Shown here: one piece after another, positions 1-64,000 of the stretch
Numbering within the stretch: position 1 is the stretch's first letter
Layout: the number at the start of each line of letters is the position of its first letter
NCBI GenBank assembly: GCA_002502135.1
Contig: DAPM01000011.1
Coordinates: forward strand, 7,736 to 71,735
Length of the DNA stretch: 64,000 nt
Reading direction: 5' to 3'
Source: an archaeon UBA543
Lineage (GTDB): Archaea; Undinarchaeota; Undinarchaeia; Undinarchaeales; UBA543
The notes under the pieces: generated by a model
Seen by the model: the letters and a program-made list of their open reading frames with translations, nothing else
Told to the model about the DNA's origin: nothing
Database searches by the model: none
Program-made: the position numbers and the translations under genes

Positions 1-974
1 GCATTTTTCAAATCCATTGGATGCAGTTTCCCGCTAGAATACAGTTTCTCCAGCTCATCATAATCCTGAATCTCCAAATCTCCGCCGAACTTAGCCGGCC
101 TCTTAATAGTATAACCTTTAATCTTCCTGAAAATAATATATCTCCACATCTCTAAAATCGGATTCCCTTCCACAACTTTTGGCGGACAATGTGCTGTTTT
201 CAATTTATTTTGGACCTCTTCTGTGCTATCATGAATAAAAATACAGCTAGTTGGTTTTGACTTGCTCATCTTAGCATCGGCCCCAGACTCAGTGTCTTCC
301 TGCCCCATCCTTCCAACATCAACACCCTGCAAACCCGCAAGTAAATGGTGATGCAAAAGAACTGGTTTTGGCAGTTTCATCTTCTTTGCCATTTCTCTAC
401 TAAGTATTGTCACTTTTCTCTGATCCATCCCAAGCTGGAGTATGTCAATTTTCATATGGAATGGGTCGTAAGCCTGCATAAACGGATAAAGCACTTGAGA
501 TGTCAGAAGATCATCACTTTCTTCTCTTCCCATAATCGGAGCAGTTCTTATGGCACGTTTTAATGAAGTCTTCATTGCAAATCTCATCACTCCTTCCCAA
601 TATCCTTCTTCTTCAACTAAATCAGAAGCCCAAACCAATTTGACTTTTTTTGTATCCAAACCACATGCCTTCCACCCTTCTATCATATACTCTCCAGCAT
701 TTTTTATTAATTTTTCATCCCCGTTAAACTTATTATTCAATGCACCGTGCCAATCTGCTATAAAAAGAGTAAACCCAACACCTGCTTTTAGCAAGTCGTT
801 AATCTTCTCTACACGCATAATCCCAGATGCCAAGTGTAACAACCCACTCGGCTCAAACCCATCATAAGCTCTTGGCGTTGTCTTTGTCTCTAACAAACTC
901 TTCAAATCCTCATTAGTAATAACTTCTTCAATCGGTTCTCTTGTAATAAGCTCTATGCGCTTTTCCAAATCCAT
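1..974 (-). CDS. tyrS: tyrosyl-tRNA synthetase (archaeal type); C-terminus runs off the left edge of the window
   Basis: My own minus-strand translation from the ATG (complement of 972-974) reads MDLEKRIELITREPIEEV...YDGFEPSG...KMSKSK...LHPMDLKNA. It has the class I KMSKS motif and TyrRS-like strings. It is absent from the ORF track because there is no stop inside the window. Confidence 0.8.
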   Translation of the reverse strand, partial: MDLEKRIELITREPIEEVITNEDLKSLLETKTTPRAYDGFEPSGLLHLASGIMRVEKINDLLKAGVGFTLFIADWHGALNNKFNGDEKLIKNAGEYMIEGWKACGLDTKKVKLVWASDLVEEEGYWEGVMRFAMKTSLKRAIRTAPIMGREESDDLLTSQVLYPFMQAYDPFHMKIDILQLGMDQRKVTILSREMAKKMKLPKPVLLHHHLLAGLQGVDVGRMGQEDTESGADAKMSKSKPTSCIFIHDSTEEVQNKLKTAHCPPKVVEGNPILEMWRYIIFRKIKGYTIKRPAKFGGDLEIQDYDELEKLYSSGKLHPMDLKN

Positions 975-1099
975 AATAGAACAAAGAATTGTGGGTTAAT
1001 AATGTTTACTATCACGCACCTCTGCAAATAATTTACCATTAACTGCAATTTTTTCTTCTAGTTCGTAATCATTTAAAACTCACCAACCAAATTTCCCCC

Positions 1100-2149
1100 A
1101 TGGACGTTGGTATAGTCGGCTACGGCTCTTACATCCCAGTTTACAGAATCAAAGTAGAAGCAATAGCGAAAGTATGGGGGCAGGACGCTGAAACAATGAG
1201 AAAAGGCTTGAAAGTCGATGAAAAATCAGTTCCAGCACCAGATGAAGACACTGCAACAATTGCAGTTGAAGCAAGCAGAAACGCTATGCTGAGAGCCAGA
1301 ATCAATCCAAAAAGAATCGGCGCAGTTTATGTCGGCTCTGAATCCCACCCTTACGCAGTTAAACCAACTGCAACAATTCTCGCAGAAGCTTTAGAAGCAA
1401 CTCCAAACCTAACCGCAGCTGACTTCGAATTCGCCTGCAAGGCCGGCACAGCTTCAATGCAGGCAATTTTCGGATTAGTCAAAGCAGAAATGATCGAATA
1501 TGGAGTAGCAGTAGGCTCAGACACTTCGCAGGGAGCACCAGGAGGAGCATTAGAATACACTGCAGCAGCTGGTGGAGCATCATTCATAATCGGAAAGGCC
1601 AATTTAATTGCAAAACTCAACGGCACCCGCTCTTTCACCACAGACACTCCAGATTTCTGGCGCAGAGAACGGCAAGCATACCCTCGCCACGGCGGACGCT
1701 TCACAGGAGAGCCAGCATATTTCAAACACATTCTCACTGCATCAAAAAACATGATGAACGGACTCGGCTTAGAACCAAAAGACATCAACTATTTTGTCCC
1801 ACACCAGCCAAATGGCAAATTCCCTCGCCAAGCAGCCAAGAAACTCGGCTTCACAGAAGACCAACTTCTCCAAGGACTCTTATCACCACAAATCGGAAAC
1901 ACTTACTCAGGCGCTTCACCACTCGGACTCACTGCAGTTCTTGACATAGCCAAACCAGATGAGAAAATCCTCCTAACCTCTTACGGCTCAGGAGCAGGCT
2001 CAGATTCATTTGTCTTCACAGTCACTGATAAAATCCTAGAAGTGCAAGGCTTAGCACCTAAAACCAGCGACTACATTAACAAAAAAAAGTACGTGGATTA
2101 CGGCACTTACGCAAAATATCGGGGGAAAATTAATTTGGCTGATGAATAA
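1100..2149 (+). CDS. hydroxymethylglutaryl-CoA synthase (archaeal HMGS)
   Basis: 349-aa ORF with a condensing-enzyme fold and N-terminus [11 protein letters not shown]. It is the first gene of the HMGS/thiolase/DUF35 trio typical of archaeal mevalonate pathways. Confidence 0.88.
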
Positions 2150-2154
2150 AATAT

Positions 2155-2188
2155 CGGGGCGCCGTGGAACCGGGGCGCAGGGGCGCCG
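2155..2188. repeat. GC-rich GGGGCGCC-type cluster in the HMGS-thiolase spacer
   Basis: The sequence is cggggcgcc gtggaac cggggcgc a ggggcgcc, set in AT-rich flanks. The same 8-mer recurs at 4593-4624. Confidence 0.7.
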
Positions 2189-2190
2189 AA

Positions 2191-3351
2191 ATGAGTAAGA
2201 AAGTAGCAGTAATCGGAGTTGGAATAACTAAATTCGGCGAGCTCTGGAACGAATCATTCAGAACACTTTTTGTAAAATCAGGAACTCAGGCAATTCAGGA
2301 TGCAGGAATCAGCTCAAAAGACATTGATGCGCTTTTCGGCGGAAACATGAGTGGCGGACAATTCATCAAACAGGAACACCTCGCCTCCTTAGCAATGGAT
2401 CACACAGCTCTCCTTCCAAAACCTGCAATGAGAGTCGAAGCAGCATGCGCATCCGGCGGAATGGCAGTTTCAGCAGCTTACATGGGAATAAAATCTGGAA
2501 TGTATGATGTTGTAGCAGCTGGTGGTGTTGAAAAAATGACAGACGTGCTCACAAACCGCACAACCGGCGCACTTTCAACAGCTGCAGACCAGGAATGGGA
2601 ATCTTTCCAGGGCGCAACTTTCCCTGGACTTTATGCAATGATCGCCAGACGCCACATGCACGAATATGGAACAACAGAAGAGCAGATGGCTGAAGTTGCT
2701 GTAAAAAACCACTACAACGGTTCCAAAAACCCAAATGCCCAATACCAGCGTGAAATAACAGTAGATCAGGTCATGAATTCTGCAAAAATAGCAGACCCAA
2801 TCAAGCTCCTAGACTGCTCACCAATAAGCGACGGAGCAGCTGTAGTAATCCTGGCAGGTGAAGAAACAGCAAAACTGGTCTGCGACGACCCAATCTGGCT
2901 TGTCGGAACCGGCCAAGCAACTGGCTCAATCGCTCTACACAACCGAAAAGACATCTGCACACTCAATGCAACCGTAGAAGCTGCAAAACGGGCGTATGGA
3001 ATGGCAGAACTCAGGCCAAAAGACATATCCTGCGCAGAAGTGCACGACTGCTTCACAATTGCAGAACTCTGCGCAATTGAAGATCTTGGCTTCTGCGACA
3101 AAGGCAAATCCGGCCAATTTGTCCAGGACGGACACACTCGAGTCACTGGCTCAATTCCAATCAACACTTCAGGTGGCCTGAAAGCAAAAGGTCACCCAGT
3201 TGGAGCAACAGGCGTAGCTCAAGTAGTAGAAGCAGTTCTGCAACTCAGAGGAAAAGCAGGCGCTCGTCAAGTAACAGATCCTGAATATGTTCTCACTCAC
3301 AATGTCGGCGGTAGTGGAGGTACTGCGAGTGTTCACATTTTCGGAAGATGA
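2191..3351 (+). CDS. acetyl-CoA C-acetyltransferase (archaeal thiolase)
   Basis: Track ORF 2164-3351. I prefer the ATG at 2191 (MSKKVAVIGVG...). Thiolase strings are present: the active-site Cys context EAACASGG and C-terminal NVGGSGGT. Confidence 0.88.
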   Translation: MSKKVAVIGVGITKFGELWNESFRTLFVKSGTQAIQDAGISSKDIDALFGGNMSGGQFIKQEHLASLAMDHTALLPKPAMRVEAACASGGMAVSAAYMGIKSGMYDVVAAGGVEKMTDVLTNRTTGALSTAADQEWESFQGATFPGLYAMIARRHMHEYGTTEEQMAEVAVKNHYNGSKNPNAQYQREITVDQVMNSAKIADPIKLLDCSPISDGAAVVILAGEETAKLVCDDPIWLVGTGQATGSIALHNRKDICTLNATVEAAKRAYGMAELRPKDISCAEVHDCFTIAELCAIEDLGFCDKGKSGQFVQDGHTRVTGSIPINTSGGLKAKGHPVGATGVAQVVEAVLQLRGKAGARQVTDPEYVLTHNVGGSGGTASVHIFGR

Positions 3352-3740
3352 CAGAAGTTCCAAGATTCTGGAGGGAAATACCACAGCGTTACAATTTAAT
3401 CGGCAATAAATGCAGAAAGTGTGATTGGATTAACTTCCCGCCTAGAAGCATCTGCAAAAAGTGCAATGACCATGATTTCGAGCGCTTCGACCTGAAAGGA
3501 GAAGGCAAAATAATAACCTACACAATAATCAGAGCAGCTCCTCTTGGTTTCGAAGACTTAGTTCCTTATGCTATTGCAATTATCAGATTGGACGACGGCC
3601 CAAGAATCACAGCACAAATTGTTGACTGCGATTCCTCTGAAGTTGATATAGGAAAAAGAGTTAAAGTGTGCTTCCGCAAGATTGCAGAGGATGGGAAAGC
3701 TGGCGCAATCTCGTATGGTTACAAGTTTAAACTAGTATGA
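3348..3740 (+). CDS. DUF35 OB-fold/zinc-ribbon protein (thiolase-HMGS scaffold subunit)
   Basis: 130 aa with a CxxC...CxxC ribbon (CRKCDW...CKKCN). Its start overlaps the thiolase stop. The gene order is the conserved one. Confidence 0.82.
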   Translation: MTEVPRFWREIPQRYNLIGNKCRKCDWINFPPRSICKKCNDHDFERFDLKGEGKIITYTIIRAAPLGFEDLVPYAIAIIRLDDGPRITAQIVDCDSSEVDIGKRVKVCFRKIAEDGKAGAISYGYKFKLV

Positions 3741-4915
3741 AAACTTCCAGAGTTTCAGGATTTTACAAAAAAACACTTACAGAAAGACTCAATTTTGTAA
3801 AAGATTTTGCAGAATTAACAGAAGAAGAAACCAATCAACTAAATTCAAATCTAAACCAGGAAACAGCAGAAAAAATGCTCGAAAACGTAATCGGCACTTT
3901 CTCACTCCCAATCGGAGTTGCAGTAAATTTCCTAATCAACAATAAAGACTATATCATCCCAATGGTTCTGGAAGAGCCATCAGTTATTGCAGCAGCATCC
4001 AATGCCGCTAAAATCGCCAGAGAATCCGGTGGATTCACAACTTCTTCAGATGAGCCAGTAATGATTGGGCAAATTCATGTGATGGGGGCTAGGGAACTAG
4101 GGGGCGAGGGGGCTAGGAAAATAGTAGAAATGAAACAAGAACTCCTCAATTTAGCAAATTCTCAAGATCCAACCCTAGTAAATTTCGGAGGAGGCGCAAA
4201 AGACCTTGAAGTAAAAGAATTCTCCAACTTCCTCAGAATCCATCTTTATGTCAACTGCCAAGATGCAATGGGTGCAAATGCAGTTAACACAATGGTAGAA
4301 GCAATAGCTCCAAAAATCACAGAAGCAATAGGAGGAACAGCAGTTCTGAAAATCATCTCAAATCTTGCAGACCGCAGATTAGCCAGAGCAGAATGCACTT
4401 TCAAGAAAGAATTGCTCGGCGAAGACACAATCAACTTAATCCTGAAAGCCTACCAAATCGCTTCAGAAGACCCATACCGCGCAGTAACTCACAACAAAGG
4501 AATAATGAATGCAATTAGCGCAATCTGCTTAGCAACCGGAAACGACTGGAGGGCAGTTGAAGCAGGAGCGCATGCGTTTGCAAGTTGTGGAAGGGGCGCC
4601 GGGGCAGCGGGGCGCCGGGGCAGCGAACTACCAACTACCAACTACAAACCACTAACCACTTACGAACTAACACCAGAAGGCGACTTAAAAGCAAGCATCG
4701 AACTCCCATTAGCAGTAGCAACAGTCGGCGGCTCAACAAAACACCCACAAGCTCAAGTCAATTTAAAAATTTTAGGAGTAAAATCATCAAAAGAATTAGC
4801 GCAAGTAATTGCAGCAGCAGGATTAGCACAAAACTTCGCAGCTCTAAAAGCAATTACAACAGAAGGAATTCAGAAAGGACATATGAAACTGCACGAACGC
4901 AAATCAACCCAATAA
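3737..4915 (+). CDS. hmgA: hydroxymethylglutaryl-CoA reductase (class II-like)
   Basis: 392 aa with the strings ENVIGTFSLPIGVA, EEPSVIAAASNAAK, DAMGAN and GGSTKHP. It contains two GC-rich low-complexity inserts, listed as separate repeat features. Confidence 0.88.
   Translation: MKTSRVSGFYKKTLTERLNFVKDFAELTEEETNQLNSNLNQETAEKMLENVIGTFSLPIGVAVNFLINNKDYIIPMVLEEPSVIAAASNAAKIARESGGFTTSSDEPVMIGQIHVMGARELGGEGARKIVEMKQELLNLANSQDPTLVNFGGGAKDLEVKEFSNFLRIHLYVNCQDAMGANAVNTMVEAIAPKITEAIGGTAVLKIISNLADRRLARAECTFKKELLGEDTINLILKAYQIASEDPYRAVTHNKGIMNAISAICLATGNDWRAVEAGAHAFASCGRGAGAAGRRGSELPTTNYKPLTTYELTPEGDLKASIELPLAVATVGGSTKHPQAQVNLKILGVKSSKELAQVIAAAGLAQNFAALKAITTEGIQKGHMKLHERKSTQ
4084..4117. repeat. GC-rich direct repeat inside the HMGR coding sequence
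   Basis: gggggctagg (4084-4093) is repeated at 4108-4117, separated by gaactagggggcga. It encodes the GARELGGEGAR segment. Confidence 0.65.
4593..4660. repeat. tandem 16-mer (x2) followed by tandem 7-mers inside the HMGR coding sequence
   Basis: ggggcgccggggcagc occurs at 4593-4608 and again at 4609-4624. It is followed by aactacc, aactacc, aactaca, aaccact, aaccact (4626-4660). Together they encode GRGAGAAGRRGSELPTTNYKPLTT. Confidence 0.85.
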
Positions 4916-5763
4916 CAATATAACAACAACCCCGGCCAACATCAACCCAGCACCAACTAAATGCTCAGCAATATGATCTTCTTTATAAATCAAATAAGCC
5001 AGCACAGTTGAAATAATAATACTTGTTCTTTTAACAGAAATCATATACACAGCATCCACCATACTAATTGCAATAATGTGAAAAAACATCATCCCTGCTA
5101 ACAAAGCACCAAGAACAATCAGCAAGCCAGGCTTTTTGAAAATCTTCTTAATATTATTCGATTTCTTAATAGCAATCGGTATCAACAGCAATGCAATCAG
5201 GGGTGCATAAAACCCTGCAAAGAACATTGTGCTTGTCTCCAATATCACTTTCTTTCCAAGAACAGAAGTCACAGAATAAACAAGAGCCACAATAAGAAAC
5301 AAAACCGACCCCCGCTCCTCAAAAATCGCCTTAAACGGAGCAAACAACCCCCTTCTCCAGCTCTTAATATTCAAAACATAAGCTCCAGCAACAACAAGCA
5401 GAACTCCACCTGCCCCAAGAAGCGTTGGAACCTCTCCCAAAATCAAAAACCCAGTCAAAAGTATAAACACTGGACTAAATGAAAGGAACGGCATAGTCAA
5501 TGCAATTGGAGAATTCTGTATTCCTTTCAGAAACAACAGGATTGCAAGAATATCAAGCGGCGCCAGAATTATCAAAGTTTTCCAGAAAACTGGCCCAAGT
5601 GTTGGCATAGGGATAAAAAACAAAATCGGAACTAAGAAAGGCAGAGCAAACAAATTCTTCCCAAGAGCAACCATATACAAATCATCAGTCTTCAACAACT
5701 TCTTTGCAAGAACCGCAGATACACCACTAAATAATGCAGCTCCAAGCGCAAACAACAGCCAAA

Positions 5764-5767
<4 letters not shown>
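4904..5767 (-). CDS. EamA/DMT-family transporter
   Basis: Polytopic membrane protein with two EamA-like halves. I prefer the ATG at 5767 (MIWLLFALGAALF), which overlaps the pyrI stop as ATGA. The track start at 5818 would run into pyrI. Confidence 0.7.
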
Positions 5768-7447
<1,680 letters not shown>

Positions 7448-7528
7448 TTTCTTGATAATTAGTGTTTTTCAAGTGATTTAAGCCTTATCCTTCACATTTA
7501 AATATCACTTATTCTGTATAAATCAGCT

Positions 7529-8410
7529 GTGGGGATTAAATTTAAACTTACTAGGCAGAATATTCGCAAGTTAATTGTTATACCGCTTGCACTATTAGCA
7601 CTCGCAATTTTCTTTATCGGGCTAACATACGTTCAGGAAGGCACAATTCTAAAACGAGGAATCGACCTGGAAGGCGGAACCCAACTCACAATCCACTATT
7701 CTGAACCAGTAGATATGGCATCTCTGAAAAACACACTCGGCTCTGCTTTAGGAACTAGCGACATAGACCTTGTAACAACAACCAATCCAGCAACCAGAGT
7801 GCAAGAAACCCTCATTATCTCAGTGGGTGGCGACATTTCTGAAGAAACAATTTCAACTGCAATAGAATCAGCACTCGGAATAACACTCTCACCTCAATCT
7901 TATTCAATCAGAGTACTCGGCCCAGCACTAGCATCCTCATTCTGGCGCCAGGCAAAATGGGCATTCGCTTTCGCATTCCTTTTCATGGCAGGAGTAGTTG
8001 CATTCTACTTCAGAAAACCACTACCTTCACTTGCAATTATCATCTCAGCCGTCTACGATTTAATAATAATCCTCGGTTTTATGGCTTTAACCGGCATGCA
8101 CCTATCACTCGCCACAATCGCAGCAGTTCTCATGATTATTGGATACAGTGTTGACACTAACATCCTCCTAACTAATAAAATCATCAGAGAGCGAGACGGC
8201 GAACTATTTGAGCGAATAAACCGCGGAATGAAAACCGGATTAACAATGAGCGCATCCACAATTTCAGTGCTTCTAGCACTTCTTTTCGTGGGTGGTGCTT
8301 ACTCAATTGTTCTCAGACAAATCGCAACAATCCTCCTAGTCGGACTGCTTGCAGACATACCAAACACCTGGCTGCTCAACTCTAACCTACTCACATGGCA
8401 TCAAGAATGA
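7529..8410 (+). CDS. secF: protein-export membrane protein SecF
   Basis: 293 aa with a GTG start. It has one N-terminal TM, a periplasmic-type domain and a C-terminal 5-TM RND-like bundle. It lies adjacent to secD. Confidence 0.8.
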   Translation: MGIKFKLTRQNIRKLIVIPLALLALAIFFIGLTYVQEGTILKRGIDLEGGTQLTIHYSEPVDMASLKNTLGSALGTSDIDLVTTTNPATRVQETLIISVGGDISEETISTAIESALGITLSPQSYSIRVLGPALASSFWRQAKWAFAFAFLFMAGVVAFYFRKPLPSLAIIISAVYDLIIILGFMALTGMHLSLATIAAVLMIIGYSVDTNILLTNKIIRERDGELFERINRGMKTGLTMSASTISVLLALLFVGGAYSIVLRQIATILLVGLLADIPNTWLLNSNLLTWHQE

Positions 8411-9978
8411 AACGTATCATAAAGAATCCACGAGTATTGATTCTTCTAATCTTTCTTGTAATTGCGGTTCTAGCAATCCCAAGTTTCAAATCTGATGGTG
8501 TTGCTGTTGCTTATGTTGCTCCTAGCTCACCTTTCTATGAGCAGGTTGACCAGGGCTGGATGATAAATTCTGTAAATGCAGTTCCTGTTACAACTCTGGA
8601 TGAGTACGCAGTACAAATCTCCAAACTAGCACCTGGAGATAATGTGACTTTTGATATTGAAGGCACTATTTTCAAATCAGTACTTGACCCAGATCCAAAA
8701 AATCCTGAATTAGCTTACACTGGTTTGAATGTGATGAGCACAAAAGCTACAAATCTTGAAATGGGGCTTGACCTGCAGGGCGGTGCAAGAGTAGTTCTCC
8801 GACCAGTACCCTCTGAATCAACTACCCCAGTAACAGACGAGCTTATAGACACAACCACAAGCGTGCTAATGGCCAGAATGAATGCTTACGGCCTGAAAAA
8901 CGTGGTCATCCGCAAAATAACTGATGTAAACGGACTCACTTTCATAGAAGTTGAAATGGCAGGCGAAGGTTCTGAGCAAGTTGTTGACATTGTAAAGAGT
9001 GTTGGTCTTTTTGAATTAAAAGTTCTTAATCAAACCTTAATCACAGGAGAATATATTGTTCCTCCAATCGGAGAACCACAGAGAGACTCCAGAAGCGGTT
9101 TGTGGCAGGTTGCATTTGCAATAAACAATGAAGGTGCGCGCCTTCTACGTGAGGGATATGTTGATCTCACTCCATCTGTCCCAGATTCCTGTTCAACAGA
9201 TGAAGAGTGTGAGCCTGCTTATGCTTGTTCCAGAGGATTGGCAACTGGCCAGTGTCTGCCAAGAATCGAAATGTTCCTTGACGATGCTCTCCAGTACTCA
9301 GCTCCTCCTGCTCAAGCATTATTCCAGACCTGGCAATATGGTGAGGATTCAAAGAACCTGCTTGTGCAATCTGCAAAATCAGAGGATGCACAGAAAGTCA
9401 AGATCGTGCTTGAAGCTGGCCGACTTCCAAAAGATGTGAAAGAACTACATGTTTATTCTCAAGATTATGTTGATGCAAAACTCGGCAAAGGATTTGTGCG
9501 CGGTGCAATTTACGCAGGACTTGCAGCAATTCTCGCAGTATTCTTGGTAGTGCTTATTCGCTACAAGAAAATGAAAGTTGTTCTTCCAATTATTTTCGTG
9601 GATGTTGCAGAGCTTGTAATAATTATCGGATTCGCTGCAATGATTAAATGGTCACTTGACCTGCCTGCAATAGCAGGATTAATCGCAGTTCTTGGAACAG
9701 CTGTCGACCAGCAGATTGTTATCACTGACCAGATCCTATCGGGAGACTCAGGACAGAGCTACAACCTGAAAAAGAGTGTTAAGACAGCATTCAAGATTGT
9801 TGTCATAGCTGCTTCAACAACAATTGCAGCAATGCTGCCATTAGCCTACCCAGGCTTCACCGGCCTGTACGCACTCCGCGGTTTCGCAATAGTGACTATT
9901 CTCGGTGTTCTTGTCGGACTTCTAATCACCAGACCTGCTTTCGCAAGAATGGCGGAGATGTTGTTAGGGGAAGAATGA
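8395..9978 (+). CDS. secD: protein-export membrane protein SecD
   Basis: 527 aa with the string GLDLQGGARVVL, a large extracytoplasmic domain and a C-terminal TM bundle. It overlaps secF. Confidence 0.82.
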   Translation: MASRMKRIIKNPRVLILLIFLVIAVLAIPSFKSDGVAVAYVAPSSPFYEQVDQGWMINSVNAVPVTTLDEYAVQISKLAPGDNVTFDIEGTIFKSVLDPDPKNPELAYTGLNVMSTKATNLEMGLDLQGGARVVLRPVPSESTTPVTDELIDTTTSVLMARMNAYGLKNVVIRKITDVNGLTFIEVEMAGEGSEQVVDIVKSVGLFELKVLNQTLITGEYIVPPIGEPQRDSRSGLWQVAFAINNEGARLLREGYVDLTPSVPDSCSTDEECEPAYACSRGLATGQCLPRIEMFLDDALQYSAPPAQALFQTWQYGEDSKNLLVQSAKSEDAQKVKIVLEAGRLPKDVKELHVYSQDYVDAKLGKGFVRGAIYAGLAAILAVFLVVLIRYKKMKVVLPIIFVDVAELVIIIGFAAMIKWSLDLPAIAGLIAVLGTAVDQQIVITDQILSGDSGQSYNLKKSVKTAFKIVVIAASTTIAAMLPLAYPGFTGLYALRGFAIVTILGVLVGLLITRPAFARMAEMLLGEE

Positions 9979-10424
9979 AAAAAGTTTCAAAAAGTAAGAA
10001 TTTTTTTAGTTCTCAAGAGATTGAAGATCGTTTGGAGGAACATTTTACTACCAAGCCTTCCTCTGGCTCAAGAGAATACAAGGTCAAGTGGTTCAAGAAT
10101 CAAAAAATAATGAATTTTCTTTTCAAAGAAGCTGGGTTTATTGGTGAGAAAGCCACTAGCACAAGAAAAATCAGGAGAGTAATCTTCAGACATGATTTTT
10201 TTCTAAGTATTCTTTCTGCAATTTCTAGTAATCCTCAAAAGTTTTCTGATTTTAGAAGAGATTGGTGCTTATTGTTCTTGAACTTGGCAATTGAAAAATT
10301 GAATAGAGAAGGATTTAAGATAAAACCATTAGATTCATTCTGCGCGCATGGTGAGGAGGCGATAAAGAAAATAAAGAAAAGTGAACTTTTTACTGGCCCA
10401 CTCCACGCAGAGGTTCCAAAATGA
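9975..10424 (+). CDS. hypothetical protein
   Basis: 149-aa ORF coupled by overlap to secD upstream and AMMECR1 downstream. I recognise no motif. Confidence 0.4.
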   Translation: MKKVSKSKNFFSSQEIEDRLEEHFTTKPSSGSREYKVKWFKNQKIMNFLFKEAGFIGEKATSTRKIRRVIFRHDFFLSILSAISSNPQKFSDFRRDWCLLFLNLAIEKLNREGFKIKPLDSFCAHGEEAIKKIKKSELFTGPLHAEVPK

Positions 10425-10987
10425 AACTCACCAAAACCCAGGGAGATTTCCTCCTCAAACTTGCAAGAAACACCCTCACTGCACATCTTTCTGGAACAAC
10501 TCACAAAAAACCAGCAACTTATGACAAAATCTTAGACGAGGAACGTGGAGTTTTCGTAACACTCAATACTTTAACTGGCGACCTCCGCGGTTGCATTGGC
10601 TACCCAGAACCAACAAAACCACTAATAGACGCTGTAATGGACTGCGCAGTCCACTCTGCAACACAGGATCCGCGCTTCCCTAAAGTAACAAAACAAGAAC
10701 TCTCCAACCTAAAATTCGAAATAACAGTTCTAACACCTCCTGAATTAATGGAAGTAAAACATTCAGCTCAATACACCCACGAAATCACAATTGGGAAAGA
10801 CGGATTGATTGTTGAGCAGGGAACTAATAAAGGCCTCCTGCTTCCGCAAGTGGCTTGGGACTGGGAATGGAATGAAAAACAGTTCTTAGAACATACTTGC
10901 AAAAAAGCATGTCTCCCAAAAGACGCTTACCTTGACTTGAAAAAAACAAAAATCTACAAATTCCAAGGGCAGATTTTCAAGGAATAG
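10421..10987 (+). CDS. AMMECR1-domain protein
   Basis: 188 aa with the strings GVFVTL...LRGCIG and DPRFP. Confidence 0.85.
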   Translation: MKLTKTQGDFLLKLARNTLTAHLSGTTHKKPATYDKILDEERGVFVTLNTLTGDLRGCIGYPEPTKPLIDAVMDCAVHSATQDPRFPKVTKQELSNLKFEITVLTPPELMEVKHSAQYTHEITIGKDGLIVEQGTNKGLLLPQVAWDWEWNEKQFLEHTCKKACLPKDAYLDLKKTKIYKFQGQIFKE

Positions 10988-11023
10988 AAACATTAAAATC
11001 CTTTAAAGTCTACTATTTTCTTA

Positions 11024-11572
11024 ATGAGTAACTACAGCAAGCTGACTATCTCAGGTTTCATCAGCAGTGTGAGCGACGGCTTGTACATGCCATTCTTAAT
11101 TGTTTTTCTTCAACAGCTTGCAGGAGGGCGATTATTCGATGCAGCTATTCTTATGGCGTTGTACACTGCACTCCGATCTGTACTCCGCCCATTATTTGGC
11201 TGGATTTCAGACAAAACCGGAAGGCGTGGATGGTTGATAGTTGCTTCGTTTGCCAGTGTCTATCTTCTCTACAGAATATCTCTAATAACACACTTCAGTC
11301 AGTTTTATCCTATAATGGTGCTTTTCGGAATTGTGGATGCCATGGGAGTGTCTGGTGGGGCCATGGTGCAGGATGAATCTGAGGGAAAACACCAAGGCTC
11401 TAAAATAAATTTCTTCTCTATAATCTTCAGTATCGGAGCTACTATAGGTGTAGCTTTTGGCGGTCATCTCATAGAGCTTTACGGGTTCAATTTTGTTTTT
11501 TTGGTAGCTGCAGGAGTTGAAGCATTTTCAAGTATTCCATTATTTTTCTTTAAAAAGGGGGAAGCTAAATGA
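11024..11572 (+). CDS. MFS transporter, N-terminal 6-TM half encoded as a separate gene
   Basis: 182 aa with six hydrophobic segments. It has a perfect MFS motif A (GWISDKTGRR) between TM2 and TM3. Its stop overlaps the next ATG. Confidence 0.7.
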   Translation: MSNYSKLTISGFISSVSDGLYMPFLIVFLQQLAGGRLFDAAILMALYTALRSVLRPLFGWISDKTGRRGWLIVASFASVYLLYRISLITHFSQFYPIMVLFGIVDAMGVSGGAMVQDESEGKHQGSKINFFSIIFSIGATIGVAFGGHLIELYGFNFVFLVAAGVEAFSSIPLFFFKKGEAK

Positions 11573-12144
11573 AGGAACTCAGCAAATACACTTTCTTGGC
11601 TGCATCTTCCACATTCGTACTAAGCTTAGTATCCCCTTTCATTGTGATATACTTTATTGATAATCTCGGAATAAAGATTGGCGCTATTGGGCTCTTGTTT
11701 GCTGTTCAGACAGCAGCCCGCTTTGTGTCTAGTATTCCTTCAAACTGGCTCGGTGACAAGCTGATGCGCAAGCCGTTCATGATTCTTGGAAGTTTAGGTG
11801 GAGCTTTCACATTCTACATGCTGACAAGAGTAACCCAAGTTAATCAGATTGTCTTCATCCTGCTATTGTCTGGATTTTTCAGTGGCTTAAGCTCTGTTAG
11901 TAGCGGCTTCTTTGCAAATCTCACAAAAGGTGCTAAGCGTGGCAAGAAACTAGGAGTTTTCGGAATGATGACTGGTCTTGCAGGTGCTGCAGCTCTCCTT
12001 ATCGGTGCTCGAGCAATAGAGATGTTCGGTTTCACTTTCATGTTTTACATTGCAGCTGTTGTATGTATATTCGAAGCCATATTCCTTCTTTTCATCTCTC
12101 AAGAAGAAACAGAATCAGCTTCAGACACCACATCCAAAGAGTAA
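11569..12144 (+). CDS. MFS transporter, C-terminal 6-TM half encoded as a separate gene
   Basis: 191 aa with six hydrophobic segments and a motif A-like NWLGDKLMRK between its TM2 and TM3. Confidence 0.7.
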   Translation: MKELSKYTFLAASSTFVLSLVSPFIVIYFIDNLGIKIGAIGLLFAVQTAARFVSSIPSNWLGDKLMRKPFMILGSLGGAFTFYMLTRVTQVNQIVFILLLSGFFSGLSSVSSGFFANLTKGAKRGKKLGVFGMMTGLAGAAALLIGARAIEMFGFTFMFYIAAVVCIFEAIFLLFISQEETESASDTTSKE

Positions 12145-12196
12145 CAATAACTTATTTAACCTATGAGCAACATCCAACAACTGGTGGGGTTTACTA

Positions 12197-13123
12197 ATGG
12201 CTGATGCTTTAGATTTGGTTGCAGTGGGGAATGTTTCTATAGACACTATTAAAATTGAGGGCTATGGCCAGCGCACGGTTTCAGGCGGTTCAGCTGCCGG
12301 AGTTTTAACAGCAGCAGCTTCTTACGGAGCCAGCACAGGAGTTGTTTCAAGAATCGGCAAGGACTACAAACAGTCCTGGATCAAGGAACTGGACGAGCGC
12401 AATATAGACCTGACTGGTGTGTCAACCCAAAAAACCTCCTGTAGATTCGAATTAAGCTACGACAAAAAAGGCACACTCACAAAATTCCATGAAATTTTCA
12501 CAGTCGACGATGCTCTTGCCAAAAAACACTTCCCTCCTCAATACAAAACTGCAAGACACATCCACTTATCTGCATCCCATCCAAAACACCAGATCAAATT
12601 CTTACAATTTCCAAACCCAGGTTCAACAATTTCACTCACTCTCTGGCCAACTTACGAATCTGAATATGACCAAGAGTTCGCCAAACTTCTCAAAAACGTT
12701 CACATCTTATTCTGTAATAATCACGAAGTCAAACTACTCTCAAACAAGGAGAATGTTTACGACGGAGTAAAGGAAATCCACAAACTCGGCCCGAAAATCG
12801 TAGTCCTCACCAAAGGCTCAAAGGGCTCTGCAATGTACCACGACAACCACTTCCACCTGTATCCAAGCCTTAGGACCTCAAAAGTGGATGCAACAGGCTG
12901 TGGAGATGCATTTGCTGGTGGATTCCTTGCAGAATACCTCAAGTCAGGCGATGCTGAGAAGGCCGGATGGGCAGGAGCTGCAATGGCTTCATTCACGCTT
13001 GCTAAAATGGGCTCATGGTTCCCACGGGAAATCACTCAAAGGCAAATTGAAGAGAGAATAGAGAGCGCTAAGAAATATTCCACTAAAAACGTGAAGAAAG
13101 GCACATTACTGGACTTTTTCTAA
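12197..13123 (+). CDS. PfkB-family carbohydrate/nucleoside kinase
   Basis: 308 aa with GGSAAG near the N-terminus and a C-terminal DATGCGDAFAGGF motif. Confidence 0.75.
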   Translation: MADALDLVAVGNVSIDTIKIEGYGQRTVSGGSAAGVLTAAASYGASTGVVSRIGKDYKQSWIKELDERNIDLTGVSTQKTSCRFELSYDKKGTLTKFHEIFTVDDALAKKHFPPQYKTARHIHLSASHPKHQIKFLQFPNPGSTISLTLWPTYESEYDQEFAKLLKNVHILFCNNHEVKLLSNKENVYDGVKEIHKLGPKIVVLTKGSKGSAMYHDNHFHLYPSLRTSKVDATGCGDAFAGGFLAEYLKSGDAEKAGWAGAAMASFTLAKMGSWFPREITQRQIEERIESAKKYSTKNVKKGTLLDFF

Positions 13124-13830
13124 TGAAAACCGTAGCAGTTTTTGATATTGATGGAACGCTCCTAAAAGGCAACATCTATCTAACTATTGTAAAATATGTT
13201 TATCTTCACAAAATTGTCTCCAAATTCCTTCATCCCAAAACTAGTAATTATTCAACACACTTTTCTGACAAAATAAAACTCAAAACTGTTCTGAAAAGTT
13301 TCCAACTCATCCTCTTCCACAGACTTAATCTACCACTTAAATTCGAATATCTGAAAACTCACCTTCTTGGTTTTGTGCAAGGCTGGACAGTTGATAAATT
13401 CCAAAACGCCTTTCAACAGTTTTTCCAGAATCATTTAAAGTCTAGAGTATTTCCGCAGATGCGCGAGCAAGTTCGTAAACACAAAGCTGAAGGAAAAACT
13501 ATTGTATTCCTAACAACCCAACCAACTGAAATTGCTGAAGTTGTCAAAAACGATCTTGGAGCTGACTATTGCATTTCAACCACACTTGAAACAAACAACA
13601 ATCATTATACTGGAAATATAAAAGATATCTGTTTTGGCGCAGAAAAGCTTGTTCTCCTCAATAAATTCCTAAAACAGCACAGCATCGACTTGAAAAACAG
13701 TTTCTCATATGCTGACAGTTTTTCTGATATTGATGTTCTGAAAGCAGTTGGTAATCCAGTTGTTGTAAACCCAGACGGCAAATTAAAGAAATTCGCTCAA
13801 AAAAACAACTGGAAAATTCTTAATTACTGA
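13123..13830 (+). CDS. HAD-IB family hydrolase (SerB-like phosphatase)
   Basis: 235 aa with the FDIDGTL motif I, an inserted cap region and a C-terminal SDIDVL-type motif. Confidence 0.65.
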   Translation: MKTVAVFDIDGTLLKGNIYLTIVKYVYLHKIVSKFLHPKTSNYSTHFSDKIKLKTVLKSFQLILFHRLNLPLKFEYLKTHLLGFVQGWTVDKFQNAFQQFFQNHLKSRVFPQMREQVRKHKAEGKTIVFLTTQPTEIAEVVKNDLGADYCISTTLETNNNHYTGNIKDICFGAEKLVLLNKFLKQHSIDLKNSFSYADSFSDIDVLKAVGNPVVVNPDGKLKKFAQKNNWKILNY

Positions 13831-14455
13831 GTATTATCTCAATTCTCTCTTTCCCAGCTCCAATATTCTTTCTTTTTAATCGAATCTTCCCAATCTCACC
13901 AGTTTTCTTAACATGAGTTCCACCGCAAGGCATTTTCCATTCTCCAACCTCCCACCACCTCTTACCAGCCTCTGTTTCATCATCATAAATTTTCACTTCC
14001 AAATCCTGAGCAATAATATCATCAAGCTTTGCCTGAATCTTTTCAAAATATTCTGAAACCGGCGTATCCATTTCATAATCAATCCGTGACTTCTCAACAG
14101 TAATATTGGAACCAATCAACTTAGTCTGTCCGCTCATTTCCTTGAAAATATAATAAACAATATGCGCTGCAGTATGCAGTTTCATTAATTTGTATCGATT
14201 TTCCCAGTCAAGCACAACTTTAACACTATCTCCTTCTTTAAAATCAGGTTCATTTTCCAAACTATAAACAATGTCCTCGCCACTCACAAGAGCTTCTAAC
14301 ACCTGATTTCCATTAATAGTTCCCTTATCTGATGCCTGTCCACCTGAAAACGCAAACAAAACAGTCTTATCCAAAGTAATATCCTTAAAATTCAAACTCT
14401 TTACAACAGCTTCGCACTTTTTCAAATATGCATCCTGCCAAAATAATTTTTCCAT
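13820..14455 (-). CDS. alaX: alanyl-tRNA editing protein AlaX (AlaX-M type)
   Basis: 211 aa with HTAAHIV and CGGTHV zinc-binding editing-domain motifs. Confidence 0.82.
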   Translation of the reverse strand: MEKLFWQDAYLKKCEAVVKSLNFKDITLDKTVLFAFSGGQASDKGTINGNQVLEALVSGEDIVYSLENEPDFKEGDSVKVVLDWENRYKLMKLHTAAHIVYYIFKEMSGQTKLIGSNITVEKSRIDYEMDTPVSEYFEKIQAKLDDIIAQDLEVKIYDDETEAGKRWWEVGEWKMPCGGTHVKKTGEIGKIRLKRKNIGAGKERIEIILSN

Positions 14456-14486
14456 AACAACTCAAAGAAATTTGTCTTAATAAGTT

Positions 14487-15359
14487 TTAAGAAACTATTG
14501 CTAGATTCATCAGCAAGTAAAGCAAGTCCCCAACAAAAATACTAACCAAAATAGTAACAGGATAAACAGGAATCAGCGGAATTCCCCATTTTACAATAAT
14601 CTTCTTAGGCAGTTTCCCACTCTTTGCCAGCTTCCTACATTCTGCAAGTTTCTCCAAAGTAAATCCATTCGGATCTTTTGATTCCTGCAAAATCTTCCTA
14701 CCTATTTTCAAATTCTCCACAGGCACATCAAACTCAACAACATCTTTCCAGCTCCTTGTCCGAATCAAACAAATCTTCTCAACACTTTTCATATACCGCA
14801 TCAAGAGCCACAACGGAGCTAACAGAGCAACCATAAAGAAAATCCGGTCATACAAAATTAAAGAGCATCCGATAAAGAAAAGCGCAAGAACTATTGGCAT
14901 TTCAAACTTCTTCATAGACTTTCTGGTTTCTGAAAATACTTTTTTGTTATTGTAAGAAACTCCAAATCCGAAAAGAATAGAATAAACTGCAGCCACAACC
15001 AACATATTCATCAAAATTGTCATTCCAAATGGCCAAGGTGCAATATGCTTTGGAAAAATTGGACCTAATAAACTTCCAAACCCAATACCCAGCGCAGTAA
15101 GAATCTTCAAATCAGCTCCACCCCATTGTCCTGTATAAAACATCAACAAACCAAGCACAAGGAAAACCCCACCAGTTGCAAGAGAATATGTCAAATTAGT
15201 CAAATTCCGAGTAATTGCATAATCAGCAAGCCTTAGCGCAAGCATAACTCCTATCAGCGGATAACTAATCCAATTCGGAACTTCACGAATCTTCCAGTCA
15301 GTATAACTGCCGTAAATAGTTGCTCCGAGTGCGATTATTAAGATTAGTGTTGGGATCAT
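14487..15359 (-). CDS. A24-family prepilin/preflagellin peptidase
   Basis: 290-aa polytopic protein. The two Asp contexts are YTDWKIREVPN and GGADLKILTALG. Confidence 0.75.
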   Translation of the reverse strand: MIPTLILIIALGATIYGSYTDWKIREVPNWISYPLIGVMLALRLADYAITRNLTNLTYSLATGGVFLVLGLLMFYTGQWGGADLKILTALGIGFGSLLGPIFPKHIAPWPFGMTILMNMLVVAAVYSILFGFGVSYNNKKVFSETRKSMKKFEMPIVLALFFIGCSLILYDRIFFMVALLAPLWLLMRYMKSVEKICLIRTRSWKDVVEFDVPVENLKIGRKILQESKDPNGFTLEKLAECRKLAKSGKLPKKIIVKWGIPLIPVYPVTILVSIFVGDLLYLLMNLAIVS

Positions 15360-15412
15360 CAGTCAGCTTAGCATCTAATTCTTTTTATACTTAATCAACT
15401 AACTACTCTTTA

Positions 15413-16222
15413 ATGAAAGTTGAACTCTCCACAAACCACTGGATAAAACCAACATACCACTCAGCAGACGTGGCAGTAGAAAAAGCAGAAGCACTCGGCT
15501 TCAAACACATCCAAATCGGAACTCCTCACTTCACCGGCGACTTAGACAGAATTGTGGAACTTCGAAAACAACACAAATTAACTTACTCAGTTCACGCTCC
15601 ATTCTTTGCAGAAAAGAATTTCATAGCAACTGCATCCTTCAAATCACCAAAATTGCTTGAAAGAAGCAGAAAACTCCTCCTAAAATCAATTGAAAACGCA
15701 AACTATATTGGTGCAAAGAAGATTGTAATCCACTCTGCAGAACCGCACCACCATGTCGGTATTCCTCAACTTGTCGAATCAATGGACATTTTCGCAGAAA
15801 AAGCAGAGGAATTCGGAATCACAATCTGTATGGAGAACAAATTCCCGCCAGCAGAAATCGGAAACACAGAAGAGGAAATCTGGGGAGTGCTGAGGGAAGT
15901 TGATCTTCCGAATGTTAAAATGTGTTTTGACACTGCGCATGCAGCAGCAGCACTTGGCTCACTTACTGAAATGCTCCACTTCTTAAGAGACTTAGCACCA
16001 TTAGTCGGCGATGTCCACTTAGTCCCAGTTGACACTTTCAAAAGAATGGATGTTCATGAAGCTCCAAAACCAAATGAGTATTATTACAACAGTGTTATTA
16101 AAATCCTGAAAGATGCAAAATACAAGGGAGACATAACTTTCGAAGCAGTTTTTGATACTGACGAGAATATTTTGAAAGGAATGAAATATATTGAAGGATT
16201 AATCAAGAAATATAAAGCTTAA
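15413..16222 (+). CDS. xylose-isomerase-like TIM-barrel protein (sugar-phosphate isomerase/epimerase or AP endonuclease 2 family)
   Basis: 269 aa. A pattern of metal-ligand His/Glu/Asp (IHSAEP, CMEN, FDTAHA) is spaced as in this fold. Confidence 0.55.
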   Translation: MKVELSTNHWIKPTYHSADVAVEKAEALGFKHIQIGTPHFTGDLDRIVELRKQHKLTYSVHAPFFAEKNFIATASFKSPKLLERSRKLLLKSIENANYIGAKKIVIHSAEPHHHVGIPQLVESMDIFAEKAEEFGITICMENKFPPAEIGNTEEEIWGVLREVDLPNVKMCFDTAHAAAALGSLTEMLHFLRDLAPLVGDVHLVPVDTFKRMDVHEAPKPNEYYYNSVIKILKDAKYKGDITFEAVFDTDENILKGMKYIEGLIKKYKA

Positions 16223-16707
16223 ACAACTTTTCCGCCCTGGTACCGTCCATCATAATCCTTCCCTTCACCAGCTACTTTTGAAAAAATAATCTGCCCAACT
16301 CTTGCACCTCTCTGCAATTTAAATGAATGAGCTCCAAAATTCCGCAAACCAAAAGTCAAAGTGCCTTTAAAACCAGGATCAATCAACGCAGTTAGCAAAC
16401 CAACCCCACTCCTCTGGAGCGTACTCCTGTGTCGCATCCACGCTGCAATATCACTTGGCATATTCACTTTCTCCAAAGTTTCAATTAAAACATACTCAGA
16501 AGGCTGAACTTCAATCCAATCCTCAGAAATTTCTTCAATCTCAGGCAGTTCTCGCTCATCAACACCCAATTTCGCACCACTTTTAATCCTGTAAAACTTC
16601 CAAACTCTCAAATCAACTCCTGCCCCGCCAATATTTTTCTCCTCGTGATTCTCAAGCAGTGCTTTTTCTTCCACTAATTTTTTGATTTCTGAGTGTGCTA
16701 ATATCAT
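16219..16707 (-). CDS. dcd: dCTP deaminase/dUTPase-family protein
   Basis: 162 aa with the strings GAGVDLRV and IDPGFKGTLTFGL. Confidence 0.75.
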   Translation of the reverse strand: MILAHSEIKKLVEEKALLENHEEKNIGGAGVDLRVWKFYRIKSGAKLGVDERELPEIEEISEDWIEVQPSEYVLIETLEKVNMPSDIAAWMRHRSTLQRSGVGLLTALIDPGFKGTLTFGLRNFGAHSFKLQRGARVGQIIFSKVAGEGKDYDGRYQGGKVV

Positions 16708-18116
16708 TTTTTCTTCAATAACTCCTTCTCAAACTCAGCAATAAACTTTTCCTCTTGACCTGCAGGAATACTTCCACCACATGCAACCATGTGTCCGCCC
16801 CCAGTTCCTCCAACTTTCGCAGCAGCAACTCTAAGTGCGCTCGCCATATCAATTCCTTTCAAAACCAACAACCTGGAACACCTTGCAGAAACTTTAGTTC
16901 CAGTTTCAACACTTGCCATTCCAACCATAGGCCTGTATGGGTCAGTGCCCTCACTTCCTAAAGTCATCCCAGCAATAGTCCCGATAATCTTAGCGCTAAT
17001 ATCATCACCAGCATTAAACCATTGAATATGCTTCTTAGGTCCCAACACAGTTCCACGCTCCTCCATAATCCTTAAACTCTTTGCAATATTTCTCCTATGA
17101 GTTGCTAAAATCCGCATCAGCTCTGCCTTGTAGTCTTTTTTATTACCTTTAGCAATTTCCAGACCAATTTCAGGCCGATCATTCCTTCCAGTAGCATTCA
17201 AACAAGTTGAAAATTCAGAAGCACCCCTGAAATCACTTCTTGGCTCCTCTTTTTCCAGAGTATATTGCTCTCCAATAACAATCCCTGGAATATATGAAAG
17301 CAATTCCTTAGGAACATCCTGCATTGCCCTGTGAATCAACTCATCTGCAAGCGCCTGCTTCTCAGATTCCTTTAGCTCACTCGGCGTCCTCCAAGTCCCA
17401 TTCTCCTTAAATGGAATATTCAGCATATCAAGCAGAGCAATAGCGCCTGACTCACTATTAGAAACTCCAGGAACATACGGATCTGTAAAATATTGCAAAG
17501 TTTTGAAAATCGGTCTGGTGTGCCTGCCAAAGAACAGCAAATCCTTTTCCATAGAAACTACTCCAGCTTCCATTGCATCATCCAAAATTTCTGCATTCAT
17601 TCCCTCAAGCTTGCCCCAGAAATTCTGAATATCCCCAACAGCTCCAACAACAGCCAGCTGACTTAAATCAACATTCTCTGAGCACATTTCAACAGCAAGA
17701 TGATACGCCACCCCAGCACCCGAAATCTCTCTGGATCCGTCCTTTCCAATCAAATGCGGATTTACCTGAATCAATTTGCTCCACGTCTGTCCGTGAGGCT
17801 GATGGTGGTCAAGCACAATTACATCACTATTGCTGAAATTCTTGTGCAAAATATCTAATTGTCCAGATCCTAAATCTGTGAAAATCGTTAAATCAGCACT
17901 TGAAAGATTGTCAGCATTCTCTGGATAAATACCAGGAACTGCCTTAATTTCATACTCTTTTCCTGCTCTTTCAAGAACTTGAGAAATAATACCGCCTGCA
18001 GACAAACCGTCAGCATCTAAATGAGTTACAACCTGTATGCTCTTCGCCTTTTGAACAAGTTGTGTCGCTTCCCCAAGCTGTTTCTTCATAAACATTTCTC
18101 TAAACAGTTCTCGCAC
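16704..18116 (-). CDS. RecJ-like DHH/DHHA1 exonuclease (archaeal GAN/RecJ family)
   Basis: 470 aa with the motifs HLDADGLSAGG, VLDHHQP and GGGH near the C-terminus. Confidence 0.8.
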   Translation of the reverse strand: MRELFREMFMKKQLGEATQLVQKAKSIQVVTHLDADGLSAGGIISQVLERAGKEYEIKAVPGIYPENADNLSSADLTIFTDLGSGQLDILHKNFSNSDVIVLDHHQPHGQTWSKLIQVNPHLIGKDGSREISGAGVAYHLAVEMCSENVDLSQLAVVGAVGDIQNFWGKLEGMNAEILDDAMEAGVVSMEKDLLFFGRHTRPIFKTLQYFTDPYVPGVSNSESGAIALLDMLNIPFKENGTWRTPSELKESEKQALADELIHRAMQDVPKELLSYIPGIVIGEQYTLEKEEPRSDFRGASEFSTCLNATGRNDRPEIGLEIAKGNKKDYKAELMRILATHRRNIAKSLRIMEERGTVLGPKKHIQWFNAGDDISAKIIGTIAGMTLGSEGTDPYRPMVGMASVETGTKVSARCSRLLVLKGIDMASALRVAAAKVGGTGGGHMVACGGSIPAGQEEKFIAEFEKELLKKK

Positions 18117-18147
18117 TCCTTCTTATAATTTTCTTAACTCTCTAGAG

Positions 18148-18807
18148 TTACTTTCCTTTCTGATTAACAAAAGTATACACCCCAATCCCTAACAAAATTA
18201 TGAAGATTATCAGTTTCATGTACAATGGAAAACTCAATGTTGGTTTAAACATTTTCATTGCCCAGTTCTCAAGAATTCCAACATACATCAAGTTTGTCAA
18301 ATAAGCTAATGGAAGTGCAATCAGCATTATCCTAAATCCTTCAATCAACTTACCAGGGGCAACCAGAAGTGTAATGATAATCATTATAACATACATGCAC
18401 GCTGTATATGTGAATAAAGTCAGCAGAAGGTTTTGATTGTAAACATAAAAATAGAACACTGGAACGAGCGAGAAAGAGATAAATGTGGCAAAAGCAGCCA
18501 TAATACTTTCATCTGGTTTCCACATCCTACTCAGTAGTGGCAGTAATGCAACATAAATCGCACACACTAGTCCTATTTTTATTCCTCCAAAATGAATTGC
18601 TAACAACACTCCAAAGAACTCGCCCATATTGATCTCGTACAAGTAATGATTAACACACCCTGGAATCTCTGTCAGCAAAGAAATTAATAGAATCCAAAAA
18701 ATAAAAGAAATCGTCTTGTTAAAAAATCCTGTCAGAACAGCAAGAACAAGAAAACCAGTGCTAGCGTAATAAATCCTATCCCAGGACACGATTCCTCTTT
18801 CTTTCAT
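18148..18807 (-). CDS. polytopic membrane protein, family member 1 (tandem paralog)
   Basis: 219 aa. It aligns end to end with the adjacent 18804-19463 product (GIVSWDRI..., TEIPG..., LLAIHFGG, SRMWKP, YNQNLL, LPLAYLTNL). Confidence 0.6.
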   Translation of the reverse strand: MKERGIVSWDRIYYASTGFLVLAVLTGFFNKTISFIFWILLISLLTEIPGCVNHYLYEINMGEFFGVLLAIHFGGIKIGLVCAIYVALLPLLSRMWKPDESIMAAFATFISFSLVPVFYFYVYNQNLLLTLFTYTACMYVIMIIITLLVAPGKLIEGFRIMLIALPLAYLTNLMYVGILENWAMKMFKPTLSFPLYMKLIIFIILLGIGVYTFVNQKGK

Positions 18808-19463
18808 TTTTTCTTGTTAAAATAAATATACGCACCAATCCCAGCCATACACAGGATTATAATAATTTTATACAAACCCGGGAAGTGTGGAGTCGGCAGA
18901 AACATTCCTATTGCCCAGTTCTCCAGAGCAAAAACATAAATCAGGTTTGTCAAATAAGCAAGCGGAAGCGCAATTGCAAGAAGTTTTACTTCCTGGAAAA
19001 ACTGCCCAGTTGTCAGGAAAATTGAAAGAATTGCGATTATCCCAAAGAGTATTCCAGTATATGTGTAAAGAGTCCACAGCAGATTCTGATTATAAACATT
19101 ATAATAGAAGAACGGGGCTGTTCCAATTGCAATTGCAAAAGCCACTGACCCTTTTATTGCCAAGCTCGGCTTCCACATCCTGCTGAAAACAGGCAGCATT
19201 GCAGTGTACACTATTCCAAGAAGCCCTATCCAAAACCCTCCAAAATGAATAGCAAGCAGTACAAAAAAGAATTCTGACAAGTTTATTTCAATTAAATTTT
19301 CATTAATGAATCCTGGGATCTCTGTCCACAATGAAATCAGAATAATCCAGGTGATAAATGACAGAGTCTTGCTGAAAAAACTCAATAAAAGCCCTAAAAC
19401 AACCAATCCTGCGCTAATGTAAAATATCCGATCCCATGACACAATTCCTTTCTCTACCATCAA
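18804..19463 (-). CDS. polytopic membrane protein, family member 2 (tandem paralog)
   Basis: 219 aa, same length and motifs as 18148-18807. Its stop overlaps the start of the downstream paralog. Confidence 0.6.
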   Translation of the reverse strand: MMVEKGIVSWDRIFYISAGLVVLGLLLSFFSKTLSFITWIILISLWTEIPGFINENLIEINLSEFFFVLLAIHFGGFWIGLLGIVYTAMLPVFSRMWKPSLAIKGSVAFAIAIGTAPFFYYNVYNQNLLWTLYTYTGILFGIIAILSIFLTTGQFFQEVKLLAIALPLAYLTNLIYVFALENWAIGMFLPTPHFPGLYKIIIILCMAGIGAYIYFNKKK

Positions 19464-19513
19464 AAATCCTTAGTAGCAAAACTTTAAAAAATTACGCATT
19501 CATAGTTTTGGCA

Positions 19514-19972
19514 ATGAAAACTGGATTATTCATCGGCCGTTTCCAGCCGTTTCACAACGGGCATCTGCATGTGATTAAGCAGATGTTGAGCGAATGCACT
19601 AAAATCATAATCGGAATCGGCTCTGCAAACAGCGAAAAAACAGAAAAAGATCCGCTTACTGCAGTTCAGCGCAAGGAAATAATTGAAAAAGTGATGCTAG
19701 CTGAAAACATAACCAATTACAAAATAGCACTAATAAACGATCAAGAATCTCACAGATTATGGGCTGACGAAGTGCGCAAGAAAACCGGCAATTTCGACAC
19801 ACTCTACGTCTCAGGTGAGAATATCCGCCTTGACTTCATCAAAGCCTGTGGGTTCCAGGTCAAGGAAGTCGACTTCATTGACGGAATTTCTGCAACAAAA
19901 ATCAGAGAATTAATGAAAAACAACCAGGAATGGAAGCAGTTGGTGCCTGAAGCAGTAGCCACTACATTTTAA
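19514..19972 (+). CDS. nadM: nicotinamide-nucleotide adenylyltransferase (archaeal NadM type)
   Basis: I prefer the ATG at 19514 (MKTGLFIGRFQPFHNGH). The track start at 19436 overlaps the divergent membrane gene. Confidence 0.85.
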   Translation: MKTGLFIGRFQPFHNGHLHVIKQMLSECTKIIIGIGSANSEKTEKDPLTAVQRKEIIEKVMLAENITNYKIALINDQESHRLWADEVRKKTGNFDTLYVSGENIRLDFIKACGFQVKEVDFIDGISATKIRELMKNNQEWKQLVPEAVATTF

Positions 19973-20017
19973 CAAACTTTTTAAACCTCAACACACTACC
20001 ACGTTCTGTGGGACAAA

Positions 20018-20557
20018 ATGGTAAACTCTAAACTTCCAGTCAGAGATGTAATGGTTTCTCCAGTGATTACAATCACTCCAGAGGAAACTGTTAACAAGGC
20101 AGCGAAAACAATGCTGAAAAACGGTATTGGTGGCCTGATAGTTGTTGAAGACTTCAAACCAGTTGGAATCATCACAGAGCGTGATTTTGTAGGACTATTA
20201 GCAAAGAAAAAAGACCCAGGAGAAATCCTGGTCAAGAATGTAATGTCTAAGAAACTGATAACAGTCTCTCCAGAAGAAGGTTTAATGGATGTTGCAAAAC
20301 TCATTGTCAAAACCGGCAAGAGAAAACTTCCAGTAATGGACAAGAACAAATTAGTCGGGATCCTAACTGCTGACGACATTGTTAAAGCAGCGCCTGGCGA
20401 AGTTGAAACCCTCCGAGAGCTCACAAACATCAAGAGTGAGGATGTCACCTTCCACGAGTCTCCAACATCAGGAAACTGCGAAACTTGCGGAAACTACTCA
20501 GAAACATTAGCTGAAGTAAATGAAATTTTCGTATGTGAGGACTGCAAGGAAGCATGA
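20018..20557 (+). CDS. CBS-pair protein with C-terminal zinc ribbon
   Basis: 179 aa with two CBS repeats and then CETCGN...CEDC. Confidence 0.7.
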   Translation: MVNSKLPVRDVMVSPVITITPEETVNKAAKTMLKNGIGGLIVVEDFKPVGIITERDFVGLLAKKKDPGEILVKNVMSKKLITVSPEEGLMDVAKLIVKTGKRKLPVMDKNKLVGILTADDIVKAAPGEVETLRELTNIKSEDVTFHESPTSGNCETCGNYSETLAEVNEIFVCEDCKEA

Positions 20558-21432
20558 ACTCTTTCAAAAACCTGAAAAGCAAGATATTCTCTTTTGAATG
20601 GGGACCTAAACGCGAGAAGAAGCACAAACAGGCAAACCAAGACAGTTCAATTCTGGCAGCAGTTCGAAACACTGCTTCAATGCGAAAAGAGGATACAATA
20701 AAACACGCTACAGAGAAAATGCTCTCACTCCAAACAAGAAGAGTTTTCCTTACAGACTCCAAAGGCAGAATCGAAGGAGTCCTCACCTGCAAGGACTGTA
20801 TGGACTTCCTTGGTGGTGGAGAAAAATACAATTTAATCAAAGTTAAGCATCAGGGCAACTTAGTTGCTGCAATGAATGAACCTGTCAGAGAAATCATGAC
20901 TCAGAAAGTGGCTGCAATTAAAACTTCAAGCACTTTGAGAGATGCAATAACTCATATGAAAAAAACAGGAATGGGTGGGGTGCCCGTGGAACGGGACGGT
21001 GTCTTAATCGGCATGATCACAGAAAAGCGCATTGTAAACCTGATTTCCAAAACATTAACCAGCCAAATGGTCAAAGATCATATGAATCACGATGTTATTT
21101 TCGGAACTCCTGGAGAAACAGTTTTAGATATTTCCAAAACAATGGCTAGAAACAGCTTCAGAAGAATTCCAATCCTTCAAGAACGCAGATTAGTCGGAAT
21201 AGTCACATCAAAAGACCTGGTATTCGCATTTGCCAGAAAATTCTCAAGAGACTTCCTCCAACTCCAAATTTCAACTCTAATGAGTAAGCCAGTAACAGTT
21301 TCTTTAACTGCAACACTGCAAGATGCAGCCAAAATCATGTCTGATCACAATATCAGCGGTTTGCCAGTTGTTTCAGGTGAAAAGGTTGTTGGTATGATTA
21401 CTGCAAAAGACCTTCTGAAGGCAGTAAACTGA
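20554..21432 (+). CDS. CBS-domain protein (four CBS repeats)
   Basis: 292 aa with repeated GGVPV / GLPVV-type CBS strings. The true start may be internal. Confidence 0.65.
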   Translation: MNSFKNLKSKIFSFEWGPKREKKHKQANQDSSILAAVRNTASMRKEDTIKHATEKMLSLQTRRVFLTDSKGRIEGVLTCKDCMDFLGGGEKYNLIKVKHQGNLVAAMNEPVREIMTQKVAAIKTSSTLRDAITHMKKTGMGGVPVERDGVLIGMITEKRIVNLISKTLTSQMVKDHMNHDVIFGTPGETVLDISKTMARNSFRRIPILQERRLVGIVTSKDLVFAFARKFSRDFLQLQISTLMSKPVTVSLTATLQDAAKIMSDHNISGLPVVSGEKVVGMITAKDLLKAVN

Positions 21433-21561
21433 ACCATAATCCTTAAATACTCATTTTTAACCAGTATTGGTGCTATTAAGCCCGGTACGAGGGTTACCCA
21501 GCGGAGTTCGACCTTGTCATGCTGTGAACCTGGGAGTTTGTGCCGGTCTTGTGGCGATTCC

Positions 21562-21840
21562 ATGAGAATAACAGTCATTGCCAAGCCAAACTCAAAACAG
21601 CATAAAATCGAAGTGCTCGGCGATCACCAACTCAAGGTTTGGATAAAGTCCAAGCCAATTAATGGAAAAGCAAACACGGAAATCACACAGTTCCTGAAAA
21701 AAACAATAAAAAAACATTCAGGGGCGATTCCAAAAATCGACATCATAAGGGGTAAAACCTCAACAACAAAAGTTGTTGAAACTGAAACCCCGTGGTTACA
21801 GATCACAGCAGCTGTAAACGCTGCTAATAAATCTCAATAG
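21562..21840 (+). CDS. DUF167 (YggU-like) protein
   Basis: I prefer the ATG at 21562 (MRITVIAKPNSKQ...GKANTE). The track start at 21514 adds a GC-rich segment that I interpret as non-coding. Confidence 0.7.
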   Translation: MRITVIAKPNSKQHKIEVLGDHQLKVWIKSKPINGKANTEITQFLKKTIKKHSGAIPKIDIIRGKTSTTKVVETETPWLQITAAVNAANKSQ

Positions 21841-21920
21841 AGAAAAATCACAAGCATACACACACAGCTGAATAATGCTAGATGGATGTCGACTTTTGTA
21901 AAATTTCCCAGGAGGATACA

Positions 21921-23315
21921 ATGGGTAAAATAGGCGTTTCAGCCACTAAATATATCGTTAAAGCAAAAATTGAAACTACAGGAGTAGTAGAAAAACCGGA
22001 TGTTATCGGCGCTATTTTCGGCCAGACCGAAGGTCTTCTCGGACGTGAACTAGAACTCAGAGAACTTCAGAAAGGCGGAAGAATCGGAAGAATCGAGGTT
22101 AAAGTCTCTTCTTCAAATGGTAAAGGCTCCGGAACAATCGAAATTCCAACTTCTTTAAGCAAAGAGGATACTGCACTTATTGCAGCAGCACTGGAAACAA
22201 TTGAAAGAATTGGTCCATGCGACTCTAAAATAACAATTGAAGCAATCGAAGATGTGAGAACTGCAAAACGTGACTATGTTGTAGACCGCGCTAAAGCACT
22301 ACTCGCATCACTTGGACAAGACACACCAGGCTCCACAGAGCTCAGTGACAAAGTCAAAGTCCAGATCAGAACAGGTGAGCTAAAAGAATACGGCCCTGCA
22401 AAACTTGCTGGCGGTCCTGATCTTGAAAAAGTTAAAGACATAATTCTGGTTGAAGGCCGAGCTGATGTAATAAACCTTCTAAGATCCAACATCACAAACA
22501 CCCTAAGTGTAGGCGGAACTAATATCCACCCATCAATCAAGGACTTGTGTGCTGGAAAAGAGGTTACAGTATTCCTTGACGGAGATCGAGGAGGCGACTT
22601 AATTTTGAAGAGCCTTATGCAGTTTGTCAAAGTGGAATATGTTGCAAAAGCAGCTTCCGGAATGGAAGTTGAAGAGCTTTCACAAAAAGACATAATCAAG
22701 GCACTCAGAAGCAAGATCACAATCGAATCTGCAATGAGGCACCAGGGGACATCTTCAAGACCAACTCCTCGTTATGAACGCAAAACTTATGATCGAAGAC
22801 CTGCACCCCGCAGAACTTCAGACAGAGACAGGAGTTCCCGCGACAGGCCAATGGCTAGGGGTCCAATGACTCCTCGTGAACTACTTGATCCTAAAGTCGA
22901 GTTCAAGCCAAGCTACAAGAGTCTTGGAAAAATCGCAGTTGGAATGGCTGGCACTGGAAATGCTTGCTTGCTCAAACAATCTGGAGCAAATTACAGAGAA
23001 ATCGGCAAAGTTCCAAAGTCAGAGCTTTCAAGTGTGCTGAAGAACCTACAACAGGGTGCTGCACACGCTTTAATTCTGGACTCTTCTGTAGACCAAGCCA
23101 TTATAAATTTGGCAGGAACCAAAGGCATAAAGTGCATTTTGGGTCACTCAAAGCCGTTCAAAATCAAGAGAACACCAGGATTGACAGTTCTAAGCACCAG
23201 GGATATAGTCTCAAAAACTTCCTCTCCTGCTGCAGCAAGAACCACATCAGCAATCCCACCAGCACCGAAACCTATAATTAGGAAAGTGTCTGCAAAGAAG
23301 GCGGTGAAAAAATAA
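21921..23315 (+). CDS. dnaG: archaeal DnaG primase-like protein (TOPRIM)
   Basis: ATG at 21921 (MGKIGVSATKYIVKAKIE). The strings IFGQTEGLLG and the TOPRIM motif LVEGRADV...DGDRGGD are present. It has a basic, Pro-rich C-terminal extension. Confidence 0.85.
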   Translation: MGKIGVSATKYIVKAKIETTGVVEKPDVIGAIFGQTEGLLGRELELRELQKGGRIGRIEVKVSSSNGKGSGTIEIPTSLSKEDTALIAAALETIERIGPCDSKITIEAIEDVRTAKRDYVVDRAKALLASLGQDTPGSTELSDKVKVQIRTGELKEYGPAKLAGGPDLEKVKDIILVEGRADVINLLRSNITNTLSVGGTNIHPSIKDLCAGKEVTVFLDGDRGGDLILKSLMQFVKVEYVAKAASGMEVEELSQKDIIKALRSKITIESAMRHQGTSSRPTPRYERKTYDRRPAPRRTSDRDRSSRDRPMARGPMTPRELLDPKVEFKPSYKSLGKIAVGMAGTGNACLLKQSGANYREIGKVPKSELSSVLKNLQQGAAHALILDSSVDQAIINLAGTKGIKCILGHSKPFKIKRTPGLTVLSTRDIVSKTSSPAAARTTSAIPPAPKPIIRKVSAKKAVKK

Positions 23316-23665
23316 TGTTTCCAGGAATGAACCTAAACCCAAAGAAAATGCAGAAGATGATGCAGCAGCTCGGAATGAGCATGGACGAGATAGACGCCTC
23401 TGAAGTGATTATTAAGAAAACTGACGGAACTGAAATTCGAATTTCAAATCCTGAAGTTTCTAAAATGATTGTTCAGGGCAAGGAAATGTATCAGATTGCC
23501 GGCGGTTCTGAAGGATCTGCAGAATCTGAAAGTGTTGAAGTCAGTGAAGCAGATGTTGAAATGGTTACCACTCAAACTGGCGCCACTCCTGATGCTGCAA
23601 AAACTGCATTGGAATCCTCTGGCGGAGATCTTGCCAAGGCAATTCTAGACTTGCAGGAAGAGTAA
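23315..23665 (+). CDS. nac: nascent polypeptide-associated complex protein (NAC plus UBA)
   Basis: 116 aa with N-terminus NPKKMQKMMQQLGM, a NAC beta-barrel segment and a C-terminal UBA-like TALESSGGDLAKAI. Confidence 0.88.
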   Translation: MFPGMNLNPKKMQKMMQQLGMSMDEIDASEVIIKKTDGTEIRISNPEVSKMIVQGKEMYQIAGGSEGSAESESVEVSEADVEMVTTQTGATPDAAKTALESSGGDLAKAILDLQEE

Positions 23666-24058
23666 TCACAATTTGTACGACTCTGCATTCCACATTGGAT
23701 GCAGACTATTCTTTTCAATTGGTTCCAGCTCGAGCTTTTTCAAAAGATTAACACTCTCTTGTTTCTGATCTTTAAGCTGTTTCAGAGCTTTCTCTCTTTT
23801 CCCTATCAAACTATTCATTGCTTTTGTTGGAGTTACTCCACAGTACTCCCGCGGACTAGTGTATTTGTAAGATACCAGTCTTTTATCTTCCAAGCTCTTC
23901 ATAACCTGATAGATCTTTGTCTGTCGGATTCCTCCGTAAGTGCAGATGTCTTTTGCAGTTGCTTCTCCTTTACAGAAGAGCACAATCATGACCCGCGCTT
24001 GATATTCTGTTAATCCAAGTTGTTTGAGATATGTTGTCATTTGCTTCATTTGTTTCAC
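23666..24058 (-). CDS. TrmB-family winged-helix transcriptional regulator
   Basis: 130 aa with the strings LGLTEYQARVMIVL and KDIC...GIRQTKIYQVMKSLEDKRLV. Confidence 0.75.
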   Translation of the reverse strand: MKQMKQMTTYLKQLGLTEYQARVMIVLFCKGEATAKDICTYGGIRQTKIYQVMKSLEDKRLVSYKYTSPREYCGVTPTKAMNSLIGKREKALKQLKDQKQESVNLLKKLELEPIEKNSLHPMWNAESYKL

Positions 24059-24296
24059 CAGCTCCTAGTTCTTGCGGGAAATTACTTATTGCTTCAGCGG
24101 GAAAAAGATTTTCAAAAACAGTTCTCTTCTTACTGGTTTTAAGCGGGAAAATCATTTTTCAAATTCGCGAGTTATTTCTTATATATAAGCTTTACTAATC
24201 AAAACCAACAGCAAGCGTATAGATATGCTTATATACTGCCTACAGTCTACTGGTTTTTGTAATTATTTTAATATGTCCAATGGAGGTGGATGAAAA

Positions 24297-24605
24297 ATGG
24301 CAAAAAAGAAAAGATCACGCACAAAAAAGACCTATGTTTTGAGGAACAAGAGCAAGGATACTGAGAAAGTTTTCACAGGCTCAGCCCCAAGACAGGCAGC
24401 TCTAAAGGCAGCTACCCGAAACATTACAGACATCAGATTGAGGCAGCGAGGCCGAAGGAACGCAGACAAGACATACTCTGTCCATGTATTCAAGGGCTCC
24501 CGAAAGAAGGTCAAGTCTCCGGCCAACAGACCAAGCTGGCTTCCTGCAATGGTATGGAAACCTGTGGTCAAGAAGGTCAGAGTCGAGCGCCTTAACAAAT
24601 TGTAA
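24297..24605 (+). CDS. chromosomal protein MC1
   Basis: 102 aa. The strings VFTGSAPRQAALKAATR, IRLRQRG, VHVFKG, NRPSWLP and KPVVKK match the MC1 sequence as I remember it from Methanosarcina. Confidence 0.85.
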   Translation: MAKKKRSRTKKTYVLRNKSKDTEKVFTGSAPRQAALKAATRNITDIRLRQRGRRNADKTYSVHVFKGSRKKVKSPANRPSWLPAMVWKPVVKKVRVERLNKL

Positions 24606-24636
24606 AGCTCAATTTGAGCTAAACACAATCAAAAAC

Positions 24637-24676
24637 GGGTGTAACTTAAAACCTGCACCCGAATTTTATTTTTTTA
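24637..24676. terminator. hairpin plus oligo-T tract between convergent genes
   Basis: The sequence is gggtg-(14 nt)-caccc followed by gaattttattttttt. A second perfect hairpin, agctca-att-tgagct, lies at 24606-24620 immediately after the MC1 stop. Confidence 0.4.
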
Positions 24677-25237
24677 CAAAATTAACAGCTTAGGGCCTAG
24701 CCACATTATTATAAAGTAATTAACAGGAATATGCACAACTGCAAACCTAATAGATCCAATCCAACTATGTCCTGTCAACGCATAGAAAACTCCAGTAAAA
24801 ATATCATAAAGAACAGTTAACACAAGCACACAAATCCCCAAGCCAAATGAATTATACAAAACAGGAGTCAGGACACCCATTCCAACAAATCCCAAACCCA
24901 TCACAATAACATCCTGTGGCCTTTCAATTGTGTAAAATCCTGATAACGCCGATGCAGAAACGCCAACTAAAGCTCCAACAACTGGTCCATGCAGAACTGC
25001 AGAAACAATAGTAACTAGTGAAACCAGCTCAACACCAATTGAAACAGGCGCCATTCTCTGCGGAAGTCTGGAAATTGCGCCTATCAATATAAACCCGAAC
25101 AAAATCAGCACAGTTTTCAAGCTAATTTTCAAAAACAATATCCCATACAGCAAAATCAACAAAACTCCAGCAGAAACTGCAATATACTTGAATAAGTCTT
25201 TCGGAATCTGTGCTTTAATCAAGTTGGATTTAGTCAT
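24674..25237 (-). CDS. polytopic membrane protein, family member 3
   Basis: I prefer the ATG at 25237 (MTKSNLIK...) because the track N-terminus (to 25297) reads through the tRNA-Met gene. Shared family motifs are SRLPQ...IGVELVS and TIERPQD. Confidence 0.55.
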   Translation of the reverse strand: MTKSNLIKAQIPKDLFKYIAVSAGVLLILLYGILFLKISLKTVLILFGFILIGAISRLPQRMAPVSIGVELVSLVTIVSAVLHGPVVGALVGVSASALSGFYTIERPQDVIVMGLGFVGMGVLTPVLYNSFGLGICVLVLTVLYDIFTGVFYALTGHSWIGSIRFAVVHIPVNYFIIMWLGPKLLIL

Positions 25238-25240
25238 AAA

Positions 25241-25318
25241 TGGTAGCGGGGGGTGGACTTGAACCACCGACCTCCGGGTTATGAGCCCGACGGGCACTCC
25301 AGGCTGCCCTACCCCGCT
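25241..25318 (-). tRNA. tRNA-Met, initiator type (anticodon CAT), CCA encoded
   Basis: Minus strand reads AGCGGGG TA GGGC..GCCC GTCGGGCTCATAACCCGGAGGTC GGTGG TTCAAGT CCACC CCCCGCT A CCA. It has an A1:U72 pair and three G:C pairs closing the anticodon stem, as in archaeal initiator tRNAs. Confidence 0.85.
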
Positions 25319-25361
25319 ATAACGATTTTCTGAAGCCGTGGCTATTTAAGCTTTATTGCGC

Positions 25362-26984
25362 TTACTCTATCTCCAATTTCTCCATAATCTTGTCAAGCTT
25401 ATCATCCATCTCATCCAACCTGTCGTCAATATCACTTTCGACTACTGGCTGTTTGCTGGCGTCTCCTGGCTCCTCTAAAGGAGGACTACTGACTGACGGA
25501 ATTTCTTCCACTCCATCAAACATCCTTGCAACAAGAGCAGAATGAGCTGAATTCAAGTTCTCATAATCAGAAGTCTTCACAACATAAGCTCTTTCCTCTT
25601 CTCCTAGTAGATTAACTCCAGCAAGCGCCATTATCCTCTGGCCGCTTCCTGAACCACTCACAATAGATGAAAGTGCGTATAAATTGCCATTATCTTGATA
25701 AATCTGAACCTGTTGCGGTATCCAACCTTCAAAATTCTGTACTTCAGCTCGTGCAAACCGTAAAATCTTATTAACACCAGGCAGATTCTTCTCCAACTTG
25801 TCAAATTTCAGCATTGTAATCTCGCCTGCATTACTGTGCTCAGCACCAATCAGAAGAATTGCTGCAACTCTGGCTCCTGAAATTTCTCCGCCAATTGGCT
25901 CGTAAACAGTAACCCAGTAAAGTTTGTCAGAATAAACAGTGAGGAATGGGTATTTCTGCCACCATCCAGCTCCTGCTTGCAGTTGTCCACCTGGAATCTC
26001 ATACAAGGACTCACCATCTCCAGATCGTCCAGTAACCTGCTTTGCCCACCAGCCGAACCTATTAGAACCGTAAATACTGGCCTGCAGTAGAGCCAAACTC
26101 TCTGGATAAACTCTCATATTGCTCTTTCCCAAAAATCCTGCAAGTTCGCCCATCTCATCTTCTCCATAATGCTTTATCTCATCACTCTCAGCACTCACCA
26201 ACGTAACACCTCTAAATTCTTTCTTGTAAGTAAATAGGAACCACTTGATAGCGACTCTTGGATATGCCCACCAATACTTTCCATCAGCATCAGTAGTAAT
26301 ATAACCGTCATCTACAAGCAACATTCTGTTCGCATACCAAGCCCGTCTCATTGAAAATTGTGTTAATAATTTAGCTTCAGAATATTTCAAGTCCTTTTCC
26401 ATAACAGTCGGACTACTCTCAATTTCTGCAGAAGTCTCAGCAATAGCTGGAGCACTCTTTGTAAGCTGATTTATCAGCCCGTGAGGCTCAATAACTGCCC
26501 GCCAAACCAGTTTTCCATCTTCATACAAAGGATCAGTATCCATCACATCAGCCCAGCCAAAACGGTTAGCCCTCAGTCGAATTTCCCCTGTATTGTGCGG
26601 AACTTTCCTGATAACGTCAGTCTGGAAAAGGTCAACTTCTCCAATATTCGCAAGAGTCACATCCTGGGCCGTGAAATCCTCACCATCTTCAATTCCATAT
26701 AGTCCATCAGACATTCCAACCCAAGCAAAATTCCATAGAACTCCACCCAGAATTATAAGTACAAAATAAATTCCTACTTTTTTAGAAAAACTAGTAAGCT
26801 GTAGAGGGATTTTCCCCTTGCCTTGCCACTGAAATGCATTAAAAAATAATAGTGCAATCGGAAGCACAAAAAAAACGTTCGTGTAAAGAACTTGAACATT
26901 TAGGCTCTTCCACCATGAAAAATAGGTGAAGAGTGCTATAACAATTATAATCTGCACATTTCGTACAATGGTTTTGCTTTCCAT
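25362..26984 (-). CDS. membrane-anchored extracytoplasmic protein, function unknown (possibly distant UPF0182/COG1615-like)
   Basis: 540 aa with 3 N-terminal TM helices, a large Trp/Tyr-rich domain and an acidic coiled C-terminus. The family assignment is only a guess. Confidence 0.45.
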   Translation of the reverse strand: MESKTIVRNVQIIIVIALFTYFSWWKSLNVQVLYTNVFFVLPIALLFFNAFQWQGKGKIPLQLTSFSKKVGIYFVLIILGGVLWNFAWVGMSDGLYGIEDGEDFTAQDVTLANIGEVDLFQTDVIRKVPHNTGEIRLRANRFGWADVMDTDPLYEDGKLVWRAVIEPHGLINQLTKSAPAIAETSAEIESSPTVMEKDLKYSEAKLLTQFSMRRAWYANRMLLVDDGYITTDADGKYWWAYPRVAIKWFLFTYKKEFRGVTLVSAESDEIKHYGEDEMGELAGFLGKSNMRVYPESLALLQASIYGSNRFGWWAKQVTGRSGDGESLYEIPGGQLQAGAGWWQKYPFLTVYSDKLYWVTVYEPIGGEISGARVAAILLIGAEHSNAGEITMLKFDKLEKNLPGVNKILRFARAEVQNFEGWIPQQVQIYQDNGNLYALSSIVSGSGSGQRIMALAGVNLLGEEERAYVVKTSDYENLNSAHSALVARMFDGVEEIPSVSSPPLEEPGDASKQPVVESDIDDRLDEMDDKLDKIMEKLEIE

Positions 26985-27058
26985 GCAGTTGGCTAATTAT
27001 TGAGGTGTTAAATAGTTTGTGGGATTGTTTTATAAGCCAAAAAATCCAATACTCCTCA

Positions 27059-27652
27059 ATGAACAATCAGCTCACCAAATGGGTCCAAATAATCCTACTC
27101 TTCCTGCTTCCAATCTTTTTAATCTATTTCAAAATACTCTCTTTTTCAATTCGACTTCTTGTAATGGCAATCGTTATCATAGTAATTATTACAATTCTAG
27201 TTCGCGAGAAAACCACATCCAAACAAATCGGATTCCGTACTGACAACATTCTAAAGGCTCTTCCTTTCTACAGCGCAGTGACAATCCTCAGCATTTTATC
27301 TATAACCATTCTGGCCAAACTCTTTGGAATGCAATTCATCACAAACTGGCGCGGTTACTACCACTTTTATGGAGTGTTCCTGCTTCTTGCCTTTGCAGAA
27401 GTGTTCCTTTATCTCGGTTTCCTGCTCCCACGCCTCAAAACCCTGCTGAAAAATCCCTGGACTGCAATTCTATTAACTTCTGCCATTTTCTCAATAATGC
27501 ACATAGTTTATCCAAACAACTTTTTCCTAATTCCAGCATTCTTATTTGGAATTATAATTTCCACAACCTACCACTTCAGGCCGAATCTTGTACTGGCAAC
27601 CCTAACACTCACAATAGCAAATTTCGCAGCAGTTCTATATGGATTTGTATAA
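27059..27652 (+). CDS. CPBP-family intramembrane metalloprotease (CAAX protease-like)
   Basis: ATG at 27059. It has a degenerate EExxxR-type motif (AEVFLYLGFLLPR) and the FxxxH motif FSIMHIV. Confidence 0.6.
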   Translation: MNNQLTKWVQIILLFLLPIFLIYFKILSFSIRLLVMAIVIIVIITILVREKTTSKQIGFRTDNILKALPFYSAVTILSILSITILAKLFGMQFITNWRGYYHFYGVFLLLAFAEVFLYLGFLLPRLKTLLKNPWTAILLTSAIFSIMHIVYPNNFFLIPAFLFGIIISTTYHFRPNLVLATLTLTIANFAAVLYGFV

Positions 27653-27653
27653 A

Positions 27654-27998
27654 TTAAGTTACTTCAGCCCCATTCTCAATATCTTTTTCAGGAGCTAACA
27701 GGATAACTTTACTCTCATCTCCAGTTTCAGCGCATAAAAGCATTCCTTCAGAAGTTTCTCCTCGTAATTTTGCAGGTTCTAAATTCACAAGTACAACTAT
27801 TTTCTTGTCCTTCAGCTCTTCCAAGCTGTAAAAATCAACAAGACTTGTAACTATCTGTATTGGTTTTTCCTTTCCAACATCTACTTGCATCTTGTAAAGC
27901 TTGTCTGAATCTGGAACACGCTCGACTTCTTTAATCTGGCCGACTCGCATTTCAAGTTTTTTGAAATCATTGTAAGTTATTTGTGTCATTTGTATCAC
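27654..27998 (-). CDS. tRNA-binding domain protein (Trbp111/CsaA/EMAP-like OB fold)
   Basis: 114 aa with the strings LEMRVGQIKEVERVPDSDKLYKMQVDVG and NLEPAKLRGETSEGMLL. Confidence 0.82.
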   Translation of the reverse strand: MIQMTQITYNDFKKLEMRVGQIKEVERVPDSDKLYKMQVDVGKEKPIQIVTSLVDFYSLEELKDKKIVVLVNLEPAKLRGETSEGMLLCAETGDESKVILLAPEKDIENGAEVT

Positions 27999-28083
27999 TT
28001 ATTTTTCATAAATACGCCTTACTATAAACTTTCCCCCTCTTTCCAAAAACTAAATAAACACCAATCCCCCACTTTTTAGTGGG

Positions 28084-28755
28084 ATGGCAAAACTTATTCT
28101 CGGTATTGACGAGGCTGGACGGGGTGCAGTAATAGGTCCGTTAGTGATCGCTGGAGCATTAATTGAAGATTCCAAAGCACTTGAACTTGTAAAACTAGGA
28201 GTAAAAGACTCAAAAAAACTCACTCCAAAACAGCGTGCCGACCTTTATCACAGAATCCGTTCAAAAATAAAATCTCACCGCATTGTCAAAATCTCACCAG
28301 AAGAAATCGACACCAACAAGCGTGCTGACGGCAACCTAAATGCACTGGAGCTTTCTCATATGGCTAAAATAATCAACGAACTTAAACCTGATGTTGTTTA
28401 TCTTGATTCAATTGAAGCAAACACCCTGAGTGTTGTTGCAAAACTTACCCCACAACTCAAAGTGGACTGCAAAATCATTGCAGAATGCGGTGCTGACGAC
28501 ACTTACCCAATAGTTTCAGCAGCTTCAATACTCGCTAAAGTAGACAGGGACGACGATGTAGCCTCGCTAAAGCACCTTTACGGTGACATTGGCTCAGGAT
28601 ATCCTTCAGATCCACGCACACAAACCTTTTTAAGCAACTGGCTTAATGACCATAATAGCTTTCCTAAGATAGTTAGGACAACGTGGGAAACTGCATCGAA
28701 TCTGGTCGGGAAAGCCAAACAAAAACAACTTGGAGATTATGTAAATGAAATTTAA
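28084..28755 (+). CDS. rnhB: ribonuclease HII
   Basis: 223 aa with the strings GIDEAGRGAVIGPLV, DSKKLT, ADD.YP and SAASILAKV. Confidence 0.9.
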   Translation: MAKLILGIDEAGRGAVIGPLVIAGALIEDSKALELVKLGVKDSKKLTPKQRADLYHRIRSKIKSHRIVKISPEEIDTNKRADGNLNALELSHMAKIINELKPDVVYLDSIEANTLSVVAKLTPQLKVDCKIIAECGADDTYPIVSAASILAKVDRDDDVASLKHLYGDIGSGYPSDPRTQTFLSNWLNDHNSFPKIVRTTWETASNLVGKAKQKQLGDYVNEI

Positions 28756-29068
28756 CTGGGACTTTGACTTGAAATGGACACCTGAGTTGAAATCAACTCT
28801 GGTGCACGCAGCAGTCGGCGCAATGGCCGGTATAGCTTCTTCTATGGTAACAAGCGGCAAATTAGCTTTAGCCATGTTACTCGTATTCTCATGGGCTACA
28901 GGCCAAGCAATCCAAAAATTCACAAAATGGCAGCCAAAAGTCAAACAAGCAGATGGTACTGAAAAACACCAGACCAAGTGGTGGCTCGGAAACGGCTTCT
29001 ACCCATTCCTGATATTCTGGCTGTTCTGCTGGGTTTTATTTTACGCACTCCAGCATCCTGTATTATAA
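28745..29068 (+). CDS. small membrane protein (about 3 TM helices), function unknown
   Basis: 107 aa. It overlaps the rnhB stop, and its own stop overlaps the aspS ATG. Confidence 0.45.
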   Translation: MKFNWDFDLKWTPELKSTLVHAAVGAMAGIASSMVTSGKLALAMLLVFSWATGQAIQKFTKWQPKVKQADGTEKHQTKWWLGNGFYPFLIFWLFCWVLFYALQHPVL

Positions 29069-30378
29069 TGACAGATTCCATTGCAAACTGGACTAAATCG
29101 CACTTCACTAATGAAATAGTCCCAACTCTAAATGGAAAAAAAGTAACACTAATGGGCTGGCTTAGAGATGTCAGACTGCACGGAAACCTTGCATTTTTAG
29201 TATTAGCAGACCGCGAAGGCGATGCACAAGTCACTGTTCTCAAGAAAAACTCTCCAAAAGCCTTCTCAAAACTAGCAGAAATCACTCGCGAGTCCGCAAT
29301 TGCAGTAAAAGGAACAGTAAAAAAGACAGACAAGACGCAGAGAGGCGTTGAAGTGATTCTGGATGACATTCTTCTGCTCAACAAGTCCAAAACACCACTA
29401 CCACTTGAGGTTAATGAGAAAGTTCCAGCAGAACTCGACACAAGATTAGACGCCAGAGTACTCGACCTCAGAAAACCACGAATCTCTGCAATTTTCAAAA
29501 TCCGAGCCCAAGTCCTGCAATCAGCAAGAGAATACTTAACAGAAAATAGCTTCAGAGAAATCGAAACCCCAAAAATGATTGCAAGCGCAACAGAAGGCGG
29601 CGCAGAACTTTTCCCAATTAACTATTTCAAAAAAGAAGCATTCCTAAGGCAAAGCCCGCAAATCTACAAGGAACTAATGACTTCTTGCTTTGAAAAAGTA
29701 TTTGAAATCGGCCAGGTTTTCCGCGCAGAACCATCTGACACAACCCAGCACTTAGCAGAAGTCACACAACTCGACATTGAAATGGGTTTTGCAGATGAAA
29801 CAGCAACCTGGACAGTTGCAGAAGGAATTCTAAAGCGAATTTACTCTGATGTTGCAAAGAACTGCGCAAAAGAATTGAAAGTTCTGGGAGTTACACTCAA
29901 ACAACCTAAGAAAATGGTTGTAAAAACCTACACAGAACTTCTGAAACAAATAGCAAGCAAAGGATTAAAACTAAAATGGGGAGAAGATATTCCTCCAGAA
30001 GGCGAAAGAATAATCAAAGAACTATATGACGCTCCTGTAATAATTTCTGAAATGCCAATGGAGCAGAAGCCATATTATATCCATCCACATGAAAAAGACA
30101 AGAAATTATCCTATGGATTTGACTTAATATTCGAAGGAATGGAATTAGCATCAGGAGGACGCAGAATCCACGATCCTGACATGTACATTGCTGGATTAAA
30201 ATCAAAAGGAATGAATCCTAAGGGCTTTGAATCAACAATTGAGTTTTACAAATACGGAATGCCGCCACACGCTGGCTGGGCTATTGGTGTTGACCGCCTT
30301 GTTATGGTCATGCTTGGCTTGAATAATGTGCGGGAAGCAGTTTTGTTCCCAAGAGATGCAAAGAGATTGACGCCTTAG
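29068..30378 (+). CDS. aspS: aspartyl-tRNA synthetase (archaeal type)
   Basis: ATG at 29068 (MTDSIANWTKSHF). It has an OB anticodon-binding domain and class II motifs FRAEPS, GGRRIH and GVDRL. Confidence 0.9.
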   Translation: MTDSIANWTKSHFTNEIVPTLNGKKVTLMGWLRDVRLHGNLAFLVLADREGDAQVTVLKKNSPKAFSKLAEITRESAIAVKGTVKKTDKTQRGVEVILDDILLLNKSKTPLPLEVNEKVPAELDTRLDARVLDLRKPRISAIFKIRAQVLQSAREYLTENSFREIETPKMIASATEGGAELFPINYFKKEAFLRQSPQIYKELMTSCFEKVFEIGQVFRAEPSDTTQHLAEVTQLDIEMGFADETATWTVAEGILKRIYSDVAKNCAKELKVLGVTLKQPKKMVVKTYTELLKQIASKGLKLKWGEDIPPEGERIIKELYDAPVIISEMPMEQKPYYIHPHEKDKKLSYGFDLIFEGMELASGGRRIHDPDMYIAGLKSKGMNPKGFESTIEFYKYGMPPHAGWAIGVDRLVMVMLGLNNVREAVLFPRDAKRLTP

Positions 30379-30388
30379 AGGTTTTCTA

Positions 30389-30901
30389 ATGCAATGCACT
30401 AAATACAATAAGAGTGAGAAATGGTCAGATCCTAATAGTAACTGTGTTATTGTTTTTGGTTTTAAGGATTTTGAATATAAAGGAGAGAAAAGAGATCGTG
30501 TTGAAGGAATAGTTACGTGTAATAAACAAGATATTGATAAGAAAAAAGGATTTATGGATCTTATTGATATTTTTGAAAGTGAAAATAAAGCTGAACTTCA
30601 TGAAGCTTTTGCCAGGTTTTCTAAAAAATACTGGGGGTGGATCCGACCAACACACACTGTGGACGAGCTCGAAGAGAAAGGTTTGTCTTTTCTTGAAGAA
30701 GTTTTAAAACTCCCAAACATTGCTTCTGCAAAAATTGTTGGTTCTCTAAAAAGCAAAAACACACACCCTTACAGTGATGTTGATATAAAACTTAGGCGTA
30801 TTTCCTGTCCTGGCAAAAGAAACTGTCTTGTCAATAAACTTCTAGCTGCTGGTAATTTCAATTTTGTTGACATCTACTGCTATCCTGAAAAGAAAAAGTA
30901 A
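30389..30901 (+). CDS. hypothetical protein with C-terminal minimal nucleotidyltransferase (Pol-beta-like) motif
   Basis: 170 aa and AT-rich. The pattern VGSLKSKNTHPYSDVDIKL fits hG[GS]-x(9-13)-DhD, with a later FVDIY. Confidence 0.45.
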   Translation: MQCTKYNKSEKWSDPNSNCVIVFGFKDFEYKGEKRDRVEGIVTCNKQDIDKKKGFMDLIDIFESENKAELHEAFARFSKKYWGWIRPTHTVDELEEKGLSFLEEVLKLPNIASAKIVGSLKSKNTHPYSDVDIKLRRISCPGKRNCLVNKLLAAGNFNFVDIYCYPEKKK

Positions 30902-30956
30902 TTCCTAATTTTTGACACAACTCTTAAATACACAAGCCCCCATAATATTTCTCGCA

Positions 30957-33698
30957 GTGATTAAAAGTCTAGAGATGCAGGGCTTCAAATCCTTCAACAA
31001 GAAGGTTGTTATCCCGCTTTCCAAGGGCATAACTGCGTTCGTCGGCCCGAACGGCTCTGGAAAGTCGAACATTTGCGATGCTATCTGCTTTGTGCTAGGG
31101 CGCTCGTCAGCGCGCACAATGAGGGCAGAGCGGCTCGCGCATCTCATTTATAACGGGGGAAAGGGCAATGCCCCAGCAACTGCCATGGAGGTAACTCTGG
31201 TTCTCGAGAACAAAGACCGCGAACTCCCATTCGAAACTGATGATGTCCGAATCACCAGACGCCTCACTAGAAATGGAACAATGTCATACAAAGTCAATGG
31301 CCAGAAATGCACAAAACAGCAAATGGTCGACCTACTATCTTCTCACATGTTCAAAGCCTCAGGACACAATATTGTTCTGCAAGGAGATGTCACTAACTTC
31401 ATAGAAATGGATCCAGTTGGCAGAAGACAGATCCTTGACGAAATCTGCGGAATAGCAGAATACGATGAAAAGCGTGACAAAGCTCAGAAAGATTTGGATG
31501 TTGTTGAAACCAGAGTCAAGGAAATCGTTATTGTTATGTCTGAGCGCAAAAAGCAGTTAGATTCACTTAAGAAAGAAAAAGACGATGCTGAAAAATACAA
31601 AGCACTCAAGGACGAAGCTTCAGGTCTGGAAGGGCAATTAGCATTCACTCGATTCAAAAACGCAGAATCTGAAGAAAACAAAATCCTTGATCGCATTTCC
31701 GCAGTAGAAGTGGAAGAAACAAAATTCTCTGCAGAACTCACTGAAGCCAACACTAAATTGAATGAGTCACAAAACAGAAAGAACACAATCGACAACAAGC
31801 TCATTAAAGAGGGAATAACTGCAGAAACTGGAGTCAAATTTGAAGCAGAACGAATCAAAGGCCGAATCTCAATCAATGAGAGCAAAGTCGAAAGCAAACA
31901 ATCTGAAATATCCAGAATCGACTCAATGGTCTCAAATTTACAGGCCAGAACCTCAACTCCAGCCCGTTTCATTTCAAGCTTGAAGTCAGAAGTTGAGGGA
32001 ATTCAGGGAACAATTGCAGAATTGATGACTCACGATGCAAAATATGCAAGTGCAATTGAAAACTCACTTGGCCGAAGAATGCATTTCGTAATAGTGGACG
32101 ACGACGAAACTGCAATAAAATGTGTCAAATACCTTCGAGAAAACCACATGGGTCGAGCAACTTTCCTTCCACTTAATAAAATCAAACCACCAAAAGAAAT
32201 CAGGGAAACAAATGGAAAAGGAATTATCGGACTCGCCCTCAACCTTGTGAAATACGACAACAAATTCGACAAGGCATTTTCATACGCTTTTGGGAACACT
32301 CACATTGTAGAAGATCTTGAGCAGGTCAAACCACACATTGGAAAGCTCAGGATGGTCTCACTTATCGGCGATATTGCTGAGCGAGCAGGAGCAATAACTG
32401 GTGGAGCTTCCAAAAAGAAGGGAAAAGGCTCTGCTGGCTCTGAAATTGATGAATATATCAAAACTCGCGACAAACTCCTTGATGAAATTGAAGATTTATC
32501 ACTTGGCAACGATGCACTCAAGAAAGAACTTGAAGATTATTTAGTAAAAGACAAGGAAGTTGGAAACAGCCGAGAATCAATGGAACGAGAGCGCGAAGTT
32601 CTTGAAATAGAAATTGAAAAGTACAGAAACACCAGCGACAAAGTGCGCCTTCAAAAAGAATCTGCAACCAGGAGAATTTCCGATATCAGAATTGAAAAAG
32701 CGCAAATAGACGCCAAACTCACAGATATCAAACTCAATATGGAGAAGTTCAAAGACATGGAGTTTGAAGAAGGAGATATTGAAAAAATGGATGAACGCCT
32801 TCTCAAAGTCAATCAGAATGTTCTGAAACTCGAGCCAGTGAACATGAAAGCAATAGAACTTTACGGAGAGCAAGAGCAGGCTTACCAGGTGTTTAATGGC
32901 AAATTCAACACACTCCGGGATGAGCGCAATTCAATCATAGACTTTATTGAAAAAATTGAAACCAAGAAAAAGGACGTGTTTTTCGAGGTTTTCAACAAAG
33001 TTTCTGATGAATTTGGAGCTGTATTCCCAAAACTATCACCAGAAGGGGAAGCCAGATTAATAATTGAAGATGCTGAAGATCCACTTGTAAGTGGCTTATT
33101 TGTGGAAGCAAAACCAGCTGGCAAGAAAATCCTGAGTATTGATTCACTTTCAGGCGGAGAAAAGACAATAACTGCGCTTGCATTCCTTGTAGCTCTCCAG
33201 AGTTACAAACCATCACCCTTTTATGTTCTTGATGAAGTTGACGCAGCACTTGACCAGGCCAACTCCATGCGATTTGTCACTTTAATGCAGTCACGAGCTC
33301 AGAAATCCCAGCTTCTAATTATCAGTCATAACAATTCTGTTGTTAAAAAATCCGAGAGATTGTTTGGAGTTTCAATGATGGCGGATGGAACTTCAAAACT
33401 AGTTGGCATTGAGATTGGCAAAGCTGATTCCGACGAAGAAAAAGAAGTGGAAGAACCTGTGATGGAAGAAATTGAAGAGGAAGTACAGGAAGAAACCTTG
33501 AAAGAAGAGACAATTCTTGAGGACATTCCTCTTGAGCTCCCTAATTTACAACCAGATACACCAACCGAAACTCCTCTAGAGAATCTCGATATTCCGAATA
33601 TTGAAAATCCTGAACAACCAGCTGAGGGTTCAGAACCGCCAGCTGAAAACCCGGAACTTCCAGCAGAGAATCCTGAAAAAGTTCCGCAGGGGGAATAA
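30957..33698 (+). CDS. smc: SMC chromosome segregation ATPase (short coiled-coil arms, acidic C-terminal tail)
   Basis: Motifs present: Walker A GPNGSGKSN, hinge GRATFLPLNKIKP, signature LSGGEKT and Walker B FYVLDEVDAALD. I prefer the in-frame GTG at 30957 (giving MIKSLEMQGFKSF) over the track's TTG at 30912. Confidence 0.85.
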   Translation: MIKSLEMQGFKSFNKKVVIPLSKGITAFVGPNGSGKSNICDAICFVLGRSSARTMRAERLAHLIYNGGKGNAPATAMEVTLVLENKDRELPFETDDVRITRRLTRNGTMSYKVNGQKCTKQQMVDLLSSHMFKASGHNIVLQGDVTNFIEMDPVGRRQILDEICGIAEYDEKRDKAQKDLDVVETRVKEIVIVMSERKKQLDSLKKEKDDAEKYKALKDEASGLEGQLAFTRFKNAESEENKILDRISAVEVEETKFSAELTEANTKLNESQNRKNTIDNKLIKEGITAETGVKFEAERIKGRISINESKVESKQSEISRIDSMVSNLQARTSTPARFISSLKSEVEGIQGTIAELMTHDAKYASAIENSLGRRMHFVIVDDDETAIKCVKYLRENHMGRATFLPLNKIKPPKEIRETNGKGIIGLALNLVKYDNKFDKAFSYAFGNTHIVEDLEQVKPHIGKLRMVSLIGDIAERAGAITGGASKKKGKGSAGSEIDEYIKTRDKLLDEIEDLSLGNDALKKELEDYLVKDKEVGNSRESMEREREVLEIEIEKYRNTSDKVRLQKESATRRISDIRIEKAQIDAKLTDIKLNMEKFKDMEFEEGDIEKMDERLLKVNQNVLKLEPVNMKAIELYGEQEQAYQVFNGKFNTLRDERNSIIDFIEKIETKKKDVFFEVFNKVSDEFGAVFPKLSPEGEARLIIEDAEDPLVSGLFVEAKPAGKKILSIDSLSGGEKTITALAFLVALQSYKPSPFYVLDEVDAALDQANSMRFVTLMQSRAQKSQLLIISHNNSVVKKSERLFGVSMMADGTSKLVGIEIGKADSDEEKEVEEPVMEEIEEEVQEETLKEETILEDIPLELPNLQPDTPTETPLENLDIPNIENPEQPAEGSEPPAENPELPAENPEKVPQGE

Positions 33699-34391
33699 AT
33701 GAAAAACATTGAGGACAATATTGAGCAGATGCTACAGAGCGAGAATGCGTGGGAGTTTGTTCTACTTGATATTGTAAAATCCGAAGATTTGGATCCTTGG
33801 GATATTGATATTTCTAAACTTACTACAAAGTACACTGATCGGGTTAACAAAATGAAACAACTGGACTTGAGTGTTCCAGCCCGGTTAATTCTTGCTGTTT
33901 CAATCCTCTTGAAGATGAAATCAGATCTTTTGCTTTCAATTGACGAGCCTGAAGAAGGTTTTGCAGACTTTACAGATGATGATTTGTTTGGTCCGGAAGG
34001 CCCAGAGCGGGAATTAATGGATGATGTGCCTGACTTGAACATCCATGTCAGGAGAAAACATATTCGAAAAATCACACTCGGTGACTTAGTTGACAAATTA
34101 AAAAAGTCAATGGAACCAACAAAACCAAGAGGCAGAAACACATTATTCCGATTAGATTTGCCAGAAGAAGACATTTCAGAGAAAATCGAGAAACTCTACA
34201 CTCAAATAATCACTCACAGCATGAAAAAGATTCCATTTTCCAAATTAACTGAGAAAAAGAATCGAAGGGGAGTTATTGAAACCTTCCTGCCTCTGCTCCA
34301 CCTAGCAAACGAGCACAAAGTAAATCTGCATCAGGAAGAATTCTTTAAAGAATTGTACGTTGAGAATATTGAGGAAGTTAAAACTAATTAG
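33699..34391 (+). CDS. scpA: segregation and condensation protein A (kleisin)
   Basis: 230 aa with the strings DPWDIDISKLTTKY and C-terminal ETFLPLLHL. It lies immediately after smc. Confidence 0.82.
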   Translation: MKNIEDNIEQMLQSENAWEFVLLDIVKSEDLDPWDIDISKLTTKYTDRVNKMKQLDLSVPARLILAVSILLKMKSDLLLSIDEPEEGFADFTDDDLFGPEGPERELMDDVPDLNIHVRRKHIRKITLGDLVDKLKKSMEPTKPRGRNTLFRLDLPEEDISEKIEKLYTQIITHSMKKIPFSKLTEKKNRRGVIETFLPLLHLANEHKVNLHQEEFFKELYVENIEEVKTN

Positions 34392-35587
34392 GCTTTTTTC
34401 TTTTTAGGAGAATAATTTCTTATTCGTTTGTAAATTCCTTCTTCAGTTTTGTAAGCTATGCACATACTTCTTGCTATAACACTATTCCTATCGAGGCAAA
34501 CAAGTATTGGCAAGTCTTTTCTTCCTTCATCTTCAAAAAACGGCAGGCAACCATTCATTATACTGTCTATTTTTTCAAAGTTCTCTTTTGTGAAAAACAA
34601 CAATTGTGGAAGGTTCTTTATATTACAAGATTTTTTGATTTTCTTAACATCAAGTTTTTCCAATACTTTTTCAGGCATAATTGCCTGTTTTAGAAGACCA
34701 TTTTCATAATAATATGCTCCAAGGAATTTACCCCTCAAATAAGTTGTTCTTCCAATCAATGGTTTGGCTTTCAGTTTTTCCCATACCCCTGTTTTACAGA
34801 TTTCTGCAGCATAATTTGTCTTATCTTCTGGTCTCAGTTTTTTTTCTAACAAATTCAGCTTTTGGCGTGTTAAAATAATGTGTTTTCTTTTTGCCAGAAG
34901 CAGATCAATCACTTCTTTGATGATATTTGCTTTTCCTGCAACATTTCCAGTTCTTACATTTCCTATTAGGTTATGCAGAGCTGTTACTGCTTTTTTATCC
35001 CTTTCGTTATAGTTTTCATTAGTGACTTTTAGAATTTCATCCCTTCTGTTTTTAATTTCTAATGTTTCAATGACCTCTGCAAGCTCTTCCGCAGGTATTA
35101 TTGCTTCAACTGTAATCTTGTTTTTTTTCTTGTCAACATCTCCAAACATAAATCCAAATTCTCTTTCTTTTTTGTAAACTCTTTTGAAAAAATTCATGAA
35201 AACATCTATTTTAGGGTCTTCACTGCTCTGTTTTGTCTGGAATTTATAAGAATATGGTTTATCGTCACTGCCCCTTCTCCAAAATGGGATATAGCTATAA
35301 TCTTCAAGATTTTTTCTAATAACTTGGGCAACTGTAATAATGAATCCAATAACCCCTAACCAAGAAACAACTCCACCTATTGCATCTGTATCATCTCTAA
35401 AACTAAGAGCAGTTGGTTTAGTGCATACGCTAATCCCCATCTGATTTTCCAAATAAACATCCAAACTATTATTTGAAATTGCCTGTATTATCTTTTCCTC
35501 GCTCGCACCGTCTTGTATTTTCTTTAAATTCTCGATATAATCATCAATTCGTTTCTCTACAGTTCCATGATGATTTATGTCAGCCAT
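34388..35587 (-). CDS. orphan protein, one predicted TM helix, function unknown
   Basis: 399 aa, Lys-rich, and very AT-rich compared with its neighbours. I recognise no motif. Confidence 0.5.
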   Translation of the reverse strand: MADINHHGTVEKRIDDYIENLKKIQDGASEEKIIQAISNNSLDVYLENQMGISVCTKPTALSFRDDTDAIGGVVSWLGVIGFIITVAQVIRKNLEDYSYIPFWRRGSDDKPYSYKFQTKQSSEDPKIDVFMNFFKRVYKKEREFGFMFGDVDKKKNKITVEAIIPAEELAEVIETLEIKNRRDEILKVTNENYNERDKKAVTALHNLIGNVRTGNVAGKANIIKEVIDLLLAKRKHIILTRQKLNLLEKKLRPEDKTNYAAEICKTGVWEKLKAKPLIGRTTYLRGKFLGAYYYENGLLKQAIMPEKVLEKLDVKKIKKSCNIKNLPQLLFFTKENFEKIDSIMNGCLPFFEDEGRKDLPILVCLDRNSVIARSMCIAYKTEEGIYKRIRNYSPKKKKA

Positions 35588-35627
35588 ACTATAATCTTAC
35601 ATTAATTTCTTAAAATATCTACCGCTT

Positions 35628-36719
35628 TTAAAATATCCTAACAATCCGCAATTCCCCTGCATTCTCATTCCCAATCAAGCCTTTCTTCACTCTGTGCAGA
35701 CACAAAGTATAATCAGCTTTAACTGCAGCGCCAGTAAAATCACCATTATCTGGATTCACACCAGAAGGCACATCCACTGAAACCACAGGAACATCCTTTC
35801 CATTTATCCACTTAATTGCAGAAGCAAGCGGTTCTCTGGCATCTCCTCGAAGTCCTGTTCCACAAATAGCATCAATAATAATATCAGCTCCAAATCCGCC
35901 AATACTCTCAGGAGCAAGAATTGTGTAAAATTGTATTCCAAGCTCTTCAGCTCTTTTGAAATTCTCTTTAGATAATTCAGTTTTCTGCTCTTCAAAAACA
36001 GTCATTTCAACTTCAACACCAGCTTCTTTCAAGTATCTTGCAGCAACAAACCCATCTCCGCCATTGTTCCCGGATCCACAGAACACAACCACTTTCTTTC
36101 CATTAAGCTCGAAATTATTCTGAACAAAATGAGCAATTCCTTTTCCAGCTTTTTCCATTAAATCCTTTTTCGGAATTCCTCCGCCTTCTTCCAGTGCAAT
36201 CATGCCAGCAGTATCAATATAATGCTCCAGTTCTTCGTGCTGCATTCTGAATCGCTGAACTTGAATTGCATCATTTCCCCATCGCTTTTTCCAGCCAATT
36301 AATTCTTTCTTGAATTCAATTTCCTTGTTATTATCAATCAGGTTGTCAGCATAAGAAACAATCTTCTGCTCAACAGTAATTGGTAAAAAGTCCTCTTCTG
36401 GAAGTCCAAGCTTTGTTGTTTCGCTTTTTTTGATTCCAGCACCAACATGCCGTTTTGCAATCTGTGCAACTTCTTCAGGTGCTCCAAGCTCTACCAACTT
36501 CTCGTAACCCAATAGTCCGTGTTTTATCGTATGCTCGTCAGCGCGTCCAATATCGTGAAGCATTGAACCAGTATCAACAAGACCTCTGTTAACTTTAATC
36601 CCGTCAGCAATCAGCGCATCTGCCAGCTCAAGAGCCTTATTATTAACTACTTTGCAGTGATTCTGAAGCTTTTCAGGATAGTTTATGTCTTTCCAAATCT
36701 TGCTAATATTTAGTTTCAT
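35628..36719 (-). CDS. HD-domain phosphohydrolase fused to NAD(P)H-hydrate epimerase (YjeF_N/NnrE) domain
   Basis: I prefer the ATG at 36719 (MKLNISKIW). HD signature strings are LHDIGR and HVGAG. The C-terminal half has CGSGNNGGDGF and DAICGTGL. The track N-terminus (to 36890) is read-through of the repeat element. Confidence 0.72.
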   Translation of the reverse strand: MKLNISKIWKDINYPEKLQNHCKVVNNKALELADALIADGIKVNRGLVDTGSMLHDIGRADEHTIKHGLLGYEKLVELGAPEEVAQIAKRHVGAGIKKSETTKLGLPEEDFLPITVEQKIVSYADNLIDNNKEIEFKKELIGWKKRWGNDAIQVQRFRMQHEELEHYIDTAGMIALEEGGGIPKKDLMEKAGKGIAHFVQNNFELNGKKVVVFCGSGNNGGDGFVAARYLKEAGVEVEMTVFEEQKTELSKENFKRAEELGIQFYTILAPESIGGFGADIIIDAICGTGLRGDAREPLASAIKWINGKDVPVVSVDVPSGVNPDNGDFTGAAVKADYTLCLHRVKKGLIGNENAGELRIVRIF

Positions 36720-36760
36720 TTTAGTAATTGTAAATGAGTAGCCACGAGCAGCTCCAAACC

Positions 36761-36914
36761 TCTGCTGATATTTGAATTGTTGAAATTGGTTAATTGGTTC
36801 TTGACTGGCGCTCCAGAGTGCAGCGCGTACTGCATGAAGCTCCATTCGCTTCGCGAAGGGGCTTAAACAATTCAACTGAAGTTGGTTCAAGCTGTCTGAG
36901 TTAGTTACCTATGA
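36761..36914 (+). mobile_element. ~154-bp repeated structured element, copy A
   Basis: The 88-nt core 36801-36888 is identical at 81/88 positions, without gaps, to 61608-61695. The left arm ctgctgatatttgaattg and right arm tgagtta are shared. It is bracketed by a 26-nt direct repeat (36735-36760 and 36915-40). The strand is inferred from G:U pairs. Confidence 0.7.
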
Positions 36915-36915
36915 T

Positions 36916-36991
36916 TGGTAGCCCCGAGCAGATTCGAACTGCTGTCCCAAGCTCCAGGGGCTCGGATGATTGACCACTACACCACGGGGCT
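36916..36991 (-). tRNA. tRNA-Gln (anticodon CTG), CCA encoded
   Basis: Minus strand reads AGCCCCG TG GTGTAGTGGTCAATCAT C CGAGC CCCTGGA GCTTG GGAC AGCAG TTCGAAT CTGCT CGGGGCT A CCA. It has an A1:U72 pair as in archaeal tRNA-Gln. Position 33 is C rather than U. Confidence 0.8.
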
Positions 36992-37030
36992 AATGGTTTT
37001 TTGATAAAAGTATGCCTTTATAATTCTTTC

Positions 37031-37783
37031 TTAGTGAAGTTCCCCAGTCTTACGCCAGTTAATTCCTAATTCTTCTATAATCTCAACTGCCTTATTCCGA
37101 TACTCTCCTTTCATCCCATCCCAATCAAAAACAGCTTTAGTTGCATTACTTCCCTCAATCATCTGCTGAATAATCTCCTTAGACACATTCTCTTGCTGAT
37201 ACTTTGGCAAAATATGCCCGAAAGCAATATTTGGATTCTCTAAAATCAGTGTTGAAAACCCTGGAGCATAATGTGGACCACCGAATCCAATACAATTTGT
37301 GAAAGTCTTAGTATTTTCTAAAATATCCTTAACAGCATTAGCAACAATTTTACCAGCTTCCTCATCCTTCCACTCCTTCTCAGTTGATCCAATTTCAATA
37401 AAAACAAGCGGAGTTTTCAAAGTCGGACCGTGATGTGTCACTTCCAAACAAACTTCAAAACCAGGAAGCTGAGCCTTGGCCATACTTCTCAAACCAACAG
37501 CAATAGCAGAAGGATCAGTTGGATTCAGCTTCTTCGGCTCCCCACCATAATCAGCATTTCCAAAATTCCCAGTAGCGTGAATAGTCAATGATTTTTTATT
37601 AGCAACACTCTTGTGCGTGCTCGGAATTATCAGCAAATCAGCTTCTGGAACGTCCTCTTTCTCCAAATAAAGAAAATCTTTCTCTGTTTCAAAAATCGGA
37701 ACATCTACTCCAAGCTCATTGAACTGTTTCATAATATTCTGTGCAGCTGGATTTTCTGTCCAATACAGGATTTTCGTATTCAT
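37031..37783 (-). CDS. dtdA: D-aminoacyl-tRNA deacylase, archaeal DtdA (DTD2) type
   Basis: I prefer the ATG at 37783 (MNTKILYWTENP). The strings SLTIHATGNF, EVTHHGP and GFGGPHYAP are present. Confidence 0.8.
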   Translation of the reverse strand: MNTKILYWTENPAAQNIMKQFNELGVDVPIFETEKDFLYLEKEDVPEADLLIIPSTHKSVANKKSLTIHATGNFGNADYGGEPKKLNPTDPSAIAVGLRSMAKAQLPGFEVCLEVTHHGPTLKTPLVFIEIGSTEKEWKDEEAGKIVANAVKDILENTKTFTNCIGFGGPHYAPGFSTLILENPNIAFGHILPKYQQENVSKEIIQQMIEGSNATKAVFDWDGMKGEYRNKAVEIIEELGINWRKTGELH

Positions 37784-37852
37784 GTTAACTGTTATATACA
37801 ATAACAACCACATAAAAATGTTATGACTCTGGCTCAGGACGCCTGAAGCTTC

Positions 37853-39049
37853 TTGAAAAAACTTGAAGAAGCAAAAGAAAGATACCAACGGCACAGCATA
37901 GTCTGCCATAACGACGCTGACGGTATTTGTTCTGCTCTTTTAGCTTCTGAGTTCTTTAAACCCAATAAATTTATCATAATCCGAGAGAATTACGAACTTG
38001 GTACCAAACTCGGACAAATAACACACCAGGAAAATGTTCTTTATCTCTATGTCGATATGCAACCTCCTGAAAATGGAAAAAATATTTTCTGCATTGATCA
38101 TCATAAAATAAAAGATAGTGAAACTCTTACTAAAGGGCAGTTCTTTATAAAATCAATACCAGAAAATCTCCCTGATGCCAATGTAGTCCTATCTTCTTTC
38201 CTCAAAGCAGTTCAGCTTGATAATTACAATAATTCTCTTGAGGATTTCTTGATATCTTTCCGAACAGACAAAACCTTGCGGATGAAGCTCGCAGGATGTG
38301 GAGCAATTGGTGACAATGCAAATCAGTTATATGAACCAAACTCTGCCCTACTCAAATTTTTAGAACATTTTAGTGACAATGAAATTGAAAATCTTCGTTC
38401 CGCTTCTCTTGCTTTCACTTTTGAAATGTCTGAGTCGTATGGTTTTCGTGGTGAATCATCTTCTCATCTTATGTCAAAACTTCCCATCTCTTTTAATGAG
38501 GATTTTTCTGAGTTTTTTACTCGGGATTATCTCAAGATGGGAGAAACTATGGATGCGTTTAATCAAAAATTAAGAAAAGAAACAGAGGGATTTCTGCCCA
38601 GAAATGTTTTAATCATTTTTTCAGAGTATCAAAAAGATCAGAATGATCTTATGATGACCCATGTTAAGGGGATTGTTGCAAATTATTTTCTAGGAGCAAA
38701 AAAATTATTGATTCTTGAGAAGCTTAGTAATGGAGTGAACTTCAGCGCTCGCAACTTATCTGAAAAAGGATTCCTCAAGATTCTTCAAAAACTCTTTGAT
38801 TCTTTTTCAGTTGAGATTGATGTTTCTGGGAAGGGCAAGCCTAAGAAAATGAGAAAACAATATGGGTGGAAGCCTAAGAAAAAGGAAGGCGGCGGGTATA
38901 TTTTTGATCCGCAACCGTACATAGAAAAAGATTATTTTACTGAAAAAGCTCCAGCATACCTTTCCAAAAATAATTGGATGATTGTAACTGTGTCTGGACA
39001 GGTTCTTCTTGGTGAAGCAGAAATTTCTGTTCAGCCATTTATGGAATAA
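37853..39049 (+). CDS. DHH-family phosphoesterase-like protein (divergent)
   Basis: 398 aa with CHNDADGICSA, a later CIDHH and GAIGDN. The C-terminal half matches nothing I recognise. Confidence 0.45.
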   Translation: MKKLEEAKERYQRHSIVCHNDADGICSALLASEFFKPNKFIIIRENYELGTKLGQITHQENVLYLYVDMQPPENGKNIFCIDHHKIKDSETLTKGQFFIKSIPENLPDANVVLSSFLKAVQLDNYNNSLEDFLISFRTDKTLRMKLAGCGAIGDNANQLYEPNSALLKFLEHFSDNEIENLRSASLAFTFEMSESYGFRGESSSHLMSKLPISFNEDFSEFFTRDYLKMGETMDAFNQKLRKETEGFLPRNVLIIFSEYQKDQNDLMMTHVKGIVANYFLGAKKLLILEKLSNGVNFSARNLSEKGFLKILQKLFDSFSVEIDVSGKGKPKKMRKQYGWKPKKKEGGGYIFDPQPYIEKDYFTEKAPAYLSKNNWMIVTVSGQVLLGEAEISVQPFME

Positions 39050-39079
39050 CTTTTAAATCAAAGCAACCTACTCATTTTT

Positions 39080-39424
39080 ATGCCAATAAAATATCACCAC
39101 GCTCCTGACATAAAGCGCAGAATTATCGAACTAGCTAAAGATTTCAATAATGTGAATACTGACCGCGTTTATTGCTTTCGCAGCTCAGGCTCTGCAGCAG
39201 AGCGAGTGCTTGCCCGCATCTGGAGCTTCCCAAAAATCTGGCAATTAGCACTTTACATGGAACCACGATATGTAATTGAAATTATTGGAGAGCGGTTTGA
39301 TCCTCTTCCAAAAGAAAAGCAGGACGAAATCCTGATTCACGAATTAATGCACATTCCAAAACGATTCACAGGCGGTTTGCGAAGGCACGACGGGAAAAAA
39401 CTTCCGAAACATATTCAAATCTAA
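39080..39424 (+). CDS. putative zinc metallopeptidase (HExxH, COG4900/SprT-like)
   Basis: 114 aa with the HELMHIP motif. Confidence 0.5.
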   Translation: MPIKYHHAPDIKRRIIELAKDFNNVNTDRVYCFRSSGSAAERVLARIWSFPKIWQLALYMEPRYVIEIIGERFDPLPKEKQDEILIHELMHIPKRFTGGLRRHDGKKLPKHIQI

Positions 39425-39457
39425 ACCTATAAAAACAACCTCTACCACTATATTCTT

Positions 39458-41512
39458 ATGCGGGGGAGAATTGTAATCATTGCACTATTATTTCTAATAA
39501 TCTTATCCAGCCCAGTCTTTGCAGCTTCAGAAGTCAAGACATACCGCGATTCTGAATACACTTACCAATCTGAATACTTCACAGATGGCGGAACAATTTA
39601 CATTCTGGCCTCAAATTCTGTCACCTGTTGTGATGACATTACTGCAACAATTTCAGTAAACAATGTTGATAAGAGCACAATCACCCTGAAAGACGAAGGC
39701 AATGGCTTTTACAAAGGAAACTTCAAAATAAATTCTGAAATCACAGCTGGTTTTGTTCAAATGGCAAACAGCGAACAAGCCACAATCCAGGTCGAGTTCA
39801 CTCCAATCTACAAGCGCAGTTCAAGCACAACAGCCTACTACATCAAACCAAAATCAACAGAACTAACTGCAGAATTGAAAGACTATGCAACTCTTTCTTG
39901 GGATGAAATCTCCCCAGACATAGCACTTTCACACTACAACATTTACAGAAGCACTGAAGAGCTCACAGACGCCAACAAAAAGCTTGCAGACACTTTCACA
40001 ACAGCAGTTGATGAATACGAAGACTCCACAACAAGAGATGGAAAAACCTACTGCTACGGTGTTTCTGCAGTTGATATTGCAGGCAACATTGCAGAATTGT
40101 CAAATGTGGAATGCCTTGACCTTGAAGATGAAACAGCACCAAGCTCAGTAACTGGTTTGACAGCAACTCCAATTCAAGGTGGCAGAATCAAAATCTCCTG
40201 GAAGGAATCTGAAGACAATGTAGCTGTAAATGAATACAATATTTACAAATTAAAAGAAGAGGATGATGAAATTGATCTTGACGATCCTGATGAAGCAGTT
40301 TTGGAAACCGAATACATTGACGAGAAACTGAAAGACGGCAAAACCTATTATTATACAGTCTCTGCTGTTGACACTTCTGAAAACATCGGCCCTGCGTCTC
40401 CAGTAGTCAGCGCAGTTTCTGACAAAAATCCTCCAACCGAATCTGCTTTAACTGCAGAAAGACAGAGGGGCGGAAAAGTTGTTCTTTCCTGGACAGAAAT
40501 CTATGGCGCAGAGTATTATTATTTGTATGCAGGAACTTCAAAAGCACTAGAAGTCGAGCCTGTAGTTCTTTCAGGAGACACACTAACTCACACCCATTTC
40601 CCGCAAGCTGAAACTTTCTATGCTGTTTCTGCTGTGGATTCTGCAGGAAACGAAGCAGAATTATCAAACATATTAAGCATTACCCCAGATTCAGAGCCTC
40701 CAAAATCAGTAACTGGCTTGTCAGCAGTTGCAAATCCTGATAACAGCATCACACTCACTTGGACAGAATCAACTGACAAAGACTTCAAGCAATACAACAT
40801 TTACCGCTCAGCTGTTTCCAGCATCTCATTCTCAGTTCCAATTAAAATCACAACCCTCAACTCTTTCACAGACAGGGAACTAAACCACAATCAACAGTAT
40901 TTCTATGTTGTCCGCGCAGAAGACGAAGCAGGAAATGAAGATAATAATCAAAGATCTGTTAGTGAAACAGCAAGAGACCTCAACTTAAAATTGGAAGTAG
41001 TTCAGCCATCTGCAGAAATTCGAGTTTCACAAGATATGCTGGTGGTTGCTGGAATCACAGACCCAGATGCAATTATGAGCATTTCAGGAATCACAGAAGA
41101 CATTTTAATTGACGACAATGGCGGTTTCCTTACAATCATTCCACTTATCTCAGGTGAGCAGGAAATTATTGTCAGAGCTACTGATCCAAATGACAATGTG
41201 AAAACAGAAATCCTGAAAGTGAATAACAGAAAAGATGAAATCAGCGCAGATGCTGAAACAATCAGAAAAGAACACCTGAACAAGCTCAAACTCCTAAGTG
41301 AAACAGCACCTGGCCAAATTCAGCAGTTGAATATTGAAGCATCTGAAGATATTCTAAAACAAGCAGATCCTGAAGTGAATATTGGTGAAGTGTCCCAGAT
41401 TACAGGATTAGTAACTGGAAGCAGAGGTGGAATCTGGTCTTCTATAATCGGTTTTATTTTCGTAGGTGGAATAATTGCAGTGTTGTATGGTAAAAAGAAG
41501 GGATTGTTTTAG
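39458..41512 (+). CDS. secreted surface protein with repeated fibronectin type III-like domains and C-terminal TM anchor
   Basis: 684 aa with a signal peptide. At least four repeats have the pattern W..S......YNIYRS...Y.Y.VSAVD..GN. It ends with a hydrophobic C-terminus plus KKKG. Confidence 0.7.
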   Translation: MRGRIVIIALLFLIILSSPVFAASEVKTYRDSEYTYQSEYFTDGGTIYILASNSVTCCDDITATISVNNVDKSTITLKDEGNGFYKGNFKINSEITAGFVQMANSEQATIQVEFTPIYKRSSSTTAYYIKPKSTELTAELKDYATLSWDEISPDIALSHYNIYRSTEELTDANKKLADTFTTAVDEYEDSTTRDGKTYCYGVSAVDIAGNIAELSNVECLDLEDETAPSSVTGLTATPIQGGRIKISWKESEDNVAVNEYNIYKLKEEDDEIDLDDPDEAVLETEYIDEKLKDGKTYYYTVSAVDTSENIGPASPVVSAVSDKNPPTESALTAERQRGGKVVLSWTEIYGAEYYYLYAGTSKALEVEPVVLSGDTLTHTHFPQAETFYAVSAVDSAGNEAELSNILSITPDSEPPKSVTGLSAVANPDNSITLTWTESTDKDFKQYNIYRSAVSSISFSVPIKITTLNSFTDRELNHNQQYFYVVRAEDEAGNEDNNQRSVSETARDLNLKLEVVQPSAEIRVSQDMLVVAGITDPDAIMSISGITEDILIDDNGGFLTIIPLISGEQEIIVRATDPNDNVKTEILKVNNRKDEISADAETIRKEHLNKLKLLSETAPGQIQQLNIEASEDILKQADPEVNIGEVSQITGLVTGSRGGIWSSIIGFIFVGGIIAVLYGKKKGLF

Positions 41513-41514
41513 TT

Positions 41515-41543
41515 CTCCGCGGATATTTGAATTGGTTAAATTT
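41515..41543 (+). repeat. solo left end of the 154-bp element (copy C, truncated)
   Basis: ctccgcGgatatttgaattggttaaattt matches 61567-61595 at 28/29 positions. It lies in the 41-nt gap between two convergent genes. Confidence 0.7.
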
Positions 41544-41553
41544 TTAGAATAGC

Positions 41554-43482
41554 TCAATTTCCTGTAAATTTCGGCCTTCGTGACAATTCTCTTGGCAAAC
41601 TCAATTTCTTGAAAACCATTCCCTCACACTTTTTCTGAATTTCTGCAACTAAATCAGCCAAACTCATATCAACAACTTTTCCAGAACTCCTAACTCTCAC
41701 AGGAATCTTCTTTGCTTTCAATTCCTTATCCCCAATCACAAGAGTATAAGGCACCCACTCTTTCTCACTTCCAGAAATTTTCTTCCCAACACTCTCGCCC
41801 CTGTCATCAATATCAACACGAATATTGGCTTTCTCTAGTTCCTCAGCAATTTTCAAGCAAGCTTTATTATGCGAATCTGAAACAGCGCAAACCCTAACCT
41901 GAGTTGGCGACAGCCACAACGGTAGAATTCCTTTCTTACCCTTCTGCTGATCCATATACGCTTTCTCAAGCAGAGCGTAAATTGCTCGTTCAATAGCTCC
42001 GCCTGGTGACATGTGCAAAATTACTGGCCTGTGCTCCTTACCATCCTCACCAATATAATTCAAATCATAAGTATCTCCATTTTCAACATCAATCTGATCA
42101 GTAGTCAATGTCGCTGCCTTATCCAAAGCATCAACAAAATTAATTTCATACTTCATAACAAAATAAAAGAATCTCTTATCCCAAACTTCAACCAGCATTG
42201 GCCTGCCCCATTTCTTTGCAAGATCTTTAATTACTTCAGGATGCTCATCTTCAAATTCCTTAACCCATCGCATTGCAAATTCCAAATCATCCTTCTTGTC
42301 AAAGCCATATCCTTTCAGAACTTTCTCAGCAAGATTAAACCTAACTAAAAGTTCTTCACTTGCCTGCTTCACATCAGTACATAGTGCATGCACATCAGGC
42401 ATTGTAAATGCTCTCAATCGCCTCAAACCAGCTAATTCTCCTCTTTTCTCAGTCCTGAAGCTGTATCTGGTCATCTCATAAATCTTCAAAGGCATATTCT
42501 TGTACGAAATCGTAGCATCGTGCGCCATCAGGAACTGCCCAAAACACGCTGAAAACCGCAGGAAACACTCCTTATTTGGGGTTTTTACAATATATTGTCG
42601 CGCTGGGAAGCGGTTAAGGTACTTTTTCAGCACAGGGTGCTCGTAATCATACATTATCGGTGCTTCCACTTCCATCCCACCATAATCTACAACTTCTCTA
42701 GTGGTATAATCCTCAAGCAAACCTTTAATCAGTCTGCCATTCGGGTAAAACCTTAAATTCCCAGGATCACTTCCAGGCTCGTAATCAGCAATTTCCAGTT
42801 TCTTCATCAATTCAATATGTGGAGGCTGTTTGTCAACAGTGCGATTCTTTGCTAATTCGTACAAGCACATCTTCTCCAGCTTTGGATATTTTTCAAAATT
42901 ATAACCCTTAATTTTTCCGTTCTCAATTTTGATTTCATGCCTCTTTCCTGTTGGCTCTAAAATATAGAATTTGGACTTCAGCAATTCCTCTTTCTTCACA
43001 GCTTCAGAAACTGCCTGTTCCTCAGCTCCCTCTTTCTCAAGTCCAGGCTCACCACCAGCGCGAATAATTCTGGACCACTCACTAAGCGGATGACCCTTGC
43101 ACTTCATTTCAAATTCCTTATACCAGCCAAATGGACTTAGCTTGACTTTCAATCCTTTCTTCTCAAGTCCATCTTTTACTAAATTCTGAATTTCAAGAGC
43201 AGTTCTCGGCTTTGACGGCTTTGCGCCATAAAGCAAGTGAACATACGGATAGAAAACAACATTCTTGGTCTTGAGCTGGTCGGAAATCTTAATCAAATCA
43301 GCAACAGCTTTCTTTGCAACTTCCTTTTCATGACCTTCATCCTCAACTTCAGTTGCAAATCTGGCAAACAAACACTCTTCCATCCTGCCTTTCTTCTGGT
43401 CGTCTTTCAGCTCCCCGGCTAGTTTTGTCTTCTTCTTCGCCTGCCATTGCACGTAGTCAACATGCTGAATGAGCTCCTTCAT
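41554..43482 (-). CDS. thrS: threonyl-tRNA synthetase (archaeal type with N-terminal DTD-like editing domain)
   Basis: 642 aa with an archaeal-type N-terminal editing region, a class II core and a C-terminal anticodon-binding domain. Confidence 0.88.
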   Translation of the reverse strand: MKELIQHVDYVQWQAKKKTKLAGELKDDQKKGRMEECLFARFATEVEDEGHEKEVAKKAVADLIKISDQLKTKNVVFYPYVHLLYGAKPSKPRTALEIQNLVKDGLEKKGLKVKLSPFGWYKEFEMKCKGHPLSEWSRIIRAGGEPGLEKEGAEEQAVSEAVKKEELLKSKFYILEPTGKRHEIKIENGKIKGYNFEKYPKLEKMCLYELAKNRTVDKQPPHIELMKKLEIADYEPGSDPGNLRFYPNGRLIKGLLEDYTTREVVDYGGMEVEAPIMYDYEHPVLKKYLNRFPARQYIVKTPNKECFLRFSACFGQFLMAHDATISYKNMPLKIYEMTRYSFRTEKRGELAGLRRLRAFTMPDVHALCTDVKQASEELLVRFNLAEKVLKGYGFDKKDDLEFAMRWVKEFEDEHPEVIKDLAKKWGRPMLVEVWDKRFFYFVMKYEINFVDALDKAATLTTDQIDVENGDTYDLNYIGEDGKEHRPVILHMSPGGAIERAIYALLEKAYMDQQKGKKGILPLWLSPTQVRVCAVSDSHNKACLKIAEELEKANIRVDIDDRGESVGKKISGSEKEWVPYTLVIGDKELKAKKIPVRVRSSGKVVDMSLADLVAEIQKKCEGMVFKKLSLPRELSRRPKFTGN

Positions 43483-43503
43483 TTTTTGTTTGTCCTATTT
43501 GTT

Positions 43504-43590
43504 CGCGTGTAGGCGTGAAAGAGTAAAGGGGTGTAGGCGAAACGCCTTTACGCCCCCGCGCTTATACGCCTTTACGCATAAACGCCTTTC
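43504..43590. repeat. GC-rich repeat/hairpin block immediately upstream of thrS
   Basis: acgcctttacgc occurs at 43542 and 43566, with acgcctttc at 43582. gtgtaggcg occurs at 43507 and 43531. There is a hairpin aggcg-aaa-cgcct. The flanks are AT-rich. Confidence 0.7.
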
Positions 43591-43604
43591 TGTTTTTGTA
43601 TTAT

Positions 43605-43733
43605 TTAAATTATGGCATTCACTAATGTGAACATTACTTTCCCTATTACGTAAATTCCGAATACAATTACTAGCGAGGTGATGACTCCGAGCCGCAGAGC
43701 TGTGGAGTTCCCATCAATATGGTTCAGGCTCAT
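43605..43733 (-). CDS. small hydrophobic protein (42 aa), hypothetical
   Basis: My own translation reads MSLNHIDGNSTALRLGVITSLVIVFGIYVIGKVMFTLVNAII. Its ATG overlaps the stop of the upstream HTH reading frame (ATGA). Confidence 0.3.
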   Translation of the reverse strand: MSLNHIDGNSTALRLGVITSLVIVFGIYVIGKVMFTLVNAII

Positions 43734-44014
43734 TTCAAGCACCTCATAATACAGCTTCTCGACACATTGAAAATCTTTGCAAGCTGTCGAATTGAGTAGA
43801 ACTCTCGAATTTTGAAAATCTCCTGTTTATCTTGCAGAGTTAATTTTGAAGGTCTTCCAACTTTGTTAGAACTAAATTCCTCTCTACAACTGAAGCTTCC
43901 GGACTGTTTCGCACTCCCTTCTGTTGATTTGACAATCCCTTCTATCTCGATGAACAGGCCATTGGCTCTCCCCTCTTTCTTGTGAGTAAAGCTGCCTCCA
44001 TGTAGAGTTGTTAT
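43730..44014 (-). pseudogene. resolvase-type helix-turn-helix reading frame lacking a canonical start (remnant or frameshifted gene)
   Basis: A stop-to-stop frame of 94 codons ends ...NKVGRPSKLTLQDKQEIFKIREFYSIRQLAKIFNVSRSCIMRCLK. There is no ATG/GTG/TTG before the HTH. A 40-codon ATG ORF (from 44018) lies in another frame upstream. Confidence 0.35.
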
Positions 44015-44078
44015 TCATCGTGCAATCTAGTAGTACTAAATCATATATAAATCTGGTGTCTCGAAACTAACAAAACCA

Positions 44079-44870
44079 TCAATACTCATCTATTTTCTGC
44101 TGTCCCTTTTTCTGTCTTTTTCCTCTCTTCTTCACTTCTTTTTTCTGTCGTCTTTGTTTCTTCTCTATTATCTTCTTCAATTTTTGTGTATTGTCTCCGA
44201 TATCTCTAAATACAAATTCATAATAAGTCCAGCCATCTTTTTTTTGTTTTTTAAGATCAAATCTTTTCTCACAAAGGTTTTTCAAGTAGACGGCGCGCCA
44301 CTTATTATATCTCTTATCTTTTTTTGTTAAAACACTTTCATCCATCTCCAATTTTTCCACTAAAATCTGAGCTTTTTTAAATCCCTCTTCTTCTGCAACT
44401 TTTATCAAACTTAATATAAGATAAATTGAAAGATCTTTTCCCCCTTCTGATTCTATTATACACGGCCACATCATATTGATGGTGTCATCTTCTTTTTGTC
44501 CAACAATATAACCAATCACATCCGCCTCTTTCCTAGCTTCAATTATCATGTCTGCACTAGCTTTAAGCCTGGAAACAACACCAGGTTTTCCATAGTCCAA
44601 TAAGTTTCTTGATCCCCATTCGCGCATCAAACTCATTTCACTCCCATATTTTATGTAAAACTCTACTATCTCCTCTAATTCCATCATACTATCCATATCT
44701 ATCCCAAACATACTTCCAATTAGTGATGGTGGTCCAAGAGATAGGGGCAATTTTTCAAAAGAATACTCTTCCACATCTTCAAGTTTTTTTAACTCTAGCT
44801 CATAATATCCTTGGAAAGTGTTAAAAATTTCTCTAGCATATATTATACCTCTATCCTTGCCCATTCCCAA
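44079..44870 (-). CDS. GNAT-like protein with Lys/Arg-rich C-terminal tail, function unknown
   Basis: 263 aa with a TTG start. The segment VIGYIVGQKEDD...IIESEGGKDLSIYLILSLIKVAEEEGFKKAQILVE resembles the GNAT core. The tail reads KKQRRQKKEVKKRGKRQKKGQQK. Confidence 0.4.
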   Translation of the reverse strand: MGMGKDRGIIYAREIFNTFQGYYELELKKLEDVEEYSFEKLPLSLGPPSLIGSMFGIDMDSMMELEEIVEFYIKYGSEMSLMREWGSRNLLDYGKPGVVSRLKASADMIIEARKEADVIGYIVGQKEDDTINMMWPCIIESEGGKDLSIYLILSLIKVAEEEGFKKAQILVEKLEMDESVLTKKDKRYNKWRAVYLKNLCEKRFDLKKQKKDGWTYYEFVFRDIGDNTQKLKKIIEKKQRRQKKEVKKRGKRQKKGQQKIDEY

Positions 44871-45288
44871 CCCCCTGTATATCCATCATAATAATCTTGT
44901 AATCCTCAATAATAATTGCATGGTCAAATGCCAACTGCAATTTATCAACTTTCGCAATCAAACCTTCCATAACATCTGAAGCATCCGAGCCAGCTTTCAG
45001 TTTCCCTTTTTTCTTTTTTGCAAAAAACACAACAGAAACTGTATGTCCTCTTGGATCCCGATCAGGACCTGAATAAACACCAAGAAGCCCTTCTAGCTCA
45101 ACATCCAAACCAGTTTCTTCCTTAACTTCTCTCAAAGCAGCCTGCTCCACAGTCTCACCATAATCTACAAAACCACCAGGCAGAGCCCAAGCACCCTGGA
45201 ACGGCTCATTCTTCCTCTGAATCAAAACAACTTTCGTTCCATCAGAAACCACAACATCAACTGTAAGTCTTGTAACTTTGTCTGCCAT
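44851..45288 (-). CDS. Nudix hydrolase
   Basis: I prefer the ATG at 45288 (MADKVTRLTVDV). The Nudix box is GGFVDYGETVEQAALREVKEETGL. Its 3' end overlaps the GNAT-like gene. Confidence 0.82.
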   Translation of the reverse strand: MADKVTRLTVDVVVSDGTKVVLIQRKNEPFQGAWALPGGFVDYGETVEQAALREVKEETGLDVELEGLLGVYSGPDRDPRGHTVSVVFFAKKKKGKLKAGSDASDVMEGLIAKVDKLQLAFDHAIIIEDYKIIMMDIQGVGNGQG

Positions 45289-45363
45289 AACAGAAAATTG
45301 TACTTTTCTGTTAATATACTTTGCCTCAAAAGGTATTTTAATAAAGGAAAACAACACTTGAGT

Positions 45364-46068
45364 ATGGCTAAGGTAGAATTTAAAACGCCAGCCGAAAGGA
45401 GAATTGGAGAAAGTATAGACATTCCTGCTCTTTTGAAAAAAAGCTCGCAAATCTATCACATCACAAGACCACTTCTATTCCCTATCCGTATTAAAATTTT
45501 TGAAATAATTAATGAGATCAACAAGACAAAAGAACGAGGGGCTTATTTGGGTGAAATCTGTACTTATACTGAGCGCAAGCACGGGACTATTCAAAGACAC
45601 CTGCCTCGTCTTGAAGCATTTGGCTACATTGAATCTGTCGGCTTTCGGCGTAGTGTTAAGTTAACTGAACATGGAGAGATTGTATTTAACCATTACATTC
45701 GAACAATTAACAAATGGAATCTTGATATTCTTACTGAAGCAAATCTTCTTTCAACAAATTCTCCAAACATTTATACTGTTCTTAAACTTGTAAGCCTTGG
45801 AATCCGCGCAGGCAAACCCATGAACTTGTCAGAAATTTTTGGAAGTATATTTGGTATGGAAAATGTAAAAAATGGACGCGTTGTACGAGATAGTTTACTG
45901 GAATCTGAAATCATAAAGCTGAAACCTGGTGATAAGCGTACCATTCACGATTCCAAAAGCATGAATTTCTTCTTAACTAAAAAAGGTCGCAAAACACTAT
46001 ATTGTTTGGAGCAATTACATCAACAATGGACCCGCAAGGGAATCGACTTTCCTACTTCAATTCGATAA
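45364..46068 (+). CDS. winged-helix (ArsR/MarR-like) DNA-binding protein, two wHTH-like halves
   Basis: ATG at 45364 (MAKVEFK). The strings IRIKIFEIINE...LGEICTYTERKHGTIQRHLPRLEAFGYIE are present. Confidence 0.5.
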   Translation: MAKVEFKTPAERRIGESIDIPALLKKSSQIYHITRPLLFPIRIKIFEIINEINKTKERGAYLGEICTYTERKHGTIQRHLPRLEAFGYIESVGFRRSVKLTEHGEIVFNHYIRTINKWNLDILTEANLLSTNSPNIYTVLKLVSLGIRAGKPMNLSEIFGSIFGMENVKNGRVVRDSLLESEIIKLKPGDKRTIHDSKSMNFFLTKKGRKTLYCLEQLHQQWTRKGIDFPTSIR

Positions 46069-46417
46069 TATCCTTAACAACTTCATAACTCAATTTAAAT
46101 TCCCTAGCCAACTGCTCCAAACTCTTATGCCCCAAATCATACTGCTTCCGAATCTCCTTCTCAGTTTCAACTGAAACACCATTTCCTTCAACATCACCCA
46201 TAATTGCAACATGCACATTCTCATTCAAATAATCCTTAACCTCCTGCGCCATTCCTGCCCAAACATGCCCATCAACAACTAATTGGTGTAGTTCCCTGCA
46301 TTTCATAACAATTTCAGTGGCTCCATTCATTGAAAGCGCAAACTTCACTACCAAAACACCACTATCCTGCGGTATCCGCCACAGATCCTCCTTGTTCTCA
46401 GCAACAATTCTTTTCAC
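46052..46417 (-). CDS. hypothetical protein with C-terminal HTH
   Basis: 121 aa with a GTG start. The C-terminus KSLEQLAREFKLSYEVVKDII is HTH-like. Confidence 0.4.
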   Translation of the reverse strand: MKRIVAENKEDLWRIPQDSGVLVVKFALSMNGATEIVMKCRELHQLVVDGHVWAGMAQEVKDYLNENVHVAIMGDVEGNGVSVETEKEIRKQYDLGHKSLEQLAREFKLSYEVVKDIIELK

Positions 46418-46459
46418 AAAATACTGTTTTGCTGGTTTGTTATTAAAACTATTGTTTTA

Positions 46460-46638
46460 CTGGGTTAACTGGGTGGGCATTAGGCTTTAGGCGTTGGGCT
46501 TTAGGTATTGAGCTAACGTCTCGAAGCTTGGAAAATGTGTCTGGCTTCGAGGCTTGTCCAGTAACCAAGTGGGAGGCCTGGACATTGCCTAACGCCAGCT
46601 CAAACAAAACAATTACTCAAAACGCCTAACGCCTGAAC
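46460..46638. repeat. GC-rich multi-hairpin inverted-repeat block (candidate ncRNA, operator array or inserted element)
   Basis: Three copies of ggcWttaggY lie at 46476, 46483 and 46497, facing two copies of gcctaacgcc at 46587 and 46624. Nested pairings: tgagct/agctca (46509/46597), ctcgaagc/gcttcgag (46520/46544), gtccag/ctggac (46556/46578). Confidence 0.6.
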
Positions 46639-47481
46639 CTATTTAATCTTCTCCAACAGCTTCTCTGCAGCGCTTGCAAGGTCTTGTTTGTTTCCGCCAA
46701 TTCCGCCTGCTAGTTTCTCTACAGCTTTTGTAAGCTCCATTGGGAACACAATCTTTGTGCTTCTGCCGTCTGCAACATCCTTCAAAGCTTTAATGTAAAG
46801 ATAATTCAAAGTAGGAGTTGTTAGTTGTCCAGCCGCAGCTTCAATTGCGCCAATTCGAATCTTTGTGGTTTCTGCTTCCTGAAGTTCTGCTCTCTTGTAC
46901 CTTTCTGCAATTTCTTCAGCCTGCATTGCATCAACCATTTTCTGTGGTGGTGTAACAGAAATCAGCTCGACATTCACAATCATAACGCCCCACTCAATAG
47001 CGAGCTTCTGAACATCCTCTCTAAGCTGGTTGTTAACATGATCAATTTTTCCGTAAAGCTCGTCAATTTCCATGCTTCCGACAAGGTTTCTGATTCGGCC
47101 TTTAACGTGCTCTTCAATAGCTTTCCTGTAATCCTCTTCAACATAAAGTTCTGCTTTCACAGGATCGTCAACTCTAAGATAAATAATAGCATCAATATTC
47201 AATTTAACAGCATCTTTTGTGATGACTGTTTGTGGTGGGATGTCAATAGTTTCAGTACGGAGGTCGTATTTTACAAAAGTTTCAATCATCGGTATAACAA
47301 ATCTCCATCCTGGCTCTGCAACCCTGTGGTATTTTCCAAACCGGTAGACTACGCCACGTTCATATTCTTTGAACTCAAACATAATCTTGCCTAGAATCAG
47401 GTTCTTCGGTGACTTGACAATTAGGCCTAGTCCTCCGAATACGAGAATTACCGGTATTGCAATGAGCATCCACATAACCAT
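46639..47481 (-). CDS. SPFH/band-7 (stomatin/prohibitin-like) protein
   Basis: 280 aa with an N-terminal TM, an SPFH core (TKDAVKLNIDAIIYLRV) and a coiled C-terminus. Confidence 0.85.
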   Translation of the reverse strand: MVMWMLIAIPVILVFGGLGLIVKSPKNLILGKIMFEFKEYERGVVYRFGKYHRVAEPGWRFVIPMIETFVKYDLRTETIDIPPQTVITKDAVKLNIDAIIYLRVDDPVKAELYVEEDYRKAIEEHVKGRIRNLVGSMEIDELYGKIDHVNNQLREDVQKLAIEWGVMIVNVELISVTPPQKMVDAMQAEEIAERYKRAELQEAETTKIRIGAIEAAAGQLTTPTLNYLYIKALKDVADGRSTKIVFPMELTKAVEKLAGGIGGNKQDLASAAEKLLEKIK

Positions 47482-47552
47482 TTTTTAACCACCAGTGACC
47501 TTTGTCACTACTATCGAGTGGTATATTTGGTATATAAGTGTTTTGGATTTAC

Positions 47553-47837
47553 TTAAACCCCGTCACACTTGTGATCCTCTGGCATCCTGTGTTTAGAGCA
47601 ATAAAGCCCTTTACAGAACTTGCACTTGAACGGCATAGTAACCTGATCTCCACACATTCCGCAGATCCCAGTAACTGGAGCTGTCTCTTTCCCGCTCGGT
47701 TTTATTGGCTCAACAATCCCTGACAAACTCGGATGTCTTGTAACAACTTTAGAACTTTCTCCCATAAAATAAATACGATAAGCTAGAACAGCAACTACAA
47801 TCGCCACTCCTATGAAAAAGTACAATCCAATTCCCAA
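47553..47837 (-). CDS. membrane-anchored AN1-type zinc-finger protein
   Basis: 94 aa with an N-terminal TM followed by CGMCGD...FKCKFCKGLYCSKHRMPEDHKC. Confidence 0.7.
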   Translation of the reverse strand: MGIGLYFFIGVAIVVAVLAYRIYFMGESSKVVTRHPSLSGIVEPIKPSGKETAPVTGICGMCGDQVTMPFKCKFCKGLYCSKHRMPEDHKCDGV

Positions 47838-47843
47838 TGTGGT

Positions 47844-48626
47844 TTACTCCTCGCTCTTCCCTAACAGATCTAATATAGTATCTTTAAACCCTTTAAAAAA
47901 GCTTGTGAATAAGTCTGGAAGGTCAAATGCAATGTCTCGAACCTTTGTGAACACAACTCCTGGGCCAGTTCCTGTCCATTTCACTTCAAGCTCGTCCAAC
48001 TGTGCAGCTGACAAACCTGTGCAGGTTACTGTTCCTTCTGCAAGCGCACACCCACTTGGAGAAGATGTTACTGCACTTCCTTCTGGCATTGTCAATTTGT
48101 AATCAATAGTATCAATCGGAATAATTGTCTCTGTCACACCAGTTGAAACTGCTGTGATTTTTGGCTTAACGCCAAGACCTTTTGGAACTATTGTGAAAAT
48201 TTTTTCAGATTCCTTAACAATCACGTCGCTCTGGAAATTCAGAGTAAGCATATATCCTACTGTTCCATTAGGATCCAGCACAATTGCTTTCCTGAAAAAA
48301 CTACCTACAGTTGATTCTGTATCACTATTTATTGCAGAAGCGTATTCTGGTCCTTCAAAAACTTTCATGGATCCAATACCATCCTCTGCTTCTACATTGT
48401 AAACATCATCATAAGGAACTGTAATCAGCATCTTGTTAATCTGACCAGCTTCTGCTGTTGGCTGGCACTCGAAATAATAAGTCATTTCAACTTTTGTAGT
48501 GATTTCAGTTGCAATTGTTTCTATATCGAGCTTGTCAACTGAACAAGTATCTGCAACACCAGCACTTACAGCGCTTGCAGTAGCTATAAAGAATATCGCG
48601 AATGCGATGATAACTGCGCTTTTCAT
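47844..48626 (-). CDS. secreted protein, function unknown
   Basis: 260 aa with a signal-peptide-like N-terminus MKSAVIIAFAIFFIATASA. Confidence 0.5.
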   Translation of the reverse strand: MKSAVIIAFAIFFIATASAVSAGVADTCSVDKLDIETIATEITTKVEMTYYFECQPTAEAGQINKMLITVPYDDVYNVEAEDGIGSMKVFEGPEYASAINSDTESTVGSFFRKAIVLDPNGTVGYMLTLNFQSDVIVKESEKIFTIVPKGLGVKPKITAVSTGVTETIIPIDTIDYKLTMPEGSAVTSSPSGCALAEGTVTCTGLSAAQLDELEVKWTGTGPGVVFTKVRDIAFDLPDLFTSFFKGFKDTILDLLGKSEE

Positions 48627-48778
48627 GATAAAATAAGTGTATACTCGAGTATTTATATTTAATCAGCACTCAGTAGTCAGCACCCTGGGTCTCGGTACAC
48701 AGGATCCCGACCACCGAATACTGACAACCGACCACTGAATCAGTAACCTTTATAAAACAACTTCCCATACCCCAACTC

Positions 48779-48997
48779 ATGGCTAAAAAGAAAGTCTCAA
48801 AAGCGGAGAGGAAGATAATGTTCGCAGTTGAGGAGATAGTCCTCAGCTTTGTCGGAGCACTTGTTATCGCATTCGGCGTTCTGGTTATCGGAACCCAGTT
48901 TGCTCTGTCAACATTCGTCCTCGGCGTTTTTATCATGTGGCTCGGTCTTCTGTTATTCACAGTGCCGATAATCCGCAAGATTGAAGAGCTTATGTGA
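48779..48997 (+). CDS. small membrane protein (2 TM helices)
   Basis: 72 aa with a basic N-terminus and two hydrophobic helices. The antisense ORF 48670-48978 looks spurious. Confidence 0.45.
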   Translation: MAKKKVSKAERKIMFAVEEIVLSFVGALVIAFGVLVIGTQFALSTFVLGVFIMWLGLLLFTVPIIRKIEELM

Positions 48998-49053
48998 AAT
49001 TAGCAAGCATCCACTCTAGTATTTGAGTATGTTTCAGCTTAGAATTACTTACT

Positions 49054-50397
49054 CTACTTCTTCACGTATTTCTCTTCGAACTCTGTTATGATTGTTTCCA
49101 GGTTAGGTTCTCCTTTCTCTTCTAATTCATAACCGACACGAACAACTGGTTTGTTCACATTCAAGAGTTTTCCAAGATCAATTGGAGTTCCGCTCACAAC
49201 AACATCAGCTTCAGTATTGTTTATTGCATCTTCCAGTTCTTTCAACTGCTCATCACTGTAGCCCATTGCAGGTATCATTTCTCCAAGATGTGGGAATTCC
49301 TCATAAACTTTCTTCAGGCTTGGTCCGCAATTCGGTCTTGGATCAACAATAGTAACATCCATATCCTTCACAGAAACTTTGCCAGCTCCAAATGCCATAC
49401 CACCATGTGTCAATGTCGGACCATCCTCAACAATTATCACTCGTTTTCCGCGTACTGCCTCTGGGTCTACTAGCGCTACTTTTGAGTTCGCATGAACAAT
49501 CTTTGCAGTTGGATTAATCTCCTTAATATTCTTCTCAACTTCAGCAATTCCTTCAGGGGTTGCAGAATCCTCTTTATTTATTATAATATAGTCTGCAAGT
49601 TTTGCATTTGTTTCTCCAGGATAATAAGAAATCTCGTGTCCTGGTCTTAGGGGATCAGCAATAACAAGGTGCATATCTGTCTGGTAAAACGCAACTTCAT
49701 TATTTCCACCATCCCAAACAATAACATCTGCTTCTTCCTCTGCTTTTTTGATAATAGTTCCGTAATCAACACCAGAATAAATCACAAGGCCACGTTCAAT
49801 ATACGGTTCATACTCTTCTCGTTCCTCAACAGTAGCTTTGTATTTCACTAAATCGTCATATTCTGCAAACCGCATACACTCTTGCTGTACAAGGTCGGCA
49901 TAAGGCATTGGCTCCCTAATTGCAACAACTTTGTAACCGCGTTTCTTTAGAATTTCAACAACTTTCCTGGATGTCTGGCTTTTTCCGCATCCAGTTCTAA
50001 CTGCATCAATTCCAATAACTGGTTTGTTAGATTTTATCTGAGTCTGTCTAGGACTTAATAGTTTGAATTCTGCTCCTGCAGCTTGCGCTCTTGCGCATTT
50101 TCGCATAACAGTATTGTAAGAAGCATCAGAATAAGCCATTACAACTTGGTCCACTTGGTTTTCTTTAACAAAAGTTTCCAAGTCTGCTTCAGGTATTGTC
50201 TGAATTCCATTTGGATACAAACTTCCTGAAAGCTCTGAAGGATATTTCCGCAGTTCCCCTTCTACAGTTCCCAAATTCTGCTCTCCAGCCATTGTGAAGG
50301 CAAGAACATCGTAATTCTCATTGTCTCGGAAGTACGTGTTGAATGCATGGTAATCAAAACCAGCTGCGCCTATAATTACAACTTTCTTTTTAGCCAT
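49054..50397 (-). CDS. COG2403-type P-loop protein (cyclic 2,3-diphosphoglycerate synthetase-like / predicted GTPase)
   Basis: 447 aa with N-terminus KKVVIIGAAGFDYHAFN and a P-loop-like RTGCGKSQTS. The family is recalled from memory. Confidence 0.6.
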   Translation of the reverse strand: MAKKKVVIIGAAGFDYHAFNTYFRDNENYDVLAFTMAGEQNLGTVEGELRKYPSELSGSLYPNGIQTIPEADLETFVKENQVDQVVMAYSDASYNTVMRKCARAQAAGAEFKLLSPRQTQIKSNKPVIGIDAVRTGCGKSQTSRKVVEILKKRGYKVVAIREPMPYADLVQQECMRFAEYDDLVKYKATVEEREEYEPYIERGLVIYSGVDYGTIIKKAEEEADVIVWDGGNNEVAFYQTDMHLVIADPLRPGHEISYYPGETNAKLADYIIINKEDSATPEGIAEVEKNIKEINPTAKIVHANSKVALVDPEAVRGKRVIIVEDGPTLTHGGMAFGAGKVSVKDMDVTIVDPRPNCGPSLKKVYEEFPHLGEMIPAMGYSDEQLKELEDAINNTEADVVVSGTPIDLGKLLNVNKPVVRVGYELEEKGEPNLETIITEFEEKYVKK

Positions 50398-50414
50398 TTT
50401 TTCTCCACTACTAC

Positions 50415-50861
50415 CTAAAACACGAACTCTTTCTTAAGTTTTTCGCTACCGTGCACTGCAAATTTCCTAACTTCTATTTCCCCCTTTCTAATATCAATTT
50501 CAACTTCAATTAATATTCCATTTCCACCTACACTTCTTCCAATAATTTCAACATCTTTTAATCTTTCTTCTATTTGTTTTAGTTTCTTTTTGTAATTATC
50601 ATCATCCGCGCAACCAATTATAACTGCTTTTTTCTGGCCAGGTATCTCTTTTTTCATCATCTCTACTTTGTGTAATACATTTTCTCTTAGTTCTTTGTCC
50701 CAAGAAATATTATACATATGGTAAATTCCAGTATACCCTTCCTCATTTCTAATAATTATTGCAAAACAATTTCCAAGTTGTCCGGTGTAAGCATTACCTT
50801 TTTTAAAATATCTCACTTTTTCTTCTGAAACTCTATGTGAAAACAATCTTGTCATACCCAT
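50415..50861 (-). CDS. hypothetical protein
   Basis: 148 aa, AT-rich, with no motif I recognise. Confidence 0.4.
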   Translation of the reverse strand: MGMTRLFSHRVSEEKVRYFKKGNAYTGQLGNCFAIIIRNEEGYTGIYHMYNISWDKELRENVLHKVEMMKKEIPGQKKAVIIGCADDDNYKKKLKQIEERLKDVEIIGRSVGGNGILIEVEIDIRKGEIEVRKFAVHGSEKLKKEFVF

Positions 50862-50906
50862 ATTCTTATAAACAATAGCTTATATTGTTTTTCAAGGGTG
50901 GAATGA

Positions 50907-51839
50907 ATGGTAAGACACTTGCTAAAGGTTACTGATTTTACTAAAGAAGAGTGCTTGAAAATCATAGACAAGTCTATTGATATCAAAGCAAACATTGATG
51001 CACATACTAGTGATTTGAAGGACAAAACCCTTCTGATGCTTTTCGAAAAACCGTCACTCCGCACCAGAGTTTCTTTTGAAGTTGGAATGACTCAGTTGGG
51101 TGGACATGCAATTTTTTATTCAATAAAAGACTCACCACTTGGTAAAAAGGAAAATATTGAAGACACAGCAGGATGTTTATCACGATACTGCGACATTATA
51201 ATGGCTCGAGTTTTCAAAAAAGAGGATTTGCAGAATCTTTCAACACATTCCACAATCCCAGTAATCAATGCACTTGACGATTTCGCGCATCCGTGCCAGA
51301 TTCTTGGCGATTTCCAGACAATTAAAGAGAAAAAAGGTGATTTGAACCCACGCAAAATGTCCTATTTCGGCGACTGCCACAACAATGTGACTTACGATCT
51401 AATGCGAATGTGCGCAATGCTCGGTTGGGAAATGTCTGTTGCTTGTCCTGAAGGCGCAGAATACGAGCCAGAACAGACAATCTTAGACGAAGTTGCAAAA
51501 CTTTCAGAAGGAACTGGTGCAAAAATTTCAGTAACTCACGACGCACAGGAAGCTGCAAAAGATTCTGATGTCATCTATACTGACTCTTGGATGAGCTACG
51601 GAATTCCTGAAGACGAGGAAAAGAAACGCGTGGAAATTTTCAATCCATATCAAGTCACAACCGAGTTACTAAACCTTGCAAAACCAGATGTCATCTTTAT
51701 GAACTGTCTGCCTGCAAAGCGCGGGTATGAGCAGACAGCAGAAGTAATTGATGGAGACAAAAGTATTGTTTTTGATGAAGCAGAAAATCGTCTGCACATT
51801 CAGAAAGCAATAATGCTATTCCTTTTGGATAAATTATGA
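50907..51839 (+). CDS. ornithine carbamoyltransferase-like transcarbamylase (variant substrate motifs)
   Basis: 310 aa with SLRTR and HPCQ carbamoyl-phosphate motifs. The ornithine-site motifs read DSWMSYG and NCLP instead of DxxxSMG and HCLP. Confidence 0.75.
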   Translation: MVRHLLKVTDFTKEECLKIIDKSIDIKANIDAHTSDLKDKTLLMLFEKPSLRTRVSFEVGMTQLGGHAIFYSIKDSPLGKKENIEDTAGCLSRYCDIIMARVFKKEDLQNLSTHSTIPVINALDDFAHPCQILGDFQTIKEKKGDLNPRKMSYFGDCHNNVTYDLMRMCAMLGWEMSVACPEGAEYEPEQTILDEVAKLSEGTGAKISVTHDAQEAAKDSDVIYTDSWMSYGIPEDEEKKRVEIFNPYQVTTELLNLAKPDVIFMNCLPAKRGYEQTAEVIDGDKSIVFDEAENRLHIQKAIMLFLLDKL

Positions 51840-52756
51840 AAACACTAATTGTTGCATTTGGTGGAAACGCTCTTATTAAAAAAGGGCAAAAGGGGACTGC
51901 TGAAGAGCAATTAGAAAACTTGAAGAAACCACTAGGCTCAATAGCTGACCTTCTGAAAAACCACAAACTCATCATCACCCACGGTAATGGTCCTCAAGTT
52001 GGGAACATTCTTCTTCAGCAAACTTCTAACACTGAAGTTCCTCAAATGCCTCTTGATATTTGCGTAGCTCAAAGTCAAGGTCAGATCGGCTACATGATTG
52101 AGCACGCTCTTGACCAGGTTCTGACAGACCGCGGAATAGGTGATGACCACTTATTTCTAACTGTTCTTTCCTACGTGCATGTCAGTTCCACTGATCCTGC
52201 TTTTCAAAACCCTTCAAAACCAATTGGTCCTGCTTATCCAGAAAACAAGTCAAAAGAGTTCGGTTATCCTATGAAAAAGACTGCAAAGGGATGGCGGCGT
52301 GTGGTTCCTTCACCACTTCCTGAAAAAATCTATCAGCGCAGAGAGATTAAAAAACTTCTTGAGGACAATTTTATAATCATAACCTGTGGTGGCGGAGGAA
52401 TTCCAGTTACAAAAGAGAATGGAAAAATAAAAGGTATTGAAGCAGTGATTGACAAGGATTTGGCTTCTGCAAAACTCGGCGAGCACGTGAAAGCAAACAT
52501 CCTGCTAATGGTTACTGATGTTGAAGGGGCAGCTATTAATTTCGGAAAAGATAATCAGAAATTCTTGAAAGAAATCAAGCTCGTTGATTTGAAAAAATAT
52601 CAATCTGAAGGACAGTTTGCAGATGGTTCAATGGGTCCGAAAGTGCAAGCAGCAATCAACTTTTTGGAATCCGGTGGGGAAAAGGCAATAATCTGCAATA
52701 TTAACAAGATTGGGGAAGCAACTTTAGGAACTTCTGGGACTCAAATAACAAAATAA
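51836..52756 (+). CDS. arcC: carbamate kinase
   Basis: 306 aa with the strings VAFGGNAL, THGNGPQVG and GGGGIPV. Confidence 0.88.
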   Translation: MKTLIVAFGGNALIKKGQKGTAEEQLENLKKPLGSIADLLKNHKLIITHGNGPQVGNILLQQTSNTEVPQMPLDICVAQSQGQIGYMIEHALDQVLTDRGIGDDHLFLTVLSYVHVSSTDPAFQNPSKPIGPAYPENKSKEFGYPMKKTAKGWRRVVPSPLPEKIYQRREIKKLLEDNFIIITCGGGGIPVTKENGKIKGIEAVIDKDLASAKLGEHVKANILLMVTDVEGAAINFGKDNQKFLKEIKLVDLKKYQSEGQFADGSMGPKVQAAINFLESGGEKAIICNINKIGEATLGTSGTQITK

Positions 52757-52830
52757 CACCCTTCCCTAAATAACCAAAACATTTTAAAAGGACAACCGTT
52801 AAACATTATACCTAGTTATGGGAGAAATTA

Positions 52831-53934
52831 ATGGGAGATAAGATACGATTAGTGCTAGAAGACGGAACCGTTTATGAGGGATACCCATTTGGTGCGCGCA
52901 AGGACATTGTTGCAGAAGTTGTTTTTAACACAGCAATGACTGGTTATCAAGAATCCATAACTGATCCATCCTATCACAGACAAATTCTCACACAAACCTA
53001 CCCAATTATCGGCAACTATGGAATCAACAAAGAAAGTTTTGAAGGAAGCAAAATATGGGCCAGCGGTATGATCGTTCACAGTCTATGCAATGTCCCCTCT
53101 CACTATAGATCAACCAAAACACTTGACGAGTTCCTCAAAGAGCACAATGTTCCTGGAATTCACGGAATCGACACCCGTGCCCTGGCAATCAAGATTCGAA
53201 ACAAAGGCACAATGATTGGAAAAATAGTGCAGGATTCAAAAGCAGATATCAAAAAAATCATTGAAGAACTAAAATCATTCGATTATGCAAACACAGACCT
53301 TGTAAAGGATTACGCTGAAATCGAGTACAAAAACAAAAAAGAAATAATCCATGGAAAAGGCAACAAACTCAAACTCGTTATGATTGACTGCGGTGTAAAA
53401 CTCAGCATTGTCCGAGAAATGGTCAAGCGGAATATTGAAGTTACGCGAGTTCATCCTGCAACAAGCGCAGAGAAAATTCTTGCCATGAAACCTGACGGTG
53501 TTCACATTTCTAATGGTCCTGGAAACCCTGAAATGATATCTTATGCACTCAAAACCGCCAAGGAGCTTATTGGAAAAGTTCCAATGCACGCAATCTGTCT
53601 CGGCCACGGAATAATTGCATCTGCATGCGGTGGAAAGAATTTCAAACTCAAATTCGGTCACAGGGGTGGAAATCACGCTGTAAAGAATCTCAAAACCGGA
53701 AAAGTTTTTGTAACTTCACAGAACCACAGTTTCTGTGTTGATGCAGACTCTCTAAAAGGGACTGGTCTCAAAGTAACTGAAATCGACTGCAATGACCAAA
53801 CAGTAGAAGCAATTGAGTACGAATCACTTCCGATTTTTTCAACACAATACCATCCAGAAGCAAGACCTGGGCCATATGACAAACTTGACAAATTTGACAG
53901 GCTTGTGAAGATGATGGAGGAGGGGAATAAATGA
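52831..53934 (+). CDS. carA: carbamoyl-phosphate synthase small (glutaminase) subunit
   Basis: 367 aa with a GATase triad context (ICLGHG, HPE). Confidence 0.9.
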   Translation: MGDKIRLVLEDGTVYEGYPFGARKDIVAEVVFNTAMTGYQESITDPSYHRQILTQTYPIIGNYGINKESFEGSKIWASGMIVHSLCNVPSHYRSTKTLDEFLKEHNVPGIHGIDTRALAIKIRNKGTMIGKIVQDSKADIKKIIEELKSFDYANTDLVKDYAEIEYKNKKEIIHGKGNKLKLVMIDCGVKLSIVREMVKRNIEVTRVHPATSAEKILAMKPDGVHISNGPGNPEMISYALKTAKELIGKVPMHAICLGHGIIASACGGKNFKLKFGHRGGNHAVKNLKTGKVFVTSQNHSFCVDADSLKGTGLKVTEIDCNDQTVEAIEYESLPIFSTQYHPEARPGPYDKLDKFDRLVKMMEEGNK

Positions 53935-56900
53935 AAGACATTAAAAAAGTCCTCCTTATCGGCTCCGGCCCAATCATTATTGGACAAGCTGCAGAATTTG
54001 ATTACTCTGGATCACAAGCACTCAAAGCTCTAAAAGAGGAAGGAGTCAAGACAGTTCTGATCAACTCAAATCCTGCAACCATCCAGACTGACTCAGATAT
54101 GGCAGACTCTGTATATATTGAACCACTCACTCTTGATTTTGTTGAAAAAGTTATAGAAAAGGAAAAACCAGATGGAATCCTGTCCAGTCTTGGGGGACAA
54201 ACCGCCCTGAATATAGTTTCCGAACTTGGTGAAAAAGGAATTCTGGAAAAGCACAATGTAACAGTTCTCGGAACTCCTGTATCAGCAATACACGCCTGCG
54301 AGGACAGGGATGCTTTCAAACAGCTTCTTATTAAAATTGGAGAGCCGGTTCTGGACTCAAAAGCAGTTAATACTGTTGAGGATGCAAAAGCGTATGCAAG
54401 CGAAATAGGTTATCCTGTTGTTGTACGCCCTGCCTACACACTCGGCGGATCCGGCGGCGGAATAGCACACACCACTTCTGAACTTGGAAAAATAGCAAAA
54501 AAAGGAATTACCTTAAGCAGAATCAGCCAGGTTCTAATTGAAAAATGCGTTTCTGGCTGGAAAGAAGTCGAATACGAGGTTATGCGCGACTCTGAAGATA
54601 ACTGCATTACAATCTGCAACATGGAAAACTTTGATCCAATGGGAATTCACACTGGGGAGAGTATTGTTGTAGCTCCTTCCCAAACCTTGAGTGATGATGA
54701 TTATCAGATGCTCAGAACAGCGTCCATCAAAATTATCCGCGCTCTTGGTGTTGAGGGTGGATGCAATATTCAATATGGTCTTGATCCAAAAAGCAAGAAA
54801 TATACCATAATCGAAGTCAATCCACGTGTTTCAAGATCTTCAGCTCTTGCAAGCAAGGCAACTGGCTACCCAATAGCGCTTATCACAACAAAAATAGCCA
54901 TCGGCAAAACTCTTGCAGAAATTCCAAATCCAATAACACAAGACACTTCTGCAAGTTTTGAACCAGCACTTGATTATATTGTTGTGAAAATTCCTCGCTG
55001 GCCTTTTGAAAAGTTCAGGTTTGCATCCTGCGAGCTCGGAACTGAAATGCGCTCTACTGGCGAGGTCATGTCAATTGGACGAACATTTGAAGAAGCTCTC
55101 ATAAAAGCAATCTGCAGTCTTGATGTAAAAAGAAAAGGTTTTGAAACAACTGGCGAGAAAAACCCAAAGCGTCTCAAAAGGCTGTTAAGAACACCAACCC
55201 ACAAACGCTTATTCTATATTGCAGATGCATTCAGAAACGGCTTCACTCTTGAAGAAATCCATGAAATAACTCAAATTGACCGATGGTTCCTTGAAAAAAT
55301 ACAGAATATTCTCAATTCAAAACAGGAGAAACAGAATGTCTGCTTCAAAATGGTTGACACCTGCGCAGCAGAGTTTGAGGCAAAAACACCATATTACTAC
55401 AGCACAGAAGGAACTGAAACTGAGACCACGCCAACCGACAAAAAGAAAGTTTTAATTCTCGGCGCTGGCCCTATCAGAATCGGCCAGGGAATTGAATTTG
55501 ACTACTGCACAGTTCATGCAGTTTGGGCTCTGAGAGAAGAAGGTGTTGAAACAATAATTCTTAACAATAATCCTGAAACTGTAAGCACTGATTACGATAC
55601 TGCAGATAAACTCTATTTCGAGCCAGTTGATTTTGAGCACGTTATGAATGTGATTCGCGAGGAAAAACCGACCGGAGTAATAACCCAATTCGGTGGGCAA
55701 ACTGCAGTTAATCTTTCCCTTCCTTTGAAAAAAGCAGGAGTCAACATTATCGGAACCTCTCCTGAAAACATGGATCTTTCTGAAGATCGAGACAAATTTA
55801 CAAAAATTCTCAATAAACTGAAAATACCACAGGCAGAAAATGGGATTGCGCACAATCTGGAAGATGCAAAGAAAATAACTGAGAAACTCGGCTATCCTGT
55901 TCTTGTGCGCCCAAGTTATGTTCTTGGCGGAAGAGCCATGGAAATCATACACGAGGAAGGCCAGCTGGAATCGTATATCCGCGAAGCAGTTAGTGTTTCA
56001 GAAAACCAGCCAATCTTGATTGACAAATTCCTTCAAAATGCAATTGAAGTTGATGTGGATTGCGTGTGCGATGGCAAGGAAGTTTTAATTGGCGGGATAA
56101 TGGAGCACATTGAAGAAGCTGGAATCCACTCAGGAGACTCATCCTGCGTTGTTCCTCCGCAAACTCTCAGCAGCCAAGTTATCGAGAAAATAAAAGAATA
56201 CACAAGAAAACTGGCCATTGAAATGGGTGTAATCGGTCTGATGAATATGCAATACGCAGTAAAAGATGATGTTGTTTACGTGCTTGAATCAAATCCAAGA
56301 AGCAGTCGAACTGTTCCATTCATCAGCAAAGCCACAAACATTCCAATTGCAAAACTGACAGCCAAAACACTTATTGGAAAAACCCTGAAAGAGCTTGGCT
56401 ATACTGAAGAAATGCCAAAACACGTTTCTGTAAAATCTGTTGTTTTCCCTTTCAACAAAATTCCTGGTTCTGATTCCCGTCTTGGGCCTGAAATGAAGAG
56501 TACAGGAGAGAGTATGGGTATTGCAGATAATTTTGCAGAAGCATTCTACAAAGCCCAGCTTGGCGCAGGCATCCAGCTTCCGGATTCTGGGAGAGTGTTC
56601 TTTGCAGTTCGGGATCAGGATAAAGATCAGATTTCTGATATTGCAAGAAGTTTCAAAGAACTTGGTTTTGCAATTGCAGCAGTTGGTCGGACATCAAAAA
56701 TACTCCGCGTTGATGGTGTTAAGAATCGAAAAATCCTGAAATGCAGTCAAGGCTATCCAAATATTGTTGATATGATAAATAATGAAGGCATCCAGCTTGT
56801 AATAAACACTCCAACTCGTGGTGAAGTTGCTAGCAAGGACGGGTACAAGATACGGCGAGCATGCATTTCTAAAAAAGTTCCCTGTATTACAACTTTAGCT

Positions 56901-56987
56901 GGTGCGAAAGTTGCACTTGAAGCAATTAAAAGAAATCGAGAAAATACTTTTGGGATAAAGTCATTAAAAGAATATTATGCTGAGTGA
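53931..56987 (+). CDS. carB: carbamoyl-phosphate synthase large subunit
   Basis: 1018 aa with two ATP-grasp halves (GSGPIIIGQAAEFDYSG and GAGPIRIGQGIEFDYC) and a C-terminal MGS-like domain. Confidence 0.92.
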   Translation: MKDIKKVLLIGSGPIIIGQAAEFDYSGSQALKALKEEGVKTVLINSNPATIQTDSDMADSVYIEPLTLDFVEKVIEKEKPDGILSSLGGQTALNIVSELGEKGILEKHNVTVLGTPVSAIHACEDRDAFKQLLIKIGEPVLDSKAVNTVEDAKAYASEIGYPVVVRPAYTLGGSGGGIAHTTSELGKIAKKGITLSRISQVLIEKCVSGWKEVEYEVMRDSEDNCITICNMENFDPMGIHTGESIVVAPSQTLSDDDYQMLRTASIKIIRALGVEGGCNIQYGLDPKSKKYTIIEVNPRVSRSSALASKATGYPIALITTKIAIGKTLAEIPNPITQDTSASFEPALDYIVVKIPRWPFEKFRFASCELGTEMRSTGEVMSIGRTFEEALIKAICSLDVKRKGFETTGEKNPKRLKRLLRTPTHKRLFYIADAFRNGFTLEEIHEITQIDRWFLEKIQNILNSKQEKQNVCFKMVDTCAAEFEAKTPYYYSTEGTETETTPTDKKKVLILGAGPIRIGQGIEFDYCTVHAVWALREEGVETIILNNNPETVSTDYDTADKLYFEPVDFEHVMNVIREEKPTGVITQFGGQTAVNLSLPLKKAGVNIIGTSPENMDLSEDRDKFTKILNKLKIPQAENGIAHNLEDAKKITEKLGYPVLVRPSYVLGGRAMEIIHEEGQLESYIREAVSVSENQPILIDKFLQNAIEVDVDCVCDGKEVLIGGIMEHIEEAGIHSGDSSCVVPPQTLSSQVIEKIKEYTRKLAIEMGVIGLMNMQYAVKDDVVYVLESNPRSSRTVPFISKATNIPIAKLTAKTLIGKTLKELGYTEEMPKHVSVKSVVFPFNKIPGSDSRLGPEMKSTGESMGIADNFAEAFYKAQLGAGIQLPDSGRVFFAVRDQDKDQISDIARSFKELGFAIAAVGRTSKILRVDGVKNRKILKCSQGYPNIVDMINNEGIQLVINTPTRGEVASKDGYKIRRACISKKVPCITTLAGAKVALEAIKRNRENTFGIKSLKEYYAE

Positions 56988-56998
56988 GTTGAAAAAGC

Positions 56999-57169
56999 TT
57001 ATCTCGAAACCAGCTTAACAACACCAACAATCACAAGGTAAATTGCTATCAAATATTCTACTAAATCAACTCCAAGATTGATTGCTATAAGAATTGTTAC
57101 ACCAACACCTATCATCAATATTGCAGCGAATGTATCACTTATTCCGACTTTTTTAAAGAACTTGTTCAT
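56999..57169 (-). CDS. small membrane protein (56 aa), hypothetical
   Basis: My own translation reads MNKFFKKVGISDTFAAILMIGVGVTILIAINLGVDLVEYLIAIYLVIVGVVKLVSR. It is below the ORF-track length cutoff. Confidence 0.35.
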   Translation of the reverse strand: MNKFFKKVGISDTFAAILMIGVGVTILIAINLGVDLVEYLIAIYLVIVGVVKLVSR

Positions 57170-57217
57170 GTTTATCGCATTTCGGTAGTAATAGTGGTGT
57201 TAAAAGTTTTTCGGAAG

Positions 57218-57292
57218 TGGCAGGCCCGCCGAGAGTTGAACTCGGGTCTGTAGCTCCGCAAGCTACCATGATATCCACTACACTACGGGCCC
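57218..57292 (-). tRNA. tRNA-Arg (anticodon GCG), CCA encoded
   Basis: Minus strand reads GGGCCCG TA GTGTAGTGGATATCAT G GTAGC TTGCGGA GCTAC AGAC CCGAG TTCAACT CTCGG CGGGCCT G CCA. Confidence 0.85.
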
Positions 57293-57404
57293 ATTTTCCA
57301 ATGACGCTTGGCATACGAGTTTTTCACACTTAACCAAGCGGATACGAGCCGCGCAGCGGCCTCTCGCCCTCCGTGAGAAGACGGAGCTACTACTACGGGC
57401 CCAT
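57293..57404 (-). other. duplicate of the tRNA-Arg(GCG) 5' end followed by a ~95-nt GC-rich three-hairpin block
   Basis: ATGGGCCCGTAGT occurs at 57404-57392 and again at 57294-57282. Hairpins lie at 57369-57386, 57348-57360 and 57305-57340. There is no D-loop GG, T-arm or 3' acceptor, so it is not a tRNA. Confidence 0.6.
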
Positions 57405-57441
57405 CAATGCTTTAAAACCCTATAACTCTAGCTTTATATTC

Positions 57442-57969
57442 TTAACCCCCTACAAAATTAATAAACAATCCAGGCCAGTTGTGCAGAACAAAGTAGAACA
57501 TCATCATAAAGAACGTACCCATTATCAAGTACTTAATGAAATTCTCATGGTATGTGAAGAATCGGAAACCTTCTCGTATAAGTTCTGCAAACAATAGGAT
57601 TATGATAACTGGTATGAAATAATTCTGCAAAGTCAGCAAACTTGCGAAAATCGCAACAAATAGCATATGCAGTGTGTCCATTAGTGTCAGTATTGGATTG
57701 TAAATTCCAATCCACCCACTCACTGTATTTGTTATGCTTGTGCTCAGAATCGCTATGTACGCACACACCCAGAACCCGTAAGTTATTGCAACAAACACCA
57801 TCAGTATGCTGTGCACTTCCAAATTCATTGAGTGATAAATCAAATTCGACCTACTCAGAACACATATCAATATCAGCCAGAGAAGAAGTGTTGTTTTTCC
57901 AGGAAGAACAAAGCGCGAGAGGCCGAGAATTAGCACTATGGATAGTATGTCCAATGCATGTCCTTTCAT
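57442..57969 (-). CDS. polytopic membrane protein, family member 4
   Basis: I prefer the ATG at 57969 (MKGHALDIL). The track start at 58053 overlaps tRNA-Arg(CCT). Family motifs are SRSNLIYHSMNLEVHS and GIYNPI. Confidence 0.5.
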   Translation of the reverse strand: MKGHALDILSIVLILGLSRFVLPGKTTLLLWLILICVLSRSNLIYHSMNLEVHSILMVFVAITYGFWVCAYIAILSTSITNTVSGWIGIYNPILTLMDTLHMLFVAIFASLLTLQNYFIPVIIILLFAELIREGFRFFTYHENFIKYLIMGTFFMMMFYFVLHNWPGLFINFVGG

Positions 57970-58047
57970 TACCACAGTTACCCTCTCCTTATCCCAATAT
58001 TTTAGTAACCAAACTTTATTAAGTTTTGTATAGTGGAAAATAAAAAG

Positions 58048-58122
58048 CACCACCGGAGAGATTTGAACTCTCGACCTTTTCCTTAGGAGGGAAACGCCTT
58101 ATCCAAACTAGGCTACGGTGGT
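58048..58122 (-). tRNA. tRNA-Arg (anticodon CCT), CCA not encoded
   Basis: Minus strand reads ACCACCG TA GCCT AGTTTGGATA AGGC G TTTCC CTCCTAA GGAAA AGGTC GAGAG TTCAAAT CTCTC CGGTGGT G. Confidence 0.8.
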
Positions 58123-58134
58123 AATTTTTGAAAT

Positions 58135-59874
58135 CTACATCCTGTTCGGTTCTTCAATTCCAAGAAGATACAAGCATTTTTGTAGGGTTTTATATGTTGC
58201 GATTACCAGTGCCAGGCGGGCATTTCTCAATTCCGGTGTTTCAGCTTCAATAACTGGATTAGTTGTATAGAAAGCGCTGAATTTATCAGCCAAAGCATAA
58301 GTGTAATTTGCAACTATGTGAGGTTGGTATGTTTCTGCAGATTCTCGAATCACCATTGGAAGTTTGCTAATCTGCTTTATCAATCTCTGTGAATCTTTGT
58401 TATTCAATAGTTTGAAATCAACATTAGCAGAAGATTTCTTTCCAGCTTTCTCAATAATTCTCTTTGCTCTTACAGTTGCATATTGGATATACGGTCCAGT
58501 GTCTCCTTCAAATTCAAGAGCAGTATCCCAGTCAAAGAAAATTGTCTTGTTGTTCCCAACATTCAGCATACTATATTTCATTGCAGCAATTGTGATTTTC
58601 ATTGCCAATTCTTTTTGCACCTTTGGTACAATTTCTGGATTTCTGTCATGAACTTCACTCATAGCTTTCTTCATCATCTCATCTCTTAAATCTGCATACA
58701 GAATTGCAGTTCCTTCTCTGGAACTCATCTTTCCTTCCTTCAAAGTAACTAATGAATACGCTAGGTGGTGACACTTTTTCGCTTTCTTGAATCCCATTAG
58801 TTCAAGTGTCTTGAATAATTGTTGGAAGTGGAGCCGCTGTTCTGAACCAACAACATAAACTGATTTATCAATCTTGAATTTCTTGAACTTCTCTTCAGCA
58901 AGTGCCAAATCTTGTGTTGAGTAAAGTGCTGTTCCATCGCTTTTCAATAAAAGCCACACTGGCAATCCCTCTTTTTTCAAATCAATAATTGTAGCGCCTT
59001 TGCTTCTTTTTGCAAGTTTCTTCTTTCTTAATTCTTCAATAATTTCCTTGCCTCTTGGTTTCAAATCGCTCTCATAAAAGTCCTCATCAAAATGAGCATC
59101 AAGCTCCTTGTAAATTTCCTTAAATTCATCCACACTCCAGGTTCTAAACTGTTTCCACAACTTAGTTATTTCTTCTTCATCCTGTGCTTCCAAATGCTTG
59201 AGGATCTCACTTACTTCTTCTTTTTTATCTGGGTCCTCTTCTAGTCTTCGACATGCATCAACGTAAATCTTGTTAATCCATTTTGAAACATTTGTATGGG
59301 CTTTCTCACCCTCGTGGAAGTTCTTGTAGCACCACAATGTTTTAGCAACATGCATCCCAATATCATTGAAAAGATTTGCCTGAATCACATCATGTCCTGC
59401 CTCTTTCATTATTCTTGACAGACTTTCTCCAAGAGTTGTGTTTCTAACATGTCCAATATGGAAAGCTTTCAGCGGGTTAGGCTGGCTGTACTCAATCATT
59501 ACTTTGTCCTTCTGTTTCTCGCCTTTTCCAAAAGAGTCTTTCTGAGCTTCAGTAACAACTGCTTTAGCAAATTCTCCGAATTTTAGGAAAAAATTAACAT
59601 ATGCGCCTGCTAGTTTTATCAAATAAACACTGCGCGGTCTTCTGACTTTGTCAATAATATCTTCAGCAATTTTTCTTGGGCTGACTTTCTTTATTTTCCC
59701 AATTGGGAATGAAATACTACAGGCCAAGTCGCCCATTTTGTAGCTTGGTGGCTCTTCAATATGATTTGCAAGTTTCAGTTTTTTCAAATGAGTTTTCGGA
59801 ATTGCTAGTCTAGGCATTACTTCTGCTACTGCTTTTGTAACATCTTCTCTTGCTTTTTGCCAAGGATCTTTCAT
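58135..59874 (-). CDS. argS: arginyl-tRNA synthetase
   Basis: 579 aa with an N-terminal Arg-tRNA-binding domain, HIGH-type HIGHVRN, an MSSR-type (KMSKS-like) motif and a C-terminal DALR-like domain. Confidence 0.9.
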   Translation of the reverse strand: MKDPWQKAREDVTKAVAEVMPRLAIPKTHLKKLKLANHIEEPPSYKMGDLACSISFPIGKIKKVSPRKIAEDIIDKVRRPRSVYLIKLAGAYVNFFLKFGEFAKAVVTEAQKDSFGKGEKQKDKVMIEYSQPNPLKAFHIGHVRNTTLGESLSRIMKEAGHDVIQANLFNDIGMHVAKTLWCYKNFHEGEKAHTNVSKWINKIYVDACRRLEEDPDKKEEVSEILKHLEAQDEEEITKLWKQFRTWSVDEFKEIYKELDAHFDEDFYESDLKPRGKEIIEELRKKKLAKRSKGATIIDLKKEGLPVWLLLKSDGTALYSTQDLALAEEKFKKFKIDKSVYVVGSEQRLHFQQLFKTLELMGFKKAKKCHHLAYSLVTLKEGKMSSREGTAILYADLRDEMMKKAMSEVHDRNPEIVPKVQKELAMKITIAAMKYSMLNVGNNKTIFFDWDTALEFEGDTGPYIQYATVRAKRIIEKAGKKSSANVDFKLLNNKDSQRLIKQISKLPMVIRESAETYQPHIVANYTYALADKFSAFYTTNPVIEAETPELRNARLALVIATYKTLQKCLYLLGIEEPNRM

Positions 59875-59925
59875 GATATTTATCTATTATGTTGAGTTGT
59901 TTATATATTAAGGGATTGTGGAATG

Positions 59926-59950
59926 GTTTTCAAGTTTTCAGGTTTTCAAG
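59926..59950. promoter_or_regulatory. three tandem 8-nt repeats upstream of the argS TATA-like box
   Basis: Plus strand reads gttttcaa gttttcag gttttcaag, which is TTGAAAAC CTGAAAAC TTGAAAAC on the argS strand. A TATA-like tttatatatta lies at 59900-59910, about 30 nt before the ATG. Confidence 0.35.
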
Positions 59951-59997
59951 AAGACTCGATAACTCGAAAACCCGAGAACTTCACTAGTTTGGTTGAG

Positions 59998-60074
59998 TGG
60001 TGGGCTCACAGGGATTCGAACCCTGGTTCGGAGGTCCGAAGCCTCCAGTGATATCCAAGCTACACTATGAGCCC
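59998..60074 (-). tRNA. tRNA-Arg (anticodon TCG), CCA encoded
   Basis: Minus strand reads GGGCTCA TA GTGTAGCTTGGATATCAC T GGAGG CTTCGGA CCTCC GAACC AGGG TTCGAAT CCCT GTGAGCCC A CCA. Confidence 0.85.
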
Positions 60075-60080
60075 ATGCTA

Positions 60081-60190
60081 TGGTGGGCCCAAGGGGATTT
60101 GAACCCCCGATTTGCAGCTTAGAAGGCTTGCGGAAGGCGAAGAAAAAACTCGCGCCCCTTGCCGCCTTATCCAGACTAGGCTATAGGCCC
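60081..60190 (-). tRNA. tRNA-Arg (anticodon TCT) with 32-nt intron in the anticodon stem (non-canonical position), CCA encoded
   Basis: Exon 1 (60190-60160) reads GGGCCTA TA GCCT AGTCTGGATA AGGC G GCA. The intron (60159-60128) reads AGGGGCGCGAGTTTTTTCTTCGCCTTCCGCAA. Exon 2 (60127-60081) reads GC CTTCTAA GCTGC AAATC GGGGG TTCAAAT CCCCT TGGGCCC A CCA. Splicing restores the stem GCAGC/GCTGC. Confidence 0.75.
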
Positions 60191-60930
60191 ATTTTTGTAA
60201 TAACAAAAGGGCTTAACTCCCTTTTTAATATTTTGTATCGCTGTTTTATTGAAGTATTTGGGGGTACAAAGCCATATCTCTTCCATATTTTATACTTTGT
60301 TAAATATACTGGATTCTTAAAACCAATTAAGTCTATCCATTTTTCTACGCGTGCACATCCTTCAACGCAAATAGAATATGCCACAGTGTTATTTCCCCCA
60401 ACTCTTTTATGTAATCTTGTAAAATATTTTATTCCTAATTTGTCTAACATTTTGCACATATCTTCAACCAAAATTTTAGCAACACATTTAATCTGAATTC
60501 TTGGGTAGTTATGATATTTTCTTTTAAATTCAATATATTTCCCATATCTCTTATCAAAATTTAAACAACCATCACCATCAGCAAAACCTCGCAAAAACGA
60601 AGCTAAAACTTCAGTATCCTCACTTTCTCTTATCTGTTTTGGAACTCGCATAGTGTATGTTTTATTACCTGGTTTAAAACCAAGATTATTAAAAAAATCC
60701 CCTATCTTTCTATCACAAGTATAAAATCCATAGACACTATTGCTCGTTTTTTCATGAACTCTCAAGATTATTCCAAAGTTATTTAAAAATATTTTTGTTA
60801 AATGATTATCATAGTACTCTCTATCTTCTGTAATATTTCCCCAGATGCAGACATATGCTTTTTGAAGGCAACCATCTGCGCAAAAGATTCCACAGATTTC
60901 TGCTAATTCTGGAGATATTTCAGTTTTCAT
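60181..60930 (-). CDS. free-standing LAGLIDADG homing endonuclease (double-motif)
   Basis: 249 aa and very AT-rich. The two LAGLIDADG-type motifs are GIFCADGCL and LRGFADGDGCL. The last four codons (ATG GGC CTA TAG) are supplied by the first 10 nt of the tRNA-Arg(TCT) gene. Confidence 0.8.
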   Translation of the reverse strand: MKTEISPELAEICGIFCADGCLQKAYVCIWGNITEDREYYDNHLTKIFLNNFGIILRVHEKTSNSVYGFYTCDRKIGDFFNNLGFKPGNKTYTMRVPKQIRESEDTEVLASFLRGFADGDGCLNFDKRYGKYIEFKRKYHNYPRIQIKCVAKILVEDMCKMLDKLGIKYFTRLHKRVGGNNTVAYSICVEGCARVEKWIDLIGFKNPVYLTKYKIWKRYGFVPPNTSIKQRYKILKRELSPFVITKMGL

Positions 60931-60984
60931 AGGTTATCACTTCTATTCTATTGTTATAAATTTTTGTTAACTCACACAAGTTAA

Positions 60985-61488
60985 TCACTTGTATGCTTCC
61001 GGAGCTTTCTCATAATCCATGCTGAATCGTTTTCTAAATTCCTTGTTAATCCAAAACTGCACTACTGTAAGACCTAAGAATAACACCATCACATTCAGAA
61101 GCGATCTTGAGAATGGATGATAATAAAGCAGAAAACCCATAACTGCTATCGGTATTGCAGTAACCACAGTAATTGTCAGTTGCGCAAGCATTCTTGCTCT
61201 TGGATTTTTGCAGTTCCCTTTCTTGTAAATCTCTGCAGCTACAATTCCCCAAGCACTTGCATATCTCTTTCCAAAACACATCCCTTTCGAAGTCTTATGA
61301 AGCATTGTCAGAGACAAAACAAGCACAATTGCACATGAAATATAGAATATTGAAGCAACTGGAGCGCTATTATACCTTAACCCAAGCATTCCATAAGCTC
61401 CAACACCAAGGTAAATCAGAATGAAAATATTCTCTATATCAACCCATAAATCTGCAACATCCTTGTACCTTTCTGTAATCTTTTTCAT
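60985..61488 (-). CDS. membrane protein (about 4 TM helices), function unknown
   Basis: 167-aa hydrophobic ORF. Confidence 0.45.
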   Translation of the reverse strand: MKKITERYKDVADLWVDIENIFILIYLGVGAYGMLGLRYNSAPVASIFYISCAIVLVLSLTMLHKTSKGMCFGKRYASAWGIVAAEIYKKGNCKNPRARMLAQLTITVVTAIPIAVMGFLLYYHPFSRSLLNVMVLFLGLTVVQFWINKEFRKRFSMDYEKAPEAYK

Positions 61489-61566
61489 CCTTTCAGAACT
61501 AGTTGAGGGTTGTTTATAAAGACTATCCTAAACCACTTTAGAACTTTTTTTAGCAATCCTTCATAA

Positions 61567-61719
61567 CTCCGCTGATATTTGAATTGGTTAAATTTGTGAA
61601 TTTATCATTGACTGGCGCTCCGGAGTGTGGCGCGTACTGCATGAAGCCCTATTCGCTTCGCGAAAGGGCTTAAACAATTCAACTGAAATTGGTTCGATTT
61701 GTTGAGTTAACTGTTTTAA
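61567..61719 (+). mobile_element. ~154-bp repeated structured element, copy B
   Basis: The core 61608-61695 is 81/88 identical to 36801-36888. It is bracketed by a 25-nt direct repeat (61542-61566 and 61720-61744, 23/25 identical). Confidence 0.7.
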
Positions 61720-61730
61720 AACTTTTTTTA

Positions 61731-61744
61731 ACAATCCTTTATAA
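61731..61744 (+). promoter_or_regulatory. BRE/TATA-like promoter of the nucleotidyltransferase gene (leaderless spacing)
   Basis: acaatcc tttataa ends 24 nt before the ATG at 61769. It lies inside the right-hand direct repeat of element copy B. Confidence 0.4.
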
Positions 61745-61768
61745 GGCCAAACCCGAGTTTTCTTTACA

Positions 61769-63007
61769 ATGATTTCAAAAGCATTGATACTAGCAGCTGG
61801 CGACAACAAGAGAATGAAACCGCTCTCAGATTTGAGAAATAAGTCGCTCCTGCCAGTAGCTAACAAGGCCATAATTTCACGCAGTCTGGCTTCTCTAAAG
61901 CAGGCTGGAATAACTGAAGCAATCCTAATAGTCAATCCTAAAAATGAAGTTGAAAAACAGCTTGGAGCAGAGCACGAGGGAATTAAATTATCTTATACAG
62001 TTCAGCCAGAACCGCTAGGCACCGCACATGCAATCAGCATGGCAAAGGATCAGATTTCTGAAGATTTCTTAGTCCTAAACGGTGATGATTTCTGCAATTC
62101 TGAGCATCTGAAAAATCTATTATCTTCTCACAAAACCAAAGCAACTGTTTCTGTAATTAAAAAAACAGATCCTAAAGGTCTTGGAGTTGTTGAAGTTGAA
62201 AACAATCTTGTTAAAAGTCTGGTGGAAAAACCAGAATCAGCAGAAGGCGAGCATTTTGTCAATATTGGAATTTACGCATTCTCTCCTGAAATATTCGCAA
62301 CAATTGAAACCCTTGAAAAATCTGAGCGTGGTGAATATGAAATCACTGATGCAATAACAAAACTCATTCCTGACGGAGTTTCTGCAATCACAGCAGACTC
62401 TTGGCTTCCAATAAATTATCCTTGGGATCTTCTAATCGCTAACAAACAATTCATTGACGAAATTCCTGAAGATATCAAAACAGAATTTGATCATGGTGTT
62501 ACTGTAAAAGGAAAACTAGTAGCAGGAGCGGGTACTTTTATCAAAGCAGGAGTCTATATTGAAGGCCCTGTACTGATTGGCAAGAACTGTACAATCGGAC
62601 CAAATGCGTTCCTACGAGCTTACACCTGCATTGGCGACAACTGTAAAATCGGTCAGGGAGTTGAAGTCAAGAATTCGATAATCATGGATGGAACTTGCGT
62701 TCCTCATCTTTCTTATATTGGCGATTCTGTAATTGGTAGAAATGTTAACTTCGGAGCAGGGGCCATAATGACTAACCTGCGCCACGACGATCAGAATGTT
62801 CTTGTTTATGTTAAAGGCGTGCAAACTGATTCAGGCCTCAGAAAACTTGGAGCAATAGTTGGCGACACTGTCAAATTCGGTTCAAATGTTGTTGTAACTC
62901 CTGGAAAAAAGATCGGTTCTGGTTCAAGAATCTGGCCAGGCCTTGTGGTTTACAAGGATGTTGAAGAGAATTCTGAATATAAAGGTCAGGCCAGTGAAAT
63001 AAAGTAG
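61769..63007 (+). CDS. bifunctional sugar-1-phosphate nucleotidylyltransferase / left-handed beta-helix acetyltransferase (GlmU-like)
   Basis: 412 aa with N-terminus LILAAGDNKRMKP and GTAHA. The C-terminus has hexapeptide repeats (IG.N..IG.G..V). Confidence 0.82.
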   Translation: MISKALILAAGDNKRMKPLSDLRNKSLLPVANKAIISRSLASLKQAGITEAILIVNPKNEVEKQLGAEHEGIKLSYTVQPEPLGTAHAISMAKDQISEDFLVLNGDDFCNSEHLKNLLSSHKTKATVSVIKKTDPKGLGVVEVENNLVKSLVEKPESAEGEHFVNIGIYAFSPEIFATIETLEKSERGEYEITDAITKLIPDGVSAITADSWLPINYPWDLLIANKQFIDEIPEDIKTEFDHGVTVKGKLVAGAGTFIKAGVYIEGPVLIGKNCTIGPNAFLRAYTCIGDNCKIGQGVEVKNSIIMDGTCVPHLSYIGDSVIGRNVNFGAGAIMTNLRHDDQNVLVYVKGVQTDSGLRKLGAIVGDTVKFGSNVVVTPGKKIGSGSRIWPGLVVYKDVEENSEYKGQASEIK

Positions 63008-63651
63008 GTAATTGCTTTATACCCAATCAAAGTTGCTGCATAACTATTTAGCAGTATGTCAAGAGTGTGAATAACAAGTATTTTCACTATGTGGGAAGGG
63101 CAGAACATTTTTGAAAGCACACCATCAGTTAATTGCACAATAACAATGGACACGATAAATGCAATCATGAATTCCGATCCTGTGATTCCTGCACCGTAAA
63201 TAAAGTGGAACAATCTAGCAAGTCCTATCATTAAACTAAGGGTCACCATTTGTATCATCACTCCATTTCCTTCATCAGGTCTGACTTTCCAAACCAGAGC
63301 ATATGGAATAAGCACCATTGTAATTGCAAACAGCGGACCAAAAGCAAAAGCACTGTAGAATGTGAGTGCAAAATGCACTTCAATTCCCATTTTCCACGCA
63401 TCAGTTCTTCTTGTAAAGAAAATCACGCAAATAAACAAAACCCAGTAAAACCAGACTGTGAATTTTCCCCAAAGGAATGAGAATACAAAAGTCAGAACCA
63501 ACAGGGCAATTATAATTCCTGCAACAAATATCATTGTTTCACGCTGGAGCAGTATGTTCTTTCTGCCAGTTTTTGCCCGAGCTGGTTTGAATGTTGACGG
63601 GGGTTTCTCTTGCTGGTGATTCTCCTTTTTTTTGTTAGGCGCAGTTTCCAC
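62986..63651 (-). CDS. polytopic membrane protein, family member 5
   Basis: 221 aa with a basic N-terminus. Family motifs are TRRTDAWKMGIEVHF and WKVRPDE. The true start may be internal. Confidence 0.5.
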   Translation of the reverse strand: METAPNKKKENHQQEKPPSTFKPARAKTGRKNILLQRETMIFVAGIIIALLVLTFVFSFLWGKFTVWFYWVLFICVIFFTRRTDAWKMGIEVHFALTFYSAFAFGPLFAITMVLIPYALVWKVRPDEGNGVMIQMVTLSLMIGLARLFHFIYGAGITGSEFMIAFIVSIVIVQLTDGVLSKMFCPSHIVKILVIHTLDILLNSYAATLIGYKAITYFISLA

Positions 63652-63778
63652 TATTCTCTCCTAGTAAACCGGCTGTATAAATAGCCTTTTTTTATAATTC
63701 TTTTCAAGTTAAATACTTTTCTCAAACTTTCAGTCAATCCCCAAAGCTTATATTGGAGTTATCTCTACTTTGCTTAAG

Positions 63779-64000
63779 ATGGGGGAGAAAGGAAAATTTA
63801 TTGCACTTGAAGGTATAGATGGTTCTGGCAAGTCAGCGCATGCTGGCTTCATAACCGACTACCTGAGGAGACGCGGCTACACTGTATTCTATACTGAAGA
63901 GCCGTCAAGAGGCAGAATCGGAAGACTTCTTCGGGAATATCTAAAAGACGAGTCAACACTCTCTCTTGCAGATGCTTTCCTTTTTGCAGCTGACCGCGCA
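63779..64000 (+). CDS. tmk: thymidylate kinase (N-terminal part; continues past the right edge)
   Basis: My own translation reads MGEKGKFIALEGIDGSGKSAHAGF...EEPSRGRIGRLLREYL...AADRA, with a P-loop and DR motif. Confidence 0.85.
   Translation, partial: MGEKGKFIALEGIDGSGKSAHAGFITDYLRRRGYTVFYTEEPSRGRIGRLLREYLKDESTLSLADAFLFAADRA

What the first reader, a model, noticed from the sequence alone, without database searches (positions are those of the whole stretch)
57218..60190. Arginyl-tRNA synthetase gene flanked by four tRNA-Arg isoacceptors on the same strand
All of these lie on the minus strand within 3 kb. The order is tRNA-Arg(TCT, intron) 60190-60081, a 6-nt gap, tRNA-Arg(TCG) 60074-59998, a 123-nt gap, argS 59874-58135, a 12-nt gap, tRNA-Arg(CCT) 58122-58048, a membrane ORF, then tRNA-Arg(GCG) 57292-57218. 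With wobble these four anticodons cover all six Arg codons. Only a CCG isoacceptor is absent from the window. The tight spacing also implies mixed tRNA-mRNA transcripts: the LAGLIDADG ORF ends inside a tRNA, and argS ends 12 nt before one. A synthetase embedded in a near-complete set of its own cognate tRNAs is not the usual scattered arrangement. It could allow coordinated dosage or regulation.
Basis: partly seen in the sequence, partly recalled or inferred. Interest (0 to 1): 0.6.

Follow-up and report, generated by a model that had tools for sequence, protein, structure and literature searches.

The report
Arginine synthetase gene amid its tRNAs
In this small marine archaeon, the gene for the enzyme that loads arginine onto tRNA sits among four arginine tRNA genes and next to arginine-metabolism genes, an arrangement kept across the related lineages sampled and absent from 80 other genomes examined.

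Summary
On the minus strand lie tRNA-Arg(TCT) 60190-60081, tRNA-Arg(TCG) 60074-59998, argS 59874-58135, tRNA-Arg(CCT) 58122-58047, a membrane ORF, and tRNA-Arg(GCG) 57292-57218. One correction: the 32-nt intron in TCT is in the anticodon stem, not at position 37/38.

The cluster is not a one-off. Ten of 12 related lineages (ArgRS 51-100% identical, nearest named relatives Undinarchaeales and Naiadarchaeum) keep all four tRNAs around argS in the same order. None of 80 more distant argS loci has any tRNA-Arg within 5 kb. The block also stays beside arginine and carbamoyl-phosphate genes (carAB, ornithine carbamoyltransferase, carbamate kinase; argG/argH in relatives).

argS has its own TATA-like box in every lineage. 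The argS to tRNA-CCT gap is 0-15 nt in five lineages, so a shared transcript is likely there. This is an inference, because no RNA data exist.

The LAGLIDADG gene, the TCT intron and a 92-nt element upstream of tRNA-GCG occur only in this genome's lineage. I could not show that these four are the genome's only tRNA-Arg genes.

Verdict: a real, conserved and apparently unreported variant of tRNA/translation gene clustering. Interest is moderate.

The parts
60081..60190 (-). tRNA-Arg(TCT) gene with encoded CCA. It is interrupted by a 32-nt intron (60129-60160, or equivalently 60130-60161) in the 5' strand of the anticodon stem.
   Evidence: Rfam RF00005 gives 43.4 bits. Removing the 32 nt gives a perfect cloverleaf. 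Relatives show an exact 32-nt gap in alignment A3. Intron-less alleles occur in the same metagenomes.
59998..60074 (-). tRNA-Arg(TCG) gene with encoded CCA, 6 nt after tRNA-TCT.
   Evidence: ARAGORN; Rfam 57.4 bits.
59900..59911 (-). TATA-like box TTAATATATAAA. Its 3' edge is 26 nt upstream of the argS ATG. It is the putative promoter of argS itself.
   Evidence: Read from the sequence. A comparable A/T box lies at the same distance in all 11 other lineages. This is an inference; no TSS data exist.
58135..59874 (-). argS, arginyl-tRNA synthetase, 579 aa.
   Evidence: Pfam Arg_tRNA_synt_N, tRNA-synt_1d and DALR_1. TIGR00456 gives 485 bits. HIGH (H139-H142) and KMSS (K382-S385) are seen in the sequence and in the invariant columns.
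58047..58122 (-). tRNA-Arg(CCT) gene, 12 nt after the argS stop codon, with no encoded CCA.
   Evidence: ARAGORN; Rfam 67.2 bits. Gaps in relatives are 0-59 nt.
58037..58046 (-). T-run TTTTTATTTT directly after tRNA-CCT, a putative archaeal oligo-T terminator for the argS and tRNA-CCT unit.
   Evidence: Sequence. Function is inferred.
57442..57969 (-). 175-aa multi-pass membrane protein of a small lineage-restricted family. It is a conserved passenger of the block.
   Evidence: tblastn matches lie inside the block in L090, L001, L003, L009, L092 and L094. There are 11 representative clusters, with conserved R40, E51 and D98. No Pfam, NCBIfam or PDB match.
57392..57402 (-). 11-nt copy (GGGCCCGTAGT) of the 5' end of tRNA-Arg(GCG), lying just downstream of the ancestral TATA box.
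   Evidence: Sequence. Compared with L090, L001 and L003 upstream regions.
57296..57387 (-). GC-rich structured 92-nt element between the 11-nt copy and tRNA-GCG. At least 4 copies occur in this genome or population, each directly 5' of a different tRNA.
   Evidence: Fold z-score -3.6. Three other contigs at the same depth carry it, each followed by a different tRNA 5' end. Absent from relatives. No Rfam match.
57218..57292 (-). tRNA-Arg(GCG) gene with encoded CCA.
   Evidence: ARAGORN; Rfam 59.2 bits.
56999..57169 (-). 56-aa DUF3096/DUF308-like small membrane ORF that follows tRNA-GCG in most sampled lineages. It marks the conserved end of the block.
   Evidence: Weak Pfam DUF308 match. tblastn hits in 9 relatives lie 50-160 nt after tRNA-GCG in most, and further away in L094 and L102.
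60181..60930 (-). Free-standing LAGLIDADG homing-endonuclease gene with two motifs. It is a lineage-specific insertion, and its last ~24 codons run over the old tRNA-TCT promoter region and the first 10 nt of the tRNA.
   Evidence: Pfam LAGLIDADG_3 36 bits. The closest solved structure is 2dch, annotated 'putative homing endonuclease'. Absent from all relatives. GC is ~30% against 37-43% around it. Alignment A3.
50907..56987 (+). Arginine and carbamoyl-phosphate genes converging on the block: ornithine carbamoyltransferase 50907-51839, carbamate kinase 51836-52756, carA 52831-53934, carB 53931-56987.
   Evidence: Pfam. NCBIfam TIGR00658 and TIGR00746 both pass their cut-offs. The same genes flank the block in relatives.

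Best explanation
This is a conserved arginine-decoding gene block of an Undinarchaeota-like DPANN archaeon. The single argS gene found here is bracketed by four tRNA-Arg genes, two upstream (UCU, UCG) and two downstream (CCU, GCG). Together these can read all six Arg codons. The block sits beside genes that make or break down arginine and carbamoyl phosphate.

The block is a neighbourhood rather than one operon.
- argS is most likely transcribed from its own TATA box into a nearly leaderless mRNA.
- That transcript most likely runs on into tRNA-Arg(CCU), which starts 12 nt after the stop codon and is followed by a T-run.
- RNase P would then cut the tRNA off the mRNA 3' end, and CCA would be added.
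- The other three tRNAs have promoters of their own.
- The TCT pre-tRNA must additionally be spliced by the archaeal splicing endonuclease and ligase at a non-canonical site.

The block has been kept together through rearrangements of its surroundings. I take this as evidence of selection for co-inheritance and balanced or co-regulated supply of ArgRS and its tRNAs. ArgRS is one of the few synthetases that needs its tRNA even to activate the amino acid (established knowledge).

Shown: gene identities, order, spacing, conservation and rarity elsewhere.
Inferred: the promoters, the argS and tRNA-CCU co-transcript, splicing, and any regulation.
For: Identities:
- The tRNA and argS identities rest.

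Conservation of TCT ... TCG-argS-CCT ... GCG on one strand:
- L090/L091 (85% ArgRS identity), L001/L002 (84%), L003-5 (79%), L006 (67%), L103 (57%), L092 (56%), L097 (54%) and L102 (51%) all keep it.
- L094, Ca. Naiadarchaeum (54%), keeps all four tRNAs but has GCG inverted.
- L009 (57%) and L095 (54%) keep CCT and GCG downstream.
- Sources.

Background:
- 0 of 80 argS loci from other archaea and bacteria have a tRNA-Arg within 5 kb.

Spacing and signals:
- The argS to CCT gap is 12, 10, 0, 2 and 15 nt in five lineages. A TATA-like box lies ~30 nt before the argS ATG in all.
- A T-run follows tRNA-CCT.

Block integrity:
- carB lies on the TCT side in L001, L006, L090 and L097 but on the GCG side, inverted, in the window. 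The block itself is unchanged.

Arginine genes adjacent in nearly every lineage:
-.

Single copy:
- No second contig in a metagenome holding this genome matches tRNA-Arg(TCG) at 80% or more.
Against: - There is no transcript evidence at all. The only RNA runs from a matching sample contain nothing from this organism.
- Unrelated genes have been inserted between members: AlaX-like, a 281-aa ORF, VTT, an acetyltransferase, and 1.6-2 kb in L094 and L009. GCG is inverted in Naiadarchaeum. TCT and TCG are missing from the flanks in two lineages. Tight coupling is therefore dispensable.
- L006 and L103 have a TATA-like box in the 40-nt gap between argS and CCT, so co-transcription is not universal.
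- Whole genomes could not be scanned, so extra tRNA-Arg genes elsewhere (for example CCG) are not excluded.
- The background scan used ARAGORN only, which misses tRNAs with non-canonical introns.
- The lineages sampled are related, so conservation could partly reflect slow rearrangement.
Confidence: 0.55

Rival explanations
1. The block is a neutral relic. The tRNA-Arg isoacceptors arose by local duplication next to argS in an ancestor, and the arrangement has survived in small, slowly rearranging genomes. There is no functional coupling. Each gene is expressed on its own, and tRNA-CCT uses a promoter inside the end of argS.
For: - TATA-like boxes precede TCT, TCG, GCG and argS separately.
- Unrelated ORFs and insertions are tolerated inside the block. 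GCG is inverted in L094. The upstream half is absent from the flanks in L009 and L095.
- TCT and CCT share one D-arm type, and TCG and GCG share another. This is compatible with duplication, although it is also usual for isoacceptors.
Against: - The surroundings have been reshuffled while the block order stayed intact down to 51% ArgRS identity. carAB sits on opposite sides in different lineages, and NTP-transferase or carB can be the upstream neighbour.
- Gaps of 0-2 nt between the argS stop and tRNA-CCT leave no intergenic promoter, and no conserved TATA-like motif is visible in the argS 3' end.
- Repeated co-location with arginine-metabolism genes is hard to ascribe to duplication history.
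Confidence: 0.3
2. The block is a mobile or horizontally acquired arginine-decoding cassette, for example part of an integrated element or virus. It supplies a synthetase together with its tRNAs.
For: - A homing-endonuclease gene with foreign-looking GC content lies at its edge.
- A partial tRNA copy lies upstream of tRNA-GCG, like the scars left by integrating elements (model in PMC3293823 and PMC9897764).
- Repeated small elements lie around tRNAs.
Against: - argS GC (36-38%) is close to the window mean of 40%.
- The block sits in the same chromosomal context, with the same flanking housekeeping genes, in about a dozen lineages, and its sequence divergence runs in step with theirs.
- No integrase or viral gene is nearby. 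The endonuclease, the intron and the 92-nt element are absent from all relatives, so they arrived after the block formed.
- This is the only argS found in the window.
Confidence: 0.05
3. The block is an annotation artefact. Some of the four tRNAs are pseudogenes or have another identity, so the set is not a real decoding set.
For: ARAGORN fails on the TCT gene. It also mis-called the intron-bearing CCT of L092 as Gly(tcc).
Against: - All four pass the Rfam gathering score.
- All four have intact stems, A20 and C35.
- Orthologues with the same anticodons occur in 10 or more lineages, with compensatory stem changes visible in the anticodon arms listed.
- The 'Gly' call in L092 resolves to CCT plus an intron when read directly, and in L095.
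Confidence: 0.03

Closest known systems
Bacterial tRNA-mRNA operons such as E. coli thrU-tyrU-glyT-thrT-tufB (own knowledge; not checked in a paper here)
   Same: tRNA genes and a translation-factor gene lie on one strand with spacers too short for separate promoters. The tRNAs are released from a shared transcript by RNase P.
   Different: In the E. coli case the tRNAs are not cognate to the protein, and they lie upstream of it. Here the protein is the synthetase for exactly these tRNAs, only the downstream CCU tRNA is likely to be co-transcribed, the organism is an archaeon, and co-transcription is not demonstrated.
pylT-pylS (tRNA-Pyl next to pyrrolysyl-tRNA synthetase) in Methanosarcina (own knowledge)
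   Same: A synthetase gene lies directly next to the gene of its cognate tRNA, alongside genes for metabolism of the same amino acid (pylBCD).
   Different: The pyl system is a one-tRNA add-on for a 22nd amino acid and is known to move horizontally as a cassette. Here a canonical amino acid, four isoacceptors and a vertically inherited chromosomal block are involved.
Bacterial tRNA gene arrays, L-arrays (PMC8421152, abstract seen)
   Same: The clustering of several tRNA genes is conserved within a lineage.
   Different: Those arrays hold up to 43 tRNAs of many specificities and are not built around a synthetase. This block holds only Arg isoacceptors around argS.
Disrupted archaeal tRNA genes with non-canonical or multiple BHB introns (PMC5829648, PMC4090602)
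   Same: The TCT gene here has an intron outside position 37/38. Relatives carry 1-3 introns per tRNA-Arg, including in the D-loop and T-loop. This matches the known association of DPANN lineages with disrupted tRNA genes.
   Different: This concerns the gene structure of the members, not the clustering. The predicted motif at the TCT intron is only a relaxed BHB, and splicing was not observed.
tRNA 5' fragment plus inserted element at a tRNA gene (Caldiarchaeum tRNA-Thr model, PMC3293823; tRNA fragments from integrations, PMC9897764)
   Same: A partial copy of the tRNA 5' end lies upstream of the complete tRNA-Arg(GCG), with foreign sequence between them.
   Different: The insert is only 99 nt and has no recombinase. 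Its 92-nt core recurs directly upstream of at least three other tRNA genes of the same genome. It therefore behaves like a shared leader or small mobile element rather than the scar of a large integration.

Membership tests
tRNA-Arg genes (four isoacceptors) | Cloverleaf passing the Rfam tRNA model, with anticodon NCG or NCU | tested here: met
   RF00005 gives 43-67 bits against a gathering score of 29. ARAGORN finds anticodons gcg, cct and tcg. TCT appears after the 32-nt intron is removed.
tRNA-Arg genes (four isoacceptors) | ArgRS identity elements A20 and C35 | tested here: met
   Read from the sequences. All four D-loops end in ...GGATA with A20, and all four anticodons have C35. That these are the identity elements is established knowledge and was not assayed.
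tRNA-Arg genes (four isoacceptors) | Charged with arginine in vivo | not testable with these tools
   This needs tRNA sequencing or aminoacylation assays.
Class I arginyl-tRNA synthetase | N-terminal Arg_tRNA_synt_N, catalytic tRNA-synt_1d and DALR anticodon-binding domains; equivalog model passed | tested here: met
   Pfam E-values 1e-12, 8e-59 and 2e-30. TIGR00456 gives 485 bits against a cut-off of 262. HIGH and KMSS are present.
Co-transcription unit (tRNA-mRNA operon) | Same strand, with spacers too short to hold a promoter | tested here: met
   Met for argS to tRNA-CCT (12 nt here; 0-15 nt in five lineages). Met for TCT to TCG in the window (6 nt). Not met for TCG to argS, where a TATA-like box lies in the gap in all lineages.
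Co-transcription unit (tRNA-mRNA operon) | Transcripts spanning the junctions | not testable with these tools
   The only RNA runs from a matching sample hold no sequence of this organism.
Archaeal BHB-type tRNA intron | Precise removal restores a canonical tRNA, and intron-less orthologues exist | tested here: met
   One search shows the restored cloverleaf. Alignment A3 shows an exact 32-nt gap in L003, L001 and L090. An intron-less form occurs in metagenome contigs.
Archaeal BHB-type tRNA intron | Bulge-helix-bulge (3-4-3) or accepted relaxed motif at the splice sites | tested here: inconclusive
   The MFE fold places both splice sites in 2-nt AA bulges that flank a 2-bp GC helix between two longer helices. 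This is BHB-like but not canonical.
LAGLIDADG homing endonuclease | LAGLIDADG fold and motifs, plus presence/absence polymorphism at the site | tested here: met
   Pfam LAGLIDADG_3 gives 36 bits against a cut-off of 22.5. Two motifs are readable (LAEICGIFCADG and LRGFADGDG). PDB 2dch matches at E 9e-6. The gene is absent from all relatives and has low GC. Cleavage activity was not tested.
Integrated-element scar at a tRNA gene (att duplication) | Partial and complete tRNA copies flanking an element that encodes an integrase or recombinase | tested here: not met
   An 11-nt duplicate flanks only 99 nt, with no ORF. The core recurs upstream of other tRNAs without a visible duplicate.

The most novel reading that the evidence does not exclude
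The block may be the core of an amino-acid-specific 'arginine island'. Synthesis and catabolism genes (carAB, ornithine carbamoyltransferase, carbamate kinase, argGH), the charging enzyme, every decoder tRNA and a conserved unknown membrane protein (a possible transporter) would be held together because they are regulated as one arginine-responsive unit. Processing of the argS mRNA 3' end at tRNA-Arg(CCU) would tie synthetase output to tRNA maturation. This would be a way of organising the translation of one amino acid that has not been described for any organism.
Probability: 0.12. Interest if true: 0.75.

Novelty: new variant of a known kind. Interest (0 to 1): 0.5.

Why it matters
Synthetase genes and their tRNA genes are normally scattered, and how archaea balance the two is largely unknown. 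This lineage keeps a synthetase with what may be its entire isoacceptor set, next to the metabolism of the same amino acid. It offers a natural test case for co-regulation of charging enzyme, tRNA and amino-acid supply, and for tRNA-mRNA co-transcription and RNase P-defined mRNA ends in archaea.

The block is also a useful synteny marker for Undinarchaeota-like genomes. In addition, it is a compact showcase of tRNA gene disruption. Within one orthologous set of four genes, different lineages carry zero to three introns at different positions. This makes intron gain and loss traceable.

Tried and rejected
- **ARAGORN in intron mode**. It cannot see the TCT gene or many intron-rich relatives. 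I replaced it with Rfam plus hand-built acceptor-stem and anticodon-arm scans.
- **RNA evidence.** Two metatranscriptome runs from a sample holding the genome contain nothing from it. Co-transcription is therefore untested.
- **Genome-contig scan with an ArgRS alignment**. I used these as a background control, not as relatives.
- **Metagenome-contig scan with the single protein**. It returned only 4 distant loci.
- **Sigma-70 promoter and hairpin-terminator scan**. It is not applicable to an archaeon and gave counts close to the shuffled expectation, so I ignored it.
- **The idea that ATTGGTTA is a lineage promoter motif.** It is not enriched: 5 found against 2.6 expected. Dropped.
- **Function of the membrane ORF.** No Pfam, NCBIfam or PDB relative, and only a tiny family. 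I did not attempt structure prediction, because the permitted alignment would have held three close sequences.
- **The idea that the LAGLIDADG ORF sits in an intron of the tRNA.** Rejected. There is no upstream tRNA exon, and homology to the relatives' intergenic spacer resumes ~64 nt before the tRNA.
- **Reading the 110 nt upstream of tRNA-GCG as a decayed tRNA, a C/D-box RNA or an H/ACA RNA.** No 3' acceptor strand, no boxes, and no Rfam hit.
- **Literature searches for a prior report of argS and tRNA-Arg clustering.** None found. The Undinarchaeota paper mentions tRNAs only as counts.

Full report

Yes. ARAGORN reports tRNA-Arg(GCG) 57218-57292, tRNA-Arg(CCT) 58047-58122 and tRNA-Arg(TCG) 59998-60074, all on the minus strand. 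The only other tRNAs it finds in the 64 kb are a tRNA-Met and a tRNA-Gln. Rfam's tRNA model confirms the three Arg genes at 57-67 bits. It adds a fourth tRNA at 60084-60190 (43 bits, gathering score 29) in which 43 nt in the anticodon region are unaligned.

Deleting 32 nt (60129-60160, or equivalently one base further) yields a perfect 78-nt cloverleaf. Its anticodon stem is GCAGC/GCTGC and its loop is CTTCTAA, that is tRNA-Arg(UCU). The intron lies in the 5' strand of the anticodon stem (Sprinzl 28/29 or 29/30), not at 37/38. This is why ARAGORN misses the gene even in intron mode.

Read from the sequences, all four tRNAs have A20 and C35, the classical arginine identity elements (identity rules from established knowledge).

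The ORF 58135-59874(-) is a complete arginyl-tRNA synthetase:
- all three Pfam domains are present;
- TIGR00456 scores 485 bits against a cut-off of 262;
- HIGH and KMSS are present.

The LAGLIDADG ORF 60181-60930 does end with a TAG formed by tRNA positions 8-10.

**2. Is it more than chance?**

Under random placement in a sub-megabase genome, four particular tRNA genes within about 2 kb of one gene has a probability of order 1e-9 (my rough estimate).

As an empirical control, I scanned 80 argS loci from other archaea and bacteria (ArgRS 32-48% identical; Nanoarchaeota, Woese- and Pacearchaeota, Methanofastidiosa, Chloroflexota and others) with 5-kb flanks. Twelve held some tRNA. None held a tRNA-Arg. 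The caveat is that this scan used ARAGORN only, so tRNAs with non-canonical introns would be missed.

**3. Whose genome, and is the cluster conserved?**

The ArgRS has close relatives only in uncultured archaea. The nearest named ones (about 54%) are a Candidatus Undinarchaeales MAG and Candidatus Naiadarchaeum. Runs holding the sequence are marine or seawater metagenomes.

I fetched the argS surroundings of 12 further lineages and located their tRNAs with ARAGORN, Rfam and direct reading. Direct reading was needed because many of these tRNAs carry introns that the tools miss.

| Locus | ArgRS identity | tRNA-Arg genes around argS |
|---|---|---|
| L090/L091 | 85% | all four, same order and strand |
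| L001/L002 | 84% | all four, same order and strand |
| L003-L005 | 79% | all four, same order and strand |
| L006 | 67% | all four, same order and strand |
| L103 | 57% | all four, same order and strand |
| L092 | 56% | all four, same order and strand |
| L097 | 54% | all four, same order and strand |
| L102 | 51% | all four, same order and strand |
| L094 (Naiadarchaeum) | 54% | all four; 1.6 kb inserted after argS; GCG inverted |
| L009 | 57% | CCT and GCG downstream; no TCT or TCG within the 5-6 kb fetched |
| L095 (Undinarchaeales) | 54% | CCT and GCG downstream; no TCT or TCG within the 5-6 kb fetched |
| L096 (Ca. Jingweiarchaeum) | 50% | only tRNA-Arg(TCG) plus a tRNA-Ala directly upstream of argS |

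Sources.

No locus contains a CCG isoacceptor.

**4. The neighbourhood.**

A small DUF3096-like ORF follows tRNA-GCG in most of the sampled lineages. A roughly 180-aa membrane protein of a tiny, lineage-restricted family also travels inside the block, either between CCT and GCG or between TCT and TCG. It has no Pfam, NCBIfam or PDB relative.

More striking, the block is almost always next to arginine and carbamoyl-phosphate genes:
- In the window these are ornithine carbamoyltransferase, carbamate kinase (TIGR00746, above its cut-off), carA and carB, converging on the GCG end.
- In L001 and L006, argG and/or argH together with carB lie on the TCT end.
- Carbamate kinase and/or ornithine carbamoyltransferase lie beyond the GCG end in L001, L003, L092, L095, L097 and L103.

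carAB thus sits on opposite sides of the block in different lineages, while the block itself is unchanged. This argues that the breakpoints of rearrangements avoid the inside of the block.

**5. Signals for expression (all inferred from sequence).**

Every lineage has an A/T-rich, TATA-like box whose centre is about 30 nt upstream of the argS ATG. In the window this is TTAATATATAAA at 59911-59900. In L090 and L003 it is squeezed into a 36-38-nt spacer right after tRNA-TCG. argS therefore probably has its own promoter and a very short leader.

TCT, TCG and GCG are preceded by TATA-like boxes in the close relatives.

tRNA-CCT is different. The gap after the argS stop codon is 12, 10, 0, 2 and 15 nt in the window, L003, L092, L095 and L097. 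I see no conserved TATA-like motif in the end of argS. In the window the tRNA is followed at once by TTTTTATTTT. The simplest reading is an argS and tRNA-Arg(CCU) co-transcript, ended by the T-run and cut by RNase P.

L006 and L103 have 40-41-nt gaps that contain a good TATA-like box. The dependence on argS read-through is therefore not universal.

No RNA data could be found. The two metatranscriptomes from a matching sample contain nothing from this organism.

**6. What is special to this genome?**

Four features are absent from all relatives.

(a) *The LAGLIDADG gene.* It has two readable motifs. Its closest solved relative is 2dch, annotated as a putative homing endonuclease. Its GC content is about 30%, against 37-43% around it. 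It is inserted into what is a 44-nt spacer in L003. Homology to the relatives' tRNA-TCT upstream region resumes inside the last ~24 codons. The overlap between the ORF and the tRNA is thus a by-product of a recent insertion.

(b) *The AlaX-like editing gene.* In L090, L001 and L003 it sits between TCT and TCG. Here it is at 13820-14458, leaving the two tRNAs 6 nt apart.

(c) *The 32-nt TCT intron.* Relatives show an exact gap at this position. Intron-less alleles occur in the same metagenomes. The predicted fold puts both splice sites in AA bulges around a short GC helix, which is a relaxed bulge-helix-bulge at best.

(d) *The region upstream of tRNA-GCG.* The ancestral TATA box is followed by an 11-nt copy of the tRNA's 5' end (57402-57392) and then by a GC-rich, well-folding insert (z = -3.6).
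   - The 92-nt core of the insert (57387-57296) is present on three other contigs at the same depth in the same metagenomes.
   - Each copy is directly followed by the 5' end of a different tRNA.
   - It has no Rfam match and no copy in relatives.
   - It resembles the 'tRNA fragment plus insertion' pattern described for Caldiarchaeum (PMC3293823) and Thermococcaceae (PMC9897764). However, it is far smaller and recurs as a shared tRNA leader. I leave it unexplained.

**7. Relatives show how plastic the member genes are.**

In L006 all four tRNA-Arg genes carry one to three introns, in the anticodon loop, D-loop and T-loop. CCT and GCG share a near-identical D-loop intron. tRNA-TCG is preceded by two tandem 67-nt units, each starting with the tRNA's first 12 nt.

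L097 is similar. L102 has duplicated 3' ends 100-190 nt after three of the tRNAs.

This fits the known link between DPANN lineages and disrupted tRNA genes (PMC5829648). It also explains the low tRNA counts reported for Undinarchaeota MAGs (PMC7414124, Table 1).

**8. How it most likely works, and the rivals.**

My best reading (confidence 0.55) is a selectively maintained neighbourhood, not a single operon. It would work as follows:
- ArgRS is made from its own promoter.
- tRNA-Arg(CCU) rides on the same transcript in most lineages.
- The other three tRNAs are made from their own promoters.
- All are kept together, and near arginine metabolism, for balanced supply or common regulation.

ArgRS needs its tRNA even for amino-acid activation (established knowledge). 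This gives a rationale for the arrangement but is not evidence for it.

The rivals are:
- *Neutral relic of local tRNA duplication in slowly rearranging genomes (0.3).* It is favoured by the tolerated insertions, by the inversion in Naiadarchaeum and by the separate promoters. It is disfavoured by the reshuffled surroundings and by the 0-2-nt junctions.
- *Mobile cassette (0.05).* It is contradicted by the stable chromosomal context and native composition. The mobile-looking parts are late additions.
- *Mis-annotation (0.03).* It is contradicted by orthologues with the same anticodons in ten or more lineages.

**9. Comparison with what is known.**

The arrangement works like bacterial tRNA-mRNA operons (tufB type) and resembles pylT-pylS in pairing a synthetase with its tRNA. 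It differs from both in holding a full set of isoacceptors for a canonical amino acid around the cognate synthetase in an archaeal chromosome.

Full-text searches found no report of such a cluster. I rate it a new variant of a known kind (tRNA and translation gene clustering), with moderate interest.

**10. Limits.**

- There is no transcript evidence.
- No whole-genome tRNA census was possible. All six Arg codons are used, with CGG the rarest at 6%, so either UCG reads CGG or a CCG tRNA lies elsewhere. The only direct hint is that no other contig in a metagenome holding this genome matches tRNA-Arg(TCG) at 80% or more.
- The promoters and the terminator are pattern-level inferences.
- The lineages compared are related, so the count of '10 of 12' overstates the number of independent observations.

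Noticed in passing
window 57296-57387 (minus strand), with the 11-nt duplicate at 57392-57402: A GC-rich, well-folding 92-nt element lies directly 5' of tRNA-Arg(GCG). It recurs on three other contigs of the same metagenomes at the same depth, each time immediately upstream of a different tRNA 5' end. It has no Rfam match, no C/D or H/ACA boxes seen, and no copy in relatives. It may be a shared tRNA leader, a small RNA or a small mobile element.
   Followed up: partly
window 61576-61696 and 36769-36888; L090 7884-8008: A 121-nt repeat, 87.5% identical between the two window copies and 81% to L090. It contains a 12-13-bp GC hairpin (AAGCCCTATTCGC...GCGAAAGGGCTT). One window copy lies 28 nt from the 3' end of tRNA-Gln, and the L090 copy lies 11 nt after tRNA-Arg(CCT), both in the opposite orientation. 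Extra copies show up as 4-fold depth in the metagenomes.
   Followed up: partly
window 36916-36991 (minus strand): tRNA-Gln(CTG) has C at position 33, where U is almost universal (loop CCCTGGA). Rfam missed it in the whole-window scan at default filters but scores it at 49 bits when the region is searched alone.
   Followed up: partly
L006 5334-5882 and 7775-8057; L097 5514-5965 and 8179-8361: The orthologous tRNA-Arg genes of two relatives carry one to three introns each, in the anticodon loop, D-loop and T-loop. In L006, CCT and GCG share an almost identical D-loop intron, which suggests intron transposition. tRNA-TCG there is preceded by two tandem 67-nt units, each beginning with the tRNA's first 12 nt.
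   Followed up: partly
L102 5073-5281, 7830-7948, 8085-8238: Three tRNA-Arg genes of this relative are each followed, 100-190 nt downstream, by a second copy of their last 15-19 nt. This is the 3'-end counterpart of the 5'-end duplication seen in the window. It is compatible either with T-loop insertions or with scars of recombination.
   Followed up: no
window 49054-50397 (minus strand): A 447-aa ORF with no Pfam hit at E<=1e-4, next to ornithine carbamoyltransferase. It is 93% and 88% identical to its counterparts in L003 and L001, so it is better conserved than ArgRS (79-84%). It keeps the same position beside the carbamoyltransferase. It has a P-loop-like GCGKS motif.
   Followed up: no
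window 57442-57969 (minus strand): The membrane ORF inside the block belongs to a tiny family of ~180-aa proteins (11 representative clusters). It has invariant R40, E51, S54, G65, P92 and D98 in predicted membrane segments. Paralogues sit between TCT and TCG in L092. Its function is unknown; a transporter role is only a guess.
   Followed up: partly
window 13820-14458 (minus strand): The AlaX-like (AlaXM-related) trans-editing gene sits between tRNA-Arg(TCT) and tRNA-Arg(TCG) in L090, L001 and L003. In this genome it is located 46 kb away.
   Followed up: partly
L097 6001-8163: The ArgRS of this relative is 720 aa instead of ~578. Several other homologues are 664-679 aa. This implies an insertion whose nature I did not examine.
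   Followed up: no
L096 5816-9113: In Ca. Jingweiarchaeum, argS is preceded by tRNA-Arg(TCG) and tRNA-Ala(CGC), which abut each other without a spacer. It is followed by an ornithine/arginine decarboxylase gene. This is a weaker echo of the link between arginine decoding and arginine metabolism, outside the main clade.
   Followed up: no

What the first reader, a model, noticed from the sequence alone, without database searches (positions are those of the whole stretch)
57282..57404. Duplicate of the tRNA-Arg(GCG) 5' end separated from the real tRNA by a GC-rich three-hairpin block
On the minus strand the 13-mer ATGGGCCCGTAGT, made of 2 leader nt plus tRNA positions 1-11, occurs at 57404-57392 and at 57294-57282. 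The spacing is 110 nt. The match extends to 17/18 positions if one 1-nt indel is allowed. The downstream copy starts the intact tRNA. The upstream copy is followed by about 95 nt of GC-rich sequence with three hairpins: ctccgt-gagaag-acggag (57369-57386), gccgc-gca-gcggc (57348-57360) and cgcttgg-22 nt-ccaagcg (57305-57340). The geometry mirrors the tRNA-Gln case: a target duplication with a structured insert next to a tRNA. The insert sequence is different and the duplication is shorter, so this may be a second family of tRNA-targeting mini-insertions. Alternatively it is an unannotated small RNA co-transcribed with the tRNA.
Basis: partly seen in the sequence, partly recalled or inferred. 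Interest (0 to 1): 0.6.

Follow-up and report, generated by a model that had tools for sequence, protein, structure and literature searches.

The report
Small mobile insert before tRNA-Arg gene
A 97-base hairpin-rich element has inserted between the promoter and the tRNA-Arg(GCG) gene of a tiny marine archaeon, copying the first 13-18 bases of the tRNA so the gene stayed whole; it is one of five copies of an undescribed repeat family that sits at the ends of tRNA genes, and no known transposase was found in the genome.

Summary
The 13-mer ATGGGCCCGTAGT occurs exactly twice in the window, 110 nt apart, and three GC-rich hairpins lie between the copies.

The block is not unique. The 734-kb genome (Undinarchaeota, DPANN) holds five copies. 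Four lie directly 5' of different tRNA genes (Arg-GCG, Ala-GGC, Thr-GGT, Tyr-GTA), each preceded by a duplicate of that tRNA's own first 13-18 nt. The fifth lies antisense at the 3' end of tRNA-Lys.

Two sister species have the tRNA-Arg(GCG) locus without the block, and one of them carries a copy in front of tRNA-Pro instead. So this is a recent insertion with a target duplication.

The only promoter lies upstream of the distal repeat. The element must therefore be transcribed as a roughly 115-nt tRNA leader, which RNase P (its RNA gene is present) would remove.

The element has no terminal inverted repeats and no Rfam match. The genus shows no reverse transcriptase, tyrosine integrase, IS4-type DDE transposase, Cas1 or Y1 transposase.

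It shares its first hairpin, its orientation rule and its long duplications with a second family at tRNA 3' ends. How it moves is unknown.

The parts
57432..57440 (-). TATA-like promoter box (AATATAAAG) of the tRNA-Arg(GCG) transcription unit, 29 nt upstream of the distal repeat's tRNA +1
   Evidence: The same box sits at the same 29-nt spacing directly in front of the tRNA in the empty G002 locus. The spacing fits the 25-30 nt seen at other tRNA genes of this genome.
57392..57404 (-). Distal copy of the target duplication (X, copy A): 2 leader nt plus tRNA positions 1-11. An imperfect extension (A+GTAG) reaches 57387.
   Evidence: Exact 13-mer. The extension is read.
57295..57391 (-). Inserted element (family A), 97 nt, 56% GC in a 40% GC genome: H1, GNNGAGAG linker, H2, H3 and the tail GTCATTGGAAA
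   Evidence: It is absent from the orthologous G001 and G002 loci. There are five covariance-model hits in the own genome. It has no terminal inverted repeats and no Rfam family match.
57369..57386 (-). Hairpin H1, CTCCGU-CUUCUC-ACGGAG; this hairpin is shared with family B
   Evidence: U-A to C-G compensatory change among the own copies. Three of its 6 pairs show changes on both sides among 12 sequences. A regex scan finds the same hairpin type in family B copies.
57348..57360 (-). Hairpin H2, GCCGC-UGC-GCGGC, with a closing G.U pair
   Evidence: Four of its 6 pairs carry compensatory changes.
57305..57340 (-). Hairpin H3, CGCUUGG-22 nt-CCAAGCG
   Evidence: Consensus fold. Conserved in the four close copies, degenerate in the G001 and tRNA-Lys copies and absent from the G002 copy.
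57282..57294 (-). Proximal copy of the target duplication (X, copy B): 2 leader nt plus the first 11 nt of the intact tRNA
57218..57292 (-). Intact tRNA-Arg(GCG) gene, CCA encoded
   Evidence: ARAGORN; Rfam RF00005, 59.2 bits

Best explanation
The block is a copy of a small (about 95 nt), non-coding, GC-rich, three-hairpin mobile element, called family A here. It is specific to one genus of marine Undinarchaeota.

Shown:
- It inserted into the 5' edge of the tRNA-Arg(GCG) gene. The insertion duplicated the stretch from about -2 to about +11/+15 of the tRNA, which left an intact gene downstream and a 13-18-nt stub upstream.
- The only promoter lies upstream of the stub.

Inferred:
- The element is transcribed passively as part of a roughly 115-nt 5' leader.
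- RNase P, whose RNA gene is present, removes this leader, which would explain why the insertion is tolerated even in front of the only tRNA-Tyr gene found in this 78%-complete assembly.

Across families A and B the geometry is constant. Read in element orientation it is: duplicate X, then H1...tail, then X plus the rest of the tRNA. The tail always faces the tRNA body.
- The inner end of X lies in a conserved tRNA loop: the D-loop near G18/G19 for 5' copies, and the T-loop/T-stem boundary for 3' antisense copies.
- The outer end of X is variable (-1 to -9 at 5' ends; +2 to +43 at 3' ends).
- The X-to-H1 junction is ragged, with 1-3-nt indels. The tail-to-X junction is clean.

Proposed mechanism (inferred): a specific joining event takes place at the conserved tRNA loop, together with a second break or re-priming at a variable distance outward. 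Fill-in then produces the long duplication. Only events whose duplication spans the whole tRNA end survive, because only they regenerate the gene.

The enzyme is unknown. None of the usual ones is encoded in the three genomes of the genus. The candidates are an unrecognised integrase acting in trans, or host replication/repair template switching.

The confidence given applies to 'recent mobile insertion with target duplication, carried as a tRNA leader'. The proposed joining mechanism on its own is much less certain (about 0.3).
For: 1. Repeat and hairpins confirmed.
2. There are four BLAST copies and five covariance-model copies in the own genome. All of them abut tRNA gene ends, and each has a duplicate of that particular tRNA's terminus: Arg 13 nt, Ala 18, Thr 18, Tyr 15, Lys 57.
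3. Empty sites. In G002 the same promoter flank (AATATAAAG...TAAAGC) abuts the tRNA directly. G001 is also empty.
4. G001 has a family A copy 5' of tRNA-Pro(TGG), a locus that is empty in the own genome. G002 has one at the start of an ABCE1-like gene with a 15-nt duplication. Each congener has only one hit.
5. In all four own loci the promoter boxes lie 25-30 nt upstream of copy A, the normal spacing for tRNA genes here. Nothing promoter-like lies at that spacing inside the element.
6. The RNase P RNA gene is present at G000 C11:7792-8130.
7. The hairpins are kept by compensatory changes: 96% of cells paired, 11 pairs with changes on both sides, 0 of 500 shuffles as good.
8. The same junctions occur in independent metagenome assemblies.
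9. Orientation rule and boundary pattern are read. All 13 tRNA-associated copies of families A and B have the tail facing the tRNA.
Against: - No mobilising enzyme was found. There is no RVT_1, Phage_integrase, DDE_Tnp_1, Cas1 or Y1_Tnp in G000, G001 or G002. These MAGs are only 78-82% complete and only five Pfam families were tried.
- No transcript data exist, so co-transcription and RNase P removal are inferred only.
- No polymorphic (empty) allele was seen within the sampled populations. Mobility is therefore inferred from between-species differences only.
- The pattern of a fixed inner boundary and a variable outer boundary rests on about 13 insertions read by eye.
- The preserved hairpins could mean that the RNA has a function of its own.
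Confidence: 0.8

Rival explanations
1. The block is a functional structured RNA (a leader element or small RNA) co-transcribed with the tRNA. It might control pre-tRNA processing or act in trans, and the 5' stub would serve to pair with the tRNA 3' acceptor strand.
For: It must be co-transcribed. The hairpins are kept by compensatory changes, and the G.U pairs in H2 and H3 pair only on the tRNA-sense strand. In an MFE fold of the whole precursor the distal stub pairs with the 3' acceptor strand.
Against: It is absent from the orthologous locus in both congeners. The four loci in the own genome are unrelated tRNAs, and each congener has a single copy at yet another site, one of them a protein gene. 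It has no Rfam match. The MFE structure has an ensemble frequency of 0.0045. The stub decays with age, as in the G001 Pro copy.
Confidence: 0.1
2. The block plus the proximal repeat is an archaeal intron. The mature tRNA would start at the distal repeat, and the splicing endonuclease would excise the 110 nt at a bulge-helix-bulge motif in the D-loop.
For: This genome has several tRNA introns, including a non-canonical one at window 60084-60190. Excising between equivalent positions of the two repeats would give the same mature tRNA. The D-stem tetramers AGCT and GATC are palindromic and could form a central 4-bp helix.
Against: By inspection, the flanking helices that a BHB motif requires cannot form in any of the four loci. 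The downstream gene is complete on its own and is called as a standard 75-nt tRNA. The same element occurs antisense at tRNA 3' ends and at a protein gene start, where splicing makes no sense. RNase P RNA is present to remove a leader.
Confidence: 0.04
3. The repeats are att-type scars of a site-specific integrative element (virus or plasmid) that later lost its interior, leaving only its ends.
For: Integrative elements of archaea and bacteria commonly duplicate part of a tRNA gene (established knowledge; the casposon case is in PMC5137440).
Against: The duplicated sequence differs at every copy and always matches the local tRNA, whereas a site-specific element carries one fixed att core. The 95-nt interiors are 88-96% identical across loci, which independent internal deletions would not produce. 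No tyrosine recombinase is present in the genus. These copies duplicate the 5' end of the tRNA, not the 3' end.
Confidence: 0.05

Closest known systems
MITEs and other small non-autonomous prokaryotic repeats (archaeal SM-type MITEs; bacterial Correia/NEMIS, RUP, REP/BIME)
   Same: Short, non-coding, multi-copy and hairpin-rich. They sit in intergenic DNA, show presence/absence differences between close relatives, and have a target duplication.
   Different: There are no terminal inverted repeats. The duplications are long and variable (13-25 nt, once 57) rather than short and fixed. Placement and orientation at tRNA gene ends are strict. No parent IS or transposase was found.
Casposons (Cas1-casposase transposons), e.g. 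the Aciduliprofundum boonei casposon at tRNA-Pro
   Same: Both have a roughly 15-bp target duplication that overlaps the end of a tRNA gene. In the casposon, the adjacent T-psi-C-loop segment is part of the recognised target (PMC5137440). Here, the 3'-end copies of this superfamily start their duplication right after the T-loop.
   Different: There is no Cas1 in the genus and there are no TIRs. The element is about 95 nt and non-coding. The duplication length varies. Many different tRNAs are hit, at the 5' end as well as the 3' end.
IS1634/IS1549-type insertion sequences
   Same: [quoted passage not shown]
   Different: Those are 1.5-2-kb DDE transposase-encoding IS elements with inverted ends. 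No DDE_Tnp_1 homologue is found here.
tRNA-gene-targeting retrotransposons and SINEs (Ty3, Dictyostelium TRE5-A; LINE-mobilised SINEs)
   Same: They insert just upstream of tRNA genes or at their transcription start. TSDs vary in length. One junction is clean and one is ragged, and there is an A-rich 3' tail next to the clean junction (established knowledge).
   Different: These are eukaryotic and depend on reverse transcriptase. No RVT_1 is found in the genus. The tail here is only GGAAAA.
GC clusters of yeast mitochondria and Rickettsia palindromic elements
   Different: Those lack 13-25-nt duplications and lack this strict tRNA-end geometry.

Membership tests
MITE (DDE-transposon derivative) | Terminal inverted repeats | tested here: not met
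   The local alignment of the first 30 nt against the reverse complement of the last 30 nt scores 3-4, below the shuffle mean of about 5, in all four copies.
MITE (DDE-transposon derivative) | Short target duplication of fixed length | tested here: not met
   Exact duplications of 13, 15, 18, 18 and 57 nt; about 25 nt, decayed, in G001.
MITE (DDE-transposon derivative) | Related autonomous IS with a transposase in the genome or in relatives | tested here: not met
   No PF01609 hit in G000, G001 or G002. Only one DDE Pfam family was tried, and the MAGs are 78-82% complete.
Casposon / Cas1-type integration | Cas1 (casposase) gene | tested here: not met
   No PF01867 hit in G000, G001, G002 or G004.
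Casposon / Cas1-type integration | 14-15-bp TSD next to a tRNA T-loop 'leader', with TIRs | tested here: inconclusive
   TSDs of 13-21 nt start after the T-loop in 3' copies, which resembles PMC5137440. But there are no TIRs, the length varies, and 5'-end copies exist.
Tyrosine-recombinase integrative element (att in tRNA) | Integrase gene and one fixed att core shared by attL and attR of all copies | tested here: not met
   No PF00589 hit in the genus. The duplicated core differs at every locus and equals the local tRNA sequence.
SINE-like retroposon (target-primed reverse transcription) | Reverse transcriptase available | tested here: not met
   No PF00078 hit in G000, G001 or G002.
IS200/IS605-derived palindrome-associated element | Y1 transposase; insertion without target duplication | tested here: not met
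   No PF01797 hit in 13 genomes. Duplications are present.
Archaeal BHB tRNA intron | Bulge-helix-bulge motif at both boundaries, and interruption of the mature tRNA sequence | tested here: not met
   The downstream tRNA is uninterrupted. No flanking helices for a BHB motif were found by inspection of the four loci. The MFE fold shows none.
Any Rfam RNA family | Covariance-model match | tested here: not met
   Only the tRNA matches. The best other hits have E > 1 and score far below gathering thresholds.

The most novel reading that the evidence does not exclude
Families A and B together form a new class of archaeal mobile element. These elements home to the most conserved tRNA loops (the D-loop at 5' ends, the T-loop at 3' ends), always with the same polarity. 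They make long duplications of variable length that rebuild the tRNA gene. They spread in ultra-reduced DPANN genomes without any known transposase, integrase, Cas1 or reverse transcriptase. The mechanism would be either an unrecognised enzyme or host replication template switching at tRNA genes. The 3'-end copies carry a T-loop-like terminus (GTTYGGAR), which may guide targeting.
Probability: 0.3. Interest if true: 0.8.

Novelty: new variant of a known kind. Interest (0 to 1): 0.6.

Why it matters
DPANN archaea with genomes under 1 Mb are thought to be almost free of mobile DNA. Here a recently active repeat family sits in front of tRNA genes, including tRNA-Tyr(GTA), the only Tyr gene in the assembly. 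It is tolerated because it rebuilds the tRNA end it interrupts.

Three features fit no described prokaryotic element: long variable duplications, fixed polarity towards the tRNA, and the absence of TIRs and of known enzymes. They point either to a new integration enzyme or to a transposase-free copying route.

There are also practical consequences:
- Such stubs can be mis-called as tRNA fragments.
- The repeats break metagenome assemblies at tRNA loci.
- They predict unusually long, structured pre-tRNA leaders as natural RNase P substrates.

Tried and rejected
- Rfam at gathering and at E <= 10 found nothing except the tRNA.
- H/ACA and C/D guide RNA readings were checked by eye. There is no CUGA D box, no ACA box and no pseudouridylation pocket, so both were rejected.
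- A promoter inside the element was rejected. The only A-rich stretch (GAAAAACTCGTATG) ends 19 nt before the tRNA, whereas real boxes lie 25-30 nt upstream, and it lacks a TATA-like sequence. The sigma-70 scan is irrelevant for an archaeon.
- A BHB intron was rejected.
- An RNA-seq search found no RNA runs.
- Empty alleles were sought in four metagenome runs. No joints were found, and the contigs break inside the repeat.
- The genome-contig scan for the H3 motif returned only the G001 Undinarchaeota MAG plus chance bacterial hits.
- The metagenome scan for H1 returned mostly chance GC-rich hits. Only two loci were real (L132, identical to the Thr copy, and L085, like G001).
- The viral-contig scans for the family B tail and for H1 found no real copy.
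- Enzyme searches for RVT_1, Phage_integrase, DDE_Tnp_1, Cas1 and Y1_Tnp were all negative in the genus.
- Gene conversion between tRNA genes was rejected as the route of spread, because both repeat copies carry recipient-specific acceptor sequence.
- One repeat finder failed on strand syntax and was replaced.

Full report
**Observation**

On the minus strand the window reads: promoter flank, then ATGGGCCCGTAGT (57404-57392), then a 97-nt GC-rich block, then ATGGGCCCGTAGT (57294-57282), which continues as tRNA-Arg(GCG) at 57292-57218. The 13-mer occurs only at these two places in 64 kb. Chance expectation is 0.01 matches. Rfam finds only the tRNA, even at E <= 10.

**The block is a repeat family at tRNA gene ends**

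The window belongs to a 734-kb assembly of 23 contigs, 40% GC and 78% complete. A public record with a matching contig is titled Candidatus Undinarchaeota archaeon. BLAST finds four copies of the block at 88-100% identity, and a covariance model built from them finds a fifth.

The four close copies lie directly 5' of four different tRNA genes. Each is preceded by a duplicate of that tRNA's own 5' end.

| tRNA | Duplicate |
|---|---|
| Arg(GCG) | ATGGGCCCGTAGT (13 nt) |
| Ala(GGC) | ATTGGGCCCGTAGATCAG (18 nt) |
| Thr(GGT) | AATGCCTTGATAGCTCAG (18 nt) |
| Tyr(GTA) | TCCCCTCTTAGCTCA (15 nt) |

No other tRNA in the genome has a 5'-end duplicate of this kind.

The fifth copy lies antisense at the 3' end of tRNA-Lys(TTT). 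It is bracketed by a 57-nt duplication that includes the tRNA 3' end.

Random placement cannot explain five of five copies abutting a tRNA end. The roughly 80 tRNA ends offer about 1 kb of target in 734 kb.

**It is an insertion**

In sister species G002 the orthologous tRNA-Arg(GCG) lies in the same neighbourhood, with tRNA-Arg(CCT) upstream. There the promoter flank (AATATAAAG ... TAAAGC) abuts the tRNA directly. In the window the same flank abuts the distal repeat. G001 also lacks the block. The difference is exactly 110 nt: the element plus one copy of the repeat.

Conversely, G001 has a family A copy 5' of tRNA-Pro(TGG), with a decayed duplicate of about 25 nt. The tRNA-Pro locus of the own genome is empty.

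G002 has one truncated copy (H1, H2 and an A-rich tail) at the start of an ABCE1-like gene. It duplicates 15 nt that include the start codon. Each congener has only that one hit, so the four 5' insertions here are specific to this lineage.

Contigs from independent metagenomes (2014, 2020, 2023) carry the same four junctions. They break inside the repeat, as assemblers do at dispersed repeats. No empty allele was seen.

**Structure**

Across 12 family A-like sequences the three hairpins are 96% paired. Eleven pairs show changes on both sides, and none of 500 shuffles reaches the observed values. One caveat: the alignment was fitted to the model.

The G.U pairs in H2 and H3 would be A.C mismatches on the other strand. 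This suggests that the H1-first strand is the one that folds, and for the 5' copies that is the transcribed pre-tRNA strand. The element has no terminal inverted repeats.

**Expression (inferred)**

In all four loci a TATA-like box lies 25-30 nt upstream of the distal repeat. That is the spacing seen at ordinary tRNA genes of this genome. Nothing comparable lies between the element and the tRNA. The element must therefore be transcribed as a roughly 115-nt 5' leader.

RNase P RNA is encoded at G000 C11:7792-8130 (131 bits). Ordinary 5' processing can therefore release the tRNA. This explains tolerance even in front of tRNA-Tyr(GTA), the only Tyr gene in this 78%-complete assembly. No RNA-seq run holds the stretch, so this remains unproven.

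**Relation to the other family**

A second family (B, at least 12 copies) sits 3' of tRNA-Gln (two genes), Leu, Trp and Ser, and also at non-tRNA sites. Earlier notes of this scan had described it as a mobile element with long duplications.

Read in reverse complement, family B has the same architecture as family A: duplicate X, then H1 (CTCCGY-loop-RCGGAG or a close variant), then H2, then a tail containing ATTGG, then X plus the tRNA in antisense. A more distant genome, G004, has intermediate forms. One lies antisense at the 3' end of tRNA-Glu. Another forms a tandem X-element-X-element-X array.

In all 13 tRNA-associated copies of both families the tail faces the tRNA body and H1 faces away.

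- **Inner end of X.** It lies in a conserved loop. For 5' copies this is the D-loop near G18/G19, with 1-3-nt indels in the last few nucleotides. For 3' copies it is the T-loop/T-stem boundary.
- **Outer end of X.** It varies from -1 to -9 at 5' ends and from +2 to +43 at 3' ends.
- **T-loop-like terminus.** The tRNA-associated family B copies, but not the others, carry an 8-nt T-loop-like terminus (sense GTTYGGAR) next to X.

**Mechanism**

No reverse transcriptase, tyrosine recombinase, IS4-type DDE transposase, Cas1 or Y1 transposase is detectable in the three genomes of the genus. Each of these searches rang in at least 3 of the 14 control genomes (3, 14, 9, 7 and 6 of 14). Scans of viral contigs found no copy.

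The best-supported reading is a non-autonomous insertion made by a staggered or re-primed joining event. The inner point is set by the conserved tRNA loop. Selection then keeps only events whose duplication regenerates the tRNA. Whether an unknown enzyme or host replication/repair does this is open.

The closest precedents are:
- casposase integration next to a tRNA T-loop with a 15-bp duplication (PMC5137440);
- IS1634/IS1549, which make 8-514-bp duplications by an unexplained route (PMC2266710).

The element fails the defining features of both families: it has no Cas1, no DDE transposase and no TIRs.

**Verdict**

This is a real, recently active and so far undescribed small element. It is a variant of the MITE-like kind with unusual targeting and duplication. 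The mechanism is unresolved.

Noticed in passing
window 57218-60190, minus strand: All four tRNA-Arg isoacceptor genes cluster around the arginyl-tRNA synthetase gene (58135-59874): GCG at 57218-57292, CCT at 58047-58122, TCG at 59998-60074 and TCT at 60084-60190. The TCT gene appears to carry a non-canonical intron of about 32 nt in the anticodon stem. Rfam calls it a tRNA (43 bits) but ARAGORN misses it in the window.
   Followed up: partly
G000 C5:36290-36431 (3' of tRNA-Lys-TTT): A family A body (H1 and H2) with a TTCCTCAC terminus lies antisense at the tRNA 3' end. It is bracketed by a 57-nt duplication that includes a degenerate H3 and the tRNA end. This probably reflects two successive events at one target.
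   Followed up: partly
G000 C11:7792-8290; G004 C12:3742-4205: The RNase P RNA gene is followed at its 3' end by family B-like or related hairpin elements, both in the own genome and in the distant G004. The elements may therefore target stable-RNA genes in general, not only tRNAs.
   Followed up: no
L028 (G004 C4:111281-114342): Tandem array X-element-X-element-X with X = AGCTTCTGAGCAATC. This looks like repeated insertion into a target that each insertion regenerates, a layout reminiscent of repeat-spacer arrays.
   Followed up: no
G000 C16:8060-8170 and C16:31960-32060; C6:22900-22960; C11:8150-8195: There is a further repeat family with the motif GGCTCAC..CACTTTGT.CGTTCGCTTGA. It lies beside tRNA-Phe and tRNA-Trp and downstream of family B copies. 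Full-length family B may be a composite that includes it.
   Followed up: no
G000, G001, G002 (whole genomes): No Phage_integrase (XerA-type) match was found in any of the three genomes of the genus, although all 14 control genomes have one. This may reflect incompleteness or a real loss.
   Followed up: no
window 57282-57292 compared with G001/G002 orthologues: tRNA-Arg(GCG) starts with G1 (a G1.U72 pair) in this genome but with A1 (A1-U72) in both congeners. Both repeat copies carry G1, so the change predates the insertion or was copied with it.
   Followed up: no

Follow-up and report, generated by a model that had tools for sequence, protein, structure and literature searches.

Introns at odd positions in archaeal tRNA genes, and several introns in a single gene, have been debated since they were found in Thermoproteales, Nanoarchaeota and ARMAN. 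The proposals made so far are intron "transposition" and protection against integrating elements; to our knowledge, no agent of archaeal tRNA intron gain has been identified. In fungal mitochondria, free-standing LAGLIDADG ORFs and mobile ORF elements occupy intergenic positions, often near tRNA genes, and are sometimes fused to the ends of host genes. In phages, collaborative (trans) homing has been described for the endonuclease F-CphI and the ORF-less psbA group I intron of cyanophage S-PM2, and for mobE and the nrdB intron of T4 (PMC6083498, PMC2790892, PMC2988022). The T4 SegB gene, located between tRNA-Arg and tRNA-Ile, drives preferential inheritance of the tRNA region, and in the "intronless homing" of seg/mob genes an endonuclease gene is retained more readily when it contains promoters of the host (PMC2988022).

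The locus described here belongs to a tiny marine archaeon and was studied in a 64,000-nucleotide stretch of its genome (the window), in which the ORF of a LAGLIDADG endonuclease abuts a tRNA-Arg(TCT) gene. As in phage collaborative homing, a free-standing endonuclease gene adjoins a gene with an ORF-less intron and the two are co-inherited; by analogy, we propose that alleles lacking the intron are cut by the enzyme where the intron would insert. The setting differs, with an archaeal chromosome and a LAGLIDADG enzyme in place of Endo VII-like or HNH enzymes, and with a putatively protein-spliced BHB mini-intron in a tRNA gene in place of a self-splicing group I intron. The position of a free-standing homing endonuclease gene next to tRNA genes recalls T4 SegB, whereas SegB is a GIY-YIG phage enzyme with an intergenic target, without an intron and without fidelity to a single tRNA species. 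The archaeal rRNA-intron enzymes I-DmoI, I-Tsp061I and I-PorI have the same fold, are the closest structural matches and likewise combine a conserved stable-RNA gene target with a BHB intron; however, they are encoded inside the intron, while here the gene lies outside the RNA gene and the 32-nt intron has no ORF. The fungal mitochondrial ORFs, in contrast, are organellar, fused to the 3' ends of protein genes, and have neither BHB introns nor specificity for a single tRNA. Our literature search brought up no archaeal LAGLIDADG gene described as linked to a tRNA.

The ORF occupies positions 60181..60930 on the minus strand of the window (all features given below lie on the same strand) and encodes 249 aa from an ATG start, with two LAGLIDADG motifs, GIFCADGCL and LRGFADGDGCL. 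Its last codons, ATG GGC CTA TAG, run into the tRNA-Arg(TCT) gene, so that nt 1-10 of the tRNA (60190-60181) belong to both and the TAG stop (60183-60181) lies inside the tRNA gene. The GC content is 0.29-0.32 across 60200-60949, against about 0.34-0.48 in the flanks. These features had been described in the initial annotation, namely a two-motif ORF more AT-rich than its neighbours, with its own start, outside the 32-nt intron, and with its last 10 nt forming the start of the tRNA; all of them hold, the last by sequence and by the Rfam match of the tRNA. The HMM search that it had proposed supports the LAGLIDADG assignment: LAGLIDADG_3 of Pfam (PF14528) matched above its cut-off (E=6e-9, 36.4 bits vs 22.5), in the second domain only. 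The AF2 model (pLDDT 92, pTM 0.91) has a two-domain LAGLIDADG endonuclease fold, in which tandem alpha-beta-beta-alpha-beta-beta-alpha domains make up a saddle for DNA, and Foldseek related it to the endonuclease domain of the TliVMA intein (7qsu, E=2e-12), to I-Tsp061I (2dch, TMt 0.78) and to I-DmoI (TMt about 0.7); the profile of the endonuclease family also matches intein and intron endonucleases of the PDB. Among 34 aligned homologues the motif aspartate D120 (LRGFADGDG) is invariant and D19 (GIFCADG) is conserved in at least 90%. With the fold and the catalytic residues retained, the product is predicted to be an intact single-chain, two-domain LAGLIDADG endonuclease.

The gene is free-standing, encoded neither in an intron nor in an intein: it lies 5' of nt 1 of the tRNA, has its own ATG and shows no extein context. 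The DPANN family that contains it has at least 88 clusters; the closest relatives, all from other phyla, share only 53-55% identity with it, and in all 32 family loci examined the endonuclease gene is outside the tRNA. The premise of the initial annotation, that archaeal LAGLIDADG enzymes are normally found in introns or inteins, leaves out this large free-standing family.

The tRNA-Arg(TCT) gene was matched by the Rfam tRNA model (RF00005) at 60190..60084 (43 bits), with a 43-nt insertion in the anticodon arm; ARAGORN, when run on the window, did not call it, and the exon and intron limits were set by hand, giving the anticodon TCT. Exon 1 (60160..60190, 31 nt, including the 10 nt shared with the ORF) is followed by a GC-rich mini-intron of 32 nt (60128..60159) at Sprinzl position 29/30, in the 5' strand of the anticodon stem, and then by exon 2 (60127-60084) and an encoded CCA (60083-60081). 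The next gene downstream, tRNA-Arg(TCG) (60001..60074), was found by both ARAGORN and Rfam and is intron-less. The cloverleaf of tRNA-Arg(TCT) forms only when the 32-nt intron is removed, and the spliced exons are identical to the tRNA-Arg(TCT) of one congener (G001) at 75/75 positions. The intron folds into a relaxed BHB-like structure rather than a strict one, with a 5-bp outer helix, small bulges and a 6-bp inner helix, and could not be aligned with the introns of the closest relatives. The splicing endonuclease EndA of the host was found (PF01974, E=9e-32).

A comparison with relatives, also suggested by the initial annotation, showed that both congeners (G001 and G002, loci L033 and L034) keep the gene order and lack the ORF. 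The left flank is a conserved membrane-protein gene (60985..61488, 167 aa), present in both congeners. In G002 it is followed after 44 nt by an intron-less tRNA-Arg(TCT), and G001 has the same flanks without the ORF and without the 29/30 intron; in the window, 794 nt, including the ORF, separate the two genes. Because the ORF has a low GC content (0.30 vs about 0.38) and is absent from congeners with the same flanks, we regard it as an insertion, the borders of which could not be aligned at the window locus.

The association with a particular tRNA extends to the family. The tRNA-Arg(TCT) gene adjoins the endonuclease gene in 30 of 30 loci (29 complete contig loci and the window), as it does at L133 and L136, while subfamilies adjoin other tRNAs, tRNA-Glu and a class II tRNA. 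Such linkage to one tRNA gene is expected of a site-specific selfish element.

Several sister loci preserve traces of a replaced tRNA end. The second LAGLIDADG gene of the genome (G000:C13, 674-1582) ends inside a tRNA-Glu(TTC) gene and forms a cassette with an intron and a replacement 5' end of this tRNA; nt 1-28 of the old tRNA-Glu are stranded upstream of the cassette and extend 4 nt (TCAT) beyond the position at which the new copy carries its intron. In the congeners this tRNA-Glu locus has neither the endonuclease gene nor the intron. At L133, which among the Arg-family relatives with usable context is the closest (55%), 22 nt of a stranded tRNA-Arg 5' end run up to the point where the new copy has its D-loop intron. 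At these two loci the stranded ends stop within 2-4 nt of the intron site, which gives indirect support to a predicted cleavage site at the point of intron insertion; the 4 nt at tRNA-Glu are an indirect hint of a 4-nt 3' overhang. A 13-nt tRNA remnant was found at L035, and tRNA 3' ends are stranded at L049 and L041. In the supply of a new tRNA end, with the old one left as a direct repeat, the loci G000:C13, L133, L049 and L041 resemble elements that insert into tRNA genes by means of an integrase; they differ in having no integrase or att site, in that the replaced end is usually the 5' one and bears an intron, and in the driver, a LAGLIDADG nuclease. The window locus, unlike such elements, has no repeat. 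A stranded tRNA-Arg 5' fragment in the spacer of the window, suggested by eye in an ATAG..TAG..GATAA register, was rejected: the best ungapped match was 13/31 (P=0.41 vs shuffles), no better than the match to other tRNAs.

The intron-bearing tRNAs were typed by direct reading of the anticodon loop and stems, since ARAGORN typing after deletion of each possible segment was too permissive and was discarded. As the host phylum comprises only 17 genomes, the gene and the intron were tabulated in a Woesearchaeota-type order. Family-wide, 16 of the 30 carrier loci have an intron at 29-31, vs 3 of 41 non-carrier genomes (Fisher P=2e-5, uncorrected for shared ancestry); the three genomes without the gene have the intron at 29/30. 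Of the intron sites, only 29-31 is enriched among carriers. The simpler rule that any tRNA-Arg(TCT) intron marks the gene was dropped, as canonical 37/38 introns are nearly universal in the Woesearchaeota-type order without the gene. The 29/30 intron is missing in 10 of 10 genomes of the same order as the host that lack the ORF. Within the genome itself, the two LAGLIDADG genes sit on the only two tRNAs, out of 35, with a non-canonical intron (P about 0.002), and across three congeneric genomes the gene and the intron are either both present or both absent at the two loci.

Based on these sequence comparisons, we consider it probable that the ORF encodes a homing endonuclease whose predicted target is the tRNA-Arg(TCT) gene without an intron; carriers would be protected by the BHB intron. 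The initial annotation had proposed a mobile homing gene directed at the tRNA-Arg region, and this part of its interpretation is supported by the absence of the ORF in congeners, by the linkage to tRNA-Arg(TCT) and by the intact predicted fold and residues. On this reading, about 0.8 kb carrying the gene was inserted immediately 5' of the tRNA in this lineage, and the 32-nt mini-intron at 29/30 arrived with it. The enzyme may recognise about 20 bp of the intron-less gene around 29/30 and cut it with a 4-nt 3' overhang, and repair off the carrier allele would then copy the intron along with exon 1 and the neighbouring endonuclease gene. The carrier chromosome would be immune, with its recognition site split by the intron, and the essential tRNA would stay functional through excision of the intron from the pre-tRNA by the host splicing endonuclease. 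Nine of the 30 carrier loci have an intron-less tRNA-Arg(TCT), which implies that the intron is not the sole route to immunity or that those enzymes cut elsewhere.

The nine loci speak for a second explanation, in which a free-standing homing endonuclease targets the flank or junction of the tRNA (the acceptor end and neighbouring DNA) and the introns are unrelated passengers. The 3' end of the ORF can lie against the 5' or the 3' end of the tRNA, and these two, read inward, start with the same acceptor 7-mer; in addition, tRNA-Arg(TCT) is rich in introns without the gene in one order, and T4 SegB provides a precedent by cleaving a tRNA intergenic region (PMC2988022). Nevertheless, a passenger intron is disfavoured by the joint presence and absence of the gene and the non-canonical intron at two loci in three congeneric genomes, by old tRNA ends that stop at the intron site and not at the edge of the gene, and by the enrichment of 29-31 introns among carriers, and we regard a target restricted to the flank as rather unlikely.

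Even less probable, in our opinion, is a domesticated, WhiA-like DNA-binding protein with the LAGLIDADG fold and a host role such as regulation or protection of the tRNA-Arg(UCU) gene. The constant neighbourhood of the same tRNA gene would suit such a role, as would the strong constraint on the sequence: dN/dS in the endonuclease family is 0.06-0.13 (about 0.1), by which the family is under purifying selection. Purifying selection is compatible with a host function as well. One source labels a homologue WhiA, the WhiA structure is found among the fold matches (rank 35), and the arrangement appears to be fixed, as it is identical in four marine metagenomes sampled in 2014-2023. In eight metagenome runs only the carrier form was assembled for this organism, with no sign of ongoing homing among contigs, which drop rare variants; short "joints" that skip the intron were detected in the metagenomes, but they come from the tRNAs of other organisms and are not host alleles. 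Against domestication, however, the gene was found in only 1 of 17 genomes of the host phylum and in 2-3 of 151 in the Woesearchaeota-type order, and is absent from both congeners. Judged from these genomes, its distribution is far too patchy for a host function. Conservation of position together with purifying selection, which the initial annotation would have read as a sign of such a function, was indeed seen; the patchiness speaks against the function itself. Family copies are pseudogenised at L053, L065, G106 and G061, the orientation of the gene relative to tRNA-Arg(TCT) varies among the 30 loci (tandem in 18, convergent in 7 and divergent in 5), and the ORF has no HTH domain. Furthermore, both catalytic aspartates are conserved in the ORF family, in contrast to WhiA, in which they are not known to be conserved.

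The other part of the initial interpretation, that the ORF is a relic of a large ORF-bearing tRNA intron with the 32-nt mini-intron as its remainder, is very improbable, as the ORF lies 5' of nt 1 of the tRNA and not between exons, no exon fragment was found upstream of it, the relatives examined all have the gene outside the tRNA, and the BHB-like pairing sought between the region upstream of the ORF and its end or the tRNA 5' end does not bridge the ORF (-16.5 kcal/mol vs a shuffle mean of -18.1).

If a homing enzyme with a protective intron is the correct reading, collaborative homing would be extended from phage group I introns to protein-spliced introns of archaea. Part of the fragmentation of DPANN tRNA genes would also be explained, and the family would provide a natural collection of LAGLIDADG enzymes whose specificities are related but shifted, all on a very conserved substrate. 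The locus offers a candidate agent (an enzyme of 249 aa), a 75-bp candidate substrate (the intron-less tRNA-Arg(UCU) gene) and a predicted resistant allele with a 32-nt intron, and thus makes the spread of tRNA introns in archaea open to experiment. Tentatively, we suggest a wider view, in which the tRNA genes of DPANN may face continual attack from a guild of LAGLIDADG endonucleases, every lineage having its own tRNA species and each cassette carrying its antidote in the form of a replacement tRNA end with a site-splitting BHB intron, so that homing would create and spread non-canonical and multiple introns. In that case, endonuclease-driven homing would be their long-sought source in archaea, and successive shifts of specificity along the gene would have given rise to introns in the D-loop, at 29-31, at 37/38 and in the T-loop. 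With homology supplied by the tRNA gene, cassettes could cross species and even phylum boundaries, and the 4-nt offset of the stranded tRNA end from the intron site would mark where the enzyme cuts.

A spacer of 54 nt (60931..60984) separates the stop codon of the upstream membrane-protein gene (TGA, 60987-60985) from the ATG of the endonuclease gene. Within it, a TATA-like AAAAATTTATAA (60965-60954) and, nearer the ATG, a Shine-Dalgarno-like GTGAT (60940-60936), both read from the sequence, are probably the gene's own expression signals; the spacer at L133 has the same layout, with a TATA-like motif about 30 nt before the ATG. At the other end, AAAATATTAAAAAGGG (60219..60234), 29-44 nt upstream of the tRNA +1 and within the last codons of the ORF (K-I-L-K-R), is likely the BRE/TATA promoter of tRNA-Arg(TCT), which would thus be placed in the endonuclease gene. 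Its TATA-like hexamer begins at -38, compared with ATAAAA at -33 in the ORF-less congeners and a TATA-like hexamer between -29 and -42 in most tandem family loci; the same peptide motif is found in convergent loci too, which is a caveat to the promoter assignment. The overlap with the tRNA is not a matter of chance, because it is recurrent: the ORF stops inside the tRNA or its intron in 10 of the 18 tandem family loci, and a stop inside the tRNA was also found at L003, L133 and L136, as at the tRNA-Glu locus. The stop used is typically the conserved U8-A9-R10 triplet or a D-loop UAG. In a gene without a stop of its own, only a few bases from the tRNA +1, translation enters the tRNA and ends at U8-A9-G10, so that a segment of the tRNA gene doubles as the C-terminal tail and the stop codon of a protein.

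According to our analysis, the open reading frame (ORF) on the minus strand from 60930 to 60181, taken from the ORF list and the sequence, is very probably a mobile homing-endonuclease gene linked to tRNA-Arg(UCU) and acquired together with an intron, which supports the proposal in the initial annotation of a mobile endonuclease with the tRNA-Arg region as its target. The ORF starts with ATG and encodes 249 aa with the motifs GIFCADGCL and LRGFADGDGCL. Motifs, profile match and fold all place the protein in the LAGLIDADG superfamily. The profile search suggested at the outset gave an above-threshold match of Pfam LAGLIDADG_3 to the second domain (E=6e-9), and the AlphaFold2 model built from 23 homologues (pLDDT 92, pTM 0.91) has two alpha-beta-beta-alpha-beta-beta-alpha domains. 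Its top structural matches were without exception LAGLIDADG homing endonucleases, including the TliVMA intein endonuclease domain (E=2e-12, structure search), the archaeal rRNA-intron enzyme I-Tsp061I (TM 0.78 on target, structure search) and I-DmoI; a PDB-sequence profile search with the ORF family agreed. The acidic residues closing the motifs, D19 and D120, were invariant or nearly so in 34 aligned homologues, and the GC content of the ORF was 0.29–0.32 vs. about 0.34–0.48 in the surroundings.

The final ORF codons, ATG GGC CTA TAG, are nt -2 to 10 of tRNA-Arg(TCT) (60190-60084, minus strand), which Rfam detected with a big insertion in the anticodon arm and which ARAGORN did not call in the window. 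The insertion is a 32-nt intron (60159-60128, minus strand) between positions 29 and 30, in the anticodon stem (5' strand); once it is removed, the gene reads as a normal tRNA-Arg(TCT) whose CCA is encoded. The two motifs, the AT-richness, the overlap and the intron length had thus been described correctly in every detail. The fold of the mini-intron is a bulge-helix-bulge (BHB) of the relaxed rather than the strict type. The genome encodes a tRNA-splicing endonuclease, and broad-specificity enzymes of this type are known from ultrasmall archaea, according to one study (PMC3239211). A TATA-like AAAAATTTATAA about 30 nt 5' of the ORF and GTGAT 6 nt 5' of its ATG are its putative expression signals. 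The promoter of tRNA-Arg(TCT) appears to sit within the final ORF codons, as the TATA-like hexamer starts at -38 relative to the tRNA, at -33 in the ORF-less congeners and between -29 and -42 in most tandem family loci. In phage T4, an essential-gene promoter inside an endonuclease gene is thought to favor retention of the endonuclease (PMC2988022). A 3' CCA is encoded by both tRNA-Arg genes adjoining the ORF (60081-60083 and 59998-60000).

The comparison with relatives that the initial annotation had recommended revealed that the ORF is absent from the syntenic locus of both congeneric genomes, G001 and G002, with the gene order kept. They share a dTMP kinase gene, two membrane-protein genes, a nucleotidyltransferase gene, a gene for a 167-aa membrane protein, tRNA-Arg(TCT), tRNA-Arg(TCG), argS and tRNA-Arg(CCT). 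In G002, 44 nt separate the membrane gene stop from tRNA-Arg(TCT), which is intron-less; in G001, a spacer of about 600 nt contains gene fragments, and the 137-nt intron of the tRNA occupies the canonical site rather than 29/30; the window has a 794-nt spacer containing the ORF. The spliced tRNA-Arg(TCT) is identical between the window and G001 (75/75). No 29/30 intron was found among ten same-order genomes without the ORF, eight being intron-less and two having a shared long canonical intron. Because these genomes have neither, both the ORF and the 29/30 intron are lineage-specific additions at a conserved locus. The intergenic site 5' of tRNA-Arg(TCT) is a hot spot for change.

The window's genome (0.73 Mb, 78% complete) is present in seawater metagenomes. 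Contigs of four marine metagenomes (2014, 2020, 2023) showed zero differences across 59000-61575, and four further metagenomes contained fragments of this region. Since no gene-less allele was found among their assembled contigs, the carrier arrangement is stable in marine metagenome contigs.

Homologues of the ORF protein fall into at least 88 clusters (37–55% identity) from Woesearchaeota-, Pacearchaeota-, Nanoarchaeota-, Micrarchaeota- and Iainarchaeota-type assemblies, and all are free-standing and about 250 aa long. Many of their C-termini resemble translated tRNA 5' ends (GPVA, ACSLAWIGRQ); therefore, 31 loci from species-representative genomes, 29 of them complete, were fetched and scanned for tRNAs, and the junctions were read by eye. 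The gene was directly adjoined by tRNA-Arg(TCT) in all 29 complete loci and in the window, as well as in two more metagenome contigs. The arrangement was tandem in 18 of these 30 loci, with the ORF 3' end overlapping the tRNA 5' end or 0–58 nt from it, convergent in seven, where the two 3' ends meet, and divergent in five, with about 95 nt between the 5' ends. In 10 of the 18 tandem loci, the reading frame closes within the tRNA or its intron, usually at U8-A9-R10 or a D-loop UAG, and the overlap in the window is thus a family trait. The divergent loci form a single clade (100/98) in the protein tree, the convergent arrangement has several origins, and sister branches differ in the intron content of the neighboring tRNA. 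More distant subfamilies adjoin other tRNAs: the second LAGLIDADG gene of the window's genome is on tRNA-Glu(TTC), and the reading frame of a relative in genome G014 closes within the D-loop of a class II tRNA.

Among the 30 carrier loci, tRNA-Arg(TCT) was intron-less in nine, had the canonical 37/38 intron alone in five and an intron at 29–31 in 16 (eight also with the 37/38 intron and one also with a T-arm intron). Canonical introns are nearly universal in the Woesearchaeota-type order with or without the gene, so 29–31 is the sole informative site. Genomes lacking the gene had a 29–31 intron in 0/10 cases in the window's order and in 3/31 in the Woesearchaeota-type order, where a fourth case (G061) adjoins a pseudogenized relative of the gene; Fisher's test gave P=2e-5, a value not corrected for shared ancestry. 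The window's genome has 35 tRNA genes, five with introns (three canonical, two non-canonical), and the two non-canonical cases are exactly the tRNAs with a LAGLIDADG gene on the 5' side (P about 0.002).

The second of these (G000:C13 1-2900, locus L002, outside the window) has a 302-aa LAGLIDADG gene with an N-terminal HTH-like extension, ending 15 nt inside tRNA-Glu(TTC). Both congeners keep the flanks there, but they lack a LAGLIDADG gene and their tRNA-Glu(TTC) is intron-less. Upstream of the gene remain the native promoter and nt 1–28 of the old tRNA-Glu (L002 612-639, GCCCTGGTGGTGTAGTCCGGTCAATCAT), followed by a 34-nt spacer, the gene, nt 1–24 of the new tRNA, a 35-nt intron at 24/25 and the tRNA remainder; the old fragment runs 4 nt (TCAT) past the intron site of the new copy. 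This offset would be expected from LAGLIDADG cleavage at the site of the intron that leaves a 4-nt 3' overhang, provided that repair relied on homology on the tRNA 3' side only, the other end being simply joined. The same design was found on tRNA-Arg(TCT) in L133, the closest relative of the window enzyme with the tRNA side on the contig (55% identity; the contig of a similarly close Micrarchaeota homologue, P0002, ends within the gene). Its 22-nt old 5' end precedes the gene by about 95 nt and stops at the D-loop, and an intron of the new copy lies at most 2 nt from that point. A 13-nt tRNA remnant is kept in L035 (P<0.005). In the convergent loci L049 (1118-1142) and L041 (2297-2320), a tRNA 3' end that spans T-loop to acceptor is stranded on the far side of the cassette, with an acceptor sequence that differs from that of the functional neighbor; these stranded ends imply insertion at the T-loop with a replacement 3' end. 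At the window locus no stranded remnant was detected (P=0.41); the insertion either used homology on both sides and was clean, or it left a remnant since lost.

A host function was weighed as an alternative. Conserved position and purifying selection (dN/dS 0.06–0.13 across five close pairs of family genes), which the initial annotation had proposed as a refutation of mobility, were both seen, yet the gene is rare, occurring in 1/17 genomes of the window's phylum (all those in the collection) and in 2–3 of 151 in an even sample of the Woesearchaeota-type order. None of 12 same-order relatives of the window has it, stop codons interrupt several family copies, and the closest relatives of the window protein belong to other phyla at only 53–55% identity. 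A site-specific homing-endonuclease life cycle fits better, because the gene is patchy, AT-shifted, retains its catalytic residues and always lies beside one conserved target. The idea that the ORF is a relic of a larger intron was not supported.

The most similar known system is collaborative, or trans, homing in phages, where a free-standing enzyme cleaves intron-less alleles of a neighboring gene that has an ORF-less intron, as in F-CphI with psbA and mobE with nrdB; the free-standing T4 SegB gene is likewise lodged among tRNA genes (PMC2988022, PMC6083498, PMC2790892). The window locus differs in its archaeal chromosome, its enzyme family, its protein-spliced BHB mini-intron and the tRNA gene body as putative target, and the replacement tRNA end supplied at sister loci resembles integrase-type elements. 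Full-text literature searches found no description of such tRNA-linked elements. We consider our overall reading of the window locus moderately probable; the chances are roughly balanced for the specific mechanism, in which cleavage would occur at the intron site and the intron would give immunity.

Several further features were observed at these loci. In G001 (L033 3325-3892, 3962-4098), the spacer contains a C-terminal argininosuccinate lyase fragment (Lyase_1/ASL_C2) and an opposite-strand ORF fragment, and the 137-nt intron is homologous to a 112-nt intron of genome G004. An AlaX-like editing-domain gene (tRNA_SAD) lies between tRNA-Arg(TCT) and tRNA-Arg(TCG) in G002 (L034 2319-2957), and the window and G001 are without it. 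Four tRNA-Arg isoacceptor genes in the window (57218-60190) are grouped around the arginyl-tRNA synthetase gene (58135-59874), namely tRNA-Arg(TCT) (60084-60190), tRNA-Arg(GCG) (57218-57292), tRNA-Arg(CCT) (58047-58122) and tRNA-Arg(TCG) (60001-60074), all on the minus strand, and this synteny is kept across the order; argS is 69 nt from the P0002 gene (L135). At least three introns occur within the tRNA-Arg(TCT) of L133. In the Woesearchaeota-type order, which is that of G041 (L066-L122), almost all typed tRNA-Arg(TCT) genes have the canonical intron and about a third also a D-loop intron, although these genomes are without the endonuclease family.

A conserved CACTGGACA, followed after 5–8 nt by a GCGC-like sequence, lies just 5' of the TATA box, about 40–70 nt before the endonuclease ATG, in L036, L037, L043, L046, L047, L050, L055, L061 and L133, starting in the last about 12 nt past the stranded tRNA fragment. 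This motif may act as an operator or mark the end of the cassette; the window has no clear copy of it. In one clade (L041, L048, L049, L053, L054, L060, L062), a small ORF (~47 aa) just 5' of the endonuclease gene encodes a domain of AbrB/MazE type (PF04014, E=2e-6) and stops at the endonuclease start codon or overlaps it; its product may regulate or inhibit the nuclease.
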